Source: Heptranchias perlo
Lineage: Eukaryota
DNA length: 64,000 nucleotides
Assembly (NCBI RefSeq): GCF_035084215.1
Contig: NC_090340.1
Span: 2,790,001-2,854,000 of the forward strand
Direction: 5' to 3'
How positions within the stretch are numbered: the first letter of the stretch is position 1; each line of letters starts with the position of its first letter. The position numbers and the translations under genes were made by a program. Of the stretch, positions 1 to 64,000 are shown in pieces. The notes under the pieces are model-generated. The model was not told where the DNA came from. It saw nothing but the letters and a program-made list of their open reading frames with translations, and did no database searches.

Positions 1-2452
1 TCAACAAGACATCCCAACTCCTGCATTCAATGTTCTGACCAATGAAACCAAGCATGCTGAATGCCTTCTTCACCACCCTATCCACCTGTGACTCCACTTT
101 CAAGGAGCTATGAATCTGTACTCCGAGATCTCTTTGTTCTATAACTCTCCCCAACGCCCTACCATTAACGGAGTAGGTCCTGGCCCGATTCGATCTACCA
201 AAATGCATCACCTCACATTTATCTAAATTAAACTCCATCTGCCATTCATCGGCCCACTGGCCCAATTTATCAAGATCCCGCTGCAATCCCAGATAACCCT
301 CCTCACTGTCCACAATGCCACCAATCTTGGTGTCATCCGCAAACTTACTAACCATGCCTCCTAAATTCTCATCCAAATCATTAATATAAATAACAAATAA
401 CAGCGGACCCAGCACCGATCCCTGAGGCACACCGCTGGAAACAGGCATCCAGTTTGAAAAACAACCCTCGACAACCACCCTCTGTCTTCTGTCGTCAAGC
501 CAATTTTGTATCCAATTGGCTACCTCACCTTGGATCCCATGAGATTTAACCTTATGTAACAACCTACCATGCGGTACCTTGTCAAATGCTTTGCTGAAGT
601 CCATGTAGACCACGTCTACTGCACAGCCCTCATCTATCTTCTTGGTTACCCCTTCAAAAAACTCAATCAAATTCGTGAGACATGATTTTCCTCTCACAAA
701 ACCATGCTGACTGTTCCTAATTAGTCCCTGCCTCTCCAAATGCCTGTAGATTCTATCCCTCAGAATACCCTCTAACAACTTACCCACTACAGATGTCAGG
801 CTCACTGGTCTGTAGTTCCCAGGCTTTTCCCTGCCGCCCTTCTTAAACAAAGGCACAACATTTGCTACCCTCCAATCTTCAGGCACCTCACCTGTAGCGG
901 TGGATGATTCAAATATCTCTGCTAGGGGACCCGCAATTTCCTCCCTAACCTCCCATAACGTCCTGGGATACATTTCATCAGGTCCCGGAGATTTATCTAC
1001 CTTGATGCGCGTTAAGACTTCCAGCACCTCCCTCTCTGTAATATGTACACTCCTCAAGACATCACTATTTATTTCCCCAAGTTCCCTAACATCCATGCCT
1101 TTCTCAACCGTAAATACCGATGTGAAATATTCATTCAGGATCTCACCCATCTCTTGTGGTTCCGCACATAGATGACCTTGTTGATCCTTAAGAGGCCCTA
1201 CTCTCTCCCTAGTTACCCTTTTGCCCTTTATGTATTTGTAGAATCTCTTTGGATTCACCTTTGCCTGATCTGCCAAAGCAATCTCATATCCCCTTTTTGC
1301 CCTCCTGATTTCTCTCTTAACTCTACTCCGGCAATCTCTATACTCTTCAAGGGATCCACTTGATCCCAGCTGCCTATGCATGTCATATGCCTCCTTCTTA
1401 TTTTTGACTAGTGCCTCAATCTCCCGAGTCATCCAAGGTTCCCTACTTCTACCAGCCTTGCCCTTCACTTTATAAGGAATGTGCTTACACTGAACCCTGG
1501 TTAACACACTTTTGAAAGCCTCCCACTTACCAGACGTCCCTTTGCCTGCCAACAGACTCTCCCAATCAACTTCTGAAAGTTCCTGTCTAATAGCATCAAA
1601 ATTGGCCTTTCCCCAATTTAGAATTTTAACTTTTGGGCCAGACCTATCCTTCTCCATAGCTATCTTAAAACTAATGGAATTATGATCACTGGTCCCAAAG
1701 TGATCCCTCACTAACACTTCTGTCACCTGCCCTTCCTTATTTCCCAAGAGGAGGTCAAGTTTTGCCCCCTCTCTAGTCGGGCCATCCACATACTGAATGA
1801 GAAATTCCTCCTGAATACACTCAACAAATTTCTCTCCATCCAAGCCCCTAATGCTATGGCTGTCCCAGTCAATGTTGGGAAAGTTAAAGTCCCCTACTAT
1901 TACCACCCTATTTTTCTTGCAGCTGTCTGTAATCTCCTTACATATTTGCTCCTCAATTTCCCGTTGACTATTTGGGGGTCTGTAGTACAATCCTATCAAA
2001 GTGATCTCTCCCTTCTTATTTTTCAGTTCTACCCATATGGACTCAGTGGGCGAACCCTCGGATATATCCCCTCTCACTACTGCCGTGATGTTCTCCCTAA
2101 TCAAGAACGCAACTCCCCCTCCTCTCTTACCTCCTGCTCTATCTTTCCTATAGCATCTGTACCCTGGAACATTGAGCTGCCAGTCCTGCCCCTCCCTTAG
2201 CCATGTTTCAGTAATAGCTATAACATCCCAGTCCCATGTACCCATCCATGCCCTGAGTTCATCTGCTTTGCCCATCAGACTTCTTGCATTGAAATAAATG
2301 CAGTTTAATCTAGTCTTCCCTTGGTCTTTGCCCTGCTTTCTCAGACCATCTGTCCGGTCATGTTCTGTACACTCTCCCTTACTGCCTTTTGTTTCTGTCA
2401 CCACTTTATTTCCCACTGACTTCCTGCATCGGTTCCCATCCCCCTGCCACAT
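1..2452 (-). CDS. LINE ORF2, AP-endonuclease/reverse transcriptase (partial, runs off the window edge)
   Basis: ATG at 2452-2450 reads MWQGDGN...NCIYFNARSL...VIAITETWL. The SKFADD RT motif near 343 is in the same frame. The ORF track lists no minus-strand ORF here, consistent with an unbroken frame open to the edge. Confidence 0.88.
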   Translation of the reverse strand, partial: MWQGDGNRCRKSVGNKVVTETKGSKGECTEHDRTDGLRKQGKDQGKTRLNCIYFNARSLMGKADELRAWMGTWDWDVIAITETWLREGQDWQLNVPGYRCYRKDRAGGKRGGGVAFLIRENITAVVRGDISEGSPTESIWVELKNKKGEITLIGLYYRPPNSQREIEEQICKEITDSCKKNRVVIVGDFNFPNIDWDSHSIRGLDGEKFVECIQEEFLIQYVDGPTREGAKLDLLLGNKEGQVTEVLVRDHFGTSDHNSISFKIAMEKDRSGPKVKILNWGKANFDAIRQELSEVDWESLLAGKGTSGKWEAFKSVLTRVQCKHIPYKVKGKAGRSREPWMTREIEALVKNKKEAYDMHRQLGSSGSLEEYRDCRSRVKREIRRAKRGYEIALADQAKVNPKRFYKYIKGKRVTRERVGPLKDQQGHLCAEPQEMGEILNEYFTSVFTVEKGMDVRELGEINSDVLRSVHITEREVLEVLTRIKVDKSPGPDEMYPRTLWEVREEIAGPLAEIFESSTATGEVPEDWRVANVVPLFKKGGREKPGNYRPVSLTSVVGKLLEGILRDRIYRHLERQGLIRNSQHGFVRGKSCLTNLIEFFEGVTKKIDEGCAVDVVYMDFSKAFDKVPHGRLLHKVKSHGIQGEVANWIQNWLDDRRQRVVVEGCFSNWMPVSSGVPQGSVLGPLLFVIYINDLDENLGGMVSKFADDTKIGGIVDSEEGYLGLQRDLDKLGQWADEWQMEFNLDKCEVMHFGRSNRARTYSVNGRALGRVIEQRDLGVQIHSSLKVESQVDRVVKKAFSMLGFIGQNIECRSWDVLL

Positions 2453-3399
2453 TAGTTTAAACCCTCCCCAACAGCACTAGCAAACACTCCCCCTAGGACA
2501 TTGGTTCCAGTCCTGCCCAGATGCAGACCGTCCAAATTGTACTGGTCCCACCTCCCCCAGAACCGGTTCCAATGGCCCAGGAATTTGAATCCCTCCCTCT
2601 TGCACCATCTCTCAAGCCACGTATTCATCTTAGCTATCCTGTCATTCCTACTCTGACTAGCCCGTGGCACTGGTAGCAATCCTGAGATTACTACCTTTGA
2701 GGTCCTACTCTTTAGTTTAACTCCTAACTCCCTAAATTCAGCTTGTAGGACCTCATCCTGTTTTTTACCTATATCGTTGGTGCCTATATGCACCACGACA
2801 ACTGGCTGTTCACCCTCCCCCTCCAGAATGTCCTGCAGCCGCTCCGAGACATCCTTGACCCTTGCACCAGGGAGGCAACATACCATCCTGGAGTCTCGGT
2901 TGCGTCCGCAGAAACGCCTGTCTATTCCCCTTACAATCGAGTCCCCTATCACTATAGCTCTGCCACTCTTTTTCCTGCCCTCCTGTGCAGCAGAGCCAGC
3001 CACGGTGCCATGAACCTGGCCACTGCCACCTTCCCCTGGTGAGCCATCTCCGCCAACAGTATCCAAAACGGTATACCTGTTTTGGAGGGAGATGACCGCA
3101 GGGGACCCCTGCACTGCCTTCCTACTCTTCCTCTGTCTGTTGGTCACCCATTCACTATCTCCCTCAGTAATTTTTATCTGCGGTGTGACCAACTCACTGA
3201 ACGTGCTATCCACGACTTTCTCAGCATCGCGGATGCTCCAAAGTGAGTCCATCCGCAGCTCCAGAGCCGTCAAGCGGTCAAACAATAGCTGCAGCTGGAC
3301 ACACTTCCCGCAGGTGAAGGAATCAGGGATACAGGAAGGAGCCCTGAATTCCCACATCCCACAAGAGGAACATGACACGGCGCTGGGATCTCCTGCCAT
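2452..3399 (-). CDS. CR1 ORF1p: N-terminal Cys-rich zinc finger, coiled coil and SGNH/GDSL-type esterase domain
   Basis: 315 aa. CxxC...CxxC, heptad LLFDRLTALELRMDSL, and esterase blocks VIGDSIV, PGA, HIGTND and DGLH. Confidence 0.92.
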   Translation of the reverse strand: MAGDPSAVSCSSCGMWEFRAPSCIPDSFTCGKCVQLQLLFDRLTALELRMDSLWSIRDAEKVVDSTFSELVTPQIKITEGDSEWVTNRQRKSRKAVQGSPAVISLQNRYTVLDTVGGDGSPGEGGSGQVHGTVAGSAAQEGRKKSGRAIVIGDSIVRGIDRRFCGRNRDSRMVCCLPGARVKDVSERLQDILEGEGEQPVVVVHIGTNDIGKKQDEVLQAEFRELGVKLKSRTSKVVISGLLPVPRASQSRNDRIAKMNTWLERWCKREGFKFLGHWNRFWGRWDQYNLDGLHLGRTGTNVLGGVFASAVGEGLN

Positions 3400-3712
3400 G
3401 ACTTAACCCTTAAATTAGCTTAAGAACAACTACAATGTCAAGAGAAAAAAAAAGGAAAGAAAAACTACTTACCACTCCCTTTAAGGAGTTTACTCCTTTA
3501 AATTGTTCTCAATTTAGAGAATGTTAACTACACTAGGGACCTTGATTCACTAAAAAATAAATGCTACTTCCTATAAGACCTGCAGACCTTCCCTTTCCTT
3601 TTACTTCAGTTACTGTCGATAAGTAGAAATACTCACCTGAACCTACTCACCAATCAGGTGCCTCCCCTGTGTCGCGTCCCGATCTGATTCCTGACGTCAC
3701 TTCGAACTCGGT

Positions 3713-4560
3713 CGCAGCTCCGCTCGGCTCGGCTCCTCTCAGCGCTCTGAAATCCCGCCTTTTATCGGACCCTCTCTCCGCTCGGCTCGGCTCCTCTCAG
3801 CTGTTCTCAGCGCTCTGAAATCCCGCCTTTTATCGGACGCTCCCTCCGCTCGGCTCGGCTCCTCTCAACGCTCTGAAATCCCGCCTTTTATCGGACGCTC
3901 CCTCAGCTCCGCTCCTCTCAGCTGTTCTCAGCGCTCTGAAATCCCGCCTTTTATCGGACGCTCCCTCCGCTCGGCTCGGCTCCTCTCAGCGCTCTGAAAT
4001 CCCGCCTTTTATCGGACGCTCCCTCCGCTCGGCTCGGCTCCTCTCAGCTGTTCTCAGCGCTCTGAAATCCCGCCTTTTATCGGACGCTCCCTCCGCTCGG
4101 CTCGGCTCCTCTCAGCTGTTCTCAGCGCTCTGAAATCCCGCCTTTTATCGGACGCTCCCTCCGCTGGGCTCGGCTCCTCTCAGCTGTTCTCAGCGCTCTG
4201 AAATCCCGCCTTTTATCGGACGCTCCCTCCGCTCGGCTCGGCTCCTCTCAGCGCTCTGAAATCCCGCCTTTTATCGGACGCTCCCTCCGCTCGGCTCGGC
4301 TCCTCTCAGCTGTTCTCAGCGCTCTGAAATCCCGCCTTTTATCGGACGCTCCCTCCGCTCGGCTCGGCTCCTCTCAGCGCTCTGAAATCCCGCCTTTTAT
4401 CGGACGCTCCCTCCGCTCGGCTCGGCTCCTCTCAGCTGCACTCAGCGCTCTGAAATCCCGCCTTTTATCGGACGCTCCCTCCGCTCCGCTCGGCTCCTCT
4501 CAACGCTCTGAAATCCCGCCTTTTATCGGACGCTCCCTCCGCTCGGCTCGGCTCCTCTCA
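3713..4560 (-). repeat. Tandem array of 13 near-identical 58/68-bp GC-rich monomers at the LINE 5' end
   Basis: TCTGAAATCCCGCC recurs at 3746, 3814, 3872, 3935, 3993, 4061, 4129, 4197, 4255, 4323, 4381, 4449 and 4507. Long units carry an extra 10 bp (typically CTGTTCTCAG); one unit is 63 bp. Confidence 0.97.
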
Positions 4561-4645
4561 TTTTGTTTTCAAGTCACTGGTGTGGGACTTGAATCCGAAA
4601 CCTTCTGACTCGGAGGCGAGTGTGGTCCCATTGAGCCACGGCTGA
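4561..4645 (-). mobile_element. tRNA-derived head of a Deu-domain (SacSINE1-like) SINE, cut off by the LINE
   Basis: Reverse complement reads TCAGCCGTGGCTCAATGG...GAGTCAGAAGG...GGATTCAAGTCCCACACCAG, with A-box and B-box-like motifs. Confidence 0.75.
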
Positions 4646-5139
4646 AATAATCTCCGACAGGTGTGCAAGAGGACAGAGAGACACCAGATTCATTGACGCA
4701 GCTGTGGAAGTGATCTGCGGGATTCCGTTGCACAGAAGAGAGCAGGGCCCGAAAGAGAGAGGGACAGGGACAATAGAAGGAGGTTGCTAGGACAGCCAGT
4801 ACCTAAATATCCACCAATTCCCAACAATGAAGTGCAGGAAGAAGTTAAATGTCCTTAGAAGATGAGCCAAGATAAGAGGAACGTGCCACAACCTACAACA
4901 AAGGGATCCACTAAGAACGCTTACCAATTACAGTGCCTTACTTTAGCTCTGCGTTGCACTATTTCAATTGATTTCCTTAATTCTCAGAAAGCATCATGGG
5001 ACCCTTACACTCTATTCTTCCTCTGCGAGTGTTGATTGACTGAGAGCATTACACGAACAACCACAAGTTGCATTTATACAGTGCTTTTAACGTAGGATTG
5101 AGAGGATATGGGGTTTGAAGCACATTACGGGATCAAATA

Positions 5140-5950
5140 GAACGTTGAGGTTGTGGCCACTCTGTTTCAGCCTGTGAAAGTGGCTTGAAAACATATCATG
5201 GCGAATAGAGAACAAATGGCTAGGCTGTTGGTAGTTTTAAAATGTAATTGTGGGAGACGTTTGGGAAAGTTCTTTCTGGAGTTGAATGCAGAAGGAAGTG
5301 GATTCGAAGGGGTAAATAGAATGTGAGTGGTGAGGGATACAAGGAAGTGATCAGAATTGGCTTGATCTGTGATTGAGTTGATGGGATAAGAGAGAGCCCA
5401 TGAGATGGCAAGGTGGAGGGGATGGCCGCGAATATGAGTAGGAGAGTTTACATGAAGGGAGATGTGAGGGCAGAAGGGTAGTGAACTTAGTGGAGAGAAG
5501 GCAAGGTTTGCTCAGATGGAAGTTTAAAATCACAAGGATGAGAAATCGATCGGTGCAGAGGCTGAGGGAGAAACCAAGTGAGGGCATCTCCGTGAGAAAC
5601 TTGGCATCGTACTTGGGCGGGCAGTAGACAATCAGGATTTTAAGGGCGGTGTGAGAGGGGTGGAACAAGGTGAGGTGCTCAAAGGAGGAGAAGGAGCCAG
5701 AGGAGTAGGGGAATGACAGAGGTGTGACTTGGTGATTAGGGTCATACCTCCACAACGACGGTCTGGGCGGGGCAAGTGTTGGAAGGTATAACCAGGCGTG
5801 GAATCTTCAGTATGGGGTATTATGTCAATTCACTCACCACAATAAGGTGTGAGCAAGATTGGAAGGAGGTTGGCAAGATTAGCCCACAGGGGGCGCGATG
5901 GGCAGCAAGGTTGCTGCAAAAGGAGGAAGCGGCATGTGGGTTACTGCTCA
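5140..5950 (-). mobile_element. Degraded L2-type LINE endonuclease fragment
   Basis: ORF 5351-5755 contains SFEHL...LIVYCPPK...LILVILNFHL, a decayed YRPP/GDFN endonuclease motif set. Confidence 0.7.
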
Positions 5951-6341
5951 AAAGGAGGCAACAACGGATACTTTAATGGGCCCTTCGCAAGAATGCCAAG
6001 ACTGACACAGAGGGAAGTTGCGGACTTATCCAAGAGGGAGTCAAGCCTGAATTAACGACAGAAGAGCAGGAACATAGAGGAATGGTGTAGGAATGGGGGG
6101 CGGGGTGGTGAGTGGGGGACGAATGGTGACATGATTGGAAGACAGGGAAGGGAGATGACAAGATAGAAGAGCGCAAGAGGGTTAAAGGGCAGAGAAAAAA
6201 AGCGAGATATAATTATGGACTCACGGTCGGAGCAGTAGCCAAAATGGGCGCGCGATTGGACATCGGGAAACTTAGGATACATAGCTATGGCAATGAGTGG
6301 ATTGGTATGTCCTAGTTTTAAACAGAGGATCGGGAGGAGAC

Positions 6342-6445
6342 AAACGGGCTGCCCGATTTGCTGTTGCAAGTTTGACAGTGCAATAGTGTCAAACTGGCAA
6401 TAGCAAATCGACAGCCCGTTTTGCATCCCCCCAATTTTTCTTTCC
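6342..6445. mobile_element. Palindromic MITE-like element
   Basis: AAACGGGCTG...GATTTGCTGTTGC...TTTGACA pairs with TGTCAAA...GCAATAGCAAATC...CAGCCCGTTT. Confidence 0.65.
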
Positions 6446-6799
6446 ATTGCGTTCAGTAAAAATAAAAAGCCTTGAAGCTTGAAACAACTCAAAAGACACC
6501 CGCATTGCGAATCTCATGACAGAGGCCTTAAGGACAGTCTGTTGTTCCAGGGTTCATCAGACATCTGCAGAAAAGCCTGGGACTGTAAACAGATGATGAT
6601 ATTGTCCTGCAGGATGGCAGGACATGTGACTCCTCTAGCCAGAATCCTAAATTGCCTTCCAGTGACAAAAGAATACAAGTTCAGGCTGCCACTGAAGCAG
6701 CACGAGAGAGGCAGCTTATGGCAGGTACATCACAGGACTCAATTGCCACGAAACGAAGGCCACTTCAGGTCAGAAGGTTCCAATAGCAATGGATAAACC

Positions 6800-8150
6800 A
6801 GTTACCTCATGAAATCCAGCTGCTTATTCAAACTTATTGAATTTTTTGAAGAAGTTACAAAAAGCATAGACAAGGTTAATGTAGTAGATGTAATATATTT
6901 AGATTTTCAAAAGGCCCACAATAAGGTACGGCATAGTAGGCACATGATTAATTTCAGGGCACATGGAGTCAGGGGTCAGGTAGCAGAATGGATAGCAAGC
7001 TGATTACAAACAGAAAACAAAGAGCAGGGGTTAATGGTAGCTACTCAGACTTGCAAATTATGGAAAATGATATTCCACAGAGACCGGTTTTAGGAACACG
7101 GTTGTTTAGAATATATGAATTGGACTCGGGAATAAGATGTACAACTTCAAAATTTGTGGAGGATACCAAATTTTTGGGGGGGTGGCAGGATGGTGGTGTG
7201 AGGGAGTAGTTAATATAGAGGAAAAATGTGACAAAATGGAAGAAGACATTAATAAACTTGCAGAATGAGCCTGTAATTGGCAAATTAATTTCAATATAGA
7301 TAAGTGTGAGATAGTACATTTTGGTAGGAAGAATAAGTATACCACATACTCCATGGAAAATAGGAGACTAAATTGGGTACATGAACAAAGGGGTCTAGAC
7401 GTACAGATACAGCAATCACTAACCTTAATGACGCAGGTTAAGAATGACTTACAAAAAGCAAACAAAGTACTGGGACTCATTTCCAGAGCGATAGAATTGA
7501 AAATCAGAGAAGTTATGTTAAACTTGTATAGAACTTTAGTTAGGCCACAGTTAGAGTATTGTGCACAGTTCTGGTCTCCATCTGATAAAAAGGTTATAAA
7601 AGCATTGGAGAAGGTGCAAAAAATATTTGCAAGGTTGAGGCCAGAACTGAGAGGTTATCTTTATCAGGCAGATTGAACAGCCGGGGCGCTTTTCCCTCGA
7701 AAAGATAAGGCTGAGGGGTAACCTGATAGAGGTCTTTAATCTAATGAAAGGGATTCATAGGGTAGACATAGAGAACATGTTTCTACTTGTTGGGGAATCT
7801 AAAACTAGATGTCATGAATATAAGATAGTCACTAATAATCGCAATAGCTAATTCAGGAGAATCTTCTTTACCCAAAGAGCGATACAAATGTGGAATGCAC
7901 AAGGAATAGTTGAATAAAATAGCATAGGGGTATTAAAGGGTAAGCTAGATAACCACACGAGGAAAAAAACAATAGACACGATGATCCGAATTGCCTCCTC
8001 CTGAGCCGTAATTTTTTCAGAATCTTTGATAGGCTGTTAGCGTTAGATGGAAAGGGTGCGGGAGGCTCTTCCGGAAGATAAATGCTGGCATGGTCCAGGG
8101 AGGCTTACCGGTGTGTTTTATTGTGCTGAAGACGCTATATAACTCTATGT
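6800..8150 (+). mobile_element. Degraded, 5'-truncated CR1 (RT and 3' region)
   Basis: Fragments KSSCLFKLIEFFEEVT...YLDFQKA and LYRTLVRPQLEYCAQFWSP lie in broken frames. Confidence 0.85.
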
Positions 8151-8199
8151 GGTGGAGCTAGCATCTAGCAGAACCACTTGGAAAGGCTTACAAACATAT

Positions 8200-10695
8200 T
8201 CTTAACCAGTACATTTCCGGCCCAACGAGGAAGGAGGCTTGGCTGGACTTGGTTCTGGGGAATGAGGTGGGCCAAGTGCAGCAAGTATCATTGGGAGAGC
8301 ATTTAGGAAGCAGCGATCATAGTATGATAAGGTTTAGAATAGCTATGGAAAAGGACCACTCTAAAGTAAAAATACTCAACTGGAGGAGGGCCAATTTCAG
8401 TCATATGAGAACAGTGGGTGAATTGGAATCATAGATTGGTAGGCAAAACTGTAATCGAACAGTGGGCGGCTTTTAAGGAGGAGATGGTTCAGGTACAGTC
8501 TAGGCAGAGAGATAACACAACTAAAGCCAGAGCTCCCTGGATGACAAAAAGAGATAGTGAGTAAGATGCTACGGAAAAAAGGGGCGTCTGACAGATGTCA
8601 GGTTGATAACACAAGTGAGAATCAGGTAGAATATGGAAAGTTCAGAGGGGAAGTGAAAAAGGAAATCAGAGGGGCAAAGAGAGAGCATGAGAATAGACTG
8701 GTGGTCAACATAAAAGGGAATCTAAAAGTCTTCAACAGGTATGCAAAAAATAAACGGGTAATAAGAGGAGGAATGGGGCCAATTAGGCTCCATAAATGAG
8801 ATCTACTTATGGAGGCAGGGGGGATGGCTGAGGTAATAAATGAATACTTTGCATCTGTCTTTACCAAGGAAGAAGATGCTGCCAGAGTATCAGTAAAGGA
8901 AGCTAATGTTGAGATACTGAATGGGCTAAAAATTGATAAAGAACGGGTACTTGAAATGCTATCTGTACTTAAAGTAGATAAGTCACCCGGTCAGGATGGG
9001 ATGCATCCTAGGTTGCTCAGGGAAGTAAGGGTGGAAATTACGGAAGTACTGGCCATAATCTTCCAAACATCCGTAGATACGGGGATGGTGTCGGAAGACT
9101 GGAGAATTGCAAATGTTACACACTTGTTCAAAAAAGAGTGCAAGGACAAATCCAGCAACTATAGGCCAGTCAGTTTAACCTCATTTGTGGGGAAACATTT
9201 AGAAACGATAATCCAGGAAAGAATTAACTGTCGCTTGGACGAGGATGGATTGATTAGGGAACGCCAGCACGGATTTGTTAAAGGCAATTCGTGTTTAACT
9301 AACCTGATAGAGTTTTTTGATGAGGTGACAGAGAGGACAGATAAGTGCAATGCAGTTGATGTGGTGTATATGAACTTTCTAAAGGCGTTTGATAAAGTCC
9401 GCACGGTAGGCTTATCATCGAGATTGCGGCCCATGGAATAAAGGGGGCAGTAGCTACATGGATACAGAATTGGCTAAGGGACACGAAACAGCGAGTAGTG
9501 GTGAACGATTGTTTCTTTGACTGGAGGGAGGTGTACAGTGGTGTTCCCCAGGGGTCAGTGCTGGGACCACTGCTCTTCTTGATATATATTAATAACTTGG
9601 GTGTATAGTGAACTATTTCAAAATTTTCAAATGGCACAAAACTTGGAAGGGTAGTAAACAGCGAGGAGGATAATTATGGACTTCAAGAGGATATAGACAG
9701 GTTGGTGGTATGGGGGGACACATGGCAGATGAAATTTAATGCAGAAAAATGCGAAGTGATACATCTCAATAGTTACGCGACCCCCGAGCAGGCTACGGAC
9801 CAAATGCTGGAATATGGGATTAGAGTAGACAGGGCTGATGGCCGGCGCGGACACGATGGGCCGAAGGGCCTCTATCCGTGCTGTATAACTCTATGACTCT
9901 ATGACTCTGTGACTGTCTCGGTAGGAAGAACGAGGAGAGGCAATATGAACTGGAGGGCACAACTCTAAACGGGCTACAGGAACAGAGAGATATGGCGGTA
10001 TATGTGCACAAATCGCCGAAGATGGAATGGCAGGTTTAGAAAGTGGTTAGAAAAGCATACAGGATCCTGGGCTTTATAAATAGACGCGAGAGTACAAAAT
10101 AATGGAAGTCATGATGAAACTTTATAAAACACTGATTCGGCCACAACTGGAGTATTGTGTCCAATTCTGGGCACTGAACTTCAGGAAAGATGTGAAGGTC
10201 TTAGAAAGGGTGCAGATGAGATTAACTAGAATATTTCCAGGGATGAGGAACTTTAGTTACGTGGGTAGATTGAAGAAGCTGGGGTTGTTCTCCTTGGAAC
10301 AGATATGGTTGCAACGACATTTGATAGAGGTATTCAAAATCATGAAGGGTCTAGATAGAGTAGATAAAGAGAAACTGTTCCCATTGGTGGAAGGATCAAA
10401 AACAAGGGTTTAAGGTGATTGGCAAAAGCACCAACTGTGACATGAGGATAAACATTTTTACACAGCGAGTGGTTAGGATCTGGAATGCACTGCCCGAAGG
10501 AGTGGTGAAGGCAGATTCAATCATGGCCTTCAAAAAGAAACTGGATAAGAACTTGAAAGGTAAACAATTGCAGGGCTATGGAGAAAGAGCGGGGGAGTGG
10601 GACTAGCTGAATTGCTCTTGTATAGAGCCGGCGTAGACTTGATGGGCCGAATGGCTTCCTTCCGTGCTGTAACCTTTCTATGATTCTATGATTCT
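8200..10695 (+). mobile_element. Degraded CR1 ORF2 with 3' tail
   Basis: [37 protein letters not shown]-like and RPQLEYCVQFW; ends in (TTCTATGA)n. Confidence 0.9.
9768..9915 (+). mobile_element. Very short CR1 3'-tail insertion nested in the older CR1
   Basis: Interrupts the host CEVIHFGRKN codons, ends in (CTCTATGA)n, is flanked by TCTC repeats and matches the 3' end of the 63459-64000 copy. Confidence 0.8.
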
Positions 10696-10999
10696 TTATG
10701 CACTACCACCAATGGAGAATCGCGGCACCAAGGTGTATTGGTCATGGACACAGAATAGGTTTCCATTAAAAGTATGGTCGCAGTGAAGCTACTGTGCTAC
10801 GGACATTCTTTCAAGTTTGGAAGTTGTTTTCATCAGGTGGCACATGTTATGTGTCAGTGCGAAGTATGTTCACCTCTCGCTGCAGGTGTTGTTGTTGGAG
10901 TATGAGCCACTTGTCATAGAGTAGCACTCATGCAGCTTGACCTGCCTGGTATCGTTTGTTTGGCCCTCCTTTTTTCCAAGCATCCCGGACAGGTTGGTT

Positions 11000-11420
11000 A
11001 CCTTTGTGTTAGAAGGTCTTAATTTCAAAACCCTCAGCAAGATTTAAGCAAATAATTGAGGCTGACATGTCAGCACATTATTGAGGAAGTGATCCATTGT
11101 TAGAGATGTTTTGGATGTGACATATACTAAGGTCCTGTGTGCCTGTGCAAGTAATAGATCTAATGATACTATTGAAAAAAATAGTAGGGGAGTTCTGGTG
11201 CCCTGACCAATACTTATTCTTCAAACAACACCACGCAAACGGTTTAACTGATTATATATCTCGACTATTTGTGGACTCTTACTGAGGGCAACTTCTTTTG
11301 GTGAAATTGCCGATATGACAATAGCCATACTTCAAATGCAATTATTTGGCTGTGAAGCGCTTTGGGACGCCAGGAGAATGGAAAGGCCCCATTTAAATGC
11401 ATTTCGTTTCCCTCTTTCTT
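11000..11420 (+). mobile_element. Degraded Deu-domain SINE
   Basis: GGCTGACA...GGGAGTTCT...TTGGCTGTGAAGCGCTTTGGGACG...TAAATGCA. Confidence 0.6.
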
Positions 11421-11694
11421 TCTTTCTTCGTTCCTTTCATATTGTAGCAACAATGGCGCTGGAGCAAAAGGAAATAAACACGCGCTGAAATTCGCGGTCG
11501 TTCTCCTCACCACCTGCCACAAAGTCCTGTAGGTTTTCCACTATTCTCAGCTGAAGTTAGTGAAAGAGATCGGTGACAGTCCCACGGAATTTCAGAGTTG
11601 TGACAACGGATTATAGATTGGAGTTGTGTCAGTGAAAGTAATTGGCTCTCGATACGCCAAAGAATCATTCCACGACTGCAAGGGGATAACGAAA

Positions 11695-11870
11695 CAACTT
11701 GCATTTATATAGCATCTTACACGACCCAGGACCTCCCTAAGCGCTTTACAGCCAATGTGTGTTGAAATGTGTTGAAATGCAGCAGATAATTTGCGCACAG
11801 CAAGGTCCCGCAGCAGCAGTCAGGTAAATTCCCAAATGTGTGTTAGTGATGTTGGTTCTCACAATCTCTC
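11695..11870 (-). mobile_element. 3' part of a Deu-domain SINE
   Basis: CTTGCATTTATATAGC...GCGCTTTACAGCCAAT...TTGCGCACAGCAAG is the reverse complement of the SINE tail. Confidence 0.7.
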
Positions 11871-12185
11871 GCTGTGCCTTGGGCGCTGTTTGGCGATCCG
11901 TTGGGAGGAAAGGGGCCTTAGAAGAATCTAGTGCAATGCGGTGGAAGTTGCCCCCCGCCCTTTCATTCAACAGGTGGTCTCGCATTTCTTTCTTTCGTAG
12001 ATTCTGGAATGAGACCATTAACCTGACGAGATTTGCAGTGCACTTCGTCATCGGTGGGCACGAAACCCCTCTGTGTAATGGTGCTGAATTCAGGATATAA
12101 GTTCTGCCCTTAAAATATTTCAACCGAGTTAGTCAAACTGTTTAACGTTAAGTTTATGCTTTGCATTTCTGCTGACGAGCAACTG

Positions 12186-12843
12186 TTTAACTTTTAGCGA
12201 TAATGTAAAACGGGCAATATCGGATCGACCGCCCCTTTTCCACCTCTCCCGATCACGAGCGGCCGATCCGTTATCGCCCTTTCTACAATAGCGCCAAAAG
12301 TTAAAATTGCTCCCAGGAAACGAAATTTCAATTGTTGACGTGTTTACCGAGTATTGTTATAAAAGCGTGTTATTTGCCTCTTTGAAGATTTGTTTCGTTC
12401 CCAGTCACATCTTCTTCAAACAAAAATTATCTGGCAGAGAGTTTGACCGATATTGTGGGTGATAGGGAATTGACAGCCCGTTTTACATCTCTAACGATTT
12501 TATATCCATTGACTAAAACGGAAATTGAAAGATCGAGTGAGTTGTAAAACAGGCTGTTGATTCGCTATCACCTGTTTTACAGTATTGCACGAAGTCACAA
12601 TTAGACCCATATTCAAAAACTGTCATACACAAAAAAAAAACAACACCCGCATGAAGAGGCTGCTTTTATCTTTGGGCGATGGTGTAAAACTGGCGATATC
12701 GGATCAGCCGGCTATTACATATCCCTCCCGATATTCATTTTCATTCAAGTCAAAGGAGGTGAAAAGCAGAAGAGACATAAAACAGGCTGCTGATTTGATA
12801 CCGCCCGTTATGCACAGCTGCTCATATTCAAAAATTGTCCCCT
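12186..12843. mobile_element. Cluster of three palindromic MITE-like elements (about 12186-12314, 12440-12600 and 12663-12843)
   Basis: Each has an arm like TTTTAACTTTTGGCGAT.TGTAAAACGGGCGATATCGGATC and its reverse complement. Confidence 0.75.
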
Positions 12844-12850
12844 CGAATAT

Positions 12851-15043
12851 GGGGCAGAAATCGCTCAGGAAATAATCTCAACAGAGCACTCCATTGTTAA
12901 TGGCGAAATGGAGGAGCGCTTCTGGCCAAACTGTTCCAGTACAGATACAACAGTGGCATGTACCCGACAAAATGTGTAAAACTGCCCAGGTACGTCCTGT
13001 CCACCAAAACCAGGACAAATCCAATCCAGCCAATTACCGCCCCATCAGTCTACTCTCAATCATCTGCAAAGTGATGGAAGGTGTCGTCGACAGTGCTAAC
13101 AAGCGGCAGTTACTTACCAATAACCTGCTCACCGATGCTCAGTTTGTGTTCTGACAGGACCTCGCAGCTCCAGACCTCATTACAGCCTTGGTCAAAACAT
13201 GGAAAAAAGAGCTGAATTCCAGAGGTGAGGTGAGAGTGATTGCCCTTGACAGCAAGGCAGCATTTGGCCGGGCGTGGCACCAAGGAGCCCCAGTAAAATT
13301 GAGGTCAATGGGAATCAGGGGAAAAACTCTCCAGTGGCTGGAGACATACCTAGCACAAAGGAAGATGGTAGCGGTTGCTGAAGGCCAATCATCTCTGCCC
13401 CAGGATATTGCTGCAGGAGTTCCTCAGGGTGGTGTCCGAGGCTCAACCATCATCAGCAGCTTCATCAATGACCTTCCCTCCAACATAAGGTCAGAAATGG
13501 GGATGTTTGCTGATGATTGCACAGTGTTCAGTATCATTCACAACCCCTCAGATAATGAAGCAGTCCGTGCCCGCATGCAGCAAGACCTGGACAACATCCA
13601 GGCTTGGGCTGATAAGTGGCAAGTAATATTCGCGCCAGACAGGTGCCAGACAATGAACATCTCCAAAAAGAGAGAGTCTAACCACCTCTCCTTGACATTC
13701 AACATCATTACCATAACTGAATCCCCCACGATCAACATCCTGAGGCTCACCATTGACCAGAAACCGAACTGCACCAGCCACATTCGTACTGTGGCTACAA
13801 GAGCAGGTCAGAGGCTGGGTATTCTGCGGCGAGTGACTCATCTCCTGACTTCTCAAACCCTTTCAACCATCGACAACGCACGAGTCTGGAGGGTGATGGA
13901 ATACTCTCCACTTTCCTGGATGGGTGCAGCTCCAACAGCAGTCAAGAAGCTCAACTCCAACCAAGACAAAGCAGCCCACTTGATTGGTAGCCCATCCAAC
14001 ATCCTAAACATTCACTCCCTTCACCACCGGCGCACTGTGGCTGAAGTGTGTACCATCCATAACAGGATGCACTGCAGCAAGTCGCCAAGGCTTCTTCAAC
14101 AGCACCTCCCAAACCCGCGACTTCTACCACCTAGAAGGATAAGGGCAACAGGCACATGGGAACAACACCACCTGCACGTTCCCCTCCAAGAATTGGAAAT
14201 ATATCGCCATTCCTTCATCTTCGCTGGGTCAAAATCCTGAAACTCCCTTCCTAACAGCATTGTGGGATAACCTTCACCACAGGGACTGCAGCGGTTCAAG
14301 AAGGCGGTTCACCACTACCTTCTCAAGGGCAATTAGGGATGGGCAATAAACGCTGGCATTGCCAGCGACTCTCACATCCCATGAATGAATTAAAATAAAG
14401 TTCCGACGTTCGCACATGCGCAATGAAAGGTGGAAATCCGGAACTTGCTCCTCCTGGTTTGTTAGCTATGACAGCTTCGAAATAAAGGCATATCCTACGC
14501 TGCAATCAGAGAAATCATTGAAAAAGTGCAAAGTTACGTATCTGCCCAGCTGGACAGTAACTTATTATGCCACCTAACAGTGAAGCTTAAAAATACAGGT
14601 CTAAACTGGGTTTTACAGCGTGGTAAGTCTTAATGATTGCCAACCAACTCAAAATTAACTTTTAAAAATATTTAAAATTAAAGATTTATTGTTTTAGTTT
14701 TCCATTCTATCTCTTTTATTTCGTTCAATTATTTCTTACCCTCCCTTTTTTCGCCGACAATAACTGTTTTTACATTGATTTTAATGTTGTACCTTAATGA
14801 TCCAAGCCTGCAGAGATCGTTAATGCAGCGTGTCAAAAATGCTGCGATCTGATTGGTCTAGGGGAGAGATCGATCCTCTAGCTTTTCCAAGATCCTTGCT
14901 TGGCTTGAATTGAAACTGGACTCTTCTACGCTTCCGATTCGAGGAAGTGCATGATGAAAAGGCCGTCGGTAAGTTAGTGGGTTAGTATAAAGCTATGCAG
15001 TGGCGATCTGTGTTGGTTCCCGCTCGCAGCAATTTTCTGCCCC
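12851..15043. mobile_element. Non-autonomous DNA transposon with GGGGCAGAAA terminal inverted repeats, interrupted by a LINE
   Basis: GGGGCAGAAA at 12851-12860 and TTTCTGCCCC at 15034-15043. The flanking triplets (TAT/AAT) are not an exact TSD. Confidence 0.5.
12922..14399 (+). mobile_element. 5'-truncated CR1/jockey-group LINE (family B)
   Basis: NPANYRPISLLS, GVPQG, MFADD, WQVIFAPDRCQ; ends ATCCCATGAATGAATTAAAA. Confidence 0.9.
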
Positions 15044-15453
15044 AATCGGCTTCGACGTGCTCTTTTCGCTCTCATGTTGGGGCAGAAATTATTTTGTCCC
15101 TTTGAAGGTGAACCTATTTCCTTCCTTGGTGTAGAGCGTCCTCTCTGCCCGCCCGCTTTCGCCTCTCGGCCTAGCCTGCAACTACTTCCAGAGGTCACCG
15201 TCCCCAATTTGGCCACAGCTATGGCCGCAGGACCTGCACAAGTATAACAAAAGTACACTGGTAAAAATCGCCGGCCATGAGAATTTATGGAAGGAAAATT
15301 CTCACAAACATCTTGGAGAACAAATATTTGTCGCTTGCAGCGAAATGAATGCAAAAGCAAGACAGCTTGGAATTAAAATTCGAATATGATCTCTGAGGCA
15401 ATTAGTGAGAACATCACTTGATCAACAATGGATAAAGAAAGTAATAACGTCAG

Positions 15454-15732
15454 TTAATCCTTTTTTAATGATGTTAGTTGAGGGCTAAATATTAGCCAGG
15501 ATACCGGGAGAACTCCCCTAATCTGTCTCCGCTGAGGGACATTTTGCTTCCACCTGAGAGGGCAGAGAAGCCCTTGGTTTAAGGTTTCATATGAAAGATG
15601 GCACATCGGACAGGGCAACACTCCCTCAGTACCGCTCTGGAGTGTCAGCCCAGATTTTGTATTAAAGTCTCTGGAGTGGGGCTGGAACCACCTTCTTGAC
15701 AGAGGCGGGAGTGCTGCCACTGAGTTAAAGCT
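15454..15732 (-). mobile_element. Deu-domain SINE, 5' half
   Basis: CTCCCTCAGTAC...GGAGTGTCAGCC...AAGTCTCTGGAGTGGG...CACTGAG is the reverse complement of the SINE head and core. Confidence 0.75.
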
Positions 15733-15784
15733 GAAACATTTTAACAAGTCGAAATGTAGACATTTAAGCAGTGAGACAGAAGTC

Positions 15785-16402
15785 CTTAGCCTTCATTGCA
15801 AGAGGATTTGAGTACAGGAGCAGGGATGTCTTAGTGCAGTTATACAGGGCCTTGGTGAGACCATATCTGGAGTATTGTGTGCAGTTTTGGTCTCCTTATC
15901 TGAGGAAGGATGTCCTTGACATGGAGGGAGTGCAACGAAGGTTTACCAGACTTATTCCTGGGATGGCAGAACTGACGTATGAGGAGAGATTGGGTCGACT
16001 AGGCCTGTATTCACTAGAGTTTAGAAGAATGAGAGGTGATCTCATCGAAACATATAAAATTCTAACAGGACTAGACCGACTAGATACAGGGAGGATGTTC
16101 CCGATGGCTGGGAAGTCCAGAACCAGGGGTTACAGTCTCAAGATACGGGGTATGCCATTTAGAACCGAGGCGAGGAGCAATTTCTTCACTCAGAGGGTGG
16201 TAAACCTGTGGAATTCTCTACCACAGAAGGCAGTGGAGGCCAAGTCATTAGATGTATTCAAGAAGGTGATAGATATGGGGAAAAAGTGGGAAAAGGGTAC
16301 TGAGTTAGACGATCAGCCATGATCATTTTGAATGGCGGAGCAGGCCCGAAGGGCCAATGGCCTACTCTTGCTCCTATTTTCTATTTTCCTTTGTTTCTAT
16401 GT
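15785..16402 (+). mobile_element. CR1 3' fragment
   Basis: LYRALVRPYLEYCVQFWSP...RGDLIETYKI...FFTQRVVNLWNSLP, followed by a 3'UTR. Confidence 0.9.
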
Positions 16403-17166
16403 CATGTGATTAATGTGGATTGGGGCTAAGTCCCACATCAAAATAAGTTTATGAGGGAAGAAAGAATCGAGGATATACATATCGGGTTAGATGACGTAGA
16501 TTGGGAGGAGTGTCATGTGGCGCATAAACACCGACGCAGACAGTTGGGCCGAATGGCCTGTTGCTGTGCTGTAAATTCTATATAATTCAATCTAATAAAG
16601 TTATATGAGGTTAAAACAAGGCCGTATTAGTTATTGGGGATCCAGTACATTTGATGTAAACACCCATTATATTTATAATCGCGCAAGCAGTATTTTTTTG
16701 CGGGATGGCAGTGTTGATCAATTAACCCATTAGAAATTGTCGAACAGACGTGTCATTCGGCACGTCTACATTCATAAACAAAGTGGTACCGTGCCAAATT
16801 ATATGCTCCAGTTCTCACGCATCAACGGGCTGTTTCCTATGAAGAAAAAATAGTTATTAGGTCATTTACAAGTCAAGCGCATACATGCAGCAGTTCCTCT
16901 TTATAGAAGTGGTTAGACTGAAATGAAACCTATAATTAAAGATGTGAACAGTTTCAAAATTCAGGGGCTGTTGACAAGTTTGAAGCGGCACCTAAGATGT
17001 AAACATAGACATTGGTTGTTAATTGTGAAATGTTAGTTTTTCATCAATAGCCCCTCGTGAACTTTTGTTCCACACTCAGCCTGTTAACAGGAAGTCTTGT
17101 TGCAACGACTTTGTTCCAATTACGACAAACACTAAGGTCATTTACGACAACAACTAAAATTCATAC

Positions 17167-18753
17167 GATGGCTTACATCCTAGGGTCTTGAGGGAAGTGG
17201 CAGTAGGGATTGTGGATGCTTTGGTAATAATTTTCCAAAATTCTCTGGACTCGGCAAAGGTCCCGGCAGATTGGAAAACTGCTAATGTAACACCCTTATT
17301 TAAAAAGGGTAGTAGGCAGAAGGCTGGAAATTATAGAATGGTTAGCCTAACATCTGTGGTGGGTAAAATTTTGGAGTCTATTATTAAGGAGACTGTAGCA
17401 GAACATTTGGATCAACATAATTTAATAGGACAAAGTCAGCATGGCTTTACGAAGGGGAAGTCATGTCTTACAAATTTGCTTGAGTTCTTTGAGGACATAA
17501 CGTACAGGGTGGATAAAGGGGAACCAGTGGACGTAGTGTATTTAGACTTCCAGAAGGCATTCGACAAGGTGCCACATAAAAGATTATTGCTCAAGTTAAA
17601 GAATCACTGGATTGGGGGTAATATTCTGGCATGGGTGGAGGATTGGTTATCTAACAGGAAGCAGAGAGTTGGGATAAATGGTTCATTCTCGGACTGGCAA
17701 CCAGTAGCCAGTGGTGTTCCGCAGTTGTCGGTGCTGGGTCCCCAACTCTTTACAATCTATATTAACAATTTGGAGGAGGGGACCGAGTGTAACATATCAA
17801 AGTTTGCAGATGATACAAAGATGGGAGGGAAAGTGGAGAGTGAGGAGGACATAAAAAACCTACGGTGGATATAGACAGGCTGGGTGAGAGGGCGGAGATT
17901 TGGCAGATGCAATACAATATTGGAAAATGTGAGGTTATGCACTTTGGCACGAAAAATCAGAGAGCAAGTTATTATCTTAAAGGCGAGAAACTGGAAAGTA
18001 CTGCAGTACAAAGGGATCTGGGGGTCTGAGTGCAAGAAAATCAAAAAGTTAGTATGCAGGTGCAGCAGGTGATCAAGAAGGCCAACGGAATGTTGGCTTT
18101 TATTGCTAGGGGGATAGAATATAAAAACAGGGAGGTATTGCTGCAGTTATATAAGGTATTGGTGAGACCGCACCTGGAATACTGCATACAGTTTTGGTGT
18201 CCATACTTAAGAAAAGACATACTTGCTCTCGAGGCAGTACAAAGAAGGTTCACTCGGTTAATCCCGGGGATTAGGGGGTGGACATATGAGTTGAGGATGA
18301 GCAGATTGGGACTCTACTCATTGGAGTTCAGAAGAATGAGAGGCGATCTTATTGAAACATATAAGATTGTGAAGGGCCTTGATCGGGTGGATGCGTTAAG
18401 GATGTTCCCAAGGATGGGTGAAACTAGAACTAGGGGGCATAATCTTACAATAAGGGGCTGCTCTTTCAAAACTGAGATGAGGAGAAACTTCTTCACTCAG
18501 AGGATAGTAGGTCTGTGGAATTTTCTGCCCCAGGAAGCTGTGGAAGCTACATCATTGAATAAATTTAAAACAGAAATAGACAGTTTCCCAGAAGTAAAGG
18601 GAATTAGGGGTTACGGGGAGCGGGCAGGAAATTGGACATGAATTTAGATTTGATGTTAGGATCAGATCGACCATGATCTTATTGAATGGCGGAGCAGGCT
18701 CGAGGGGCCGATTGGCCTACTCCTTTTACTATTTCTTATGTTCTTATGTTCTT
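17167..18753 (+). mobile_element. 5'-truncated CR1, same subfamily as 39066-42018
   Basis: ORFs 17188-17874 and 18030-18641 are near-identical to the 832-aa ORF; (TTCTTATG)n tail. Confidence 0.93.
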
Positions 18754-19182
18754 ATAATAATAAAATTCATAACTTGGACAAACGGCCCCACGGGCTTCAC
18801 TGATGGGTATTCAAAAATTGGCTTCGGAAAGGAAGAAATATTAGGGGGAGTTACCAAAAGCTTGTTCAAAGAGGTAGATTTTAATGAGGGTATTACAAAA
18901 GGAGAGGGACGTGAACAGGCACACCGGAACAGGGAGCGAACTCCAGAATGTGGGTCGGAGCATTTTAAAGAGCAGCGGTAAAAGGAGGGGGGAGGTGTAC
19001 CAGGGGCTGGAGTAATGGGAACGGAGACTATATGACTCCTGCTGAGATTGCCCAGGGACTTAAAGTTATAATTGCTCCAATTTAGCGGTAAACCAAGAAG
19101 AGTGGCCATTCTGCTCATTTTATAATTGATCCGAAGTGGGAAGAAAATGGCGGGGCAAATATGGCAAGCAAATTTCAGAAAA

Positions 19183-21987
19183 AGCAACAGCCTGACATAG
19201 CCATACTCACAGAATCATATCGATCAGCCCATGTCCCAGACTCTTCCATCACCATCCCTGGGTATGTCCTGTCCCACCGGCAGAAGAGACCGACCAGAGG
19301 TGGTCGTACAGTGATATACAGTCAGGAGAGAGTGGCCCTGGGAGTCCTCAAGATTGACTCTGGATCCCAAGAAATCTCATGGCATCAGGTCAAATATGGG
19401 CAAGGAACCCTCTTGCTGATTACCACCTACCGCCCGCCCTCAGCTGATGAATCAGTCTTCCTCCATGTTGAACACCACTTGGAGGAAGCACTGAGGGTAA
19501 CAAGGGCACAGACTGTACTCTGGGAGGGGGACTTCAATGTCCATCACCAAGGGTGGCTCGGTTGCACCATTACTGACCGAGCTGGCCGATTCCTGAAGGA
19601 CATAGCTCCAGACTGGGCATGCGGCAGGTGGTGAGTGAACCAAGATGAGGGAAAAACTTACGTGACCTCGTCCTCACCAATCTACCTGTCGCAAATGCAT
19701 CTGTCCATGAAAGTATTGGTTGGAGTGATCACCGCACAGTTATCGTGGAGATGAAGTCCCGTCTTCGCACTGAAGACACAATCCAACGTGTTGTGTGGCA
19801 CTACCACCGAACTAAATGGTATAGATTCAGAACAGATCTAGCAGCTCAAAACTGCGTATCCATGAGGCGCTGTGGGCCATCAGCAGCAGCAGAAGTGTAT
19901 TCAAGCACAATCTGTAACCTCATGGCCCGGCATATTCCTCACTCTACCATTACTAACAAGCCAGGGGATCAACCCTGGTTCAATGAGGAGTGTAGAAGAG
20001 CATGCCAGGAGCAGCACCAGGCGTACCTAAAAATGAGGTGCCAACCTGGTGAAGCTACAACACAGGACCACATGCATGCTAAACAGCCGAAGCAACCTAC
20101 TATAGACAGTGCTAAGTGATTCCACAATCAACGGATCAGATCAAAGCTCTGCAGTCCTGCCACATGCAGTCGTGAATGGTGGTGGACAATTAAACAACTA
20201 ACGGGAGGAGGAGGCTCTGCAAACATCCCCTTCCTCAATGATGGCGGAGTTCAGCAAGTGAGTGCAAAAGACAAGGCTGAAGAGTTTGCAACCATCTTCA
20301 GCCAGAAGTGCTGAGCGGATGATCCATTTCGGCCTGCTCCCGATATCCCCATCATCACAGAAGCCAGTCTTCAGCCAATTCAATTCACTCCACGTGATAT
20401 CAAGAAACGGCTGAGTGCACTGGATACAGCAAAGGCTGTGGGCCCCGACAACATCCTGGCTGTAGTGCTGAAGACTTGTGCACCAGAACTAGCTGCGCCT
20501 CTAGCCAAGCTGTTCCAGTACAGCTACAAAACTGACATCTACCGGACAATGTGGAAAATTGCCCAGGTATGTCCTGTCCATGAAAAGCAGGACAAATCCA
20601 ATCCGGCCAATTACCTCCCCATTAGTTTACTCTCAATCATCAGAAAAGTGATGGAAGGTGTCGTCGACAGAGCTATCAAGCGGCACTTATTCACGAATAA
20701 CCTACTCACCAATGCTCAGTTTGGGTTCTGCCAGGTCCACTCGGCTCCAGACCTCATTACAGCCTCGGTCCAAACATGGACAAAAGAGCTGAATTCCAGA
20801 GGTGAGGTGAGAGAGACTGCCCTTGATATCAAGGCAGCATTTGACTGAGTATGGTACCAAGGAGCCCTAGTAAAATTGAAGTCAATGTGAATCAGGAGGA
20901 AAACTCTCCAGTGGCTGGAGTCATACCTAGCACAACGAAAGATAATAGAGGTTGTTGGAGGCCAATCATCTCAGCCCCAGGGCATTGCTGCAGGAGTTCC
21001 TCAGGGCAGTGTCCTAGGCCCAACCATCTTCAGCTGCTTCATCAATGACCTTCCCTCCATCATAAGGTCAGAAATGGGGATGTTCGCTGATGATTGCACA
21101 GTGTTCAGTTCCATTCGCAACCAGTCAAATAAAGAAGCATTACGAGCCCGCATGCAGCAAGATCTGGACAACATCCAGGCTTGTGCTCATATGTGGCAAG
21201 TAACATTAGCGCCAGATAAGTGCCAGGCAATGACCATCTCCAACAAGAGAGTGTCTAACCACCTCCCCTTGACATTCAACGGCATTACCATCGCCGAATC
21301 CCCCACCATCAACATCCTGGGCGTCACCATTGACCAGAAACATAAATGGACCAGCCATATAAACACTTTGTCCACACGAGCCGGTCAGATGCTGGGTATT
21401 CTGTGGCGAGTGACTCACCGCCTGACTCCCCAAAGCCTTTCCACCATCTGCAAGGCACAAGTCAGGAGTGTGATGGAATACTGTCTACCCGCCTGAATAA
21501 TTGCAGCTCCAACAACACTCAAGAAGCTCGACACCATCCAGGACAAAGCAGCCCGCTTGATTGACACTCCATCCACCACCATCAACGTTCACTCCCTTCA
21601 CCACCGGCGCACAGTGGCTGCAGTGTGTACCATCCACAGGATGCACTGCAACAATTCGCCAAAGGCTTCTTCGACAGCACCTCCCAAACCCGCGACCTCT
21701 TCCACCTAGACGGACAAGAGCAGCAGGTACATGGGAACAACATCACCTGCACATTCCTCTCCAAGTCACACACCATCCCGATTTGGAAATATATCGCCGT
21801 TCCTTCATCGTCGCTGTGTCAAAATTCTGGAACTTCCTTCCTAACAGCACTGTGGGAGAACCTTCCACACGGACTGCAGAGTTTCAAGAGGGCGGCTCAT
21901 TACCACCTTCTCGAGGGCAATTAGGGATGGGCAATAAATGCCGGCCTCGCCAGCGATGCCCACATCCCATGAACGAATAAAAAAAAT
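19183..21987 (+). mobile_element. Family-B LINE covering most of ORF2 (EN and RT), disrupted
   Basis: PDIAILTES, TTYRPP, GDFN, GPDNI, AQFGF and MFADD in several frames; poly(A) end. Confidence 0.92.
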
Positions 21988-22009
21988 GGAGGTTTAAAAT
22001 TTTACACCT

Positions 22010-23430
22010 GTGTTCTAAAAAGGTGAGATGCATAAATCCAATAACTGCAGGCCAGTCAGCCTGACATTGGTGGTTGGGAAACTTTTAGAGACAATATTCC
22101 GCAACAAAATTAATTTTCACTTTGAAAAACATGTGTTAATAAATAACATCCAGCACGGATTTGTTGAAGGCCAATCGTGTTTGAAAAATTTGATTGAATT
22201 CTTTGATGATTTAAGGGAGAAGGTTGATTTGCGTCGTGCAGTTGATGTTTTGTGTATGGACTTTCAATAGTCGTTTGTTAAGATACCACATAATAGACCG
22301 GTTAGAAAAATTGAAGCCCATGGGAGTAAAGGGGCAGTGTTATGGACGAAGCGAAATTGGCTAAGGGACAGAAAGTAGAGTAGCTGTGATCAGTTATATT
22401 TCAGACGGGGGCAAGTGTGCAGTGGTGTCTCCCAGGGGTCGGTATCAAGACCAATGCTCTTTTTGATATATCAGTGACCTGGACTTGGGTATGAAGAGCA
22501 TAATTTCCAAGTTTTCAAATGACATGAAACTCAGAAATGTAGTCAATAGTATGGAAGATAATAGCAGACTTCAGGAGTACATATACAGACTGGTAAAATG
22601 GACAGTCACGTGGCAAACTGCATGTAATGCAGATAAATGTGAAATGATGGATTTTGGAAGGAAGAATGGGGAGAGAAAATATAAACGATATGGTGCAATT
22701 TTTAAAGGTTTGCAGGAATATAGAGACCTGGGGGTGCACATACACAAATCTTTGAAGGTGGCAGGGCAAATAGATGTGGCTGTTAAAAAGCATACGGGAT
22801 CCTCAGCTTTATAAGTACGGGCATAGTTTACAAAAGCAAATATATTATGTGAAACCGTAATAAATCACGAATTAGGCCTCAACTGAAGTATTTTGGCCAA
22901 TTCCGAGCACCACATTTTAGAAATGATGTGAATGAATTGGAGAGGGTACAGGGGAGATTTAATAGAATGGTACCAGGGCTGAGGGACTTGAGTTATGTGG
23001 AGGGATTGGTGAAGCGGGGTTTTTTCAACTTAGAGCAGGGAAGTTTAAGGGCAGATTTAATAGATGTGGTCACATTTTAGAGGGGTTTTGATAGAGTAAA
23101 TAATGAGAAACTGTTTCCGCTGGCAGGAGGGTCGGCAACTAGAAGAAATAGATTTAAGCTAATTGGCAAAAGAGCCAGAGGGGAGATGAGAAGAAGTTAT
23201 TTTAAGCTGCGAGTTATTATGAACTGGAATGCACTGCCTGAAAGGATTGTGGAAGCAGATTCAGTATTAACTTTCAAAAGGGAATTGGATAAGTACTTGA
23301 AGGGGAAATACAATTGTAGCGCTATGGGGAAAGAGCAGGGGAGTGGGACTAATTGGATAACTCTTTCTAAGAGCCGGCACAGGCACGGTGGGCCGAATGG
23401 CTTCCTTCTGTTCTGTGTGAATCTATGATG
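22010..23430 (+). mobile_element. Degraded CR1 RT and 3' fragment
   Basis: RPVSLTLVVGKLLE, QHGF, WNALPERIVEADS. Confidence 0.85.
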
Positions 23431-23441
23431 GAATCATGTAA

Positions 23442-23587
23442 TTTTGACTGTGGGCACTATATAAAACTGGCGATAGCCATCCTTTATACATCTCTCCGGA
23501 TGGCAATGAAAACCGAGAAAGATGTATAAAGGGCAGCGGGTTCGATATCGTCCGTTAAATACCAGCGCCCACAGAAAAAATATCCCC
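23442..23587. mobile_element. Palindromic MITE-like element
   Basis: CTGTGGGCACT...CCTTTATACATCT pairs with AGATGTATAAAGG...AGCGCCCACAG. Confidence 0.65.
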
Positions 23588-23891
23588 ATGGTGTTTGGCC
23601 AGAGAACGAGATGGTGTCCACAGTGTAACTGGGATTCAGGAGCCCCGCATCAGTCTCAGATCGGTACCTGCATCGAGCAACAGAGGGCTTCTGTAAAACG
23701 CGTTCAAAACAAGATCGGAAATAAAAAGAATATTTCTCCACGGATTCACCCACATTGCATTCTCTATGGCTTGCTATTAGTCTAAGTTCATTTTAGGATC
23801 CAAGGTTAAGAAGAAAACTAATCCAAAAAAGCACAATCAAAACATTTGTGGAGTATCTAAAATCAGCAACATGTGAAGTTTGGACGATATA

Positions 23892-24000
23892 GGGGTAATT
23901 TTAACTTTTATCACAGAGTTACAAACGGACGATAAGGATTGGTCGCCTGTTTTACAACGCACACGAATTTCCTTTTCATTGAAGTTAATTGACTATAAAC
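23892..24000. mobile_element. MITE-like element, left arm
   Basis: Begins GGGGTAATTTTAACTTTT, the family terminus. Confidence 0.55.
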
Positions 24001-24039
24001 CGATGTTAGTATCACTACAATCATTAAACTTGTTCTTCT

Positions 24040-24245
24040 CATTTTCAGCACATTACTGCTCTGACTATTTATTCCGTCTCTCTGGTGCGTTTTTACTACC
24101 ACCTCTTTCTCTTTGTTCTGATGCTATTTAAATGTTGCTCGTTTTGTCCAATTCTGAAGACGGTTTACACCCGAAACGTTAACTCATTTGTTTTCTCCTC
24201 AGATGCTGAAGGATATGCTGAGAAGTTTCTGTTTTTTTTTTCCTG
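24040..24245 (+). mobile_element. Penelope-like terminal-repeat remnant with a degenerate hammerhead-type motif
   Basis: TCTGAAGA-CGGTTTACACCC-GAAACGTTAACTC...CTCAGATGCTG...TGCTGAG. Confidence 0.55.
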
Positions 24246-24664
24246 AGGATTGTGTCCACAACACTGCAGAGATAGGCCGTGGAAATGCCACTGTGGACTG
24301 CCTATGCAATAATTCTTCATCTCATATTATCGACAATTTGTATATGTTGAACAATGCTATCAACAAGCAAAGAAGCTAACTCCAGCTTTCTATTTCCAGA
24401 AGGATATTTTCTACCGCGTTCACCTGGCACACAGGGTCCCGCCGTGGCCTGGAGTTTGACACTTGCTACTAACGTTGTGACGAACTTCAAACCGACATTG
24501 AGCGCTCAGCTCCACGAACACGTCACACTTGTGAAAATTAATTCATTCATTGGCTCTGACATTGTAAGTGTTTGTCATCACCTCGCAGGTTATCACCGGA
24601 CCTCTTTCGAAACTATCGGAGCTTTGTGCTTCCTCAAGCAAGCGACACATTTCCGTTGTTAAAC

Positions 24665-24719
24665 ATGTTTATAGGCGATGCACTTCAGTTCATATGGGTC
24701 CTGGGGATTACGTGCACAG
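24665..24719 (+). CDS. Exon 1: signal peptide MFIGDALQFIWVLGITCT
   Basis: Hydrophobic leader, donor ACAG|GTATTT, 118-bp intron to the V exon. Confidence 0.8.
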
Positions 24720-27700
24720 GTATTTTTTATATTTTTTTTCTATCCCATCCTCTCCGCGCTCTTTCTCAGTCCATAGTTTAACTCGTGCATTCATGTTTCG
24801 CATCTTATTTATAATTATGGTTTGTGTTTTCTGACAGTTACTATTGACACTCAGTTCCCAGTCGACCAAGCTCCTGAAACCATGACCGCGCTGGTAGGTT
24901 CAAACATCACCTTCTATTGCACATACCCCATTTTCCAAGATAACTCAGATGTCAATGTTTACTGGTGGAAACTTGGCGAAAGCAACTTTCTGCAAACTGC
25001 CTCCGAAAGCAGGAATAGATTTCTCCTTTTTAAACAAGGGGGAGCCTCCTTTCATCTTCTGAATATCAGTGCGCGGGACTCTGGGGTCTATTATTGCGGA
25101 GTGAGAATCCTGAGAGGCAGGATTGTAAATGGAACGGGTTCGACGATCAAAGTCTCCGGTAAGTGACACCGTGGACGACAAAGTAACCTCAAATGTCAGA
25201 TATTTCAAAATAAATATTAGTGCTGGATATTTTGTCAAAGATACTGGGACAATGTTCAACTTGCCGCCCATCTGCGTAACTGTAACTTTGGGCGATGGTG
25301 TAAAACGGGCGATATTGAATTAGCCGCCCATTATAAACAACACGTTATTTTCCTAACCATTGATGCCAGTGGAAGAGAAAATCTGGCGTGGTGTATATAG
25401 GTCGGCCAATTTCTAAATCTTAACATAAATAGCTAAAATTACTTCGCGTTGTCGATCTGCCGCCTGTTATAGGAACCGCCTCACGTTTCAATACCCGCTG
25501 GCTGATACTGAAAGCCAATGTTACGCCCGCGGCAAGTTGATAATGTACACCTTTATTTTAAAATAAACATATACATGCCTATGTTGTAAAAGACACACAC
25601 AGTGGAATGTTTTACAAACGCTGAGCGTGAACTGGCTAATATCCGGAGCAGTCACTCGTTGCTTTACATGCTGAAAATTCTTCCTTTTTCTTTTACCGAA
25701 ACCATCACTGATTGCGTTTAATATTCTTTATGGAAACGTACAGAAGGGACATTTTTATTTCACACATCTGGGAACAAGTACACTGCAATTAATTCAAAAT
25801 TCTTCAAGTTCCGAAATGGTCTGACAAAATTATTTTGTACGTCCTAAGTGCAGATCAAAGTTGTGCCTAATGTAACCTGCGCCGCCGCAGTTCTGCTTTA
25901 ACATTTTACCTCCAGTCGTCAAACTGTAGCCCGAAAATACAAAATTTAGATGATGTTAATTTATTTGTTGATGTTTTCTCAAACATTGTCAGTTCACACG
26001 GTCAAATAAACAGACTTTATTTGACCCCACACAGGAAACAAAATATTCTCCAATATAACATGTGGTGGACACCTACATAAAACTATTCACTCTCTCGAAA
26101 CATACAAGTGCTCCAAGTTGTAATAGCTGATGCTTCCCTCCCTCCATCACCAATCTGCAGCCGATAGCCTAAACCAGGTGACATTGGAGAATGATGGATC
26201 AGCTCCGGCGATGACGAACGCAAACAAACACCTGGCGCCGAAATAATATATCACCCAGAAACACATTTCCATCCAACCCTTCATTGGATTGGACTTAATA
26301 GCACCTGCAGGCAGATGTTGGATTTTCAGGCATAGATAGCTCCCCACACAGGAGTGACTCTTGTCAGTTTCCAAGCTGAAAGAAAAGGGTCCGTTATGTG
26401 AAGAAGGCACTAATTGTGTTTGTACATTGACCCAAAACGGTCCAAAAAACCTTATGACTTTTGGGAATGGCCTGCGATCACTCTTTGCCTTCTTACATTG
26501 CAACGCATTTGCTGTTTTATAGTGAAGATATTTTATACATTAAAATGCAACATATTTGTTATTTTATAATGCAACATGTTCACTTTTATATACTGTAACA
26601 TAATTGCTATTTTATTCCTCAATATTTTGGCTATTTTATAAGGCAACATAATTGCTATTAAATACTGTAACATATTAGTTATTTTATACCGCAACATATA
26701 GGATATTTGACAATGCAGCATATTCGCTATTTTATATTGTAACATATTTGCGATTATATATTGAAATATATTAGCTATTTTATAATGCAGCATATTTTCT
26801 AGCTTAAACTGCAACATGTTGGCTACTTTATACTACAACATATTTGCTATTATGTACTGAAACAAATTTGCAATTTTATACTGCAACATGTTGGCTATTT
26901 TATAATGGAGCATATTTGCAATTTCATACTGCAGCATATTTGTTATTTTATAATGCAGCCCCTTTGCAATTTTATACTGTATCATATTTGATATTTGATA
27001 TGATTCACATATTTATTATTTTAATCTGTAGCATTTTTTTGCCATTTTAGATTGTAAACGTTATTATTTAATACTACAGAATATATAGTATATGAAACAT
27101 GTTGCAACACATTTACAATTTTATACTAAAACATATATACTATTTTATACTGCGACAGATTGAAGATTTATTTTATATATATTGTAACAGACGGATAATG
27201 TAACATGTTTTTAACGTGGACGATATTTATTAGTTCATAATTTCACACATTTATAATTTATATTGTAACAGATTTGGTATTTCTTCAGATACATGTGAAA
27301 TGTGATTCGTACTTGAAAATTCAACAAAATGTTAATTTTGAAAGTTATAACGGATTTATAACAACTGGATTGTTGACGATACCATCAAATTATAGTAATA
27401 CAATATACAAGGGGAGTTTAAACAATCATTTATGTCAATTAATATTGATATCAATTCATGTTATCCAGTTGAAGTTCCTCGAACTTAAACGAGACTGCCC
27501 TCCCAATGAGCAGAAATGAGACACATTCTAAATATTCTTTTTTGAAACCGTTCCACAGTTCCGCCAACGCCGCTGAGGATTTTCTCCAAAGTATCAGAAT
27601 CGAACTCCTCTGCTCTGAATCTCGTGTGTAAAACGGACAACTTTTACCCGGATGCTCTCTCCCTCACTTGGTATAAAGATGGGATTGAGATTGTGATCGG

Positions 27701-28480
27701 CATAGAGACGACTACAACATTGAACATCGACGGACTGTATGAAGTTTCCAGCTTGCTGAAGGAGACACAGTCTATCCGAAGCGGGGCTGTTTATACTTGT
27801 CAAGTATCCCACCTCACGCTGCCTGCTCCAGCTAATGTGACCTTCATTATCCCGATTTCTAACATAGGTAAGGTGCCGGCATCCTTACAAACACAATGAA
27901 CTGGTGTTAAAATAATTTTTCGTTTACGCTGCAGGCTTAGCGTCGGCTGGAATAATTTAGCTTAACACCGGAACAATATCTATCGCGTAAATCTAGAGTC
28001 AGGAGCCCACTACGGAGAAACAGAGTGAGAGAAGGCAATCTCACAGTTCTGGTCCAAGCCCATGTCAGCTTGATTGTTCGGAGTTCTAACGCGGCTAAAA
28101 TACCAACGTTGTACCAAATAACATAATTTACGGATGGCCTGTCATATTTACTTTCTCTGAAGGACAAATTTAACGCACTATTAAAATAACTTCACTGACA
28201 CTTTTAGCTTAAGAACTTCACGGTGCTGTAAAAAAATACATAATCTCTCTACTGAATGGTTAGCATGAGTTTAAGGAATACAATGGGGTAGATTTTCTAT
28301 TTGGCGCCCGATCGTAAAAGTCGCCCGTTATATAAACAACACAATATTCATTTCTGTTTTTGTATATTCCTAGTTTCCCTTGACAATTCATTTATGGTTG
28401 TTCGGTTTGTATTGAGCGTATTGGTCGTTTTGATGCTGACGATAATCATTGTGGATCATTTTTGGATCAACTCCTTTTAA
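24665..28480 (+). CDS. Spliced IgSF type I membrane receptor, leader-V(J)-C1-TM, 263 aa: join(24665..24719,24838..25158,27559..27867,28374..28480)
   Basis: All three introns are GT-AG and phase 1. The joined frame is open (792 nt including TAA) and each exon is one domain. Exact orthology (SIRP, NKp30, B7H6 or antigen-receptor-like) is not determined. Confidence 0.88.
24838..25158 (+). CDS. Exon 2: Ig V-set domain with a germline-joined J-like G strand
   Basis: Acceptor TTTTCTGACAG; GSNITFYC...VYWW...RF...DSGVYYC...NGTGSTIKVS; donor CCG|GTAAGT. Confidence 0.93.
25282..25445. mobile_element. MITE-like element in intron 2
   Basis: AACTTTGGGCGATGGTGTAAAACGGGCGATAT...CTAAAATTAC. Confidence 0.7.
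26061..26317. promoter_or_regulatory. Candidate intronic enhancer (RUNX site and four E-boxes)
   Basis: TGTGGT 26061, CAGGTG 26175, CACCTG 26229, CACCTG 26302, CAGATG 26312. Motif evidence only. Confidence 0.3.
26508..27160. repeat. Degenerate AT-rich 24-bp minisatellite (consensus about TGCTATTTTATACTGCAACATATT)
   Basis: 24-nt periodicity, echoed in the 8-aa repeats (ANMLQYKI) of spurious ORF 26533-26817. Confidence 0.9.
27559..27867 (+). CDS. Exon 3: Ig C1-set domain
   Basis: Acceptor TTCCACAG; LVCKTDNFYPDALSLTWYKDG...GLYEVSSLL...YTCQVSHLTL; donor ATAG|GTAAGG. Confidence 0.93.
28374..28480 (+). CDS. Exon 4: short stalk, transmembrane helix with Arg, short tail and stop
   Basis: Acceptor TATTCCTAG; VSLDNSFMVVRFVLSVLVVLMLTIIIVDHFWINSF*; donor AAAG|GTAAGA follows at 28483. 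Confidence 0.82.
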
Positions 28481-28575
28481 AGGTAAGACATCCATTTATC
28501 ACTGTTGGGCGATAGGTTAACGACAGGGCACAAAGCGAACGTCAACAGAAAAGAATGAAAAACAATTCCACGATC

Positions 28576-28700
28576 ATTTTAACTTTGCGGGATAGTATAA
28601 AATGGACGATATGGAATTGGCCGCTTATTATATTTCTGGTGCATTACTGGCAGATCCGATATCGCCCATTTTACACATTGCCAAAAGTTAAAATTACCCC
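28576..28700. mobile_element. Palindromic MITE-like element
   Basis: ATTTTAACTTTG...TAAAATGGACGATATGG pairs with CCGATATCGCCCATTTTA...CAAAAGTTAAAATTACCCC. Confidence 0.78.
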
Positions 28701-28994
28701 CGAGGTGTCTGGTGCAGAGAAAAACACCGGCATGTGGTTGATGGGCGAATGGCCCGTTTTAATACAGGGGTCTAGTTTGGACTTTTGGACGGGCGACTGA
28801 AAGACCGTACGTGGGCTGGCACATTGCCAGTCACCAAAAGGACTTCCCGATGCAGGTCACCGGATTGAGGCCTCTCATTATCGCGCTACTCCAGCAAGGC
28901 AAGGAGGGCGGAGGTTTGGAGACGGCAGCAGTCCTAATCATTTTTGTGAGGCCCAGAGCAGCACCTCTGATCCTCCGGGAACCACTGAAATAAT

Positions 28995-31038
28995 TCCACA
29001 CTTACGGGCAAAACTGCAATTGAGCAATGGGCGGCCTTTAAAGAGGAGATGGTTCGGCTGCAGTCTCGGCACATTCCCAGGAGGCAGAAAGGTAGGGCAA
29101 CTAAAGCCCTGGTTGACAAAAGAGATAGTGAGTAAGATGAAACATATGTCAGTTTGATAGCACGAGTGAGAAACAGACCGAATATAGAAAGTTCAGAGGG
29201 GAAGTGGAAAAGTAAATAAGAGGGGCAAAGAGAGAACATGAGAATTGACAGACGGCCAACATAAAAGCGAATCCAGAAATCTTCAACAGGCATGTAAACA
29301 GTAAAGGGTAGTAAGAGGAGGGGTGAGGCTGATAAGGGACCATAAAGAAAATCTACTCAAGTAGCAGAGGGGTGGCCGAGGTACTAAATTAATACTTTGC
29401 ATCTGTCTTTACCAAGGAAGTAGATGCTGCCAGAGTCTCAGTAAAGGAAGATATAGTTGAGATACTGGATTGGCTAAAAATTGGAAAAGAGGTACTAGAA
29501 AGGCTAGCGGTACTTAAAGTAGATAAGGCACCTGGTCCAGATGGGATGCATCCTACATTGCTGAGGGAAGTAAGGGTGGGAATTGCGGAGGTACTGGCCA
29601 CAAACTTCCAAACATCCATAGATACGGGGATGGTGCCAGAGGACTGGAGAATTGAAATGTTACACCCTTGTTCAAAAAAGATGTAAGGACAAACCCAGCA
29701 ACTATAGGTCAGTTACTTTCACCTCAGTGGTGGGGAAACTTTTAGAAACAATAATCCAGGACAGAATTAACAGTCCCTTGGATAGGGGTGGATTGATTAG
29801 GGAAAGCCAGCACAGATTTGTTAAAGGCAAATTGTGCTTAACTAACCTGATGGGGTGTTTTGATGAGGTAACAGAGAAGGTAGATGAGGACAATGCATTT
29901 GATGTGGTGTTTATGCGCTTCCAAAAGACGTAAAAATAAAGCGCCGCATGGTAGGCTTATCATCAAGATTGCGGCCTATGGAATAAAGGGGCAGTAACAA
30001 CATGGATACAGAACTGGCTAAGTTACAGGAAACAGAGCGTAGTGGTTAACGGTTGTTTTTTGGATTGGAGGGAAGTGTCCAGTGGTGATCCCCAGGGGTC
30101 GGTGCTAGGACTACTGATTTTCTTGATATATATTAATTTGCAGATGACACAAAACTTGGAAGGGCAGGAAACAGTGAGCAGGATAGTGATAGTCTTCAAG
30201 AGGGCATAGACAGGCTGGTGGCATGGGCGGACACGTGGCAAATAAAATTTAATGCAGAAAAATGCGAAGTGATATATTTCGGTGGGAAGAATGAGGAGAG
30301 GCAATATAAACTAGAGGGCACAATTCTAAAAGGGGTACATGAACAGAGAGATCTGGGGGTATATGTGCACAAATCGTTGAAGGTGGTAGAGCAGGTTGAG
30401 AAAGCGTTTATAAAAGCATATGGGTTCCTAGGCTTTCTAAATAGAGACATAGAGTACCAAGGTATGGAAGTCATGATGAACCTTTATAAAACACTGGTTT
30501 GGCCACAACTGGATATTGTGTCCAGTTCTGGGCACCACACTTTAGGAAAAGTTTGAAGGCCTTAGTGAGGGTGCAGAAGACATTTACTGGGATAATTCCA
30601 AGGATGAGGGACTTTAGTTACATGGATAGACTGGAGAAGCTGTTCTCCTTGGAACAGAGAAGTTTGCGAGGAAGTTTGATAGAAGTATTCAAAATCATGA
30701 GGGGGCTAGACAGAGTAGATAGAGAAAAAATGTTCCCATTGGCGGATGGGTCAAGAACCAAAGGACATAGACTTAAGGTGATTGGCAAAACAACCAAAGT
30801 TGCCATGGGGAGAAACTTTTTTACACTGCAAGTAGCTAGGGTCTGGAATGTACTGTCCGAGGGTATGATGGAGGCAGATTCAATTATGGCTATCACAGGA
30901 GAACTGGATAAGTACGTAAAAGGAAAAAAAATGCAGGGCTACGGGATAGGGCGGGGGAGTGGGACTAGCTGGATTGCTCTTGCATAGAGCTAGCTACAAC
31001 TCGATGGGCCGAAGGGCCTCCTTTCGTGCTGTACCCTT
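28995..31038 (+). mobile_element. Degraded CR1, same subfamily as 8200-10695
   Basis: Collinear similarity to the 8.4-10.7 kb copy, with internal deletions. Confidence 0.9.
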
Positions 31039-32149
31039 TCTATGATTTTACGATTCTACCTTGGCTGGACCTCTTTGGCTCCATCGACTGTGGAACTGCT
31101 GGGAGTGTGCTCAGCGCAGGATTCGACCAGTTCCGACCTGGCATTCATGGTCCCAGGACCGCTACTTGCTAGTTAAAACGGGCGCCCTGTGGTAGGCTCC
31201 AATCTAAATGACAGGGACGTCTATGTTGTGTTAACTGCGCGGTAAAGCTACCGACCCCTTTAAGAGATGTTTTATCTGACCATTAACGCCATTTGATAGA
31301 AGTGAAACTTGACGCCTAAGATTCTATGATTAGCTCAGATCATTATAGTTTTTAATTTACATACGGTTACTAACAATTATACATTTATTGAATAAAACAT
31401 TAACTCTACTTTTTTGTGATTAAGGTATATTAGAATGTATTAACGCCTTGGACTGAATTTTAGAAAGAGGATATTAACTTGTTTTACTCAGTATTACACA
31501 CTTCTTAACAGATAGACACTTTCCTAAGTTACATATTTCAAAATGGGACCTTCTCCTAGTATCGATTGTTATTTTTAAATATCGACAGAGCAAACTCTAT
31601 TTTTACAATAGCAGGATGTTTATGATCTTTTCCAAAACTAACATTCAGAAAGTTTGGTCTAATTTAATATATGGTCTGTTTACTGTTGCAAACGTTTAGC
31701 AGTTACGAAACCGAACCTTTCACACGCATTAGTAGAGCAACTATAATGCACCCATTCAAAAAAAAATCCATTTAGAGTCCGAGATTTTCCTTCAAATAAT
31801 AGCAAACAATTTTATGAGGATTTTCAAATCTTGTGCTGTTTCATAATTTCCAGACTTATCAGAGAGAAAACTGATCCAAAAAGCGCAGATACTGGATATA
31901 CCGTGAAGATGGTTAAGGAACATAGGAATTATTAGTCTAAAAATACCAAGATCCTAGTTCTTCTTCTACGATCTTGGGATCATGCAACTATAATGGAGTT
32001 GCTGGCTAATCTTAGCAATCACTCTCTATCAATTAGTCCACAACAGACCCAGGCACAATGCGAGGAGAACCCAGGTGGTGGAGACCTCTAGGAACCGTCT
32101 TTGCAATCTTATACTGTCCTGAAAAAAATCCTAGTTCACTGGACTACGT

Positions 32150-32450
32150 AGAATCATAGAGCAGAATCATAGAAAGTTACGGCACAGAAGGAGGTCATTC
32201 GGCCAATCATGTCCGTGCCGGCTGAAAAAGAGCTATCCAGCTTAACCCCAGTTTACAGCACTTGGTCCGTAGCCCTGTAGGTTACGGCACTTCAAGTGCT
32301 CATCCAAGTACTTTTTAAATGAGTTGAGGGTTTCTGCCTCTACCACCCTTTCAGACAGTGAGTTCCAGACCCCCACCACCCTCTGGGTGAAAAAAAACCC
32401 CTCAGCTCCCCTCTAATCCTTCTACCAATTACTTTAAATCTATGCCCCCT
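32150..32450 (-). mobile_element. CR1 3' fragment
   Basis: AGAATCATAGA tail; GAGTTCCAGACCCCCACCACCCTCTGGGTG (TQRVVGVWNS). Confidence 0.8.
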
Positions 32451-33379
32451 ATACATACCTTAATTTTCGAAATAGTCTTTAAACCCTAAATTCATATATA
32501 TTTCTACAACGCATGATACAACTCAATAAATGAAGCCCCATAGAGTAATGTATGTATTACCTAAATTGGTCATTCGTGAGTGGTTTAATTTTAGTTTAAC
32601 ATCTAAACTGTATTGATAGCCATTTAAGTCAATTCTGTTTCCTGACTGAATGATCCATTGCCAAAAGCTCTGAATTAATTAAGATTGCTTTATATAAAGT
32701 CTCAAATAATGGTAACAGAATAATATGATCAAACAAGCTGGAAATAAATGAATGGTAAAAATGGATCTATTGTGATTCCACCATATAGCTACAGCAGCAG
32801 GTTATTGGTGGTGTAAAGTGACGACCTGTGAAAGTAATCAAGAAATATAAGGATTATAAATAATACAACGTGTACTGATCTGAATTTCGTTTTACAGATT
32901 CATTATGTGTTGAGAGGCGAATGGCCTTGTGCTGGTGGAGCTTTACCGGCTGGATCAAAACAACAAATTCTTAAGGAGATGTGTCCAGTGAAGCTGAGAA
33001 TCAAATCAGCATAAATAACCTGAATGGAAACAAGCAGTGTGATTGATTACAGATATATCCGACCTATGGTAGCTACTGGAGTTATACAAAAAGGCAACTG
33101 AAACTTAAAACTGAGATAACTTTGCGCAATAATTACACATTGTAAGGTGGTGAAATCCAATTAATTCTGTAGTTAGGTCTGCTCTATGAAAACAGATCTG
33201 CTATGGAAACGAAATTGCAGCAATGCTTTTTATTGAGAATGTGTGCTTAATTGCGCCTTTCCATTGAGACTGTGCGTGATATCTGCAATCCCAATTAGTT
33301 AGAAATGTTTTTGCATCTTCATAACTTGCATCTGTATAATCAAGATGAAATACTGACAACGATTTCTTCTCTGCCTTTC

Positions 33380-35060
33380 CTAGAATCATCGAATCATAGA
33401 GTGATACAACACAGAATTAGGCCTTTCGGTCTATCGGGCCTGTGCCGGCTCTTTAAAAGAGCTATCCAATTAGTCCCACTCCGCTGCACTTTCCCCATAA
33501 CCCTGAACATTTTTCCCCTTCAAGTATTTATCCAATTTTCTTTTGAAAGTTATTGTTGAATCTGCTTCCAGCACCCTTTCAGGCAGTGCATTCCAGATCA
33601 TAACAACTCGCTGCATATTTTTCCCTCATGTTGCCTCTGGTTCTTCTGCCAATTACCTTAAATTTGTGACCTCTGCTTACCGACCCTTCTGCCATTGGAA
33701 ACAGTTTCTCCTTATTTACTCTATAAAAACCATTCATGATTTTCAACACTTGTATCAAATCTACCCTTAATTATTAACAAGAAAATCCCCAGTTTCTCTA
33801 GTCTCTCCACGTGACTGAAGTATTTCATCCCTGGTACCATTCTAGTAAATCTCCTATGCACCCTCTCTAAAGCCCTGACATCGTTCCTGAAGTGTGGTGT
33901 CCAGAATTGGCCACCATACTACAGCTGGGGCCGAACCAGTGTTTTACAAATGTTTAGCATAACTTCCTTGCTTTTTTATTTGGTGCCTCTATTTATACAG
34001 CCAAGGATCCCTTATACCTTTTCAGCAGCCTTCTCAACTTGTCCTGTCACCTTCAAAGACTTGTTTACGTTCACCACCAGGTCTCTCTCCTCCTGCACCC
34101 CATTTTAAATCGTATCATTTAGTTCACTTCACACTTCTCTGCGTTAAAATTCATCTGCCTTGTGTCTGCCCATTTTAGCAGTCTGTCTATGACCTCCTGA
34201 AGTGTGTTACCATCCTGCAAATCCTGAAATTATGCCCTGCATAACCAAATCCAGATCATTAATATATATCAACAAGAGCAGTGTTCCCAACACCGACTCC
34301 CAGGCACACCCCTGTATACTTCCCTCCAGTCTGAAAAACAGCCATTCACCACTATCCTCTTCCTTCTGTCTCTTCGCAAATTTCGTATCCACGCAGCCAT
34401 TGCTTTAATCCAATGGACTTCAATTTTGCTAACAAGACTGTTATATGGATTTCAACAAACGCCTTTTGAAAGTCCATATACACATCAACTGCACTACCCT
34501 CATCAACCCGTTCGATTACTTCATCACATAACTCAAACAAGTTAGTCAATGACGACTTGCCTTCAACAATCCGTGCTGGCTTTCATTTGTTAACCCATTT
34601 TTTTCCAAGTGCGAATTAATTTTGTTCCGGATTATTGTCTCCGAAAGTTTCCCCATCACCAACGTTAGGATGACTGGCCTTTAATTGCCAGGTTTATGCC
34701 TCGCCCCTTTTTTGAACGAAAGTGTAACATTTGTCTTCCTTCAGTCCTCTGACTCAACTGCCATATCTAAAGAGGGTTGGATGATTGTGGCATGAGCCTC
34801 CGCAATTTCCACCCTCACTTCCCTCAGCAACATAGGATGCATCCTATCCAGAGAGGGTGACTTTTCTACTTTGAGTGCTGCCAACCTTTTAAGTACCTCC
34901 TCTATCTATTTTTACACTGCCCAATTTTTCTACCTCCCCTTTACTGTAAGATTGGCAGCATCCTCTTCTTTGGTGAAGACACTTTGCAAAGTACTCATTT
35001 AGTACCTCAGCTATGCCCTCTGCCTCCACAAGAAGATCTCCTTCTTGGTCCCTATTTTTT
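33380..35060 (-). mobile_element. Degraded CR1 RT and 3' fragment
   Basis: AEVLNEYFA and VDVYMDFQKAF on the minus strand; tail at 33380. Confidence 0.85.
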
Positions 35061-35704
35061 CTCCCTTTGAGCAAGAAGGTCTTAATCGGCTTCATTATAA
35101 TTTGGGCTAAGATCTCATAACACTTAGCACACAGAGGAAATCTTCCCCAATGTGTTTTAGTAACACATGAGCGTTTTCAGTCAGAAGATCTTCGATCCAT
35201 CTAACCCACCTACCCATGTTTCTAACGACCCTGAATCCCATTTGCTGAAAAGAACGTTTCTAGTTCATTCTTGAAACCATTTATGTTTCTTGTTCCACCA
35301 CCCATGCCATCAATTTGTTCCACATACTTACTAGTTTTGGTTAAAAAAGTTACTCCTGCACTTCCTATTTTTTTCTGTTGTCCTGAATTTCTAAATGTGG
35401 CCTTTTGATTTTATGTTCTGTACATGGTAGAAAAACTTACTCGGATCCAATTTGTCCAAACCTTTCACAATTTTAAACACTTCTATCATATTCCTCTCTC
35501 AGTCTTCATGTTTCAAGTGAGCAGAGACCAGGGTAGTAAAACTGAAGTTTTCTGTTCAATTCAATTTAATTCAAGGAAATACTATTTCAAGTGTGATTAG
35601 GACTGCTAATTTATACAACGATTTGTCACTGACATCTAAGTAATACCCAATATGTCTTTCACTCGGATGCGTGCGAGATACAATGCACCACGCCATAGAG
35701 GATG

Positions 35705-35827
35705 AGTTTATTTTTTGGCGATGTTGTAAAACGGAATTCAATGGAAAAAAAAATCCGGAGAGGCAAAGCAATTGGCCGATCTGATATCACAAGTTTTACA
35801 CCATGGCGAAAATATAAAATTGCCTCT
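35705..35827. mobile_element. MITE-like element, internally deleted
   Basis: TTTTGGCGATGTTGTAAAAC pairs with GTTTTACACCATGGCGAAAA...AAATTGCCTC. Confidence 0.65.
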
Positions 35828-36420
35828 GGTATACGTGAATTTGCTGTTGGTACCAGCACAACAAGGACAAAAGCTAATCGGCAGCCCATTTTACACTCTG
35901 CCTAATTTTTCTTCTATTTGAAGTGAAAGGTTGATTGATGGTAACTTGTTTAGCCTTGCGACATATAATGAGATCAGTAGCCTTAGAGGGCTATTAATCT
36001 CGACAATTCAGACGGCGCGTCTTGAAGGGGGCTACCGCTGGGCACTTCAGTATGCAAATCGGTGTCCTAATATCATGAGTGACATTCTAAGTTGGAAGTA
36101 GCCCAACCATGAAGTCAACGGAGAAAAAGCGGGAAGAGTGGAAATGCGGCGGAGTGTAAAACGGGCGGAGTGTAAATGGGCTGTTGATTTACCTTTTGTG
36201 CTACACTCAAGACGAATTTATGCCTCATATTGTTTGAAGGCAGGCAACTGGTCACAGTGACAAGTGCGATCGTGTGTTAATACTATTTCAAATCATATAT
36301 TGCCACGCCAACTTGTGCAGTGTGTAGATAATGCATATACTCAAACAATTATTCGCTCATTTCTGCGCTGGAAAGTGTCTTCTTAAATATTTGGGAAATT
36401 ACTGAAAACTTGGCAGCTTG

Positions 36421-36580
36421 GGGGTAGTTTTAACTTTCACGGATAATGTAAAACGGGCGGAATCGGATGGGCCGCCCGTTACACACTCCGCCTGATTTTC
36501 TTTTCCATTGACTTAAACGGGACAGGTTTACAAATGGCGGCCCATCGAATACCGCCTATTTACAATAACTCAGAAAGTAC
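36421..36580. mobile_element. MITE-like element
   Basis: GGGGTAGTTTTAACTTTC...TGTAAAACGGGCGGAATCGGATGGGCCGCC pairs with GGCGGCCCATCGAATACCGCC. Confidence 0.75.
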
Positions 36581-37765
36581 AAAAAAAAACCTTTTCATCT
36601 CAAAGATAAGGTCTAATTGTTGGCGATTTGGCCTAATTATTACAATACGAATTTGTAAAGTTGAATCCATGTCTATGGTTGCAATCTTGTTACATCACCA
36701 GCTTCCGTTTACTGCAGTAGACGACAAGCCTTACTGAGCTATCCAAAAATTTCCCAATAATGTAAGCAATTGCTTTGTCTAATAGGACAGAGGTGTTGAT
36801 GCTTTTTTTTCCATTAATGCTTGAACAGATCACAATGTTCTAATTTTGTTTGAGGAGTATTGATCATATAATTTTCTCAAAATATAAACGTGAATTGAAA
36901 TTTGTCAAGGACTCTTTAATCACATTCCAGCTGAAACCGGAAGATCGAAATACGCTGTATTCCGATTAATGGACCACAACTCTAAAAAAGAATACTTTTT
37001 AAGAGAGTCGCAGCACAGTTCGCTCGCAATGTACGTTCTACTCTCAATCGAGAAAGTTGAGAAATCCATTGCTAAAATATCAACTCTCATGATAAAACAG
37101 TCGGAGACTGGATAGAACATTTTGATCTTCAAAGAATTAGAGTAGGTTCTTGGTTTTGGTTTTAATTTGAATTATACGGTCCGTTATAGATTGCAAGTTG
37201 CAGCATTCACGTTTATAGAAGTCTTGACTGCAGTCAATTTGTTGATTTTGCTAATACTATTAATTTGTTACTTTTGAAAAAATATTTATATATTTGGAAT
37301 ATATTCATGAAACTAAAGCTGCGCAAATTGTAATAGTTTTATTGCAATGAGTCCTGGGGTCGCTGTTTGTTTCAGGATGTTTTTCTGATGTTTCTAACGC
37401 TTGTATCTCACTCTGAAACCAAACGGAACGTTGCTGTATATTGTCACCCTTATACGCGCAGCCCAATTAATGGAGTTCGAACCAACAGTTTGGAATGAGG
37501 TGTGCGGAATATTTAAACCTACAAGCAAGGGAAGCAACAGCATGCACTTATAGCACTTTGAGGTCGGACACTCAGCTGGGAGCTGAACATTGCTGAAGGA
37601 ATGGGGTTGGGGGAGAGTCACGATTCAACAGATAGCTATTTATGAAGTTTTAAAGGTAGTGTAAAAACAGATGCAACTGATTTTGCAAAAGACCCTACCT
37701 AATCGCTTCTGACTGGAGGAAAGAGGCAGGGAACAGGTAACAAGACAGGATCAGAGAAACAGAGC

Positions 37766-37911
37766 GGGTAATTCTAACTTTTGGCGATAGCTTAAAGTGT
37801 GTGATATCGGTATACATAAAGCAATGGAAACAAAAATTAGGCAAGATGTATAACGGCAGCTGATCCGATATCGTCCGTTTAACATTATCGCCAAAGATTA
37901 AAATTGCCCCC
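37766..37911. mobile_element. MITE-like element with both termini
   Basis: GGGTAATTCTAACTTTTGGCGATA pairs with TATCGCCAAAGATTAAAATTGCCCC. Confidence 0.8.
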
Positions 37912-39065
37912 AAAGGGCGCGGTCTGCCGAGTATGATGAAGAATAGGGTGCGTTTACCAATGAGTAATAGTGAGGGGCGACATAGAGTAGACATTTAACA
38001 TATTGCGCAGATCAACACCCACCATTAACACTTTCAGTTGTTCGTATATTGTGCGCTCAGGTAAGAACTATAAAAAATATTTGCATGCAGAAACCCAAAG
38101 GACTGACTAATTTAAAACAGCATCGTATTGTATAACACATCAAGAAACTCTAAACACTGGTCTCGATGTTACTGACTCTGATTGTTATGCTGGGGCATTT
38201 AACATTCTCTTTACCACTTGACGAAGACACAATCGCACCAACAAAGGTTGTCAGCTGAAACAACCTCGATTTTATGTTCAATCGCTTGGAAGTCTGGACG
38301 CTGCCGCTACAATTGCTGGACTGAAATTCTAGAACTGAAAGTTATATATTCTGGAGCAAACACCTGCATTATAAGGTACTAGCCAAACGGAATTTAAAAC
38401 GTCACTACTAAGGAAAAGCTAAAGTTTGATTCCAACAGAGTATAACATTGAAATTGATGGCAGTACTGATATATAAGATTCAAATGTCATATACAGCCCA
38501 GAGAAAGAGAAACCTTTTTAACAAATGCCACATTGTGGAACAAAAAGAACAATACAGTAATAAGATGATCCGGTAGACACCCCATGGGAATCCGAATCCG
38601 GCGGTTTCTACAATGGACGGTCGATCTTCAATGCCAGTTTTAAGCCTGGCAGCAATTTTTACACCCCGCCCGCTTTTATTTCCATTGACAACAGTGGAAA
38701 CGAAAATCCCAGGCTTGGTGTAAAACGGGCTGCCGATTACCAAGAGCCCATTTGGCGCAACTGGTCTAGAACCATAGACTTCTCTATTTGCCATGTCGTT
38801 ACAAATCTTTCAGTTTCAAGTACACACACTTCCACTGTTTTTTTCCGCAAAACGTAATGTTTGACATTTCGGTCCATTGAAGTACAGTTCCTGACCTATT
38901 TGCACACACTGCAAACCTGTCTATGTCCAACTGTAATGTTACAAATTACAAAGAATGTACAGCATTGAAACAGGCCATTCGGCCCATCAGGTAAATACCT
39001 GCGTTCATGCTTCACTTGAGCCTCATTCGCCTATCAACAAATCCTTCTATTCCCTTCTCTTCCTC

Positions 39066-42018
39066 ACAAATAACTACGTATGGGTATGATCTTGTGGCCA
39101 TTACAGAAACATGGCTGCAGGGTGACAACGACTGGGAATTAAATATGCCAGGGTATTTAACAATCAGGAAGGACAGGCAGGAAGGAAGGGGAGGTGGGGT
39201 GGCTATGTTAATAAAGGAAGGAATCACTGTAATACAGAGAAATGATATTGGGACAAAGCATCAAGATAATGAAACAGTTTGGGTGGAGATAAGGAATAAT
39301 AAGGGAAAAAAACATTAGTGGGCGTAGTATATAGGCCTCCTAATAGTTGCAACTCTGCTGGAAGAAGTATTAATCAGGAGATAGTCGGGGCATGTAATAA
39401 GGGAACAGCCATAATTATGGGGGATTTTAATTATCATATTAACTGGACAAATCAAATTGGGCAGAGCAGCCTTGAGGACGAGTTCATTGAGTGCATCAGG
39501 GATGGATTTCTTGAGCAGTATGTAACTGATCCTACAAGGGGGCAGGCAACCTTGGACCTGGTCCTGTGTAATGAGTCAGGATTAATTAATAATGTCCTAG
39601 TTAAGGATCCCCTTGGAACGAGCGACCACAACATGGTTGAATTCCATATCCAATTAGAGGGTGAGAAGGTTGATTCTCAAACAAGCGTACTGAGCTTGAA
39701 TAAAGGAGACTATGATGGTATGAGAGCGGAATTGATTAAAGTGGACTGGGAAAATAGATTAAAGGGTAAGACGGTACATGAGCAGTGGTGTTCATTTAGG
39801 GAGTTATTTTACAACTTTCAAAATAAATATATTCCACTGAGGAAAAAAGGGTGTAAAAGAAATGACAGCCACCCGTGGCTAAGTAAAGAAATCAAGGATA
39901 GTATCCGACTAAAAACAAGGACATATAAGGTAGCCAAACTTAGTGGGAAGATAGAAGATTGGGAATTCTTCAAAAGACAGCAAAAAGTAACTAAAGGATT
40001 GATTAAGAAAAGGAAGTTAGATTATGAAAAGAAATTAGCAAAAAATATAAAAACAGATAGCAAGAGTTTCTATAGTTATATAAAAAGAAAAAGGGTGGCT
40101 AAGGCAAACATAGGTCCCTTAGAGGATGAGACCGGGAAATTAATGGTGGGAAACATGGAGATGGCAAAAATGCTGAACAAATATTTTGTTTCAGTCTTTA
40201 CAGTAGAGGACACTAAGAATATCACAACACTGGACAAACAGGGGACTCTCGGGGGGGAGGAGCTAAATACGATTAAAATCACTCAAGAGATGGTACTCAG
40301 TAAAATAATGGGACTCAAGGCGGATAAATCCCCTGGACCTGATGGCTTCCATCCTAGGGTCTTGAGGGAAGTGGCAGTAGGGATTGTGGATGCTTTGGTG
40401 ATAGTTTTCCAAAATTCCCTGGACTCAGGAGAGGTCCCGGCAGATTGGAAAACTGCTAATGTAACACCGTTATTTAAAAAGGGTAGTAGGCAGAAGGCTG
40501 GAAATTATAGGCCAGTTAGCTTAACATCTGTGGTGGGTAAAATTTTGGAGTCTATTATTAAGGAGACAGTAACGGAACATTTAGATAAGCATAATTTAAT
40601 AGGACAAAGTCAGCATGGCTTTATGAAGGGGAAGTCATGTCTGACAAATTTGCTTGAGTTCTTCGAGGATATAACGTATAGGGTGGATAAAGGGGAACCA
40701 GTGGACGTAGTGTATTTAGACTTCCAGAAGGCATTCGACAAGGTGCCACATAAAAGATTATTACTTAAGATAAAAAATCACGGGATTGGGGGTAACATTC
40801 TGGCATGGGTGGAGGATTGGTTATCAAACAGGAAGCAGAGAGTTGGGATAAATGGTTCATTTTCGGACTGGCAACCAGTAACCAGTGGTGTTCCACAGGG
40901 GTCGGTGCTGGGTCCCCAACTCTTTACAATCTATATTAACGATTTGGAGGAGGGGACCGAGTGCAACATATCAAAATTTGCAGATGATACAAAGATGGGA
41001 GGGAAAGTAGAGAGTGAGGAGGACATAAAAAACCTGCAAGGGGATATAGACAGGCTGGGTGAGTGGGCGGAGATTTGGCAGATGCAATATAATATTGGAA
41101 AATGTGAGGTTATGCACTTTGGCAGGAAAAATCAGAGAGCAAGTTATTTTCTTAATGGCGAGAGACTGGAAAGTACTGCAGTACAAAGGGATCTGGGGGT
41201 CCTAGTGCAAGAAAATCAAAAAGTTGGTATGCAGGTGCAGCAGGTGATCAAGAAAGCCAACGGAATGTTGGCTTTTATTGCTCGGGGGATAGAATATAAA
41301 AACAAGGAGGTATTGCTGCAGTTATATAAGGTATTGGTGAGACCGCACCTGGAATACTGCATACAGTTTTGGTCTCCATACTTAAGAAAAGACATACTTG
41401 CTCTCGAGGCAGTACAAAGAAGGTTCACTCGGTTAATCCCGGGGATGAGGGGGCGGACATATGAGGAGAGGTTGAGTAGATTGGGACTCTACTCATTGGA
41501 GTTCAGAAGAATGAGAGGCGATCTTATTGAAACATATAAGATTGTGAAGGGTCTTGATCGGGTGGATGCGGTAAGGATGTTCCCAAAGATGGGTGAAACT
41601 AGAACTAGGGGGCATAATCTTAGAATAAGGGGCTGCTCTTTCAAAACTGAGATGAGGAGAAACTTCTTCACTCAGAGGGTGGTAGGTCTGTGGAATTTGC
41701 TGCCCCAGGAAGCTGTGGAAGCTACATCATTAGATAAATTTAAAACAGAAATAGACAGTTTCCTAGAAGTAAAGGGAATTAGGGGTTATGGGGAGCGGGC
41801 AGGAAATTGGACATGAAGCTGAGTTCGGATCGGTCAATGCCCTGTGGGTGGCGGAGAGGGCCCAGGGGCTATGTGGCCGGGTCCTGCTCCGACTTCTTGT
41901 GTTCTTTAGATTTGTGGTTGGGATCAGTTCAGCCATGATCTTGTTGAATGGCGGAGCAGGCTCGAGGGGCCGATTGGCCTACTCCTGCTCCAATTTCTTA
42001 TGTTCTTATGTTCTTATG
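39066..42018 (+). mobile_element. Young 5'-truncated CR1 with a nearly complete ORF2
   Basis: Starts inside the endonuclease (YDLVAITETWL), has one frameshift at about 39310 and a (TTCTTATG)n tail. Confidence 0.95.
39318..41816 (+). CDS. CR1 ORF2 endonuclease/reverse transcriptase, 832-aa open segment
   Basis: [47 protein letters not shown]. Confidence 0.9.
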   Translation: MGVVYRPPNSCNSAGRSINQEIVGACNKGTAIIMGDFNYHINWTNQIGQSSLEDEFIECIRDGFLEQYVTDPTRGQATLDLVLCNESGLINNVLVKDPLGTSDHNMVEFHIQLEGEKVDSQTSVLSLNKGDYDGMRAELIKVDWENRLKGKTVHEQWCSFRELFYNFQNKYIPLRKKGCKRNDSHPWLSKEIKDSIRLKTRTYKVAKLSGKIEDWEFFKRQQKVTKGLIKKRKLDYEKKLAKNIKTDSKSFYSYIKRKRVAKANIGPLEDETGKLMVGNMEMAKMLNKYFVSVFTVEDTKNITTLDKQGTLGGEELNTIKITQEMVLSKIMGLKADKSPGPDGFHPRVLREVAVGIVDALVIVFQNSLDSGEVPADWKTANVTPLFKKGSRQKAGNYRPVSLTSVVGKILESIIKETVTEHLDKHNLIGQSQHGFMKGKSCLTNLLEFFEDITYRVDKGEPVDVVYLDFQKAFDKVPHKRLLLKIKNHGIGGNILAWVEDWLSNRKQRVGINGSFSDWQPVTSGVPQGSVLGPQLFTIYINDLEEGTECNISKFADDTKMGGKVESEEDIKNLQGDIDRLGEWAEIWQMQYNIGKCEVMHFGRKNQRASYFLNGERLESTAVQRDLGVLVQENQKVGMQVQQVIKKANGMLAFIARGIEYKNKEVLLQLYKVLVRPHLEYCIQFWSPYLRKDILALEAVQRRFTRLIPGMRGRTYEERLSRLGLYSLEFRRMRGDLIETYKIVKGLDRVDAVRMFPKMGETRTRGHNLRIRGCSFKTEMRRNFFTQRVVGLWNLLPQEAVEATSLDKFKTEIDSFLEVKGIRGYGERAGNWT

Positions 42019-42439
42019 TACGTGTTTACCAAGCTTCCCCTTAAATGCGTCTACGATGGTCGCCTCAACTATTCCTTGTGATGTCGAGTTCCACATTCTT
42101 ACCACTCTCTGGGTGAAGAAGTTAGTCCTGAATGCCCTATTGGATTTTTAGTGACTAGTAAAATACACTCGTGGACCTTATCCATTAATGAGTGCAATTT
42201 TCGAGTTTTTAAGTTGCTCGTCAACTAGCCATGACTATCCAGACTGAAACCATAGCGATGACTAGACCAGGAGCCCCAGATGTTGCAAAGGTAACCTCAA
42301 GTGAAGCAGGATTCATCCACCGTTGTACCCAGGTACAAATCGGAGGGTTCACTGACTGTACCGGTAACCGCACGGGGAGAAAGAGAAAAAAAACACAAGC
42401 TAAAACTAACGTACACTACAAAGATCAAGAACATTTAAG

Positions 42440-43562
42440 GTAGAAGCCCATGGAATCGAGTGAAAAGTACGGACTTGGTTAGGAAGTTGGCTGAGCGAAA
42501 GGCGACAGAGAATAGGGATAATGGGAAGGTACTCACATTGGCAGGATGTGACTAGTGGAGGCCCGCAGGGATCTGTTTTGGGGCCTCAATTGTTCACAAT
42601 ATTTATTAACGACTTAGATGAAGGCATAGAACGTCTCATATCTAAGTTTGGCGATGACACAAAGATTGGAGACATTGTAAGCAGTGTAGATGAAAACATA
42701 ACATTACAAAGCGATATTGATAGATTAGGTGAATGGGCAAAACTGTGGCAAATGGAATTCAATGTAAACAAATATCAGGTCATCCACTTTGGATCAAAAA
42801 AGGATAGAACAGGTTACTTTCTAAATGGTAAAAAGTTAAAAAGAGTGGATGCCCAAAGGGACTGAGGGGTTCAGGTACATAGATCATTGAAGTGTCATGA
42901 ACTGGTGCAGAAAATAATCAATAAGGCTAATGGAATGCTGGCCTTTATATCGAGAGGACTAGAGTACAAGGGGGCTGAAGTTATGCTGCAGCTGTACAAA
43001 ACCCTGGACCACACCTGGAGTACTGTGAGCAGTTCTGGGCCCCGCACCTTCGGAAGGACATATTGGCCTTGGAGGGAGTGCAGCGTAGGTTTACTAGAAT
43101 GATACCCGGACATCAAGGGTTAAGTTACGAGGAGAGATTACACAAATTGGGGTTGTATTCTCTAGAGTTTCGAAGGTTAAGGGGTGATGTGATCGAAGTT
43201 TATAAAATATTAAGGGGAACGGATAGGGTGGATAGAGAGAACCAATTTCCGCTGGTTGGGGATTTTAGGAGAAGGGGGCACAGTCTAAAAATTAGAGCCA
43301 GACCTTTCAGGAGCGAGATTAGAAAATATTTCTGCACACAAAGGGTTGTAGAAGTTTGGAACTCTCTTCCGGAAAGGCAATTGATACTAGCTCAATTGCT
43401 AAATTTAAATGTGAGATAGATAGCTTTTTGGCAACCAAAGGTATTAAGGGATATGGGCCAAAGGCAGGTATATGGAGTTCGATCACAGATCAGCCATGAT
43501 CTTATCAAATGGCGGAGCAGGCACGAGGGGCTGAATGGCCTACTCCTGTTCCTATGTTCCTA
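42440..43562 (+). mobile_element. CR1 3' fragment, same subfamily as 58698-61497
   Basis: MGRYSHWQDVTSG is shared; tail CCTGTTCCTATGTTCCTA. Confidence 0.9.
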
Positions 43563-44509
43563 ATATTGTCATGATCAATAACAAAAGAACACAGTTGAAC
43601 TCATCAGTAATCCAAAATAATAAATCAACAATAAAATATAAGCGGCAGAATACGCATTAAAATCCATAATAATAAAGTAGTCATGTTTGAAAGTCTAAAA
43701 TCTAGGTCTTAAAATAATGATCATTTGCAGGAGGGTATTCCATCATAATCCTTCCATGTGTGAAATCCTTACTGGGTCCCCCGAACCGGGGGATCGCCGC
43801 TCCGATATTCCCGATAAAATCATTTGCTGGACCGGAGATTGACTTCTTCCCCGAAAGTCTTGATAGAGGCAATGTTGCAGCACTCCAGGAGGAGGTCCAG
43901 CAGTCAGCGTTTATTTTTCGCCCAGGGCAGTTACTTCCCACAGACGGGGAGGTTACAGTTTCTCAACCGGCAATGTATAAATTTACATATTTTTATAAAA
44001 TTTCCCTCCTGGTGGGGGTGATCTCCAAGACCATCAGCGAGTGTTTTCTTTGAACGCAGTTTGTGGGACCACGACCGCTACAACAGAGAACCTTCCACGA
44101 CTATTGTAGATCAGGCTGTGGTTCATGACTGCGACCTGTTGAGTGCTAGTTGACCCGGAAGTATGACAGAACTGTCGACTCAGTATAGCTGCCCACGACG
44201 GTGGACTAAAACAAATAACTGCGAGCGAGCAAATCGATACCCGAACGCAATAGCAACGCCTCAGAGAACTGAGTTCTCGACCTAAGTCAAGATGGTCATA
44301 GTACCCACGCAGCAACCCTAGGAGATCAACCTAAGTAGGTTCTCTGGACAGCCCATTTAGCCAATGTTTGTATGTTGTTACCGGCGGGACCACGAGGAGG
44401 CACCGCTCTCTGCGACTGAGAGCCTACAAGAGGGTCGCAGCTACAAAACTATGGCTCTCTTGGGAGACCAAACAATATAAAGAATCCCAAGAGAGTCATA
44501 GTTACTCCC

Positions 44510-45135
44510 CTTATACTTATGGTGCCTAGTTCTGGTCTTCGCCGCAAGTGGAAACATCTTTATGTCTACCCCATCAAACCCTTTCATATTCTTGAATACC
44601 TCTTTCAGGCCATCCCTCGGTCTTTTATTTTCCAGAGAAAAATGCCCCGGCCCAATCAATCTTTTCTGATAGGTATAACCTCTCATTTGCGGTTTCACTC
44701 TAGTATACATTTTTTTTGCACCTTCTCCAGTGCCTCTACATCCTTTTTATAGTGTGGATACCAGAACTGCTCGCATTACTCCAAGTGTGGTCTAATCAAG
44801 GTTCTCTTCAAGTTTAGCATAACTTCTCTGCTTTCCAATTCTTTTCCTCTAGCAATGAACCCCATTGCTCGGTTTGCCTTTTTATTATCTTATTAACCTG
44901 CTTCGCTACTTTTAGTGTCTTGTGAATTGGTACCCCTAAATCCCTCTGGTCCTCATATCCCATTTAGACTCTTATTTTCCAAGGGGTATGTGGCCTCTTT
45001 CTTAATCCTACAAAAATGTACCACCTCTTATTAAAATTAATTTACCAATTACAACTTTATTAATGTCTTCTTGTATTTTGTTGCAGTCTTCCTCAGTATT
45101 AACTTTACCCCTCAATTTGGTGTCGCCCGCAAAAA
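44510..45135 (-). mobile_element. Degraded CR1 fragment
   Basis: Minus-strand RDGLKEVFKNMKGFD; CCAGAACTG...TACTCCAAGTGTGGTCT. Confidence 0.75.
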
Positions 45136-47179
45136 TGTATTGCATTCTTCCTCACAGTTTTAATGCATCTAATTTAGTAGTATCAGAAAACTTCAGTATC
45201 CTTCCTCTTGTGCCTATTAGGTCAACCGACTAGATTAATCTAAATTATATCGGCTAGGACACCAGAGATAAATCAACTTTTTGGTTTTATTATTGTTGAG
45301 AGAAAGGACATGCAAGGTTATACTAACACCTAACCAATCTTGGCGAGTTCTCAGCCGAGAATATTAAAGAATTACAGAATGTGATCCTATTTATACAGTC
45401 AGAGAAATAGTTGCTACACAACCTCCGATGACGTGTTCTGAACCCATCAACTCTGAGATTATTGTCATGTGATCTACCTGTAATATGCTACTACACCAGT
45501 AGATGTCAATGCTGCACCACATATACTCTATTCTCACGAGAACGTGGAGAATATTTAATTTCTGATCAGTAAAATGTAAGAAAATTTTGCAGGTTATAAA
45601 CATCACAGCTTTCCAGAATAACGTAAACGAGGAATTGTGCCACCAAACCAGCCATCATTCTTTACACAAACCTGTTGATACTTTTTAAATTGTCGTAAAC
45701 TGACAAATACCCTGCTTACGTTGCCTTGGCCTGCAGAAGGCAAACGACCTAATCTAAACCACGTGTTAGCCTCTTTCACACAAAATCATTCTCAAACTAC
45801 ACAGATATTAGCACTGACTTCTGTATTGTTAATCTATTTTTCCCTCATTTTTTCTCGCCAGATGCTGTACACTTTCTATTCCGTCATGTCTAAAGTCCAC
45901 CTGCGATACATTTTCATCTTTTCTTTAGTAATCCATACTAACTATCCCATGGCACCCTTTTACCTATGTCTAGCTGATAACCTAGTAACTTACACACTGT
46001 CCTACACCTATGTCCTAACTATTCATATGAATGGAGAAAAATAGGTATCTAGTAAAGGGCACACAACTGCCCACAACCCGCCATCCGAAAACAAAATCGA
46101 TCTAAGCCTCTTTGCTCTCTGTTCACTAGATATCGCTCTATTCACTTGGCTGCATGTGTTTTAATTTCACACCACGTATGTTTTGTAACAACTCGCTATT
46201 TGGCGTCCTATCATGCTCAGTCATTTTTAAATACCCAGTTAGAAACAATTTCCACCCATATGGACTCTGATTCTAAGATATCAGGCTTTATTTGTACATC
46301 ATACAGATCTTATTGGTGCATGTAACTGCGAAGACTGCCAATGCCATCGAAGACATAGGGTGTGGCACCCAAAGAATGTAATGTGAATCTATCTTCAGAG
46401 ATTTTAGAGATAAGATATTATACACCTCGGCCTCCATATTCAGATATATGAATGGACCAGTTTCGTAAATATGTTCAAAGCTCGTAAGATGGCGTTTAAA
46501 GATTTAAATCTATATTAAGAAGCTATCTGAACCTCACAGAATATTACCTCCAGGTTTTAATGGCGGATCAATATAAATAAAATGATACTGCAAGAAATAC
46601 AGCTTTATTTGTTTAACATTTAAGGGTAGGAAGGTGGGTCAAAGTAGAGATGTCGATTTAAAATAAGGAAATTGTTCAAGTTTTTACCGATCATCCTCCA
46701 ATAAGCAGCACATGTTTGCACAATTTCACTTTTAGTTCAAGTATTTTCACCAATGTTGAGATGCTGCATTAAGATTTCTGGGCATATTTAACACCCTGAT
46801 TGTTTTCTTACTTGGGGAAGGGGCGGGTGGGGGGTGCTCACTGGGGATCGAAATTACTGTTCTCTGGGGGATGGGCAGGTCATGTGAGAGGGGAGCAAAA
46901 GAATGAACAATCATATTTGCCCTTTGGGTACTGCGGGGTTGATGGGCTGAATATGGCATTCCCTTTCTTCGAACTTTCGCAAATGTATTATTATCCAAAG
47001 GGATAATTGAGCCAATATTAACATAATAATAGTCAAAAATCATGATTCGTGAAGGCGCAGAAGTTCGAATGATAAGTTAATAAGCTAACACATGTTCAGA
47101 TGAGTGAGGAAGTTGGTTGAGAACGTTGTGTACAAATGAGAACAGTGGCTGGAGTCGTACCAAGTACAAGATGGTAGAT

Positions 47180-48206
47180 GGTAGTGGTTGTTGGAGCCAA
47201 TCATCTCAGCCTCAGGACATTGCTGCAGGAGTTCCTCAGGACAGTGTCCTAGGCCCAACCATCTTCAGTTGCTTCATCAATGACCTTCCCTCCACAGTAA
47301 GGTCAGAAATGGGGACGTTCGCTGATGATTGCATAGTGTTCAGTTCCATTCGCAAACCCTCAGATATTGAAGCAGCCCGTGCCCGCCTGCAGCAAGACCT
47401 GGACAACATCCAGGCTTGGGCTCATAAGTGGCAAGTAACATTCGCGCCAGACAAGTGCCAGGCAATGACCATCTCCAACAAGAGAGAGTCTAGCCACCTC
47501 CCCTTGACATTCAACAGCATTACCATCACCGAATCCCCCACCATCAACTTACTGGGGGTTACCATTGACCAGAAACTTAACTGGACCAGCCACATAAATA
47601 CCGCGGCTACAAGAGCAGGTCAGAGGTTGGGTATTCTGCAGCGAGTGACTCACCTCCTGACTCCCCAAAGCATTTCCACCATCTACAAGGCACAAGTCAG
47701 GATTGTGATAGAATACTCTCCACTTGCCTGGATGAGTGCAGCTCCAACAACACTCAAGAAGCTTGACACCATCCAGGACAAAGCAGCCCGCTTGATTGGC
47801 ACCCCATTCACCAACCTAAACATTCACTCCCTTCACCACCAGCGCACCATGGCTGCAGTGTGCACCATCCACAGGATGCACTGCAGCAAATCGCCAAGGC
47901 TTCTTCGACAGCACCTGGGAAACCCTCGACCTCTACCACCCAGAAGGACAAGGGCAGCAGACACATGGGAACAACACCACCTACACGTTCCCTTCCAAGT
48001 CACAAACCATCTCGACTTGGAAATATATCGCCGTTCCTTCATCGTTGCTGTGTCAAAATCCTGGACCTCCCTTCCTAACAGCACTGTGGGAGAACGTTCA
48101 CCACAGCGGTTCAAGAAGGCGGCTCACCAGTACCTTTTCAAGGGCAATTAGGGATGGGCAATAAATGCCAGCGACGCCCAATTCCCATGAACGAGTTAAA
48201 AAAAAA
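47180..48206 (+). mobile_element. Family-B LINE, 3' 1 kb
   Basis: GVPQDSVLGP, FADD, WQVTFAPDKCQ; poly(A) end. Confidence 0.92.
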
Positions 48207-48869
48207 CATATACAAAAATCGAAGGTAAACATAACCGTGAAGCAGATGTTGGAAACTGGATAGTTTTCCCGTTGACCTAGGCAGTTAAAAGATAGCCTTC
48301 CAGCAATATTTCTACAATCGATATCCCTCCGAGGAGAAGAAAAAACGTAAAGAAAAGAAACTGGACAAACAAGGAATGGCAGTAACTTCATAATTCTACT
48401 AATTTGTGTCTAAGGAGGGGGTGATTTTTTTTTCGTGGTGGAATATCCGCAGCAATTATGTTGCAGATACTTCAGCTCACTACACCGATCTCCTATTTTC
48501 TCCATCAGTTCCTGTTTTTAAGGTTGTCACCAGGAGTACACACTTTTTAGGGCTCGGCACCAGCCCCCGACTTTCGGGGTCTTGCCATCGTTACAATTTT
48601 TATCGGCGTCTCCATTGGTACTTGTTTTATGAGACTTTCCAACTCTTCGTAAAATATTATATTGGTCGTGATGAAGGGTGTTATTGTTGGGGATTGGAAC
48701 ACTTTCTATGTCTGGTAGTCAGTGTTCATTTCGAGCAGACATGCATCCTCCATTCCTCCCCATGGAATATACTTTACCTCCAGATTCCAAATAGCTGCCT
48801 TTGTGCATCATTGCGAATTATCTATTTCTTACATTAACCAGCCTTATGGTCTTGAAGAGTAGGGTTGAT

Positions 48870-49300
48870 TATGCGGTAGTATTCTCCCCTTTCAGTAAAA
48901 TTGTCATGTGTTCAAGCAGGATTCCAGGACTTGAGCATATTATCAAGACGGGTACGTCAGTGCAGCAGTGAGGGAATGCTGCACTGTTGGAGGTGCGCCT
49001 TTCCGACGAGACGTTAACCAAGTCCACCTCTGCCTGCTCGGGTGAACAAAATTATCTCAGGGCACTATTCGAAGAGCAGCGAGGGAGTTCTCTAGGTGCA
49101 CTAGCCAGCATTCATCATTCAACAAACATCACCGAAATAGATTATTCAGTCATTTGCGTTATTGCCAGTCGTGGGAGCTTGCTGTGCGGGATTTGGTTGC
49201 CGACTTTAGCAAAATATGAGCAAAAATTACACTTCAAAATAATCCATCCGTTGTAAAACTCTTTGTGTCGTTCGGAGGTTATCAAGCGCGCTGAATAAAT
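48870..49300 (+). mobile_element. Degraded Deu-domain SINE
   Basis: GAGGGAATGCTGCACTGTTGGAGGTG...GAGACGTTAA...GGGAGCTTGCTGTGCG. Confidence 0.75.
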
Positions 49301-50199
49301 CAATTTCTTGCAGTTTCCTGTTGTGATGATTCAAGCAAGACAACTTACTGTAGACTGGTGATTGCTATTTATGTTGTGCGGTCTAAGAATTCATTTGATT
49401 TCTACTGTCAGCGACAATGTAATCATTTTTGCGATTTCGCTCGAATTCTTATTCTACAGTGTAAAAATACTCGCTGGGGAAGTATCTCAAGTCGCTGTGT
49501 GTACCAGAATCATAAATGCCTTCGCGAAAATTTTCTTCTGGCCAGCAACTCGTGATATCGTCAATTCTTCCCTTTTATATTGTGTATGATTTTGCTGGAA
49601 ATACCGAACAGGAGGAATATTTAGGTTCACCCATATGATGTCGCTGACAGATTTTGACTACATAACACGTATCATTGCTGAATAAATAACTACTCGATTA
49701 GTCAAGGAACAGATTTCTAAAGCTCACGTAAAAGGCTGCAGAGGTCCCTTCCAAGTGGAAGACAAAATCAGAAAGCAACCTTCGAATAGGGGCCACAATA
49801 TTGGGGATGGTTAACAAAATAAATGTTTATAATTGAGATTTTTGACTTGAGGGAGGAAGACTGAGGATGAAACTAAGAATGATGGATTGACAAAAATTGT
49901 GAGAGAACGATGTTACAGCCAGTGAATGGAAAGTACTGAGAGCCATAATTAGTGAACAGCCGAGCAAATGCATCCGATCGTGCATTTCCTTACAGAAAGG
50001 ACATTAAAGGACGTATCCAACTAATGTGAGCTGCAAGCGAAGTAATGTAGCAGATAGGGCTTAAAGGTGATTATATATGAAGGACTAAAGCGTCGAAAAT
50101 TTTATTTGATGTATCGCCCAAAGTCCTATAAATATGATTGAAATTACCTAAATAGCTCAACATTTAAGGATATTCCTGGTGACCATGTTACACCATTCT

Positions 50200-50392
50200 T
50201 TTTTTTATTCATTCATGGGATGTGGGCGTCGCTGGCAAGGCCAGCATTTCTTGCCCATCCCTAATTGCCCTTGAGAAGCTAGTGGTGAGCTGCCTTCATG
50301 AGCCGCTGCAGTCCATGTGGTGAAGGTTCTCCCACAGTGCTGTGGGTAGGGAATTCCAGGATTTTGACCCAGCGACAATGAAGGAACGGATC
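50200..50392 (-). mobile_element. Family-B LINE 3' end
   Basis: TTTTTTTATTCATTCATGGGATGTGGGCGTCGCTGGC. Confidence 0.85.
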
Positions 50393-50917
50393 CAGCGACG
50401 ATGAAGGAATTCAAAGGTTGATCTAAAACAATCATTTTGTTACACATGGTAACATTTCAATTCCATTCGTTTTAACGCTAACTGATCTAAGAAAACGCAG
50501 ATAACTGCAGCGGCCATTTAGATTTTTTTGAACGTAATTGAAAGAAAGCCGCCGGTTTTAAATATGTGTAGTCAATAGGAAGAAAATGCATTTGCACTTA
50601 TGTTTTACGTACTATATTTCCAAAAGAATGTGGATATTGATATTAAGTGTGAATTTATATCTTATGTTCAGCATCGTGTGAAGCTCCTAGCCTTCGCTTT
50701 TGGGCAGTGCAAATTTGGTGTTAAGACTTGGACTGATTCTGAACCAATTTGGTTTAAGACTCCCTCCTCCAAAGAATCGCATTCTGTTCGGATCCACTAT
50801 GAGGTCAACTTCTGAATCTAGATTCCGCCTGCATCCACGGTGCAAGGTGGTTACAAAACGAAACCTCTTCCCATCCCAAGTTCACCCTAAATCCATCTTT
50901 CGGAGGTGGTGTAAAAT

Positions 50918-51210
50918 CGAGGCCAGTCTGCCCTCTCAGATAGGTGTAAAAGATCCCATGACACTATTCTAAGAAGAACAGCGTTGTTCTCCTCGGTGTC
51001 CTGGCCAATATTTGTCCCTCAACCAACATCAGTAAAAGACTAATTATCTAGTCATGTATCTCCTGGCTGTTTGTGGGGCCTTGTCGTGCCGCGTTTCCCT
51101 ACATTGCAACAGTGACTATACTTCAAAAGTACTTCATTGATAGTGAAGCGCTTTGGGACGTCGTGAGGTCGTGAAAAGCACTATATAAATGCAAGCCTTT
51201 TCCTTTCCTT
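50918..51210 (+). mobile_element. Deu-domain SINE, 3' half
   Basis: AAAAGATCCCATG...GTGTCCTGGCCAATATT...GCGCTTTGGGACG...CTATATAAATGCAAG. Confidence 0.82.
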
Positions 51211-51941
51211 TAAAAAAAAGCACAGTTTGCAAGGTACAAGAACCAAGAAGCGATTATTTCCAAAAGATGCCGCTTTTAGGATTGGTCAGCAAGGTAATTC
51301 CCGCCCAAAGAGGGGAAAAAACATTTTGAGTCACGTACGTTATTTCCATTTCGATGCATTACGTGTAGTGCAACAAGCGGACAGTAGAGGAAATCAAAAT
51401 TCCACAATTCAGCGAACGAATCATTTAACGACATGTGATTGGCCCATTAATGCTACAATTACTATTTTTCCTTCTCGTTAGAATAATTAATATTACATGG
51501 AAAGGTTCAGTTTCCAGTCTTTGCGAAACTCATTATGATGATTACTATTATTGCTCAACAAAAATGCTTCTAAAACGTACCTTAAAGCTACATTGTATAA
51601 AGGCGAGTTTAAATCAGCAGATTCTGAAATGAAGCAGCTTTTTATAACGCGAGACATGTATCTAAAAGCAAATATAGAGTTTGCTGAAACTAAGAGTTTA
51701 TTGAATCGAGTGTCTTCAATTTAACATGAAAATTCGGCAATAAAGGGTTTGATTAACCAAACCATTTTTCTTGAACAACTTTTGATCGCAGTCCCCAGAA
51801 GCAAAATATTGCTTATAGGCGTGGAATAAGTAATATGGAGAAGAAAATAAACGGAAAGACATAAATAGGACGAAATGAAAGTAATGAATAATATTGTAAA
51901 TATATATGTTTATGGAGGAAATTCAGATGAACACACTCTCA

Positions 51942-51959
51942 GACACACACACACACACA
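51942..51959. repeat. (AC)n microsatellite
   Basis: ACACACACACACACACA. Confidence 0.8.
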
Positions 51960-54099
51960 AGGCTCTAGGTTTGATCCATGGTAATTGCTGAGGTGGTTGC
52001 TCTCAGCCACCTCATTAACAGGGCGATATAATTGGTATCGACTTTCGTCGAAGAGGGAAACGAACTCCATTTCCTGCTCCTACTCTCTTCCTAGTGAATG
52101 CTGCTGGAAAAATTTGTGAGGATAAGATTTTGCTCATTTGACATGTTCCATCAGTGGAACAGTCTACTGATGAAATTTCACTTCACAAGTGGAAAATAAC
52201 CAGTTGGATCAATTATCAACAGTCACGGAATTCTATTACCCACTCACAGCATGAATCACTGCGTTAAAGGAGTGAGTAAAATACACTGGAAGAGATTTGT
52301 TTATCTTTTGGACCTGACGCCGGGTTTCTGTGTTCTTACCATTTGTACGATGGGATGCCTCACAGAACAGCAATCAACGTGGCACTGGGTCAAGTTTTGA
52401 AAAAGGAAACAAAGCAATTTATTTGGTTGACTAATAAGAATATGCAGTTGTGACGGTGACATTGAATTGGAACTTACGTTTCAGAGATATATTTCCTGCT
52501 CTTTTTTGAGCAAGGCTGTACTAATGCCTTATTACCGATCAGAGTACGACGAGCAGACGGCAAAAACAAAGTTATACTCCAGGCTTCACTTGCCTGTCAG
52601 TTATAAGCTTCCTACTAAGCGCAAACAATGCTTTCATAATGTTAAAAGATGCAGTAACATCTTTTTACAGCGTCCAAGAGGTTTTTAACACTGTTTCTAA
52701 CTGGCGTAACACTGCAGCACAGTTCTACTCTAACCAGTGTCAAGTCCAAGTGCCGTGAAACCACCTCCTGGAAATATTCTCACACCGCTTGGGTTCCGTA
52801 CACACCACAGTCTGAATGTAGATTGGAACCCAAGTTATACTATCGCATTCATATCGGCGAAACCATTTTGCTCCGCTTGAAAATGGCAGTAAAAGTGTTT
52901 ACTTTAAAACGGTGAAGAAGAAACACGGAGACTGATTTCATTACACAGCTGTAGAAACTATTAATCCAACTTTCAAAATCTATGGCCCAATATTGAATTC
53001 TTTACTGTATAGCTCTTCCTGTCTCCAGTACAGGAAGCAATTCATTAGCAAATAATAGATCGCAGTTAGAAATAGAGCAAAATGTACCCCACTTAAAATA
53101 TCACAAAGGGTTCCCAGTGTTCAACTGTATTGTTTAAAGTTACTGCTCTCGGTCAATTTAGAAGTTGAGGTAAGTATAACGGCAACTACATGTTCTAATT
53201 ATGAAGGTTCTGTCGATCAAGTTACGTTACTGCGAATCTTCTTAAAATACATCCAAATTTAAAATGGGCAGAAATCAGCGTAAACAATCGAAGCCCAAGC
53301 GAAGCGCCAAACTCACAACATATGTTTTTTCTTTAAGTTTGAAAATTAAAGTTTCAACCAATTGCACCACATTCATGCACATTAGACACAGGGTGTTAAA
53401 GAACCTGCAATCGGGGAAGCTTTACAATTTTTAGTGTAACTTATACTTACGCCATGAAAATGCACAAGCAGAAATACAAAACACAATCCGAGTCTCAATG
53501 AGGATGAATTTAAAAATCACTCAAAGAATTGCAATAAAACATCAGAAAAGTGACTTTGTTTCCTGCTGCACCTTAAAACTTGGTTGCAATTTGAATAGTG
53601 TAATTGAAGCGCAATTATGGGAATCTTACGTATTAGGCTCTGTAATTTGGGGCACTGGCCATTATTGGAGATGATTTTGGGTGGAGGAAATCAGAGATCA
53701 TTGAGGAGACTTGAATGTATTGCGCTTATGCAATAAATTACTTACACCCAAAATTACAATCTTCTTGGCCATGGATTTACAATCTGCCCGGTTGATGCGT
53801 ATATCTGGGAACAAACACGCAGGAAGTTCCAGGTCTAAATATTTGGCAGTATAGCTAAATTGAATTTTATTTAAATCACAAGACAAGAAAGATGCGGCAG
53901 GCCATTCTTCTTATGTCGAGGCGTGCCGGAATAATAATAATATACAATTATCCAATTGACTCTTCAGTAAATTTATTTTAAGTCGGTCAGTGAGGCCTAA
54001 GCCCACTGGGACAAATAATTAGTTCAAAGTTTTGATTTCTAGTCTAGTCGGAAGCCGACTCAACGAGGGTATTATTAAAATTTGCCCCAGCTCACCAAG

Positions 54100-55736
54100 C
54101 CAAACTTCCCCTCAGTTTCCTCCTGCCATATCACTTAATTCGCATCTTAATCTAGTTTCCCTCCTATGAGCCTCCATGCCCACTCAGAGCTCATCTTGTC
54201 CATGATGCGCACCTCCTGCTCCCTCAATCCTATTCCCATCAAAGTGATGATCGCCCAACTTCCTGTCCTAGCCCCCATGATAGCTAATATTGTTAATGGT
54301 TCCTTTTCGTCAGGTACTGTCCCCATGCCCTTTAAATCTGCAGTGATCAACCCCCTTTCAAGAAACCGACCCTTGACCCCTCTGCCCTTCCAAACTACCG
54401 CCCCCTCTCCAACCCCCGTTTTCTCTCCAAAGTCCTTCAACATGTTGTTATCTTCCAAATCCGTGCACATCTTTCCTGCAATTCCATGTTTGAACCCCTC
54501 GAATCAAGTTTCTGCCGCTGCCACCGCACTTAAATGGCCACTACGAAAGCCACAAATGACATCCTATGTGACTGTGACCCTGGTAAACTATCACTCATCA
54601 TCGTCTCGACCTAGCCTGCAGTCTTTGACACGGTTAACCACATCATCCTCCTCCAATGCCTGTCCTCCGCTGAGCAGCTGGGTGGTACTGCGCTCCCTAG
54701 TTCTATTCCTATCTATTCAGCTGTAGCCAGAGAATAACCTGCAATGGATTCTCTTCCCTCTCCTGCAACATTACCCCTGGTGTCCCCCAATGATCTATCC
54801 TTGACTCCTCCTGTTTCTCATCTACATGCTGTCCCATGGCGACATCATCCGAAAACACAACAGGTTCCACATGTACGCCGACGACAACCAGCTCGAGCTC
54901 ACCACCACTACTCTCGACCCCTCCACTGCTTCTGGTTCATCACGTTGCTTGACCAACATCCAGTATTGGTGAGCAGAAATTTCCTCCAATTGAATATTGT
55001 GAAGCCCGAAGCCATTGCCTTCTCTGTCACAAACTCCATTCCCTAACCATAGACTCCATACCTCTCCCTGGCCAGTGTATGAGGCTGAGTTAGACCGATT
55101 GCATCCTTAGAGTTCTACTTAAACTTGAGGTGAGCTTCCGACCCCATATGCTCATCATCACCAAGATCACCTACTTCCATCTACATAGCATCACCCGTTT
55201 CCGCCTCTGCCTCAGCTTACCTTGCACCCTCAGTAAACTTGAGCTCATCCAAAACTCTGCTGCCCGTATCCTACCTCGCACAAAGTCCCGTTCACCCATC
55301 ACCCCTGTGCTCACTGGCCTACATTGGGTTCCAGTCGGGCAATGCCGCGATTTAAAAATTCTTATCCTTATAGTCAAATCACTCCATCGCCTCGCCCCTC
55401 CCAATCTCTGTAACCTGCTCCAGCCCTGCAACCCGAACAGATCTCTACTGCTCCAATTCTGGCTTCTTGTGCATCTCCGATTTTCATTGCTACATTATTA
55501 CCTGTCGTGCCTTCAGGTGCCTAAGCCCTAAGTTCTGGAATTTCCTCCCTAAACCTTTCCATCTCTCTACCTCTCTCTCCTTAATTAAGACGTTCCTTAA
55601 AACCTATCTCTGATCAAGCTTTTGGTCAACTGTTCTAATGTCCCTTATGTGGCTCGGTATCAATTTGGTTTCTATTTACGCTCCTGTCAAATGGCTTGAG
55701 ACGTTTTACTTCCTTAAAGGCGCTATATAAATACAA
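54100..55736 (+). mobile_element. Degraded L2 LINE (RT and 3' end)
   Basis: TSCSLNPIP...IVNGSFSSG, HMYADD-like CACATGTACGCCGACGAC, LELIQNSAARIL...ITPVLTGLHWVP; tail GGCGCTATATAAATACAA. Confidence 0.88.
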
Positions 55737-55857
55737 GGGGCTCTAAATTAGGCCATGTAGCGCACGTTGTTTCGGCGCTACACGGCCTCTCCGACATCCA
55801 AGATGGCATCTTGGATGCGCACGCACGTTTCCTGCGTGACGTGCGCAAGACGCACTG

Positions 55858-56430
55858 TACCACATGAGGAACAGGTTCATCACCTTCCTTCTCAACAGAG
55901 AAAATAAGAACCAGCGATCACGGTGGTTCGCCCGCATTGCGGGCTTCCCCATGGTGCAGGGTGCCATGGATTGCACACATATTGCCATGCGTGCCCCACA
56001 CATCAACTTGGCTCTCTTACTCAACCGAAAGGGCTTCCACTCCCTCAACTTGGAGCTGGTGTGTGACCACATGCATCGCATCTTGGAGGTCGATGCCCAC
56101 TACCTAGGGAGCAGTCACGACGCCTTCGTTATGCGGCAGTCCAACTTGTCGGCTATCTTACATCCAACTCGGCAAGTCAAAGGCTGGTTACTGGGTGACA
56201 AGGACCATCGTCTCATGACTTGGCTCATGACACCGGTCAGGAACCCATGCACATGTGCACAGCAGGCCTAAACTGAGAGCCATGATGCCACACGCAATAG
56301 CACACCATAGACCTCCTCAAACAACGCTTCTGCTGCCTAGACCTGTCTGGAGGAGCCCTGCAATACTCCCCTGAGCGGGTGGGCAGATTCGTGGTGGTAT
56401 GCTGCATGATGGACAACCTCGCTATAATGA
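55858..56430 (+). pseudogene. Harbinger (HARBI1-like) DDE transposase remnant, N-terminally deleted
   Basis: GFPMVQGAMDCTHI, NRKGFHSLN, GSSHDAF, LLGDK; stop at 56271, then LKQRF..LD..GGALQY. Confidence 0.88.
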
Positions 56431-56859
56431 GGGACCAGCTTTTGACACCAATGACTGCAGAAGATCCTGAGCCAGAGGTGGAGGAGGAGGAGGCTGAGGA
56501 GGAAGAGGCGGAGGAGCAGGAGCAGTAAGAGGCTGCGGCAGAGCTGGAGGAGGGGGTGGAGCCAGAAGAGGAGGTGGAGGAAGACGCGAGGTTGCAACAG
56601 GAACTACACGCCTTGTCTGCAAGGGCTTTGCGTGCTCGCCTGATCCATGCCCATTATCAATAATTGGAACTACATCCCCAAATCACCAACAGTCCTGCAT
56701 TCCCCAACTTTCCCCTCCCAAAAGACAATCAAATTGCCCATCATCAGATTAAACACTGGTATCCTCTTAGCTCATTGCATGAATAAAACCACCACCAAAT
56801 GCAAAATCAAACTCTCATTTATGGATTAATAAATGAAAATATGCAAACAGAAAAGAACT

Positions 56860-58669
56860 ATTCACCATTGTGCATTCTCTTAGTGCCTGTTGTTCGTGTG
56901 CCTTTACCTGTCCTAGTGCTCCTACGAGGTGCTTCCCCAATGGCTGGAGCATGGGTGGTGGAAGGCTGCTGGCTTTCAATGGAGGTACGTCCAGATGACC
57001 TTGGAGGATGACCTCGAACAGCTCTGGGCCTGGAGGACCCGGCTTCAGAATGCACCATCTCAGCATTGGCTGCAGCAGTTTGGCCTGGCTGGCCGAGAGG
57101 CAACAACAGGGGCACTGGCGGAGTGGCATGGGTAGGAGCAGGAATGCTGTCGTCCTGAGAGAGGACAGCAGGTCCAACTGCCATGGTGCCACTGCCACTC
57201 TCCCGGGCGGCGCCTCGGCACTCCTGGTGATAGGCTGGAGAACTGATTGCTGGAGTGCTGTGATGCCCTGGAAGCCTGGTTCCACAATTAACCCCAGAGC
57301 CAAGATAGCAGCAGTCTAAGCTTCCAAGGCAGCAGTCTGAGCTGCAAATGCAGCATTCAGATCTTGGATGGCAGATGTTTGTGCTGCAATGGAAGGTGTG
57401 ACATCACTTATCAGACGCTGCATCATGTTGGGTTCTAAAGGTGCGCTGATGGAGGTGACCACCCGTTCCATGTTGGAAAGGATGGGCTCTAAGCTCTGCA
57501 CAAAGCCCTGCGCCAAGTTGGAGCTGGACTCCTCCAGGCCCCTTCTCATTATGCGCAGGCTTTATGGCAGGCTTTCCAGTGCCATAAGCATTTTTTGTTG
57601 TACACCCATTTGCCGTCTTCTGCAGCCTGACCCATCGAAGTCCTCATCTGACACCTCGCCCTCCGGCGAGTTGGCTCCTGTGGCATCCATTCCCTCTGCA
57701 CGGGCTCCTGCGCACTTCTGCTCAGTATCTCACCACGTGCAGATCCCTCCTCTAACCTAACCTCTAAAGGACACGCAGTGTCAGTCTCTGAGCTGGTGGA
57801 AGCAAGTGTCAGATCGAGTGACGGTGTGGCTTCAATATCCTCCTCGTCCTCCTCCTCCTCGGGTGCTGCCACGTATTCTTGGGTATCTGCAAGGACAAAG
57901 GGAAACAGGTTAAGTTGGGAGTGGGGAGAGGAGCAAGTAAGAGGCGTGTGCTGGCAGCATATGCAGCACGAGAGTCAGAAAAGATAGTGGGAGGAGGGAG
58001 ATGTGGAAAATGAGAAGGAGCATTAGATATGCAGAGAAACACTTGAACGGGACCTCCAGCGAGGCACGTTGTAACAGCTGGAGCGATGGTTCCCCCAACG
58101 ATCCGCAGCACCGTCTCCTCTAGAAGGGCGAGGAGGTGTGGATGTGCCTGTCCAGCCGCAGGTACCTCCTGCTGCCGGGTGTTATACGCCACCTTCTCCT
58201 GCAAGAGAGAAGACAATGTGTTAGTGAGTGTCTTGCGAGGTGTGTTGGTGATGTGCCTGTCATGGACGAATAGGTGCCAGTTTGCGTGACTTGCGTGTTG
58301 TGTGGCCTGCAAGTGTGGGCACTGTTTGTTTGTGGTTGGTTTGGTGGCGGGAGGTGTCGTGCATGGAGTATTGGTGCAGTTGGTAGGATGTGCCACTTGA
58401 CACTTGCATTCACTCACCTTGACCACTTGTGTCAAATCATTAAATTTCTTCTGGCACTGCATCCACGTGCGTGGTACAATGCTCCTGGCATTCACCTCCT
58501 GCGCTACAGCCTACCAATGCCTACGCAGCTGTAGTCTAGACTGTTTCTGGCCACCCTGCGGGTACATGTCTGCCCTCCATTGGACCACACCTTGTACCAG
58601 GGCCTCCAGATCATCGTCCTAGAATCTTGGTGCCAGCTCTCTTGCTGGTGCAGCTACTCGAGATGCCAT
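56860..58669 (-). pseudogene. Harbinger Myb/SANT-like DNA-binding protein gene, spliced, with stop codons
   Basis: ATG at 58669: MASRVAAPARELAPRF*DDDLEALV...W*AVAQEVNARSIVPRTWMQCQKKFNDL; donor AAG|GTGAGT at 58417; acidic and low-complexity exons downstream. Confidence 0.8.
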
Positions 58670-58697
58670 TCTCCCTTCTCCTACTTGGCTGTGTATC

Positions 58698-61497
58698 TAG
58701 GAACATAGGAACAGGAGTAGGCCATTCAGCCCTCGTGACTGCTCCGCCATTTGATAAGATCATGGCTAATCTGTGATCTAACTCCTTATGCCTGCCTTTG
58801 GGCCCATATCCCTTAATACCTTTGGTTGCCAAAAAGCTATCTATCTCAGATTAAAATTTAGCAATTGAGCTAGTATCAATTGCCGTTTGCTGAAGAGAGT
58901 TCCAAACTTCTACCACACTTTGTGTGTAGAAATGTTTCTAATCTCACTCCTGAAAGGGCTGGCTCTAATTTTTAGACTGTGCTCCCTAGCCCTAGAATCC
59001 CCAACCAGCGGAAATAGTTTCTCTCTATCCACCCTATCTGTTTCCCTTAATATCTTATGAACTTCGATCAGGTCTCCCCTAACCTTCTAAACTCTAGAGA
59101 ATACAACCCCAATTTGTGTAATCTCTCCTCGTAACTTAAATCTTGAAGTCCAGGTAACATTCCAGTAAATCTATGCTGCACTCCCTCCAAGGTCAACATG
59201 TCCTTCCGAAGGTGCGGTGCCCAGAACTGCTCACAGTACTCCAGGTGCGGTCTAACCAGGGTTTTGTATAGCTGCAGCATAACTTCTGCCCCCTTGTACT
59301 CCAGTCCTCTAGAGGTAAATGCCAGCATTCCATTAGTTTTATTGATGATTTTCTGCGCCTGCTCATGAAACTTCAATGATCTATGTACCTGGACCCCTAA
59401 GTCCCTTTGGACATCCTCTGTATTTAACTTTTTACCATTTAGAAAGGTACACTGTCCTATCCTTTTTGATCCAAAATGTATGACCTCACATTTGTTTACA
59501 TTGAATTCCATTTGCCACAGTTTTGCCCATTCATCTAATCTATCAATATTCCTTTGTAATTTTATGTTTTCATCTACACTGCTTACAATGTCTCCAATCT
59601 TTGTGTCATCGGCAAACTTAGATATGAGACTTTCTATGCCTTCATCTAAGTCGTTAATAAATATTGTGAAATATTGAGGCCCCAAGACAGATCCCTGGCG
59701 GACTCCACTAGTCACATCCTGCCAATGTGAATACCTACCCATTATCGCTACTGTCTGTCGCCTTTCGCTCAGCCAACTTCCGAACCAAGTCCATACTTTT
59801 TCCTCGATCCCATGGGTTTCTATCGTAGCTAACAGTCTCTTATGTGGGACTTTATCAAATGCCTTCAGGACGTCCATATAAATAACATCCATTGACATTC
59901 CCCTGTCCACTACTTTAATCACCTCTTCAACAAAATCAATCATTTTTGTCAGGCACGATCTACCCTGTCACAAATCCATGCTGGCTCTCTCTGATTAACT
60001 GACAATTCTCGAGGTGTTCAGTTACGCTATCCTTAATGATAGACTCCAGCATTTTCCCCACAACACATGTTCGGCTAACTGGTCTATAATGCTCTGTTTT
60101 CCCTCTCTCTCCTTTCTTAAAAAGCGGAGTGACATGTGTAGTTTTCCAATCTAGAGGGACAGTTCCTGAATCAAGAGAACTTTGAAAGTTTATAATTAGG
60201 GCATCTGCAATGTGCTCACCTACTTCCTTTAAAACCCTGGGATGGAAACCATCTGGTCCTGGGAATTTGCCAATCTTTAGTGCTATTACCTTCTTCATTA
60301 CTGTTGCTTTATTTATGTTAATTTTATCGAGTCCCTGTCCCCGATTCAATATTAGTTTTCTTGGGCTTTCCGGCATGCTATTCTCTTTTTGTACTGTAAA
60401 TACTGATGCAAAGTAATTGTTCAACATGTCTGCTGTATCCCCATTGTCAATGACAATATCTCCACTTTCAGTTTTTAAGGTGCCAACACTGCTCCTGACT
60501 ACCCTCTTTTTCGTAATATATCTATAAAAGTTCTTCGTATTGATTTTGATATCCCTTGCAAGTTTCTATTCATACTCTCGTTTTGTAGTTCTTACTATCT
60601 TTTTTTCTGACCCTTTGCTGATCTTTGTATCTCTCCCATTCGCCAGGATCTGCGTCATTTTTTGCCCTTTTGTATGCCATTTCCTTATGTCTTATACTGT
60701 CCTTTACCTCTTTAGTTGTCCGTGGCTGGTTTTTTTGGCAAACATAGTTCTTGTCCCTCAGAGGTATAAACCGATTCTGTATCATGTTAAATGTTTCTTT
60801 AAACATTTCCCACTGATCATCAGTTGTTTTACCCATTAACAGATTTGCCCAGTTTACTGTGGACAGTCTCTGTTTCATCCGAAGTCTGGAATCTTACCAG
60901 CTGATTCACTTTTTTCGCTTTCAAACACTGCATTGAAATCGATCATGTTATGATCGCTATTGGATAGATGTTCACGCACAGTTAAGCTGTTAACTAAATC
61001 TGGTTCATTACTCATTACAAAATCTAGTATGGCTTGCCCCCTTGGTGCCTCTAGGACATACTGCTGTAGAAAACTATCCTGAACACACTCAAGAAATTCA
61101 CGGCCTTTGTGACAGTTGCTAGTCTGCTTTTCCCAATCTATGTGAAGGTTAAAGTCCCCCGTTAAGACCACTATGCCTTTGTTACACGCTTGTCTAATCT
61201 CTGCATTTATACAATCTAGCACTTCAAAGCTGCTGCCAATGGTCCTATACACAACTCCCACTATAGTCTTAGATCCTTTCCTATTTCTCAATTCAACCCA
61301 TAAGGTCTCTGTTGGCTGCTTACCCCTCGTTATATCCTCCTTTATCATTGAAGTGATTTCATTTCTATTCACTAAGGCTACTCCTCTCCCTCTTCCATTT
61401 TCCAATTTCTCCTGTAGACCTTATAACCTGGTATATTTAGTTCCCAATCCTGACCATCCTGCAGCCATGTCTCAGTTATAACTATCATGTCATACCA
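58698..61497 (-). mobile_element. CR1 (EN and RT, frameshifted) inserted in the Harbinger
   Basis: ORFs 60875-61405, 60570-60878, 59960-60427 and 59068-59943 are consecutive ORF2 pieces; tail at 58698. Confidence 0.93.
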
Positions 61498-61769
61498 TTG
61501 GAAATGTGCCTGCACCTTTAAGTGGTACAGGCTGCTGATGACGTGCGCTGTCCACGCCGCATTTACAACTTCCTCATTGTTCCTGCAGCCTCTCAATAGC
61601 GACGGCTGCGCTTGCTGCACGGAGATTTCATGTTAAGTATCAGAAAGCACGAAATTTACTTGCTGCCTGCATTGGGTCCGTTGGGCGCGGGCTGATAGCG
61701 CATTGCGCTACATTCGCCCACAACGGACCCTTATTGAATTTTCCCCCCAAGTTGCTGCTGTTTGGCCAT

Positions 61770-61853
61770 AAGGAAAATCGGACAAGGTTTAAAACGGGCG
61801 GTCGATACGATATCGCCCGTTTTACACTATCAGCAGAAATTAAAATTACTCCC
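61770..61853. mobile_element. MITE-like element, right arm
   Basis: AAAACGGGCGGTCGATACGATATCGCCCGTTTTACACTATC...TAAAATTACTCC. Confidence 0.65.
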
Positions 61854-62194
61854 GCAGTTTTGCTTACTCATTCGGCGAAGAAGCCCTTCACGATATGTTT
61901 TAAAGTTTCCATGCAACAGTTGAAATACTTCTCCCGATTTTCCTGATCTTTCATATTTAAATTATGCCTAATTCTATGATTTCTTCTTACAGCTATTTCT
62001 TTCAAGACTAACAGGCCCAAGTTTTTTTTCCGAGCTTCATCCATTAACACAAAGATCTATATTAAGGATTTTCTGCAAGGCTTCATAACTTGCGTTTTGC
62101 CGTTATCGTTTGGTGACCAAAAATAAACATAGCGCTCAAGGTGTGATCTGAGTACGGTAGTATGTCGTTCTTAGAATTATTACTATCTCACAGT

Positions 62195-62550
62195 TTAGAA
62201 GTCTATAAAATAATGAGGGGCATAGATAAGGTAGATAGTCAAAATCTTTTCCCAAAGGTAGGGGAGTCTATAACGAGGGGGCATAGATTTAAGGTGGGAG
62301 GGGAGAGATACAAAAGGGTGCAGAGGGGCAATTTTTTCACTCAAAGGGTGGTGAGTGTCTGGAACGAGCTGCCAGAGGCAGTAGTAGAGGCGGATACAAT
62401 TTTGTCTTTTAAAAAGCATTTGGACAGTTACATGGGTAAGATGGGTATAGAGGGATATGGGCCAAGTGCAGGCAATTGGGACTAGCTTAGTGGTATAAAC
62501 TGGGCGACATGGACATGTTGGGCCGAAGGGCCTGTTTCCATGTTGTAAAC
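62195..62550 (+). mobile_element. CR1 3' fragment
   Basis: EVYKIMRGIDKVD...FFTQRVVSVWNELP; tail TTCTATGATTCTA. Confidence 0.88.
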
Positions 62551-63458
62551 GTCTCTAATTCTATGATTCTATTCAATACTGAACTGACCTTGCAACATAA
62601 TTAGGCATACTATTCGCTTTGATCATTGCTGATCCACTCGCATTTTACATCTTAACTACTGAATCTACTGCCACGCCCAGATCTCTTTCTGCATCGTTTA
62701 CTTTTGCTATTTCCAGAACATCGATAGTAATCTTGGACCAACCATTCTCCAACCAAATGTGCAATAAAGTTCATGCCCTGATGACAGACGTTTCATTCTC
62801 GGGGCAAGGTGCCCACGTCCAATAAGCTGGATTGAAGGTGTATGGCACTATCTACTAGTTAATTACATCTCTTTATAATAAACTTTTGATCAATATGGCT
62901 CTATTGGTCAATTTATGCTGCTCCAACAAATCAATAGGTGTCTGAACAGATACCAATGCCACTTCCTATTAAGTAAACATCTGGCAGCTAGCTGGCTTTT
63001 GTGAAAAATGTAGGTCAGATCTGAACCTTTCAAAGAGAACTGTATAGATAAGGTGAATTACCTTATGTGCGTTGCGGTATAATGCCGTGCATGAAGGCAC
63101 AGGCGAAAGCTGAGGGACATGGTTCTAAGTGAATAGCTCTTTCAGAGACGCGCGGATTCGAAAGGCAGTCCTGCTGTGATGGAAAATCTATGAATTGATC
63201 ACTCTAAGCAAGCTGCAGGAAACATGGTTACTCATGACATTTCATCCGACCTACTTCAGTGACCCACATACACTCTTAGACGCACTTCGGAACATAAGTT
63301 TGCAGGAGCAGGAAATATCATTTGAATTCGAAGGCCAGTTCCATCCCTCGTATTTGACACAATCTTCAATGGACCTGTCACTAAAAAAATCTACCCAACA
63401 AACAATTCAAATTTATAACATCTTCCACTACCTCTGTGAGTAAACTGTTTCACATATT

Positions 63459-64000
63459 AGAGCTATACAGCACGGATAGAGGCCCTTCGGCCCATCGTGT
63501 CCGCGCCGGCCATCAAGCCCAGTCTAATCTAATCCCATATTCCAGCATTTGGTCCGTAGCCTTGTATGCTATGGCATTTCAAGTGCTCATCCAAATGCTT
63601 CTTGAATGTTGTGAGGGTTCCTGCCTCCACAACCCTCTCAGGCAGTGAGTTCCAGACTCCAACCACCCTCTGGGTGAAAACGTTCTTTCTCAAATCCCCT
63701 CTAAACCTCCCGCCTTTTACCTTGAATCTATGCCCCCTTGTTATAGAACCCTCAAAGAAGGGAAAAAGCTCCTTAGTATCCATCCTATCTGTGCCCCTCA
63801 TAATTTTGTACACCTCAATCATGTCCCCCTTCAGCCTCCTCTGCTCCAAGGAAAACAAACCCAATCTTCCCAGTCTCTCTTCATAGCTGAAGCGCTCCAG
63901 CCCTGGTAACATCCTGGTGAATCTCCTCTGCACCCTCTCCAAAGCGATCACATCCTTCCTGTAGTGCGGCGACCAGAACTGCACACAGTACTCCAGCTGT
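63459..64000 (-). mobile_element. CR1 3' end, continuing past the window
   Basis: QFWSPHYRKDVIALERVQRRFTRMLPG...VWNSLP in an intact frame. Confidence 0.92.

Follow-up and report, generated by a model that had tools for sequence, protein, structure and literature searches.

A non-rearranging VJ-type V-C1 receptor gene with a transmembrane arginine in Heptranchias perlo, a probable activating member of a cartilaginous-fish receptor family

A VJ-type V domain combined with a C1-set domain is the signature of antigen receptors, and the non-rearranging SIRP, UrIg and UrIg2 are the main material for rebuilding the target of the RAG transposon. Among the SIRPs, SIRPbeta binds DAP12 through a lysine in its transmembrane (TM) helix. 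The NITRs, studied by the Litman and Yoder laboratories, are known from bony fishes only, and their second domain is I/C2-like and not C1-set. A divergent NCR3 (NKp30) family is reportedly present in the nurse shark, and PRARP genes are said to occur in chicken and other non-mammals. The latter, cited in PMC10751288, are counted among the near systems. SIRPs (Hatherley et al. 2009, PMC2785349) have a non-rearranging V domain with a J-like Gly-x-Gly strand, a VPPT-type linker and then true C1-set domains, and comprise inhibitory members with ITIMs as well as short-tailed members with a basic TM residue. The same study (PMC2785349) gives three hallmarks of a C1-set domain: the BC loop opens with F/Y-F/Y/H-P, the Cys-B to Trp-C distance is 13 residues, and Cys-F is followed by x-V-x-H. 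UrIg and UrIg2 (Flajnik et al. 2023, 2025; PMC12227049; PDB 9dmx), which are known from elasmobranchs, have a split leader, a single-exon VJ unit without recombination signal sequence (RSS) and C1-set domains, with three C-type domains in UrIg and 9-11 in UrIg2 (PMC12227049).

The gene described here lies in a 64-kb stretch of Heptranchias perlo DNA, which was analysed as a whole and is called the window below. Four exons and three GT-AG phase-1 introns at 24665-28480 were read and translated into an open frame of 263 codons (18+1+106+1+102+1+34 = 263 residues; Table 1), which reproduces the structure proposed in an earlier note on this DNA. Exon 1 begins with an ATG that has A at -3 and extends over 18 codons plus 1 nt; the junction codon is G/TT (Val) at all three splice joins, and the boundaries are CAG/GTATTT...GACAG/TT (intron 1), CCG/GTAAGT...CACAG/TT (intron 2), and TAG/GTAAGG...CCTAG/TT (intron 3). 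The GC content is 45% in exons versus 35% in introns, and the whole gene is covered by a DNA run with no differences. Intron 2 holds two repeats (Table 1) and a single lone CACAGTG at 25598. The leader is identical at 11/11 positions to that of the Heptranchias protein P0188 and 72% identical to that of the Heterodontus protein P0001. Judged from the predicted proteins of other sharks, which are 80-90% identical over both Ig exons, the gene is far beyond chance. The splice donor directly after the stop codon suggests that the 3' UTR is split; a downstream 3' UTR exon past the donor at 28483 was not located. The gene stands alone amid LINE and transposon debris, with no flanking host gene in the window, and tblastn with family proteins found no further Ig exon in the 64 kb. 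No protein in the searched collection was flagged as encoded by the window.

Table 1. Coordinates of the features of the gene, in positions of the window; a slash marks an exon/intron boundary.
Feature	Position	Strand	Details
Exon 1	24665..24719	+	start codon and split leader MFIGDALQFIWVLGITCT plus 1 nt; donor CAG/GT at 24720
Intron 1	24720..24837	+	leader intron, 118 nt, GT-AG, phase 1
Exon 2	24838..25158	+	V domain with built-in J-like G strand, 321 nt; Pfam V-set
CDR3-like FG loop	25098..25127	+	GVRILRGRIV, 10 residues
J-like strand	25128..25157	+	NGTGSTIKVS, G-x-G bulge motif, contiguous with V
Intron 2	25159..27558	+	2400 nt, GT-AG, phase 1
High-copy short repeat	25283-25335		inside intron 2
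24-bp minisatellite	26499-27000		inside intron 2
Exon 3	27559..27867	+	single C1-set domain, 309 nt; Pfam C1-set; opens with VPPTPL linker
Intron 3	27868..28373	+	506 nt, GT-AG, phase 1
Exon 4	28374..28480	+	short stalk, TM helix, 8-residue tail DHFWINSF, TAA stop 28478-28480
TM helix	28391..28453	+	FMVVRFVLSVLVVLMLTIIIV; Arg codon 28403-28405 near outer end; Asp-His at inner end
Splice donor	28481..28488	+	consensus AG/GTAAGA immediately 3' of the stop; donor at 28483

Exon 2 matches the Pfam V-set model (E 4e-9, 37 bits, cut-off 26) and contains Cys27, Cys86, WW at 42-43, YYC and three N-glycosylation sequons. The exon runs without interruption from DSGVYYC through the CDR3-like FG loop into the J-like strand, and hence from V to the end of the Gly-x-Gly G strand without RSS, which is the structure of a VJ-type, non-rearranging V. 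The uninterrupted run had been noticed before; the loop, previously given as 8-9 residues, is 10 residues long when counted between Cys86 and Asn97. G98 and G100 of the G-x-G motif are invariant in the V-only alignment and conserved at 90% or more in the family alignment, where NGTGS is the consensus, and the FG loop is the most variable stretch in the orthologue group (ILRG, NLGA, TLRS, TLEN, and TLEH in a five-sequence alignment). With thresholds of at least 6/7 for the heptamer and at least 7/9 for the nonamer, and a spacer of 12 or 23 +/-1, no RSS-like pair was detected anywhere in the 64-kb window, in accord with the earlier claim that none lies between the V and the J-like part. The V domain is short, with a Cys-Cys span of 59 residues, and its AlphaFold model (pLDDT 89) has no C'' strand. 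The structures nearest to the model are IgNAR V (Z 14.9), NCAM Ig1, CD79b, VL, TCR V, and PD-1/PD-L1, and in both sequence and structure searches the V exon was no nearer to Ig/TCR V regions than to I-set or PD-L1-type domains.

Exon 3 matches the Pfam C1-set model PF07654 (E 9.6e-14, 51.9 bits, cut-off 21) and shows all three C1-set hallmarks, namely FYP, a Cys-B to Trp-C distance of exactly 13 residues, and CQVSH. The structural neighbours of its model (pLDDT 89) are all C1-set domains (Z 13-14.7), the nearest, with Z 13.6-14.7, being MHC II beta2/alpha2, Ig CL, UrIg2 C3, IgNAR C, SIRPgamma d3, and B7-H6 C. With the TM helix encoded by exon 4, the earlier description of one C1 domain followed by a TM exon is borne out.

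The stalk is short and has no Cys. Over 25 residues the TM exon is 72% identical to that of Heterodontus P0001, and the TM motif R-F/S/L-I/V-L...(D/E/N)-H is found again in P0001, P0006, P0167, P0168, P0170, P0171, P0084, P0179, P0127, and P0065; this Arg-TM motif is kept across sharks and in further family members of unverified species. At the protein level, the Heterodontus model continues with ...CF-E-R... for 10 more residues where the Heptranchias gene has TAA. Tails that end a few residues past DHF are normal in activating members, such as P0168, P0170, and P0171. The gene would have an activating end, formed by the Arg-TM and a near-absent tail, and may pair with an adaptor, of which a TM Arg alone is no proof; no partner gene was found in the 64-kb window.

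An exhaustive HMMER search with the V exon yielded 336 matches (96 at E<=1e-10), and the best of them were full V-C1-TM proteins from Heterodontus, Mustelus, Heptranchias, Carcharodon, Mobula, Scyliorhinus, and Callorhinchus, among others. At 50% identity the best 150 V-exon matches formed at least 60 clusters. These predicted proteins represent a multigene V-C1-TM receptor family of sharks, rays and the chimaera Callorhinchus, which was found in cartilaginous fishes only, as far as the searches reached. Two signalling ends occur in the family: an Arg-TM followed by a short tail, and an uncharged TM whose long tail bears LxYAxL-type ITIMs. In the window gene both the V and the C1 domain are closest to members of this family, and the TM end is of the family type. 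The closest relative is P0188 of Heptranchias (89.5% identity in V, 85.3% in C1), which has the ITIM-like motifs LTYAAF and TEYAEL in its tail; the Heterodontus orthologue P0001 (82% in V, 80% in C1) shares the RF[IV]L...DHF TM exon. At about 67% identity follow P0003 and P0189, both of the ITIM type. In the V tree, the window gene, P0001, and P0003 form a clade (SH-aLRT 96), and the C1 tree agrees with it (support 89-92). Activating and ITIM forms are intermixed over both trees, and the two signalling types are found within this one orthologue group. The former proposal, that the gene belongs to a little-described family of innate receptors in cartilaginous fishes with a VJ-C1 layout, therefore holds, in the form of a chondrichthyan-wide V-C1-TM family with activating or ITIM ends. 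The gene is neither singular nor hidden, as had also been supposed, since its orthologues are already predicted in public annotations, where the automatic NCBI names are inconsistent (SIRP-like, tapasin-related-like, Ig lambda-1 light chain-like, NCR3LG1-like). The searchable ones among the recent UrIg2 and shark-MHC papers do not discuss a VJ-C1-TM family.

The locus is best explained as an intact gene that encodes a type I IgSF membrane receptor with a VJ-type V, a C1 domain and an Arg-TM, which is probably an activating member of a paired multigene family. We read it as the activating partner because the ITIM-type P0188 is its closest relative and the Arg-TM is shared with the orthologue P0001. 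The V domain would bind its ligand through the BC and FG loops (CDR1- and CDR3-like); the TM Arg would recruit an ITAM-bearing adaptor of the FcRgamma, CD3zeta or DAP12 type, and the receptor would therefore activate the cell; the ITIM-bearing relatives, with nearly the same ectodomain, would balance it. Such a working logic would be that of a paired activating/inhibitory system like SIRPbeta/SIRPalpha, NKp30 or the teleost NITRs. The NITRs are alike in layout, with a V carrying a J-like motif and a second Ig domain, large and fast-evolving clusters, and both ITIM and charged-TM members; they differ in that the second domain is not C1-set and in being known from bony fishes only.

It is possible, though we lean against it, that the family is the true cartilaginous-fish homologue of tetrapod SIRP, cut to one C1 domain, with the present gene as a SIRPbeta-like activating member; this reading refines the paired-receptor explanation and does not contradict it. 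The commonest names given by the NCBI pipeline are of the SIRP type ('tyrosine-protein phosphatase non-receptor type substrate 1-like' or 'SIRP beta/gamma-like'), SIRPgamma d3 is among the top neighbours of the C1 model (Z 13.6), and the SIRPs, too, are paired receptors of the V(J-like)-C1 kind (PMC2785349), with ITIM members and basic-TM short-tailed members as seen here both in the family and in the orthologue group of the gene. The family profile aligns SIRPalpha d1-d2 at 68.4 bits and d3 at 49.5 bits, including the VPPT linker; however, the Ig lambda V-C (73.4 bits) and kappa (70.0 bits) scores are as high or higher, and with UrIg2 at 58.8 bits the family appears about equally distant from Ig light chains, SIRPalpha, and UrIg2 by profile score. 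The ectodomain has a single C1 exon, in contrast to the two C1-set domains of SIRP, the V is shorter and lacks C'', and the TM residue is an Arg in the outer leaflet rather than the Lys of SIRPbeta. Moreover, SIRP V was absent from the top 60 sequence matches and the top 50 structural matches of the V exon. No evidence of orthology to SIRP or of CD47 binding was obtained.

We regard as unlikely an identity or overlap of the family with the divergent NCR3 (NKp30) family of sharks, in which case the C1 exon would be an optional cassette. NKp30 resembles the window gene in its germline VJ-type V, its TM Arg, and its very short tail. In Pristis, one gene yields a V-only isoform (P0044) named 'natural cytotoxicity triggering receptor 3-like' and a V-C1 isoform (P0187) named 'SIRP-like', and the difference between the isoforms X2 and X4 of one Heterodontus gene is that one of them lacks precisely the C1 exon. 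Skipping of this exon would keep the frame here, because it is 309 nt long and in phase 1-1. NKp30 has no C domain, unlike the present gene, but given the V-only isoforms of relatives this difference may be one of splicing. On the other hand, human NKp30 does not appear among the neighbours listed for the V exon by sequence or by structure, and in the 2025 UrIg2 paper NCR3 figures as a V-only gene, with no mention of a VJ-C1-TM family (PMC12227049). The reported MHC linkage of NCR3 is also doubtful for the shark V-C1-TM family, as the white-shark member P0006 lies on a 193.5-Mb chromosome, which by its size would not be chromosome 19, the one that carries the MHC in that species.

Whether this copy of the paired receptor is itself in use was considered from the RNA side. 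Three small runs, presumed to be RNA and from the same sample of unspecified tissue, gave no contig matching the exact gene copy, so that this copy is only putatively expressed. In one of them (X5), a 183-nt contig passes exactly at 25158 into the C1 exon, and the 55 letters left outside its alignment match the 55 nt at 27559-27613; with a mismatch of about 6%, it would come from a transcribed paralogue with the same V-to-C1 junction. Of the junctions singled out for an RNA check, the V-to-C1 join was thus seen in a contig about 94% identical, and a transcript of the exact copy was not. These data, together with DNA contigs that cover parts of both Ig exons at about 95% identity and indicate a close paralogue, the isolation of the gene in LINE and transposon debris, and the stop placed 10 residues before that of the Heterodontus model, could be read as a silent or decaying duplicate, of which only the paralogue (about 94-95% identical) is expressed. 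We consider this quite unlikely: the reading frame is uninterrupted, the splice sites are all canonical, the family-invariant Cys, Trp, YYC, GxG, FYP, VSH, and TM Arg are all intact, short tails past DHF are usual in activating members, and the RNA data are tiny.

Very improbable is the earlier alternative of a germline-joined antigen-receptor derivative, here taken as one that came from a rearranging IgL or TCR chain and gained its TM exon later: germline-joined shark lambda light chains (PMC12227049), several members named 'immunoglobulin lambda-1 light chain-like', and a lambda constant domain as the best single-domain PDB sequence match of the C1 exon (32.8 bits) speak for it, but there is no RSS or remnant of one, light chains lack the TM exon, the short V without C'' fits I-set, PD-L1, and IgNAR V no worse than VL or TCR V, and the family is ancient (holocephalans included) and has branched into ITIM and Arg-TM forms, as is characteristic of innate paired receptors.

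For the activating paired receptor preferred here, the comparison with UrIg and UrIg2 bears on the origin of antigen receptors. The two systems share the split leader, the single-exon VJ without RSS, the C1-set type, and their presence in sharks; UrIg2 is the second-best PDB sequence match of both the C1 exon and the family profile, and UrIg2 C3 is a top structural neighbour of the C1 model (Z 14.3). However, the V-region match of UrIg/UrIg2 to the family profile is weak, the window gene has a single C1 exon followed by a TM exon instead of three or more C1-type domains, and UrIg and UrIg2 are elasmobranch single genes linked to the MHC class III region (UrIg) or the IgH/TCRalpha-delta complex (UrIg2), not a paired multigene family that also occurs in Callorhinchus. 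The window contains no marker gene of either region. The resemblance to the pre-RAG ancestor suggested by the earlier note stands as a likeness of layout, but a special closeness does not, as the profile is no nearer to Ig/TCR than to SIRP. It is a long shot that this family, rather than or alongside UrIg/UrIg2, would come nearest, among living systems, to what the pre-RAG receptor looked like, sister to Ig/TCR and not to SIRP, with VJ, C1, and a basic TM that uses ITAM adaptors as TCR chains do, and older than the split of holocephalans and elasmobranchs.

The value of the single gene is modest, as one further, probably activating, member, and its relatives indicate that no trust should be placed in labels assigned automatically to such loci, 'tapasin-related', 'lambda light chain-like' and 'SLA class II beta-like' among them. 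The family as a whole makes it testable whether the V-C1-TM layout with a basic residue is older than rearrangement or is a SIRP-type side branch.

The gene at 24665-28480 (+) adds a new and so far unannotated member to a receptor family that already exists but is essentially uncharacterised, and whose proteins combine a V domain, a C1-set domain, and a transmembrane (TM) region (V-C1-TM). An exhaustive HMMER search with the V exon against 1.84 billion representatives returned 336 matches, the best of which are whole V-C1-TM proteins. According to cluster look-ups and word-indexed searches, predicted proteins of the family are found in sharks (Heterodontus, Heptranchias, Mustelus, Carcharodon, Cetorhinus, Scyliorhinus, Chiloscyllium, Hemiscyllium, and Rhincodon), rays (Mobula, Hypanus, Hemitrygon, Pristis, Amblyraja, Leucoraja, and Narcine), and a chimaera (Callorhinchus). 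All significant matches in the word-indexed, non-exhaustive protein searches were chondrichthyan except one, a marginal sea-urchin nephrin-like protein (E 4.6e-4). The earlier note had offered two readings, a cartilaginous-fish innate receptor family or a germline-joined derivative of an antigen receptor; the first is right, the relatives being V-C1-TM proteins of sharks, rays, and chimaera. Automatic names within the family conflict, including SIRP-like (PTPNS1-like), tapasin-related-like, immunoglobulin lambda-1 light chain-like, NCR3LG1-like, CD276 homolog, 'SLA class II DQ beta-like', and 'M1-specific TCR beta-like', and because of this disagreement the family is taken to be uncurated. In some cases several members of one species share one chromosome-sized record, such as the 99.65-Mb record of Heterodontus; the family is also present on records of 66.5 Mb (Heptranchias), 193.5 Mb (Carcharodon), and 18.1 Mb (Callorhinchus).

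Among its relatives, the window gene comes closest to P0188, a predicted Heptranchias protein (leader 11/11, V 89.5%, C1 85.3% identical) that carries an ITIM-type tail. P0001 from Heterodontus is 82% identical in V and 80% in C1, and its Arg-containing TM exon is 72% identical, while P0003 (Mustelus) and P0189 (S. torazame), both of ITIM type, are about 67% identical to the window gene. The window gene, P0001, and P0003 form a clade in the unrooted V tree (SH-aLRT 96), and the unrooted C1 tree repeats this grouping. Residues 1-145 of P0001 (XP_067905015, Heterodontus francisci) match LINE reverse-transcriptase ORFs in the window and were discarded from the receptor as an annotation artefact; the true start of P0001 aligns with the window ATG at 24665.

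Window positions 24400-28700 were read and each proposed exon was translated singly, and the model of four exons, phase-1 GT-AG introns, and 263 residues put forward earlier proved exact. Each search was run with a single exon or a publicly available relative as query.

Exons of the window gene and their content according to translation
Exon	Position	Strand	Content
1	24665-24719	+	encodes MFIGDALQFIWVLGITCT plus one base
2	24838-25158	+	321 nt, V domain, 106 codons
3	27559-27867	+	309 nt, C domain, 102 codons
4	28374-28480	+	encodes SLDNSFMVVRFVLSVLVVLMLTIIIVDHFWINSF, then TAA stop

GT-AG borders and phase 1 are common to the three introns, and every split codon is divided as G/TT, so the frame is open across the 263 residues. 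Two Pfam assignments exceed the curated cut-offs: V-set for exon 2 (E 4e-9) and C1-set for exon 3 (E 9.6e-14). Within the V exon, DSGVYYC leads by way of a loop into NGTGSTIKVS in the order described before, although the loop counts 10 residues instead of the 8-9 then given. No heptamer/nonamer RSS pair with a 12- or 23-bp spacer was detected on either strand of the whole window, in agreement with the earlier statement that none separates the V and J-like parts. The C1 exon contains FYP, 13 residues from Cys-B to Trp-C, and CQVSH, matching the three C1-set hallmarks defined by Hatherley et al. (PMC2785349). The feature as a whole is genuine, and the earlier description of it is accurate.

Directly 3' of the stop codon lies AG/GTAAGA, a splice donor at 28483, and protein comparison showed that, at the point of F-stop in the window gene, the Heterodontus model goes on with F-E-R and a further ten residues. 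Together, the donor and this read-on suggest that the 3' UTR of the window gene is probably split and that the final coding bases of its relatives lie in a further exon. A tblastn search of the window with 28 family proteins found exons 2 and 3 only, with no second family gene or ITIM tail exons. Weak matches at 18125 and 41300 both proved to be LINE reverse-transcriptase ORFs. The tails of P0188 and P0189 also matched 36922-36987, a stretch interrupted by an in-frame stop, at 20.8 bits, as they might a fossil ITIM exon, but a score this high came up in 16 of 31 shuffled or reversed controls and the match was dismissed as chance; two further matches, seemingly collinear at 36123 and 36474, lie inside copies of a short repeat.

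This short, very high-copy repeat occurs at 25283-25335 (core about GTAAAACGGGCG...GCCGCCC...TATAAACAAC) and, by eye, at about 28300-28340, 28600-28640, 36110-36180, and 36450-36500. Its summed contig depth in a DNA run is near 2000, against 18 for its flanks, and it is present in runs guessed to be RNA as well; its probable identity is that of a SINE- or MITE-like element dispersed in introns. Intron 2 holds a minisatellite (26499-27000 and 27106-27151) with a 24-bp unit, TGCAACATATTTGCTATTTTATAC, in about 21 copies with 69% matches, which generates long spurious ORFs on both strands. Elsewhere in the window, 39318-41816 (+), with 39007-39318, carries an unbroken 832-residue ORF with Exo_endo_phos_2 endonuclease and reverse-transcriptase domains, and being uninterrupted it may represent a recently active LINE. 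Decayed LINE copies are numerous (e.g., 13188-14240, 17188-18641, 47117-48151, and 59068-61405), and a 315-residue ORF at 2452-3399 (-) has a GDSL-lipase/OSK-like esterase domain, comparable to ORF1 of some CR1/L2-type LINEs. A Harbinger-type DDE_Tnp_4 transposase fragment at 55864-56271 (+) adjoins a 228-residue ORF at 57809-58495 (-) with zero Pfam matches, and the two are probably a decayed PIF/Harbinger element.

DNA runs of the probable source animal covered the whole window gene with zero differences. In other contigs of these runs, parts of exons 2 and 3 (24955-25054 and 27680-27770) are matched at about 95% identity, which indicates that a close paralogue exists elsewhere in the genome. 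Three small runs were taken, as a guess, to be RNA; in one of them a 183-nt contig matches 25128-25158, stops exactly at the predicted donor, continues with 55 unaligned letters, and then matches 27614-27709; 55 is the distance from the acceptor at 27559 to 27614. Because this contig differs from the window gene by about 6%, it is assigned to the paralogue, of which it appears to be a spliced transcript. At the level of the family the contig confirms the V-to-C1 junction, but not the window gene's own expression. In the Ig exons the paralogue and the window gene are about 94-95% identical, and the paralogue is a candidate for the gene's inhibitory partner.

The V exon gave a confident model (pLDDT 89), the nearest solved structures being IgNAR V (Z 14.9), NCAM Ig1, CD79b, VL, TCR V delta and beta, PD-1, and PD-L1. 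Given these neighbours, the lack of a C'' strand, and a Cys-Cys span of only 59 residues, the V is predicted to be a short domain of V/I type whose G strand is J-like; it is atypical for an Ig or TCR V. The C1 exon model is equally confident (pLDDT 89), and its neighbours are all C1-set domains tied at Z 13.6-14.7 (MHC II beta2 and alpha2, Ig CL, UrIg2 C3, IgNAR C1 and C3, SIRPgamma d3, and B7-H6 C). Against PDB sequences, a 40-member family profile scored, per stretch, 73.4 bits with lambda V-C, 70.0 with kappa V-C, 68.4 with SIRPalpha d1-d2, 58.8 with UrIg2 (part of V plus C1), about 50 with VH-CH1, and 49.5 with SIRPalpha d3 including its VPPT linker. Judged by these scores, the family appears about equally distant from light chains and SIRP; multi-domain antibodies and I-set proteins swamped the profile and single-sequence match lists meant to rank SIRP, NKp30, TCR, and IgL, and the per-domain scores alone proved of use. 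The ESM Atlas tied kappa-like, tapasin-related, CD80, and SIRP clusters at 0.95-0.96, without discrimination.

The family may be a SIRP homologue, the NCR3 family renamed, or an early branch of its own beside Ig/TCR. Predicted isoforms suggest a link to NKp30 indirectly: P0024 and P0032, from one Heterodontus gene, are alike except that the C1 exon is precisely skipped in one of them. The same holds for P0187 and P0044 from a Pristis gene, whose V-only isoform (P0044) is automatically named NCR3-like. Such skipping would leave an NKp30-like receptor with the V as its one Ig domain and the tail unchanged. Human NKp30 itself is absent among the neighbours listed for the V exon. Kinlein reportedly described a nurse-shark 'NCR3 family' in 2021, and part of the chondrichthyan V-C1-TM family may be that one. 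The UrIg2 paper (PMC12227049) and the shark MHC paper, which treat UrIg, UrIg2, NCR3, and PRARP, make no mention of SIRP or a VJ-C1-TM family in sharks.

A survey of the family sequence after the C1 domain revealed two endings. One, carried by the window gene and family proteins P0001, P0006, P0167, P0168, P0170, P0171, P0084, P0179, P0127, and P0065, consists of a TM exon with the pattern (H/P)-R-F-(I/V)-L...L-T-I-I-I-x-(D/E)-H and a tail of 4-18 residues; in the other, a Gly/Cys-rich, uncharged TM precedes 70-150 residues that include one to four ITIMs of the LxYAxL type. In the window gene, the Arg is placed close to the outer end of the TM helix and the tail has no signalling motif; since inhibitory relatives share its ectodomain, the protein would be an activating receptor dependent on an ITAM adaptor. 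In mammals, an outer-leaflet Arg makes the FcRgamma/CD3zeta type of contact. With no Cys in its stalk, the protein is unlikely to form a disulfide-linked dimer; a homodimer prediction with two copies of P0001 V-C1 (residues 168-380) scored 0.00, which counts neither for nor against. Within the orthologue group, the FG (CDR3-like) loop is the most variable part of the alignment. Activating and ITIM forms are interspersed in both the V and C1 trees, which is the classic paired-receptor pattern, in which activating members arise repeatedly beside inhibitory ones. The family would work like the paired receptors SIRP, NKp30, or NITR.

What the first reader, a model, noticed from the sequence alone, without database searches (positions are those of the whole stretch)
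28374..28484. Arg in the TM helix and a near-absent tail: predicted activating receptor with a TCR-alpha-like exon layout
Seen: the TM segment MVVRFVLSVLVVLMLTIIIV has a lone Arg near its outer end and an 8-residue tail with no Tyr. The stop sits 2 nt before a strong donor (TAAAG|GTAAGA), and the stalk has no Cys. Established: an outer-TM Arg mediates pairing with ITAM adaptors FcR-gamma or CD3-zeta in NKp46, NKp30, LILRA and TCR-alpha; TCR-alpha/delta also end translation in the TM exon and have a separate 3'UTR exon. Inference: a monomeric or non-covalently paired activating receptor.
Basis: partly seen in the sequence, partly recalled or inferred. Interest (0 to 1): 0.7.

Follow-up and report, generated by a model that had tools for sequence, protein, structure and literature searches.

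The report
Shark activating paired immune receptor anchor
This exon is the membrane anchor of an intact shark gene for an antibody-like surface receptor; its arginine recurs in about 20 sister genes while near-identical sisters carry inhibitory tails, so it is likely the 'on' half of an on/off immune receptor pair that would signal through a borrowed FcR-gamma/CD3-zeta-type chain, and its likeness to T-cell receptor alpha is likely superficial.

Summary
Observation confirmed. Exon 28374-28482 ends an intact 263-aa leader-VJ-C1-TM gene, with a lone Arg, an 8-aa Tyr-free tail, a stop 2 nt before AAG|GTAAGA and no stalk Cys. The gene is one of about 100 on contig C18. Of 100 loci read, 23 have this TM type (Arg 20/23, Asp/Asn at +17 23/23, His at +18 21/23), 60 a mostly uncharged type and 17 none found. 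ITIM-tail exons follow 28/56 non-Arg TMs and 0/27 Arg TMs (10-kb stretches only). The ectodomain is 85-90% identical to ITIM-bearing sisters, and the homology breaks about 350 nt before the TM exon. Ten TMs of this type occur in seven other shark species (Arg 9/10). 'Activating paired receptor' is well supported by inference; adaptor binding and expression of this gene are not shown. The TCR-alpha likeness is weak: no Lys, no stalk Cys, and the stop is present in only 7/22 paralogues, toggling by one base. The TM is closer to the FcR-gamma-docking type of Fc-alpha-RI/NKp46/LILRA, without that type's Asn. The scan has noted this family before on other DNA; nine paper searches found no description of it.

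The parts
24665..24719 (+). Leader exon (18 codons + 1 nt; split leader, phase-1 donor GTATTT)
   Evidence: resembles the leader part of P0002 and P0001
24838..25158 (+). Single-exon VJ domain (V-set), J-like Gly-x-Gly with Asn (N-G-T sequon) in place of the J Phe/Trp; no convincing recombination signal
   Evidence: Pfam V-set E 4e-9; model pLDDT 89.6; signal scan gave only 4-mismatch hits, all outside this exon
27559..27867 (+). C1-set domain exon, no extra Cys
   Evidence: Pfam C1-set E 9.6e-14
27551..28026 (+). Tract of homology with inhibitory sisters L069/L038/L053 (about 82% DNA identity) that ends about 350 nt before the TM exon
   Evidence: blastn
28374..28482 (+). Stalk-TM-tail exon of the Arg ('class A') type; the finding
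28403..28405 (+). Arg codon (CGG), outer part of the TM
   Evidence: Arg in 20 of 23 class A exons
28454..28459 (+). Asp-His at +17/+18 from the Arg, inner membrane edge; no basic residue on the inner side
28478..28488 (+). Stop TAA, 2 nt, and donor GTAAGA
   Evidence: same donor in 22 of 23 class A exons, stop before it in 7 of 22
26484..27157 (.). AT-rich tandem repeat in the V-C1 intron
   Evidence: self-alignment
29007..31057 (+). Interspersed repeat copy (LINE-like; label recalled) in the intron after the TM exon
   Evidence: self-alignment; very high contig depth
32898..33380 (+). Candidate last exon (3' UTR here; 3' end not determined), likely a decayed short coding tail exon
   Evidence: ties for top score of 2237 AG sites against the last 8 residues of P0002; 4th of 496 acceptors by a family-trained matrix, two of the three better ones inside repeats; weak homologue after the TM exon of L028 (E 1.2). 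Not confirmed by RNA

Best explanation
The exon is the membrane anchor of an intact leader-VJ-C1-TM gene in a shark family of about 100 genes, and it likely makes this gene the activating member of a paired receptor set that is predicted to signal by docking its outer-leaflet Arg on the Asp pair of an FcR-gamma/CD3-zeta-type dimer. Shown: intact frame; two TM classes in the family; Arg TMs without ITIM exons in the stretches read; ITIM sisters with an 85-90% identical ectodomain; homology ending in the C1-TM intron; activating- and inhibitory-type genes interleaved on the ectodomain tree. Inferred: the receptor is a single chain without a disulfide partner; it has no signalling motif of its own and borrows ITAMs from the adaptor; Asp/His at +17/+18 (His is five helical turns from the Arg, same face) help seat the adaptor at the inner membrane edge; gene conversion or recombination keeps its ligand-binding part like that of the inhibitory twin, so it would fire on pathogen mimics or altered ligands of the inhibitory form. 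The stop beside the donor is a dispensable-tail state. The protein is the same whether or not the donor is used, and a stop 2 nt from a last junction should escape nonsense-mediated decay (50-nt rule, recalled).
For: Intact 263-aa frame with canonical GT-AG junctions. 102 V and 148 C1 matches in G000, nearly all strong ones on C18 in two clusters. Of 100 fetched loci: 23 class A, 60 class B, 17 without a TM found. Arg at the aligned column in 27 of 83 TMs (20 A, 7 B); ITIM exons after 0 of 27 Arg TMs and 28 of 56 others (Fisher p 9e-7, inflated by near-copies). His at +18 in 24 of 27 Arg TMs against 3 of 56 others. Among 56 annotated proteins from other species, 10 class A TMs in 7 shark species: Arg 9/10, acidic +17 8/10, His +18 9/10. 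V 94/105 and C1 87/102 identical to ITIM gene L069 = P0001. Ectodomain tree of 68 rows needs 14 A/B changes, 13 forced by well-supported branches, shuffled mean 16. This gene groups with same-genome ITIM genes (97/95) rather than the horn-shark Arg gene P0002 (AU p 0.007), although P0002 has the closest TM among those compared (18/28, next 17/28). A zeta/gamma-family TM exon with the Asp is at C11:52.32 Mb. The ITIM twin is spliced in run X1 (three GT-AG joints). Passages read: an Arg near the top of the TM couples CD89, NKp30, NKp46 and TCR-alpha to zeta/gamma dimers, and placement of the basic residue can suffice in a featureless TM (PMC13107469); FcR-gamma-docking TMs have acidic residue(s) at the C-end (PMC6557307); Xenopus receptors with such TMs need or gain from FcR-gamma for surface expression (PMC2413239).
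Against: No binding or signalling experiment exists for any family member that I found. The Asn of the NxxR motif is absent here (Met) and present in 4 of 23 class A exons. The class A TM profile matched no immune-receptor chain in the PDB at E<=10. Three class A exons lack the Arg (2 Gln, 1 Trp), as does one from another shark. The Mustelus protein P0004 has an Arg at this position together with an ITIM-type tail, so Arg does not always mean tail-less. The Arg lies 3-5 residues into the hydrophobic stretch and could reach the headgroups. Absence of ITIM exons was judged on 2.5-8.4 kb after class A TMs, and half of the non-Arg genes also showed none in their stretches. The AU grouping was chosen after seeing the tree. 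Whether the adaptor exon is FCER1G or CD247 was not resolved.
Confidence: 0.75

Rival explanations
1. Non-signalling decoy or ligand-type molecule: the Arg only marks the outer membrane edge, and the tail-less protein competes with the inhibitory twin for ligand, or is itself a ligand of the B7-H6 kind.
For: Arg at position 3-5 of the best hydropathy windows; some class A exons have Gln or Trp instead; databases auto-name several relatives 'NCR3 ligand 1-like'; V-C1-TM is also a B7-type layout (recalled).
Against: Arg is kept in 20 of 23 paralogues and 9 of 10 foreign class A TMs while flanking columns vary. The 16 uncharged residues after it are short for a bilayer. A second Arg type within class B also shows His at +18 in 6 of 7 and no ITIM exon in the stretch. 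The family has ITIM members, which marks receptors.
Confidence: 0.12
2. A TCR-alpha/delta-like chain or a living relic of its non-rearranging precursor, pairing non-covalently with a second VJ-C1 chain and CD3, with the exon layout inherited from a common ancestor.
For: Split leader, one-exon VJ, true C1 domain, outer Arg, stop beside the TM-exon donor. Non-rearranging VJ-C1 genes are proposed antigen-receptor precursors (PMC10751288, PMC12227049 passages).
Against: No central Lys, which TCR-alpha uses for CD3-delta/epsilon (PMC13107469); no stalk Cys; J Phe/Trp replaced by a glycosylation sequon (17 of 29 aligned V domains, read); stop position varies among paralogues; the V fold is no closer to TCR than to vNAR, NKp30 or PD-1; the TM profile did not hit TCR chains in the PDB.
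Confidence: 0.05
3. Activating, but through another partner (DAP10/DAP12-type or an unknown shark adaptor) that reads the Arg plus the conserved Asp-His.
For: The motif differs from NxxR; His at +18 tracks the Arg closely (24 of 27); NKG2D-DAP10 also uses an Arg.
Against: By the passages, DAP10/DAP12-type assembly uses a centrally placed basic residue; here it is near the outer end, the zeta/gamma position. DAP10/DAP12 genes were not searched for.
Confidence: 0.05
4. A silent or decaying copy in a birth-and-death cluster; the stop is an early lesion.
For: Many family loci are broken (V and C1 both open in 64 of 100 stretches, some stretches lacking the V).
Against: All four exons are open with canonical junctions. 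The same stop occurs in 6 other genes, and NCBI models P0007, P0008, P0205 and P0208 end at that place. A counterpart with this V type and TM exists in horn shark (P0002).
Confidence: 0.03

Closest known systems
FcR-gamma-coupled 'NxxR'-TM receptors (Fc-alpha-RI/CD89, NKp46, GPVI, OSCAR, LILRA, PIR-A; Xenopus XFL TM1)
   Same: Arg at the outer end of the TM, acidic residue at the C-end of the TM, short tail, paired with ITIM relatives that have uncharged TMs (PMC2413239, PMC6557307, PMC4536121 passages).
   Different: No Asn three residues before the Arg in this gene (4 of 23 paralogues have it), no DYT motif, a conserved His at +18, and a VJ-C1 ectodomain instead of C2-type domains. No Tweety-family gene was found on C18.
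SIRP-alpha/beta paired receptors
   Same: J-like V plus C1 ectodomain, ITIM versus charged-TM forms (recalled; SIRP listed among joined-VJ genes in PMC11599192); many relatives are auto-named SIRP-like.
   Different: One C1 instead of two, outer Arg instead of central Lys with DAP12 (recalled), about 100 copies; SEP-domain genes (NSFL1C-type flank, recalled) lie on C22 and C3, not C18.
NKp30 (NCR3)
   Same: One-exon VJ, Arg in the upper TM, zeta/gamma use; among the top fold matches (TM-score 0.76, rank 14).
   Different: NKp30 has no C1 domain (recalled). The fold match is not better than vNAR, PD-1 or TCR V. MHC class I matches lie on unplaced scaffolds, none on C18.
TCR-alpha/delta chains
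   Same: Split leader, V-J-C1-TM order, outer TM Arg, stop near the end of the TM exon (TCR exon layout recalled).
   Different: No rearrangement signals, no TM Lys, no stalk Cys, variable stop position, ITIM-bearing twins.
Non-rearranging VJ-C1 genes: UrIg, UrIg2, PRARP
   Same: Germline-joined VJ with C1 and split leader.
   Different: UrIg2 has 9-11 C domains and forms disulfide-linked dimers, expressed in gill and liver. This family has one C1, about 100 copies and opposite signalling classes. The PRARP and Ohta 2019 papers could not be read.
Siglec-5/14 and Siglec-11/16 pairs (recalled; also named in earlier scan notes)
   Same: Ectodomain kept alike between activating and inhibitory twins by conversion, break point before the TM exon.
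   Different: Unrelated domain layout; ligand here unknown.

Membership tests
Paired activating/inhibitory Ig-type receptors (functional class) | Close relatives with near-identical ectodomain and ITIM tail | tested here: met
   L069/P0001, L038, L053: V 83-90%, C1 85-88% identical, ITIM/ITSM-type exons
Paired activating/inhibitory Ig-type receptors (functional class) | Basic TM residue and short tail without Tyr motif | tested here: met
Paired activating/inhibitory Ig-type receptors (functional class) | Signals through an ITAM adaptor in leukocytes | not testable with these tools
   needs co-expression and signalling assays
NxxR-TM FcR-gamma-coupled receptors | Arg at the N-terminal part of the TM | tested here: met
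NxxR-TM FcR-gamma-coupled receptors | Asn three residues before the Arg | tested here: not met
   Met here; Asn in L048, L064, L083, L086 = 4 of 23
NxxR-TM FcR-gamma-coupled receptors | Acidic residue at the C-end of the TM | tested here: met
   Asp at +17 here and in 17 of 23 paralogues, Asn in 6; feature stated in PMC6557307
Leukocyte receptor complex genes | C2-type LRC domains and TTYH1-linked locus | tested here: not met
   V-set + C1-set domains; Tweety matches on C25, C26, C686, C817, none on C18
TCR-alpha/delta | V(D)J rearrangement with recombination signals | tested here: not met
   J joined in the V exon; only 4-mismatch signal-like hits in 24601-28600
TCR-alpha/delta | TM Lys in addition to Arg; stalk Cys | tested here: not met
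   Arg is the only basic residue in the last 34; no Cys after C1
TCR-alpha/delta | Fixed stop in the TM exon with separate 3' UTR exon | tested here: inconclusive
   True for this gene by sequence, last exon only a candidate; 7 of 22 paralogues share it
SIRP | V-C1-C1 ectodomain (recalled) | tested here: not met
   One C1 exon; TM exon follows 506 nt later
SIRP | Conserved synteny with NSFL1C (recalled) | tested here: not met
   SEP-domain matches on C22 and C3 only; one marker only
SIRP | Orthology by phylogeny with tetrapod SIRPs; CD47 binding | not tested
   no tetrapod SIRP sequences were retrieved
NKp30/NCR3 | Single V domain without C1; MHC linkage | tested here: not met
   C1 present; MHC class I matches on unplaced scaffolds, so linkage itself is open
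PRARP / tetrapod VJC1 genes | Orthology and synteny | not tested
   papers not held; all 58 hits of the full-length profile search were cartilaginous fish

The most novel reading that the evidence does not exclude
Sharks keep, in about 100 copies, the un-rearranged VJ-C1 plus Arg-TM architecture proposed for the precursor of TCR-alpha/delta, already wired to the zeta/gamma adaptor and used as their main NK- or myeloid-cell paired receptor system. The Arg with Asp-His at +17/+18 would be the ancestral form of the adaptor-docking helix from which TCR-alpha, NKp30-like and NxxR anchors descend (turtle multi-V receptors show the same Arg and acidic spacing).
Probability: 0.1. Interest if true: 0.8.

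Novelty: new variant of a known kind. Interest (0 to 1): 0.42.

Why it matters
Receptors that let shark NK or myeloid cells weigh 'on' against 'off' signals are poorly known. A family of about 100 VJ-C1 genes, in which activating and inhibitory twins keep swapping their ligand-binding exons, is a strong candidate, and public databases label its members at random (IgL-, tapasin-, SIRP-, B7-H6-, MHC-like). This gene gives a clean test pair: an intact Arg member, a spliced ITIM twin and a candidate adaptor in the same genome. The Arg/Asp-His helix also offers a natural variant for mapping what zeta/gamma docking needs. The principle itself is well known from mammals, birds, frogs and bony fish, which limits the surprise.

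Tried and rejected
Complex prediction (TM peptide with two copies of the adaptor TM): no answer, score 0.20 under the 0.34 mark, controls not folded; not used as evidence either way.

RNA: no RNA holder was listed for this gene. Three same-sample runs laid on 24000-34000 covered mainly repeats, with no depth over the V exon and no listed piece or joint at the gene's exons, in cut tables. This says nothing on expression.

DNA search of the genome with the TM exon found only itself, so paralogues were taken by fetching 10-kb stretches. Two of 102 C1 places (C18:15.63 Mb, 19.02 Mb) were fetched late and not analysed. PDB search with the TM profile gave only chance serpin peptides. PDB and representative-protein searches with the V profile were swamped by multi-Ig proteins. 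Fold search did not separate V-set families. ITAM exons of the adaptor were not found (short split exons are easily missed). Masked all-against-all search for a shared last exon among class A genes was dominated by repeats and cut. No AATAAA/ATTAAA was found from 32890 to 37000, so the 3' end is undefined.

Rejected: that the stop is an assembly slip in the T run (the same stop is in 6 other genes); that the gene is a rearranging TCR/Ig locus.

Literature: nine searches gave no paper on this family. Subscription papers (Ohta 2019, Fu 2019, Flajnik 2012) and the supplements of PMC3964593 were not seen and may list members.

Full report
1. Observation. The + strand frame at 28376 reads SLDNSFMVVRFVLSVLVVLMLTIIIVDHFWINSF and then stops. 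The exon runs 28374-28482 between a pyrimidine-rich AG acceptor and the donor GTAAGA; the Arg codon is at 28403, the stop at 28478-28480, two bases before the donor.

2. The gene. Upstream lie a leader exon (24665-24719), a one-exon VJ domain (24838-25158; Pfam V-set, E 4e-9) and a C1-set exon (27559-27867; E 9.6e-14). Joined, they give 263 codons with one stop, canonical junctions, five Cys (one in the leader, two per domain), no Tyr after C1, and the Arg as the only basic residue in the last 34. No convincing recombination signal was found. The closest named proteins are from sharks.

3. The family. The V exon has 102 matches and the C1 exon 148 in G000, the strong ones on C18 in two clusters, 2.7-6.0 Mb and 14.5-15.6 Mb, plus one at 19.0 Mb (lower bounds). 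I fetched 10 kb at 100 of 102 C1 places and classed the TM exons with two profiles seeded from those loci: 23 class A (this type), 60 class B (mostly uncharged, Cys-containing, basic inner flank; a few truncated or decayed), and 17 with none found. In class A the Arg is kept in 20 of 23, Asp or Asn stands 17 residues later in 23 of 23 (17 Asp, 6 Asn), and His follows in 21 of 23. Seven class B exons also have Arg in that column, six of them with His at +18. Exons with ITIM/ITSM-type motifs were found after 28 of 56 non-Arg TMs and 0 of 27 Arg TMs (p 9e-7). That figure overstates the case, because near-copies are not independent and the stretches are short.

4. Other species. A profile of 14 full-length members returned 58 proteins, all from sharks, rays and a chimaera. 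Of 68 family proteins examined, 56 from other species, 10 carry a class A TM, from seven shark species: Arg in 9, an acidic residue at +17 in 8, His at +18 in 9. None of six chimaera proteins was class A, which is no proof of absence. Against the rule, Mustelus P0004 has an Arg in this position and an ITIM-type tail. Turtle multi-V receptors found also come as ITIM forms and as forms with Arg and Glu 17 residues apart. Their TMs scored 14.9 and 10.6 bits with the shark profile; the best unrelated of 72 TM-like segments scored 12.4, so this is a lead only.

5. Pairing. The closest ectodomains are ITIM genes: L069 (identical in V and C1 to P0001), L038 and L053, with V 94/105 and C1 87/102 identical to L069. 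DNA homology covers leader, first intron and V, then C1 and 160 nt of the next intron, and stops at 28026, before the TM exon. On a 68-row V+C1 tree the two classes interleave: 14 changes, 13 forced by well-supported branches, against a shuffled mean of 16 (loci with stops in V or C1, or without V in the stretch, were left out). The horn-shark protein P0002 has the same V type and the closest TM (18/28; next 17/28), yet this gene's ectodomain groups with same-genome ITIM genes. Holding it with P0002 is rejected (AU p 0.007; grouping chosen). The simplest reading is an old activating gene whose ectodomain is refreshed from its inhibitory twin; repeated joining of ectodomains to an Arg TM would look the same. 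The twin L069 is spliced in run X1 at V-C1, TM-tail and tail-tail junctions, at low depth.

6. Adaptor. The genome has one intact zeta/gamma-family TM exon with the Cys and Asp (C11:52.32 Mb) and a second short, stop-ended match on C1. Passages of PMC13107469 state that CD89 binds FcR-gamma through an Arg near the top of its TM and needs both Asp, that NKp30 and NKp46 are assumed to do the same, that TCR-alpha has both this Arg and a central Lys, and that DAP12-type modules use a central Lys. PMC6557307 (passages) describes the NxxR TM with acidic residue(s) at its C-end. PMC2413239 (passages) shows FcR-gamma-dependent or FcR-gamma-enhanced surface expression for two Xenopus receptors with it. 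PMC4536121 (one passage) counts about 50 such exons in Xenopus. The shark TM shares the Arg and the acidic end but mostly not the Asn (4 of 23). It therefore works like this type by inference and is not filed as a member.

7. The TCR-alpha likeness. The donor is conserved in 22 of 23 class A exons, but the stop before it in only 7 of 22. Six read through in phase 2, one in phase 0 and eight in phase 1. Close copies differ at one base of the codon (L086 versus L048/L064; L059 versus L044). The candidate next exon at 32898, read in phase 2, gives R-F-I-M-C-stop and lines up with the last residues of P0002. It ties for first among 2237 AG sites, ranks 4th of 496 as an acceptor, and has a weak homologue behind L028. 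So the 'UTR exon' is probably a decayed tail exon and the layout a by-product of a dispensable tail. Lys, stalk Cys and rearrangement are all missing. The J Phe/Trp position holds an N-G-T/S sequon in 17 of 29 aligned V domains, which argues against antibody-style V-V pairing (inference).

8. Family identity. The V model (pLDDT 89.6) matches vNAR, NKp30, PD-1, PD-L1 and TCR V domains about equally. Marker searches put SEP-domain, Tweety and MHC class I genes on contigs other than C18; unplaced scaffolds leave MHC and LRC linkage partly open. UrIg and UrIg2 differ in domain number and dimerisation (PMC12227049, abstract and passages). PMC10751288 and PMC11599192 (passages) name VJ-C1 and joined-VJ genes but not this family in the passages seen; PMC3964593 (passages of main text) had nothing on it; PMC6761025 was not held.

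9. Verdict. A real, intact-looking activating-type member of a large shark VJ-C1 paired receptor family (0.75). The mechanism class is known; the family appears undescribed in the papers I could search (nine searches), but this scan has noted it in several other windows of this genome and in other sharks. Interest 0.42.

Noticed in passing
G000:C18 about 3.45-4.05 Mb and 4.25-4.86 Mb; also 14.68-14.80 and 14.98-15.13 Mb: Blocks of genes recur almost identically (L039/L054, L040/L055, L043/L058, L045/L061, L048/L064, L093/L102): very recent segmental duplication or two haplotypes assembled in tandem, so gene counts may be inflated.
   Followed up: no
L090, L095, L104, L106, L112, L113: A second Arg-TM type within class B, with His at +18 and no intact ITIM exon in the stretch: likely an independent route to an activating form.
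   Followed up: partly
L087, L111, L096; P0207: Class A TMs that have lost the Arg (Gln or Trp) but keep Asp-His or Asp-Tyr; NCBI model P0020 continues into a further tail exon.
   Followed up: no
L045, L061, L078, L080: Class B TMs with Lys or Glu in the Arg column.
   Followed up: no
L027 (G000:C18:2857529-2867528, minus strand, just beyond the window): The neighbouring gene faces this one tail to tail, is also class A with the same stop-donor layout, and has counterparts in Carcharodon, Mustelus and Chiloscyllium.
   Followed up: partly
L069:5467-6904: A spliced contig in X1 includes the first of two duplicated ITIM exons, which NCBI model P0001 skips.
   Followed up: no
P0060, P0085, P0103, P0173, P0181, P0185 (turtles): A turtle family of tandem-VJ receptors, auto-named NCAM2-, pIgR-, titin- or FCRL5-like, with ITIM forms and Arg/Glu-TM forms.
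   Followed up: partly
L123 (G000:C1:111764533-111764583, minus): Short stop-ended match to the zeta/gamma TM family; pseudo-exon or chance.
   Followed up: no
window 3715-4560: Long GC-rich tandem repeat; the rest of the window is dense in interspersed repeats and holds no second V or C1 exon of the family.
   Followed up: no
P0010, P0015, P0016; P0190, P0220, P0224, P0227, P0231: Annotated isoforms that skip the C1 exon or the TM exon, suggesting V-only and soluble forms in the family.
   Followed up: no
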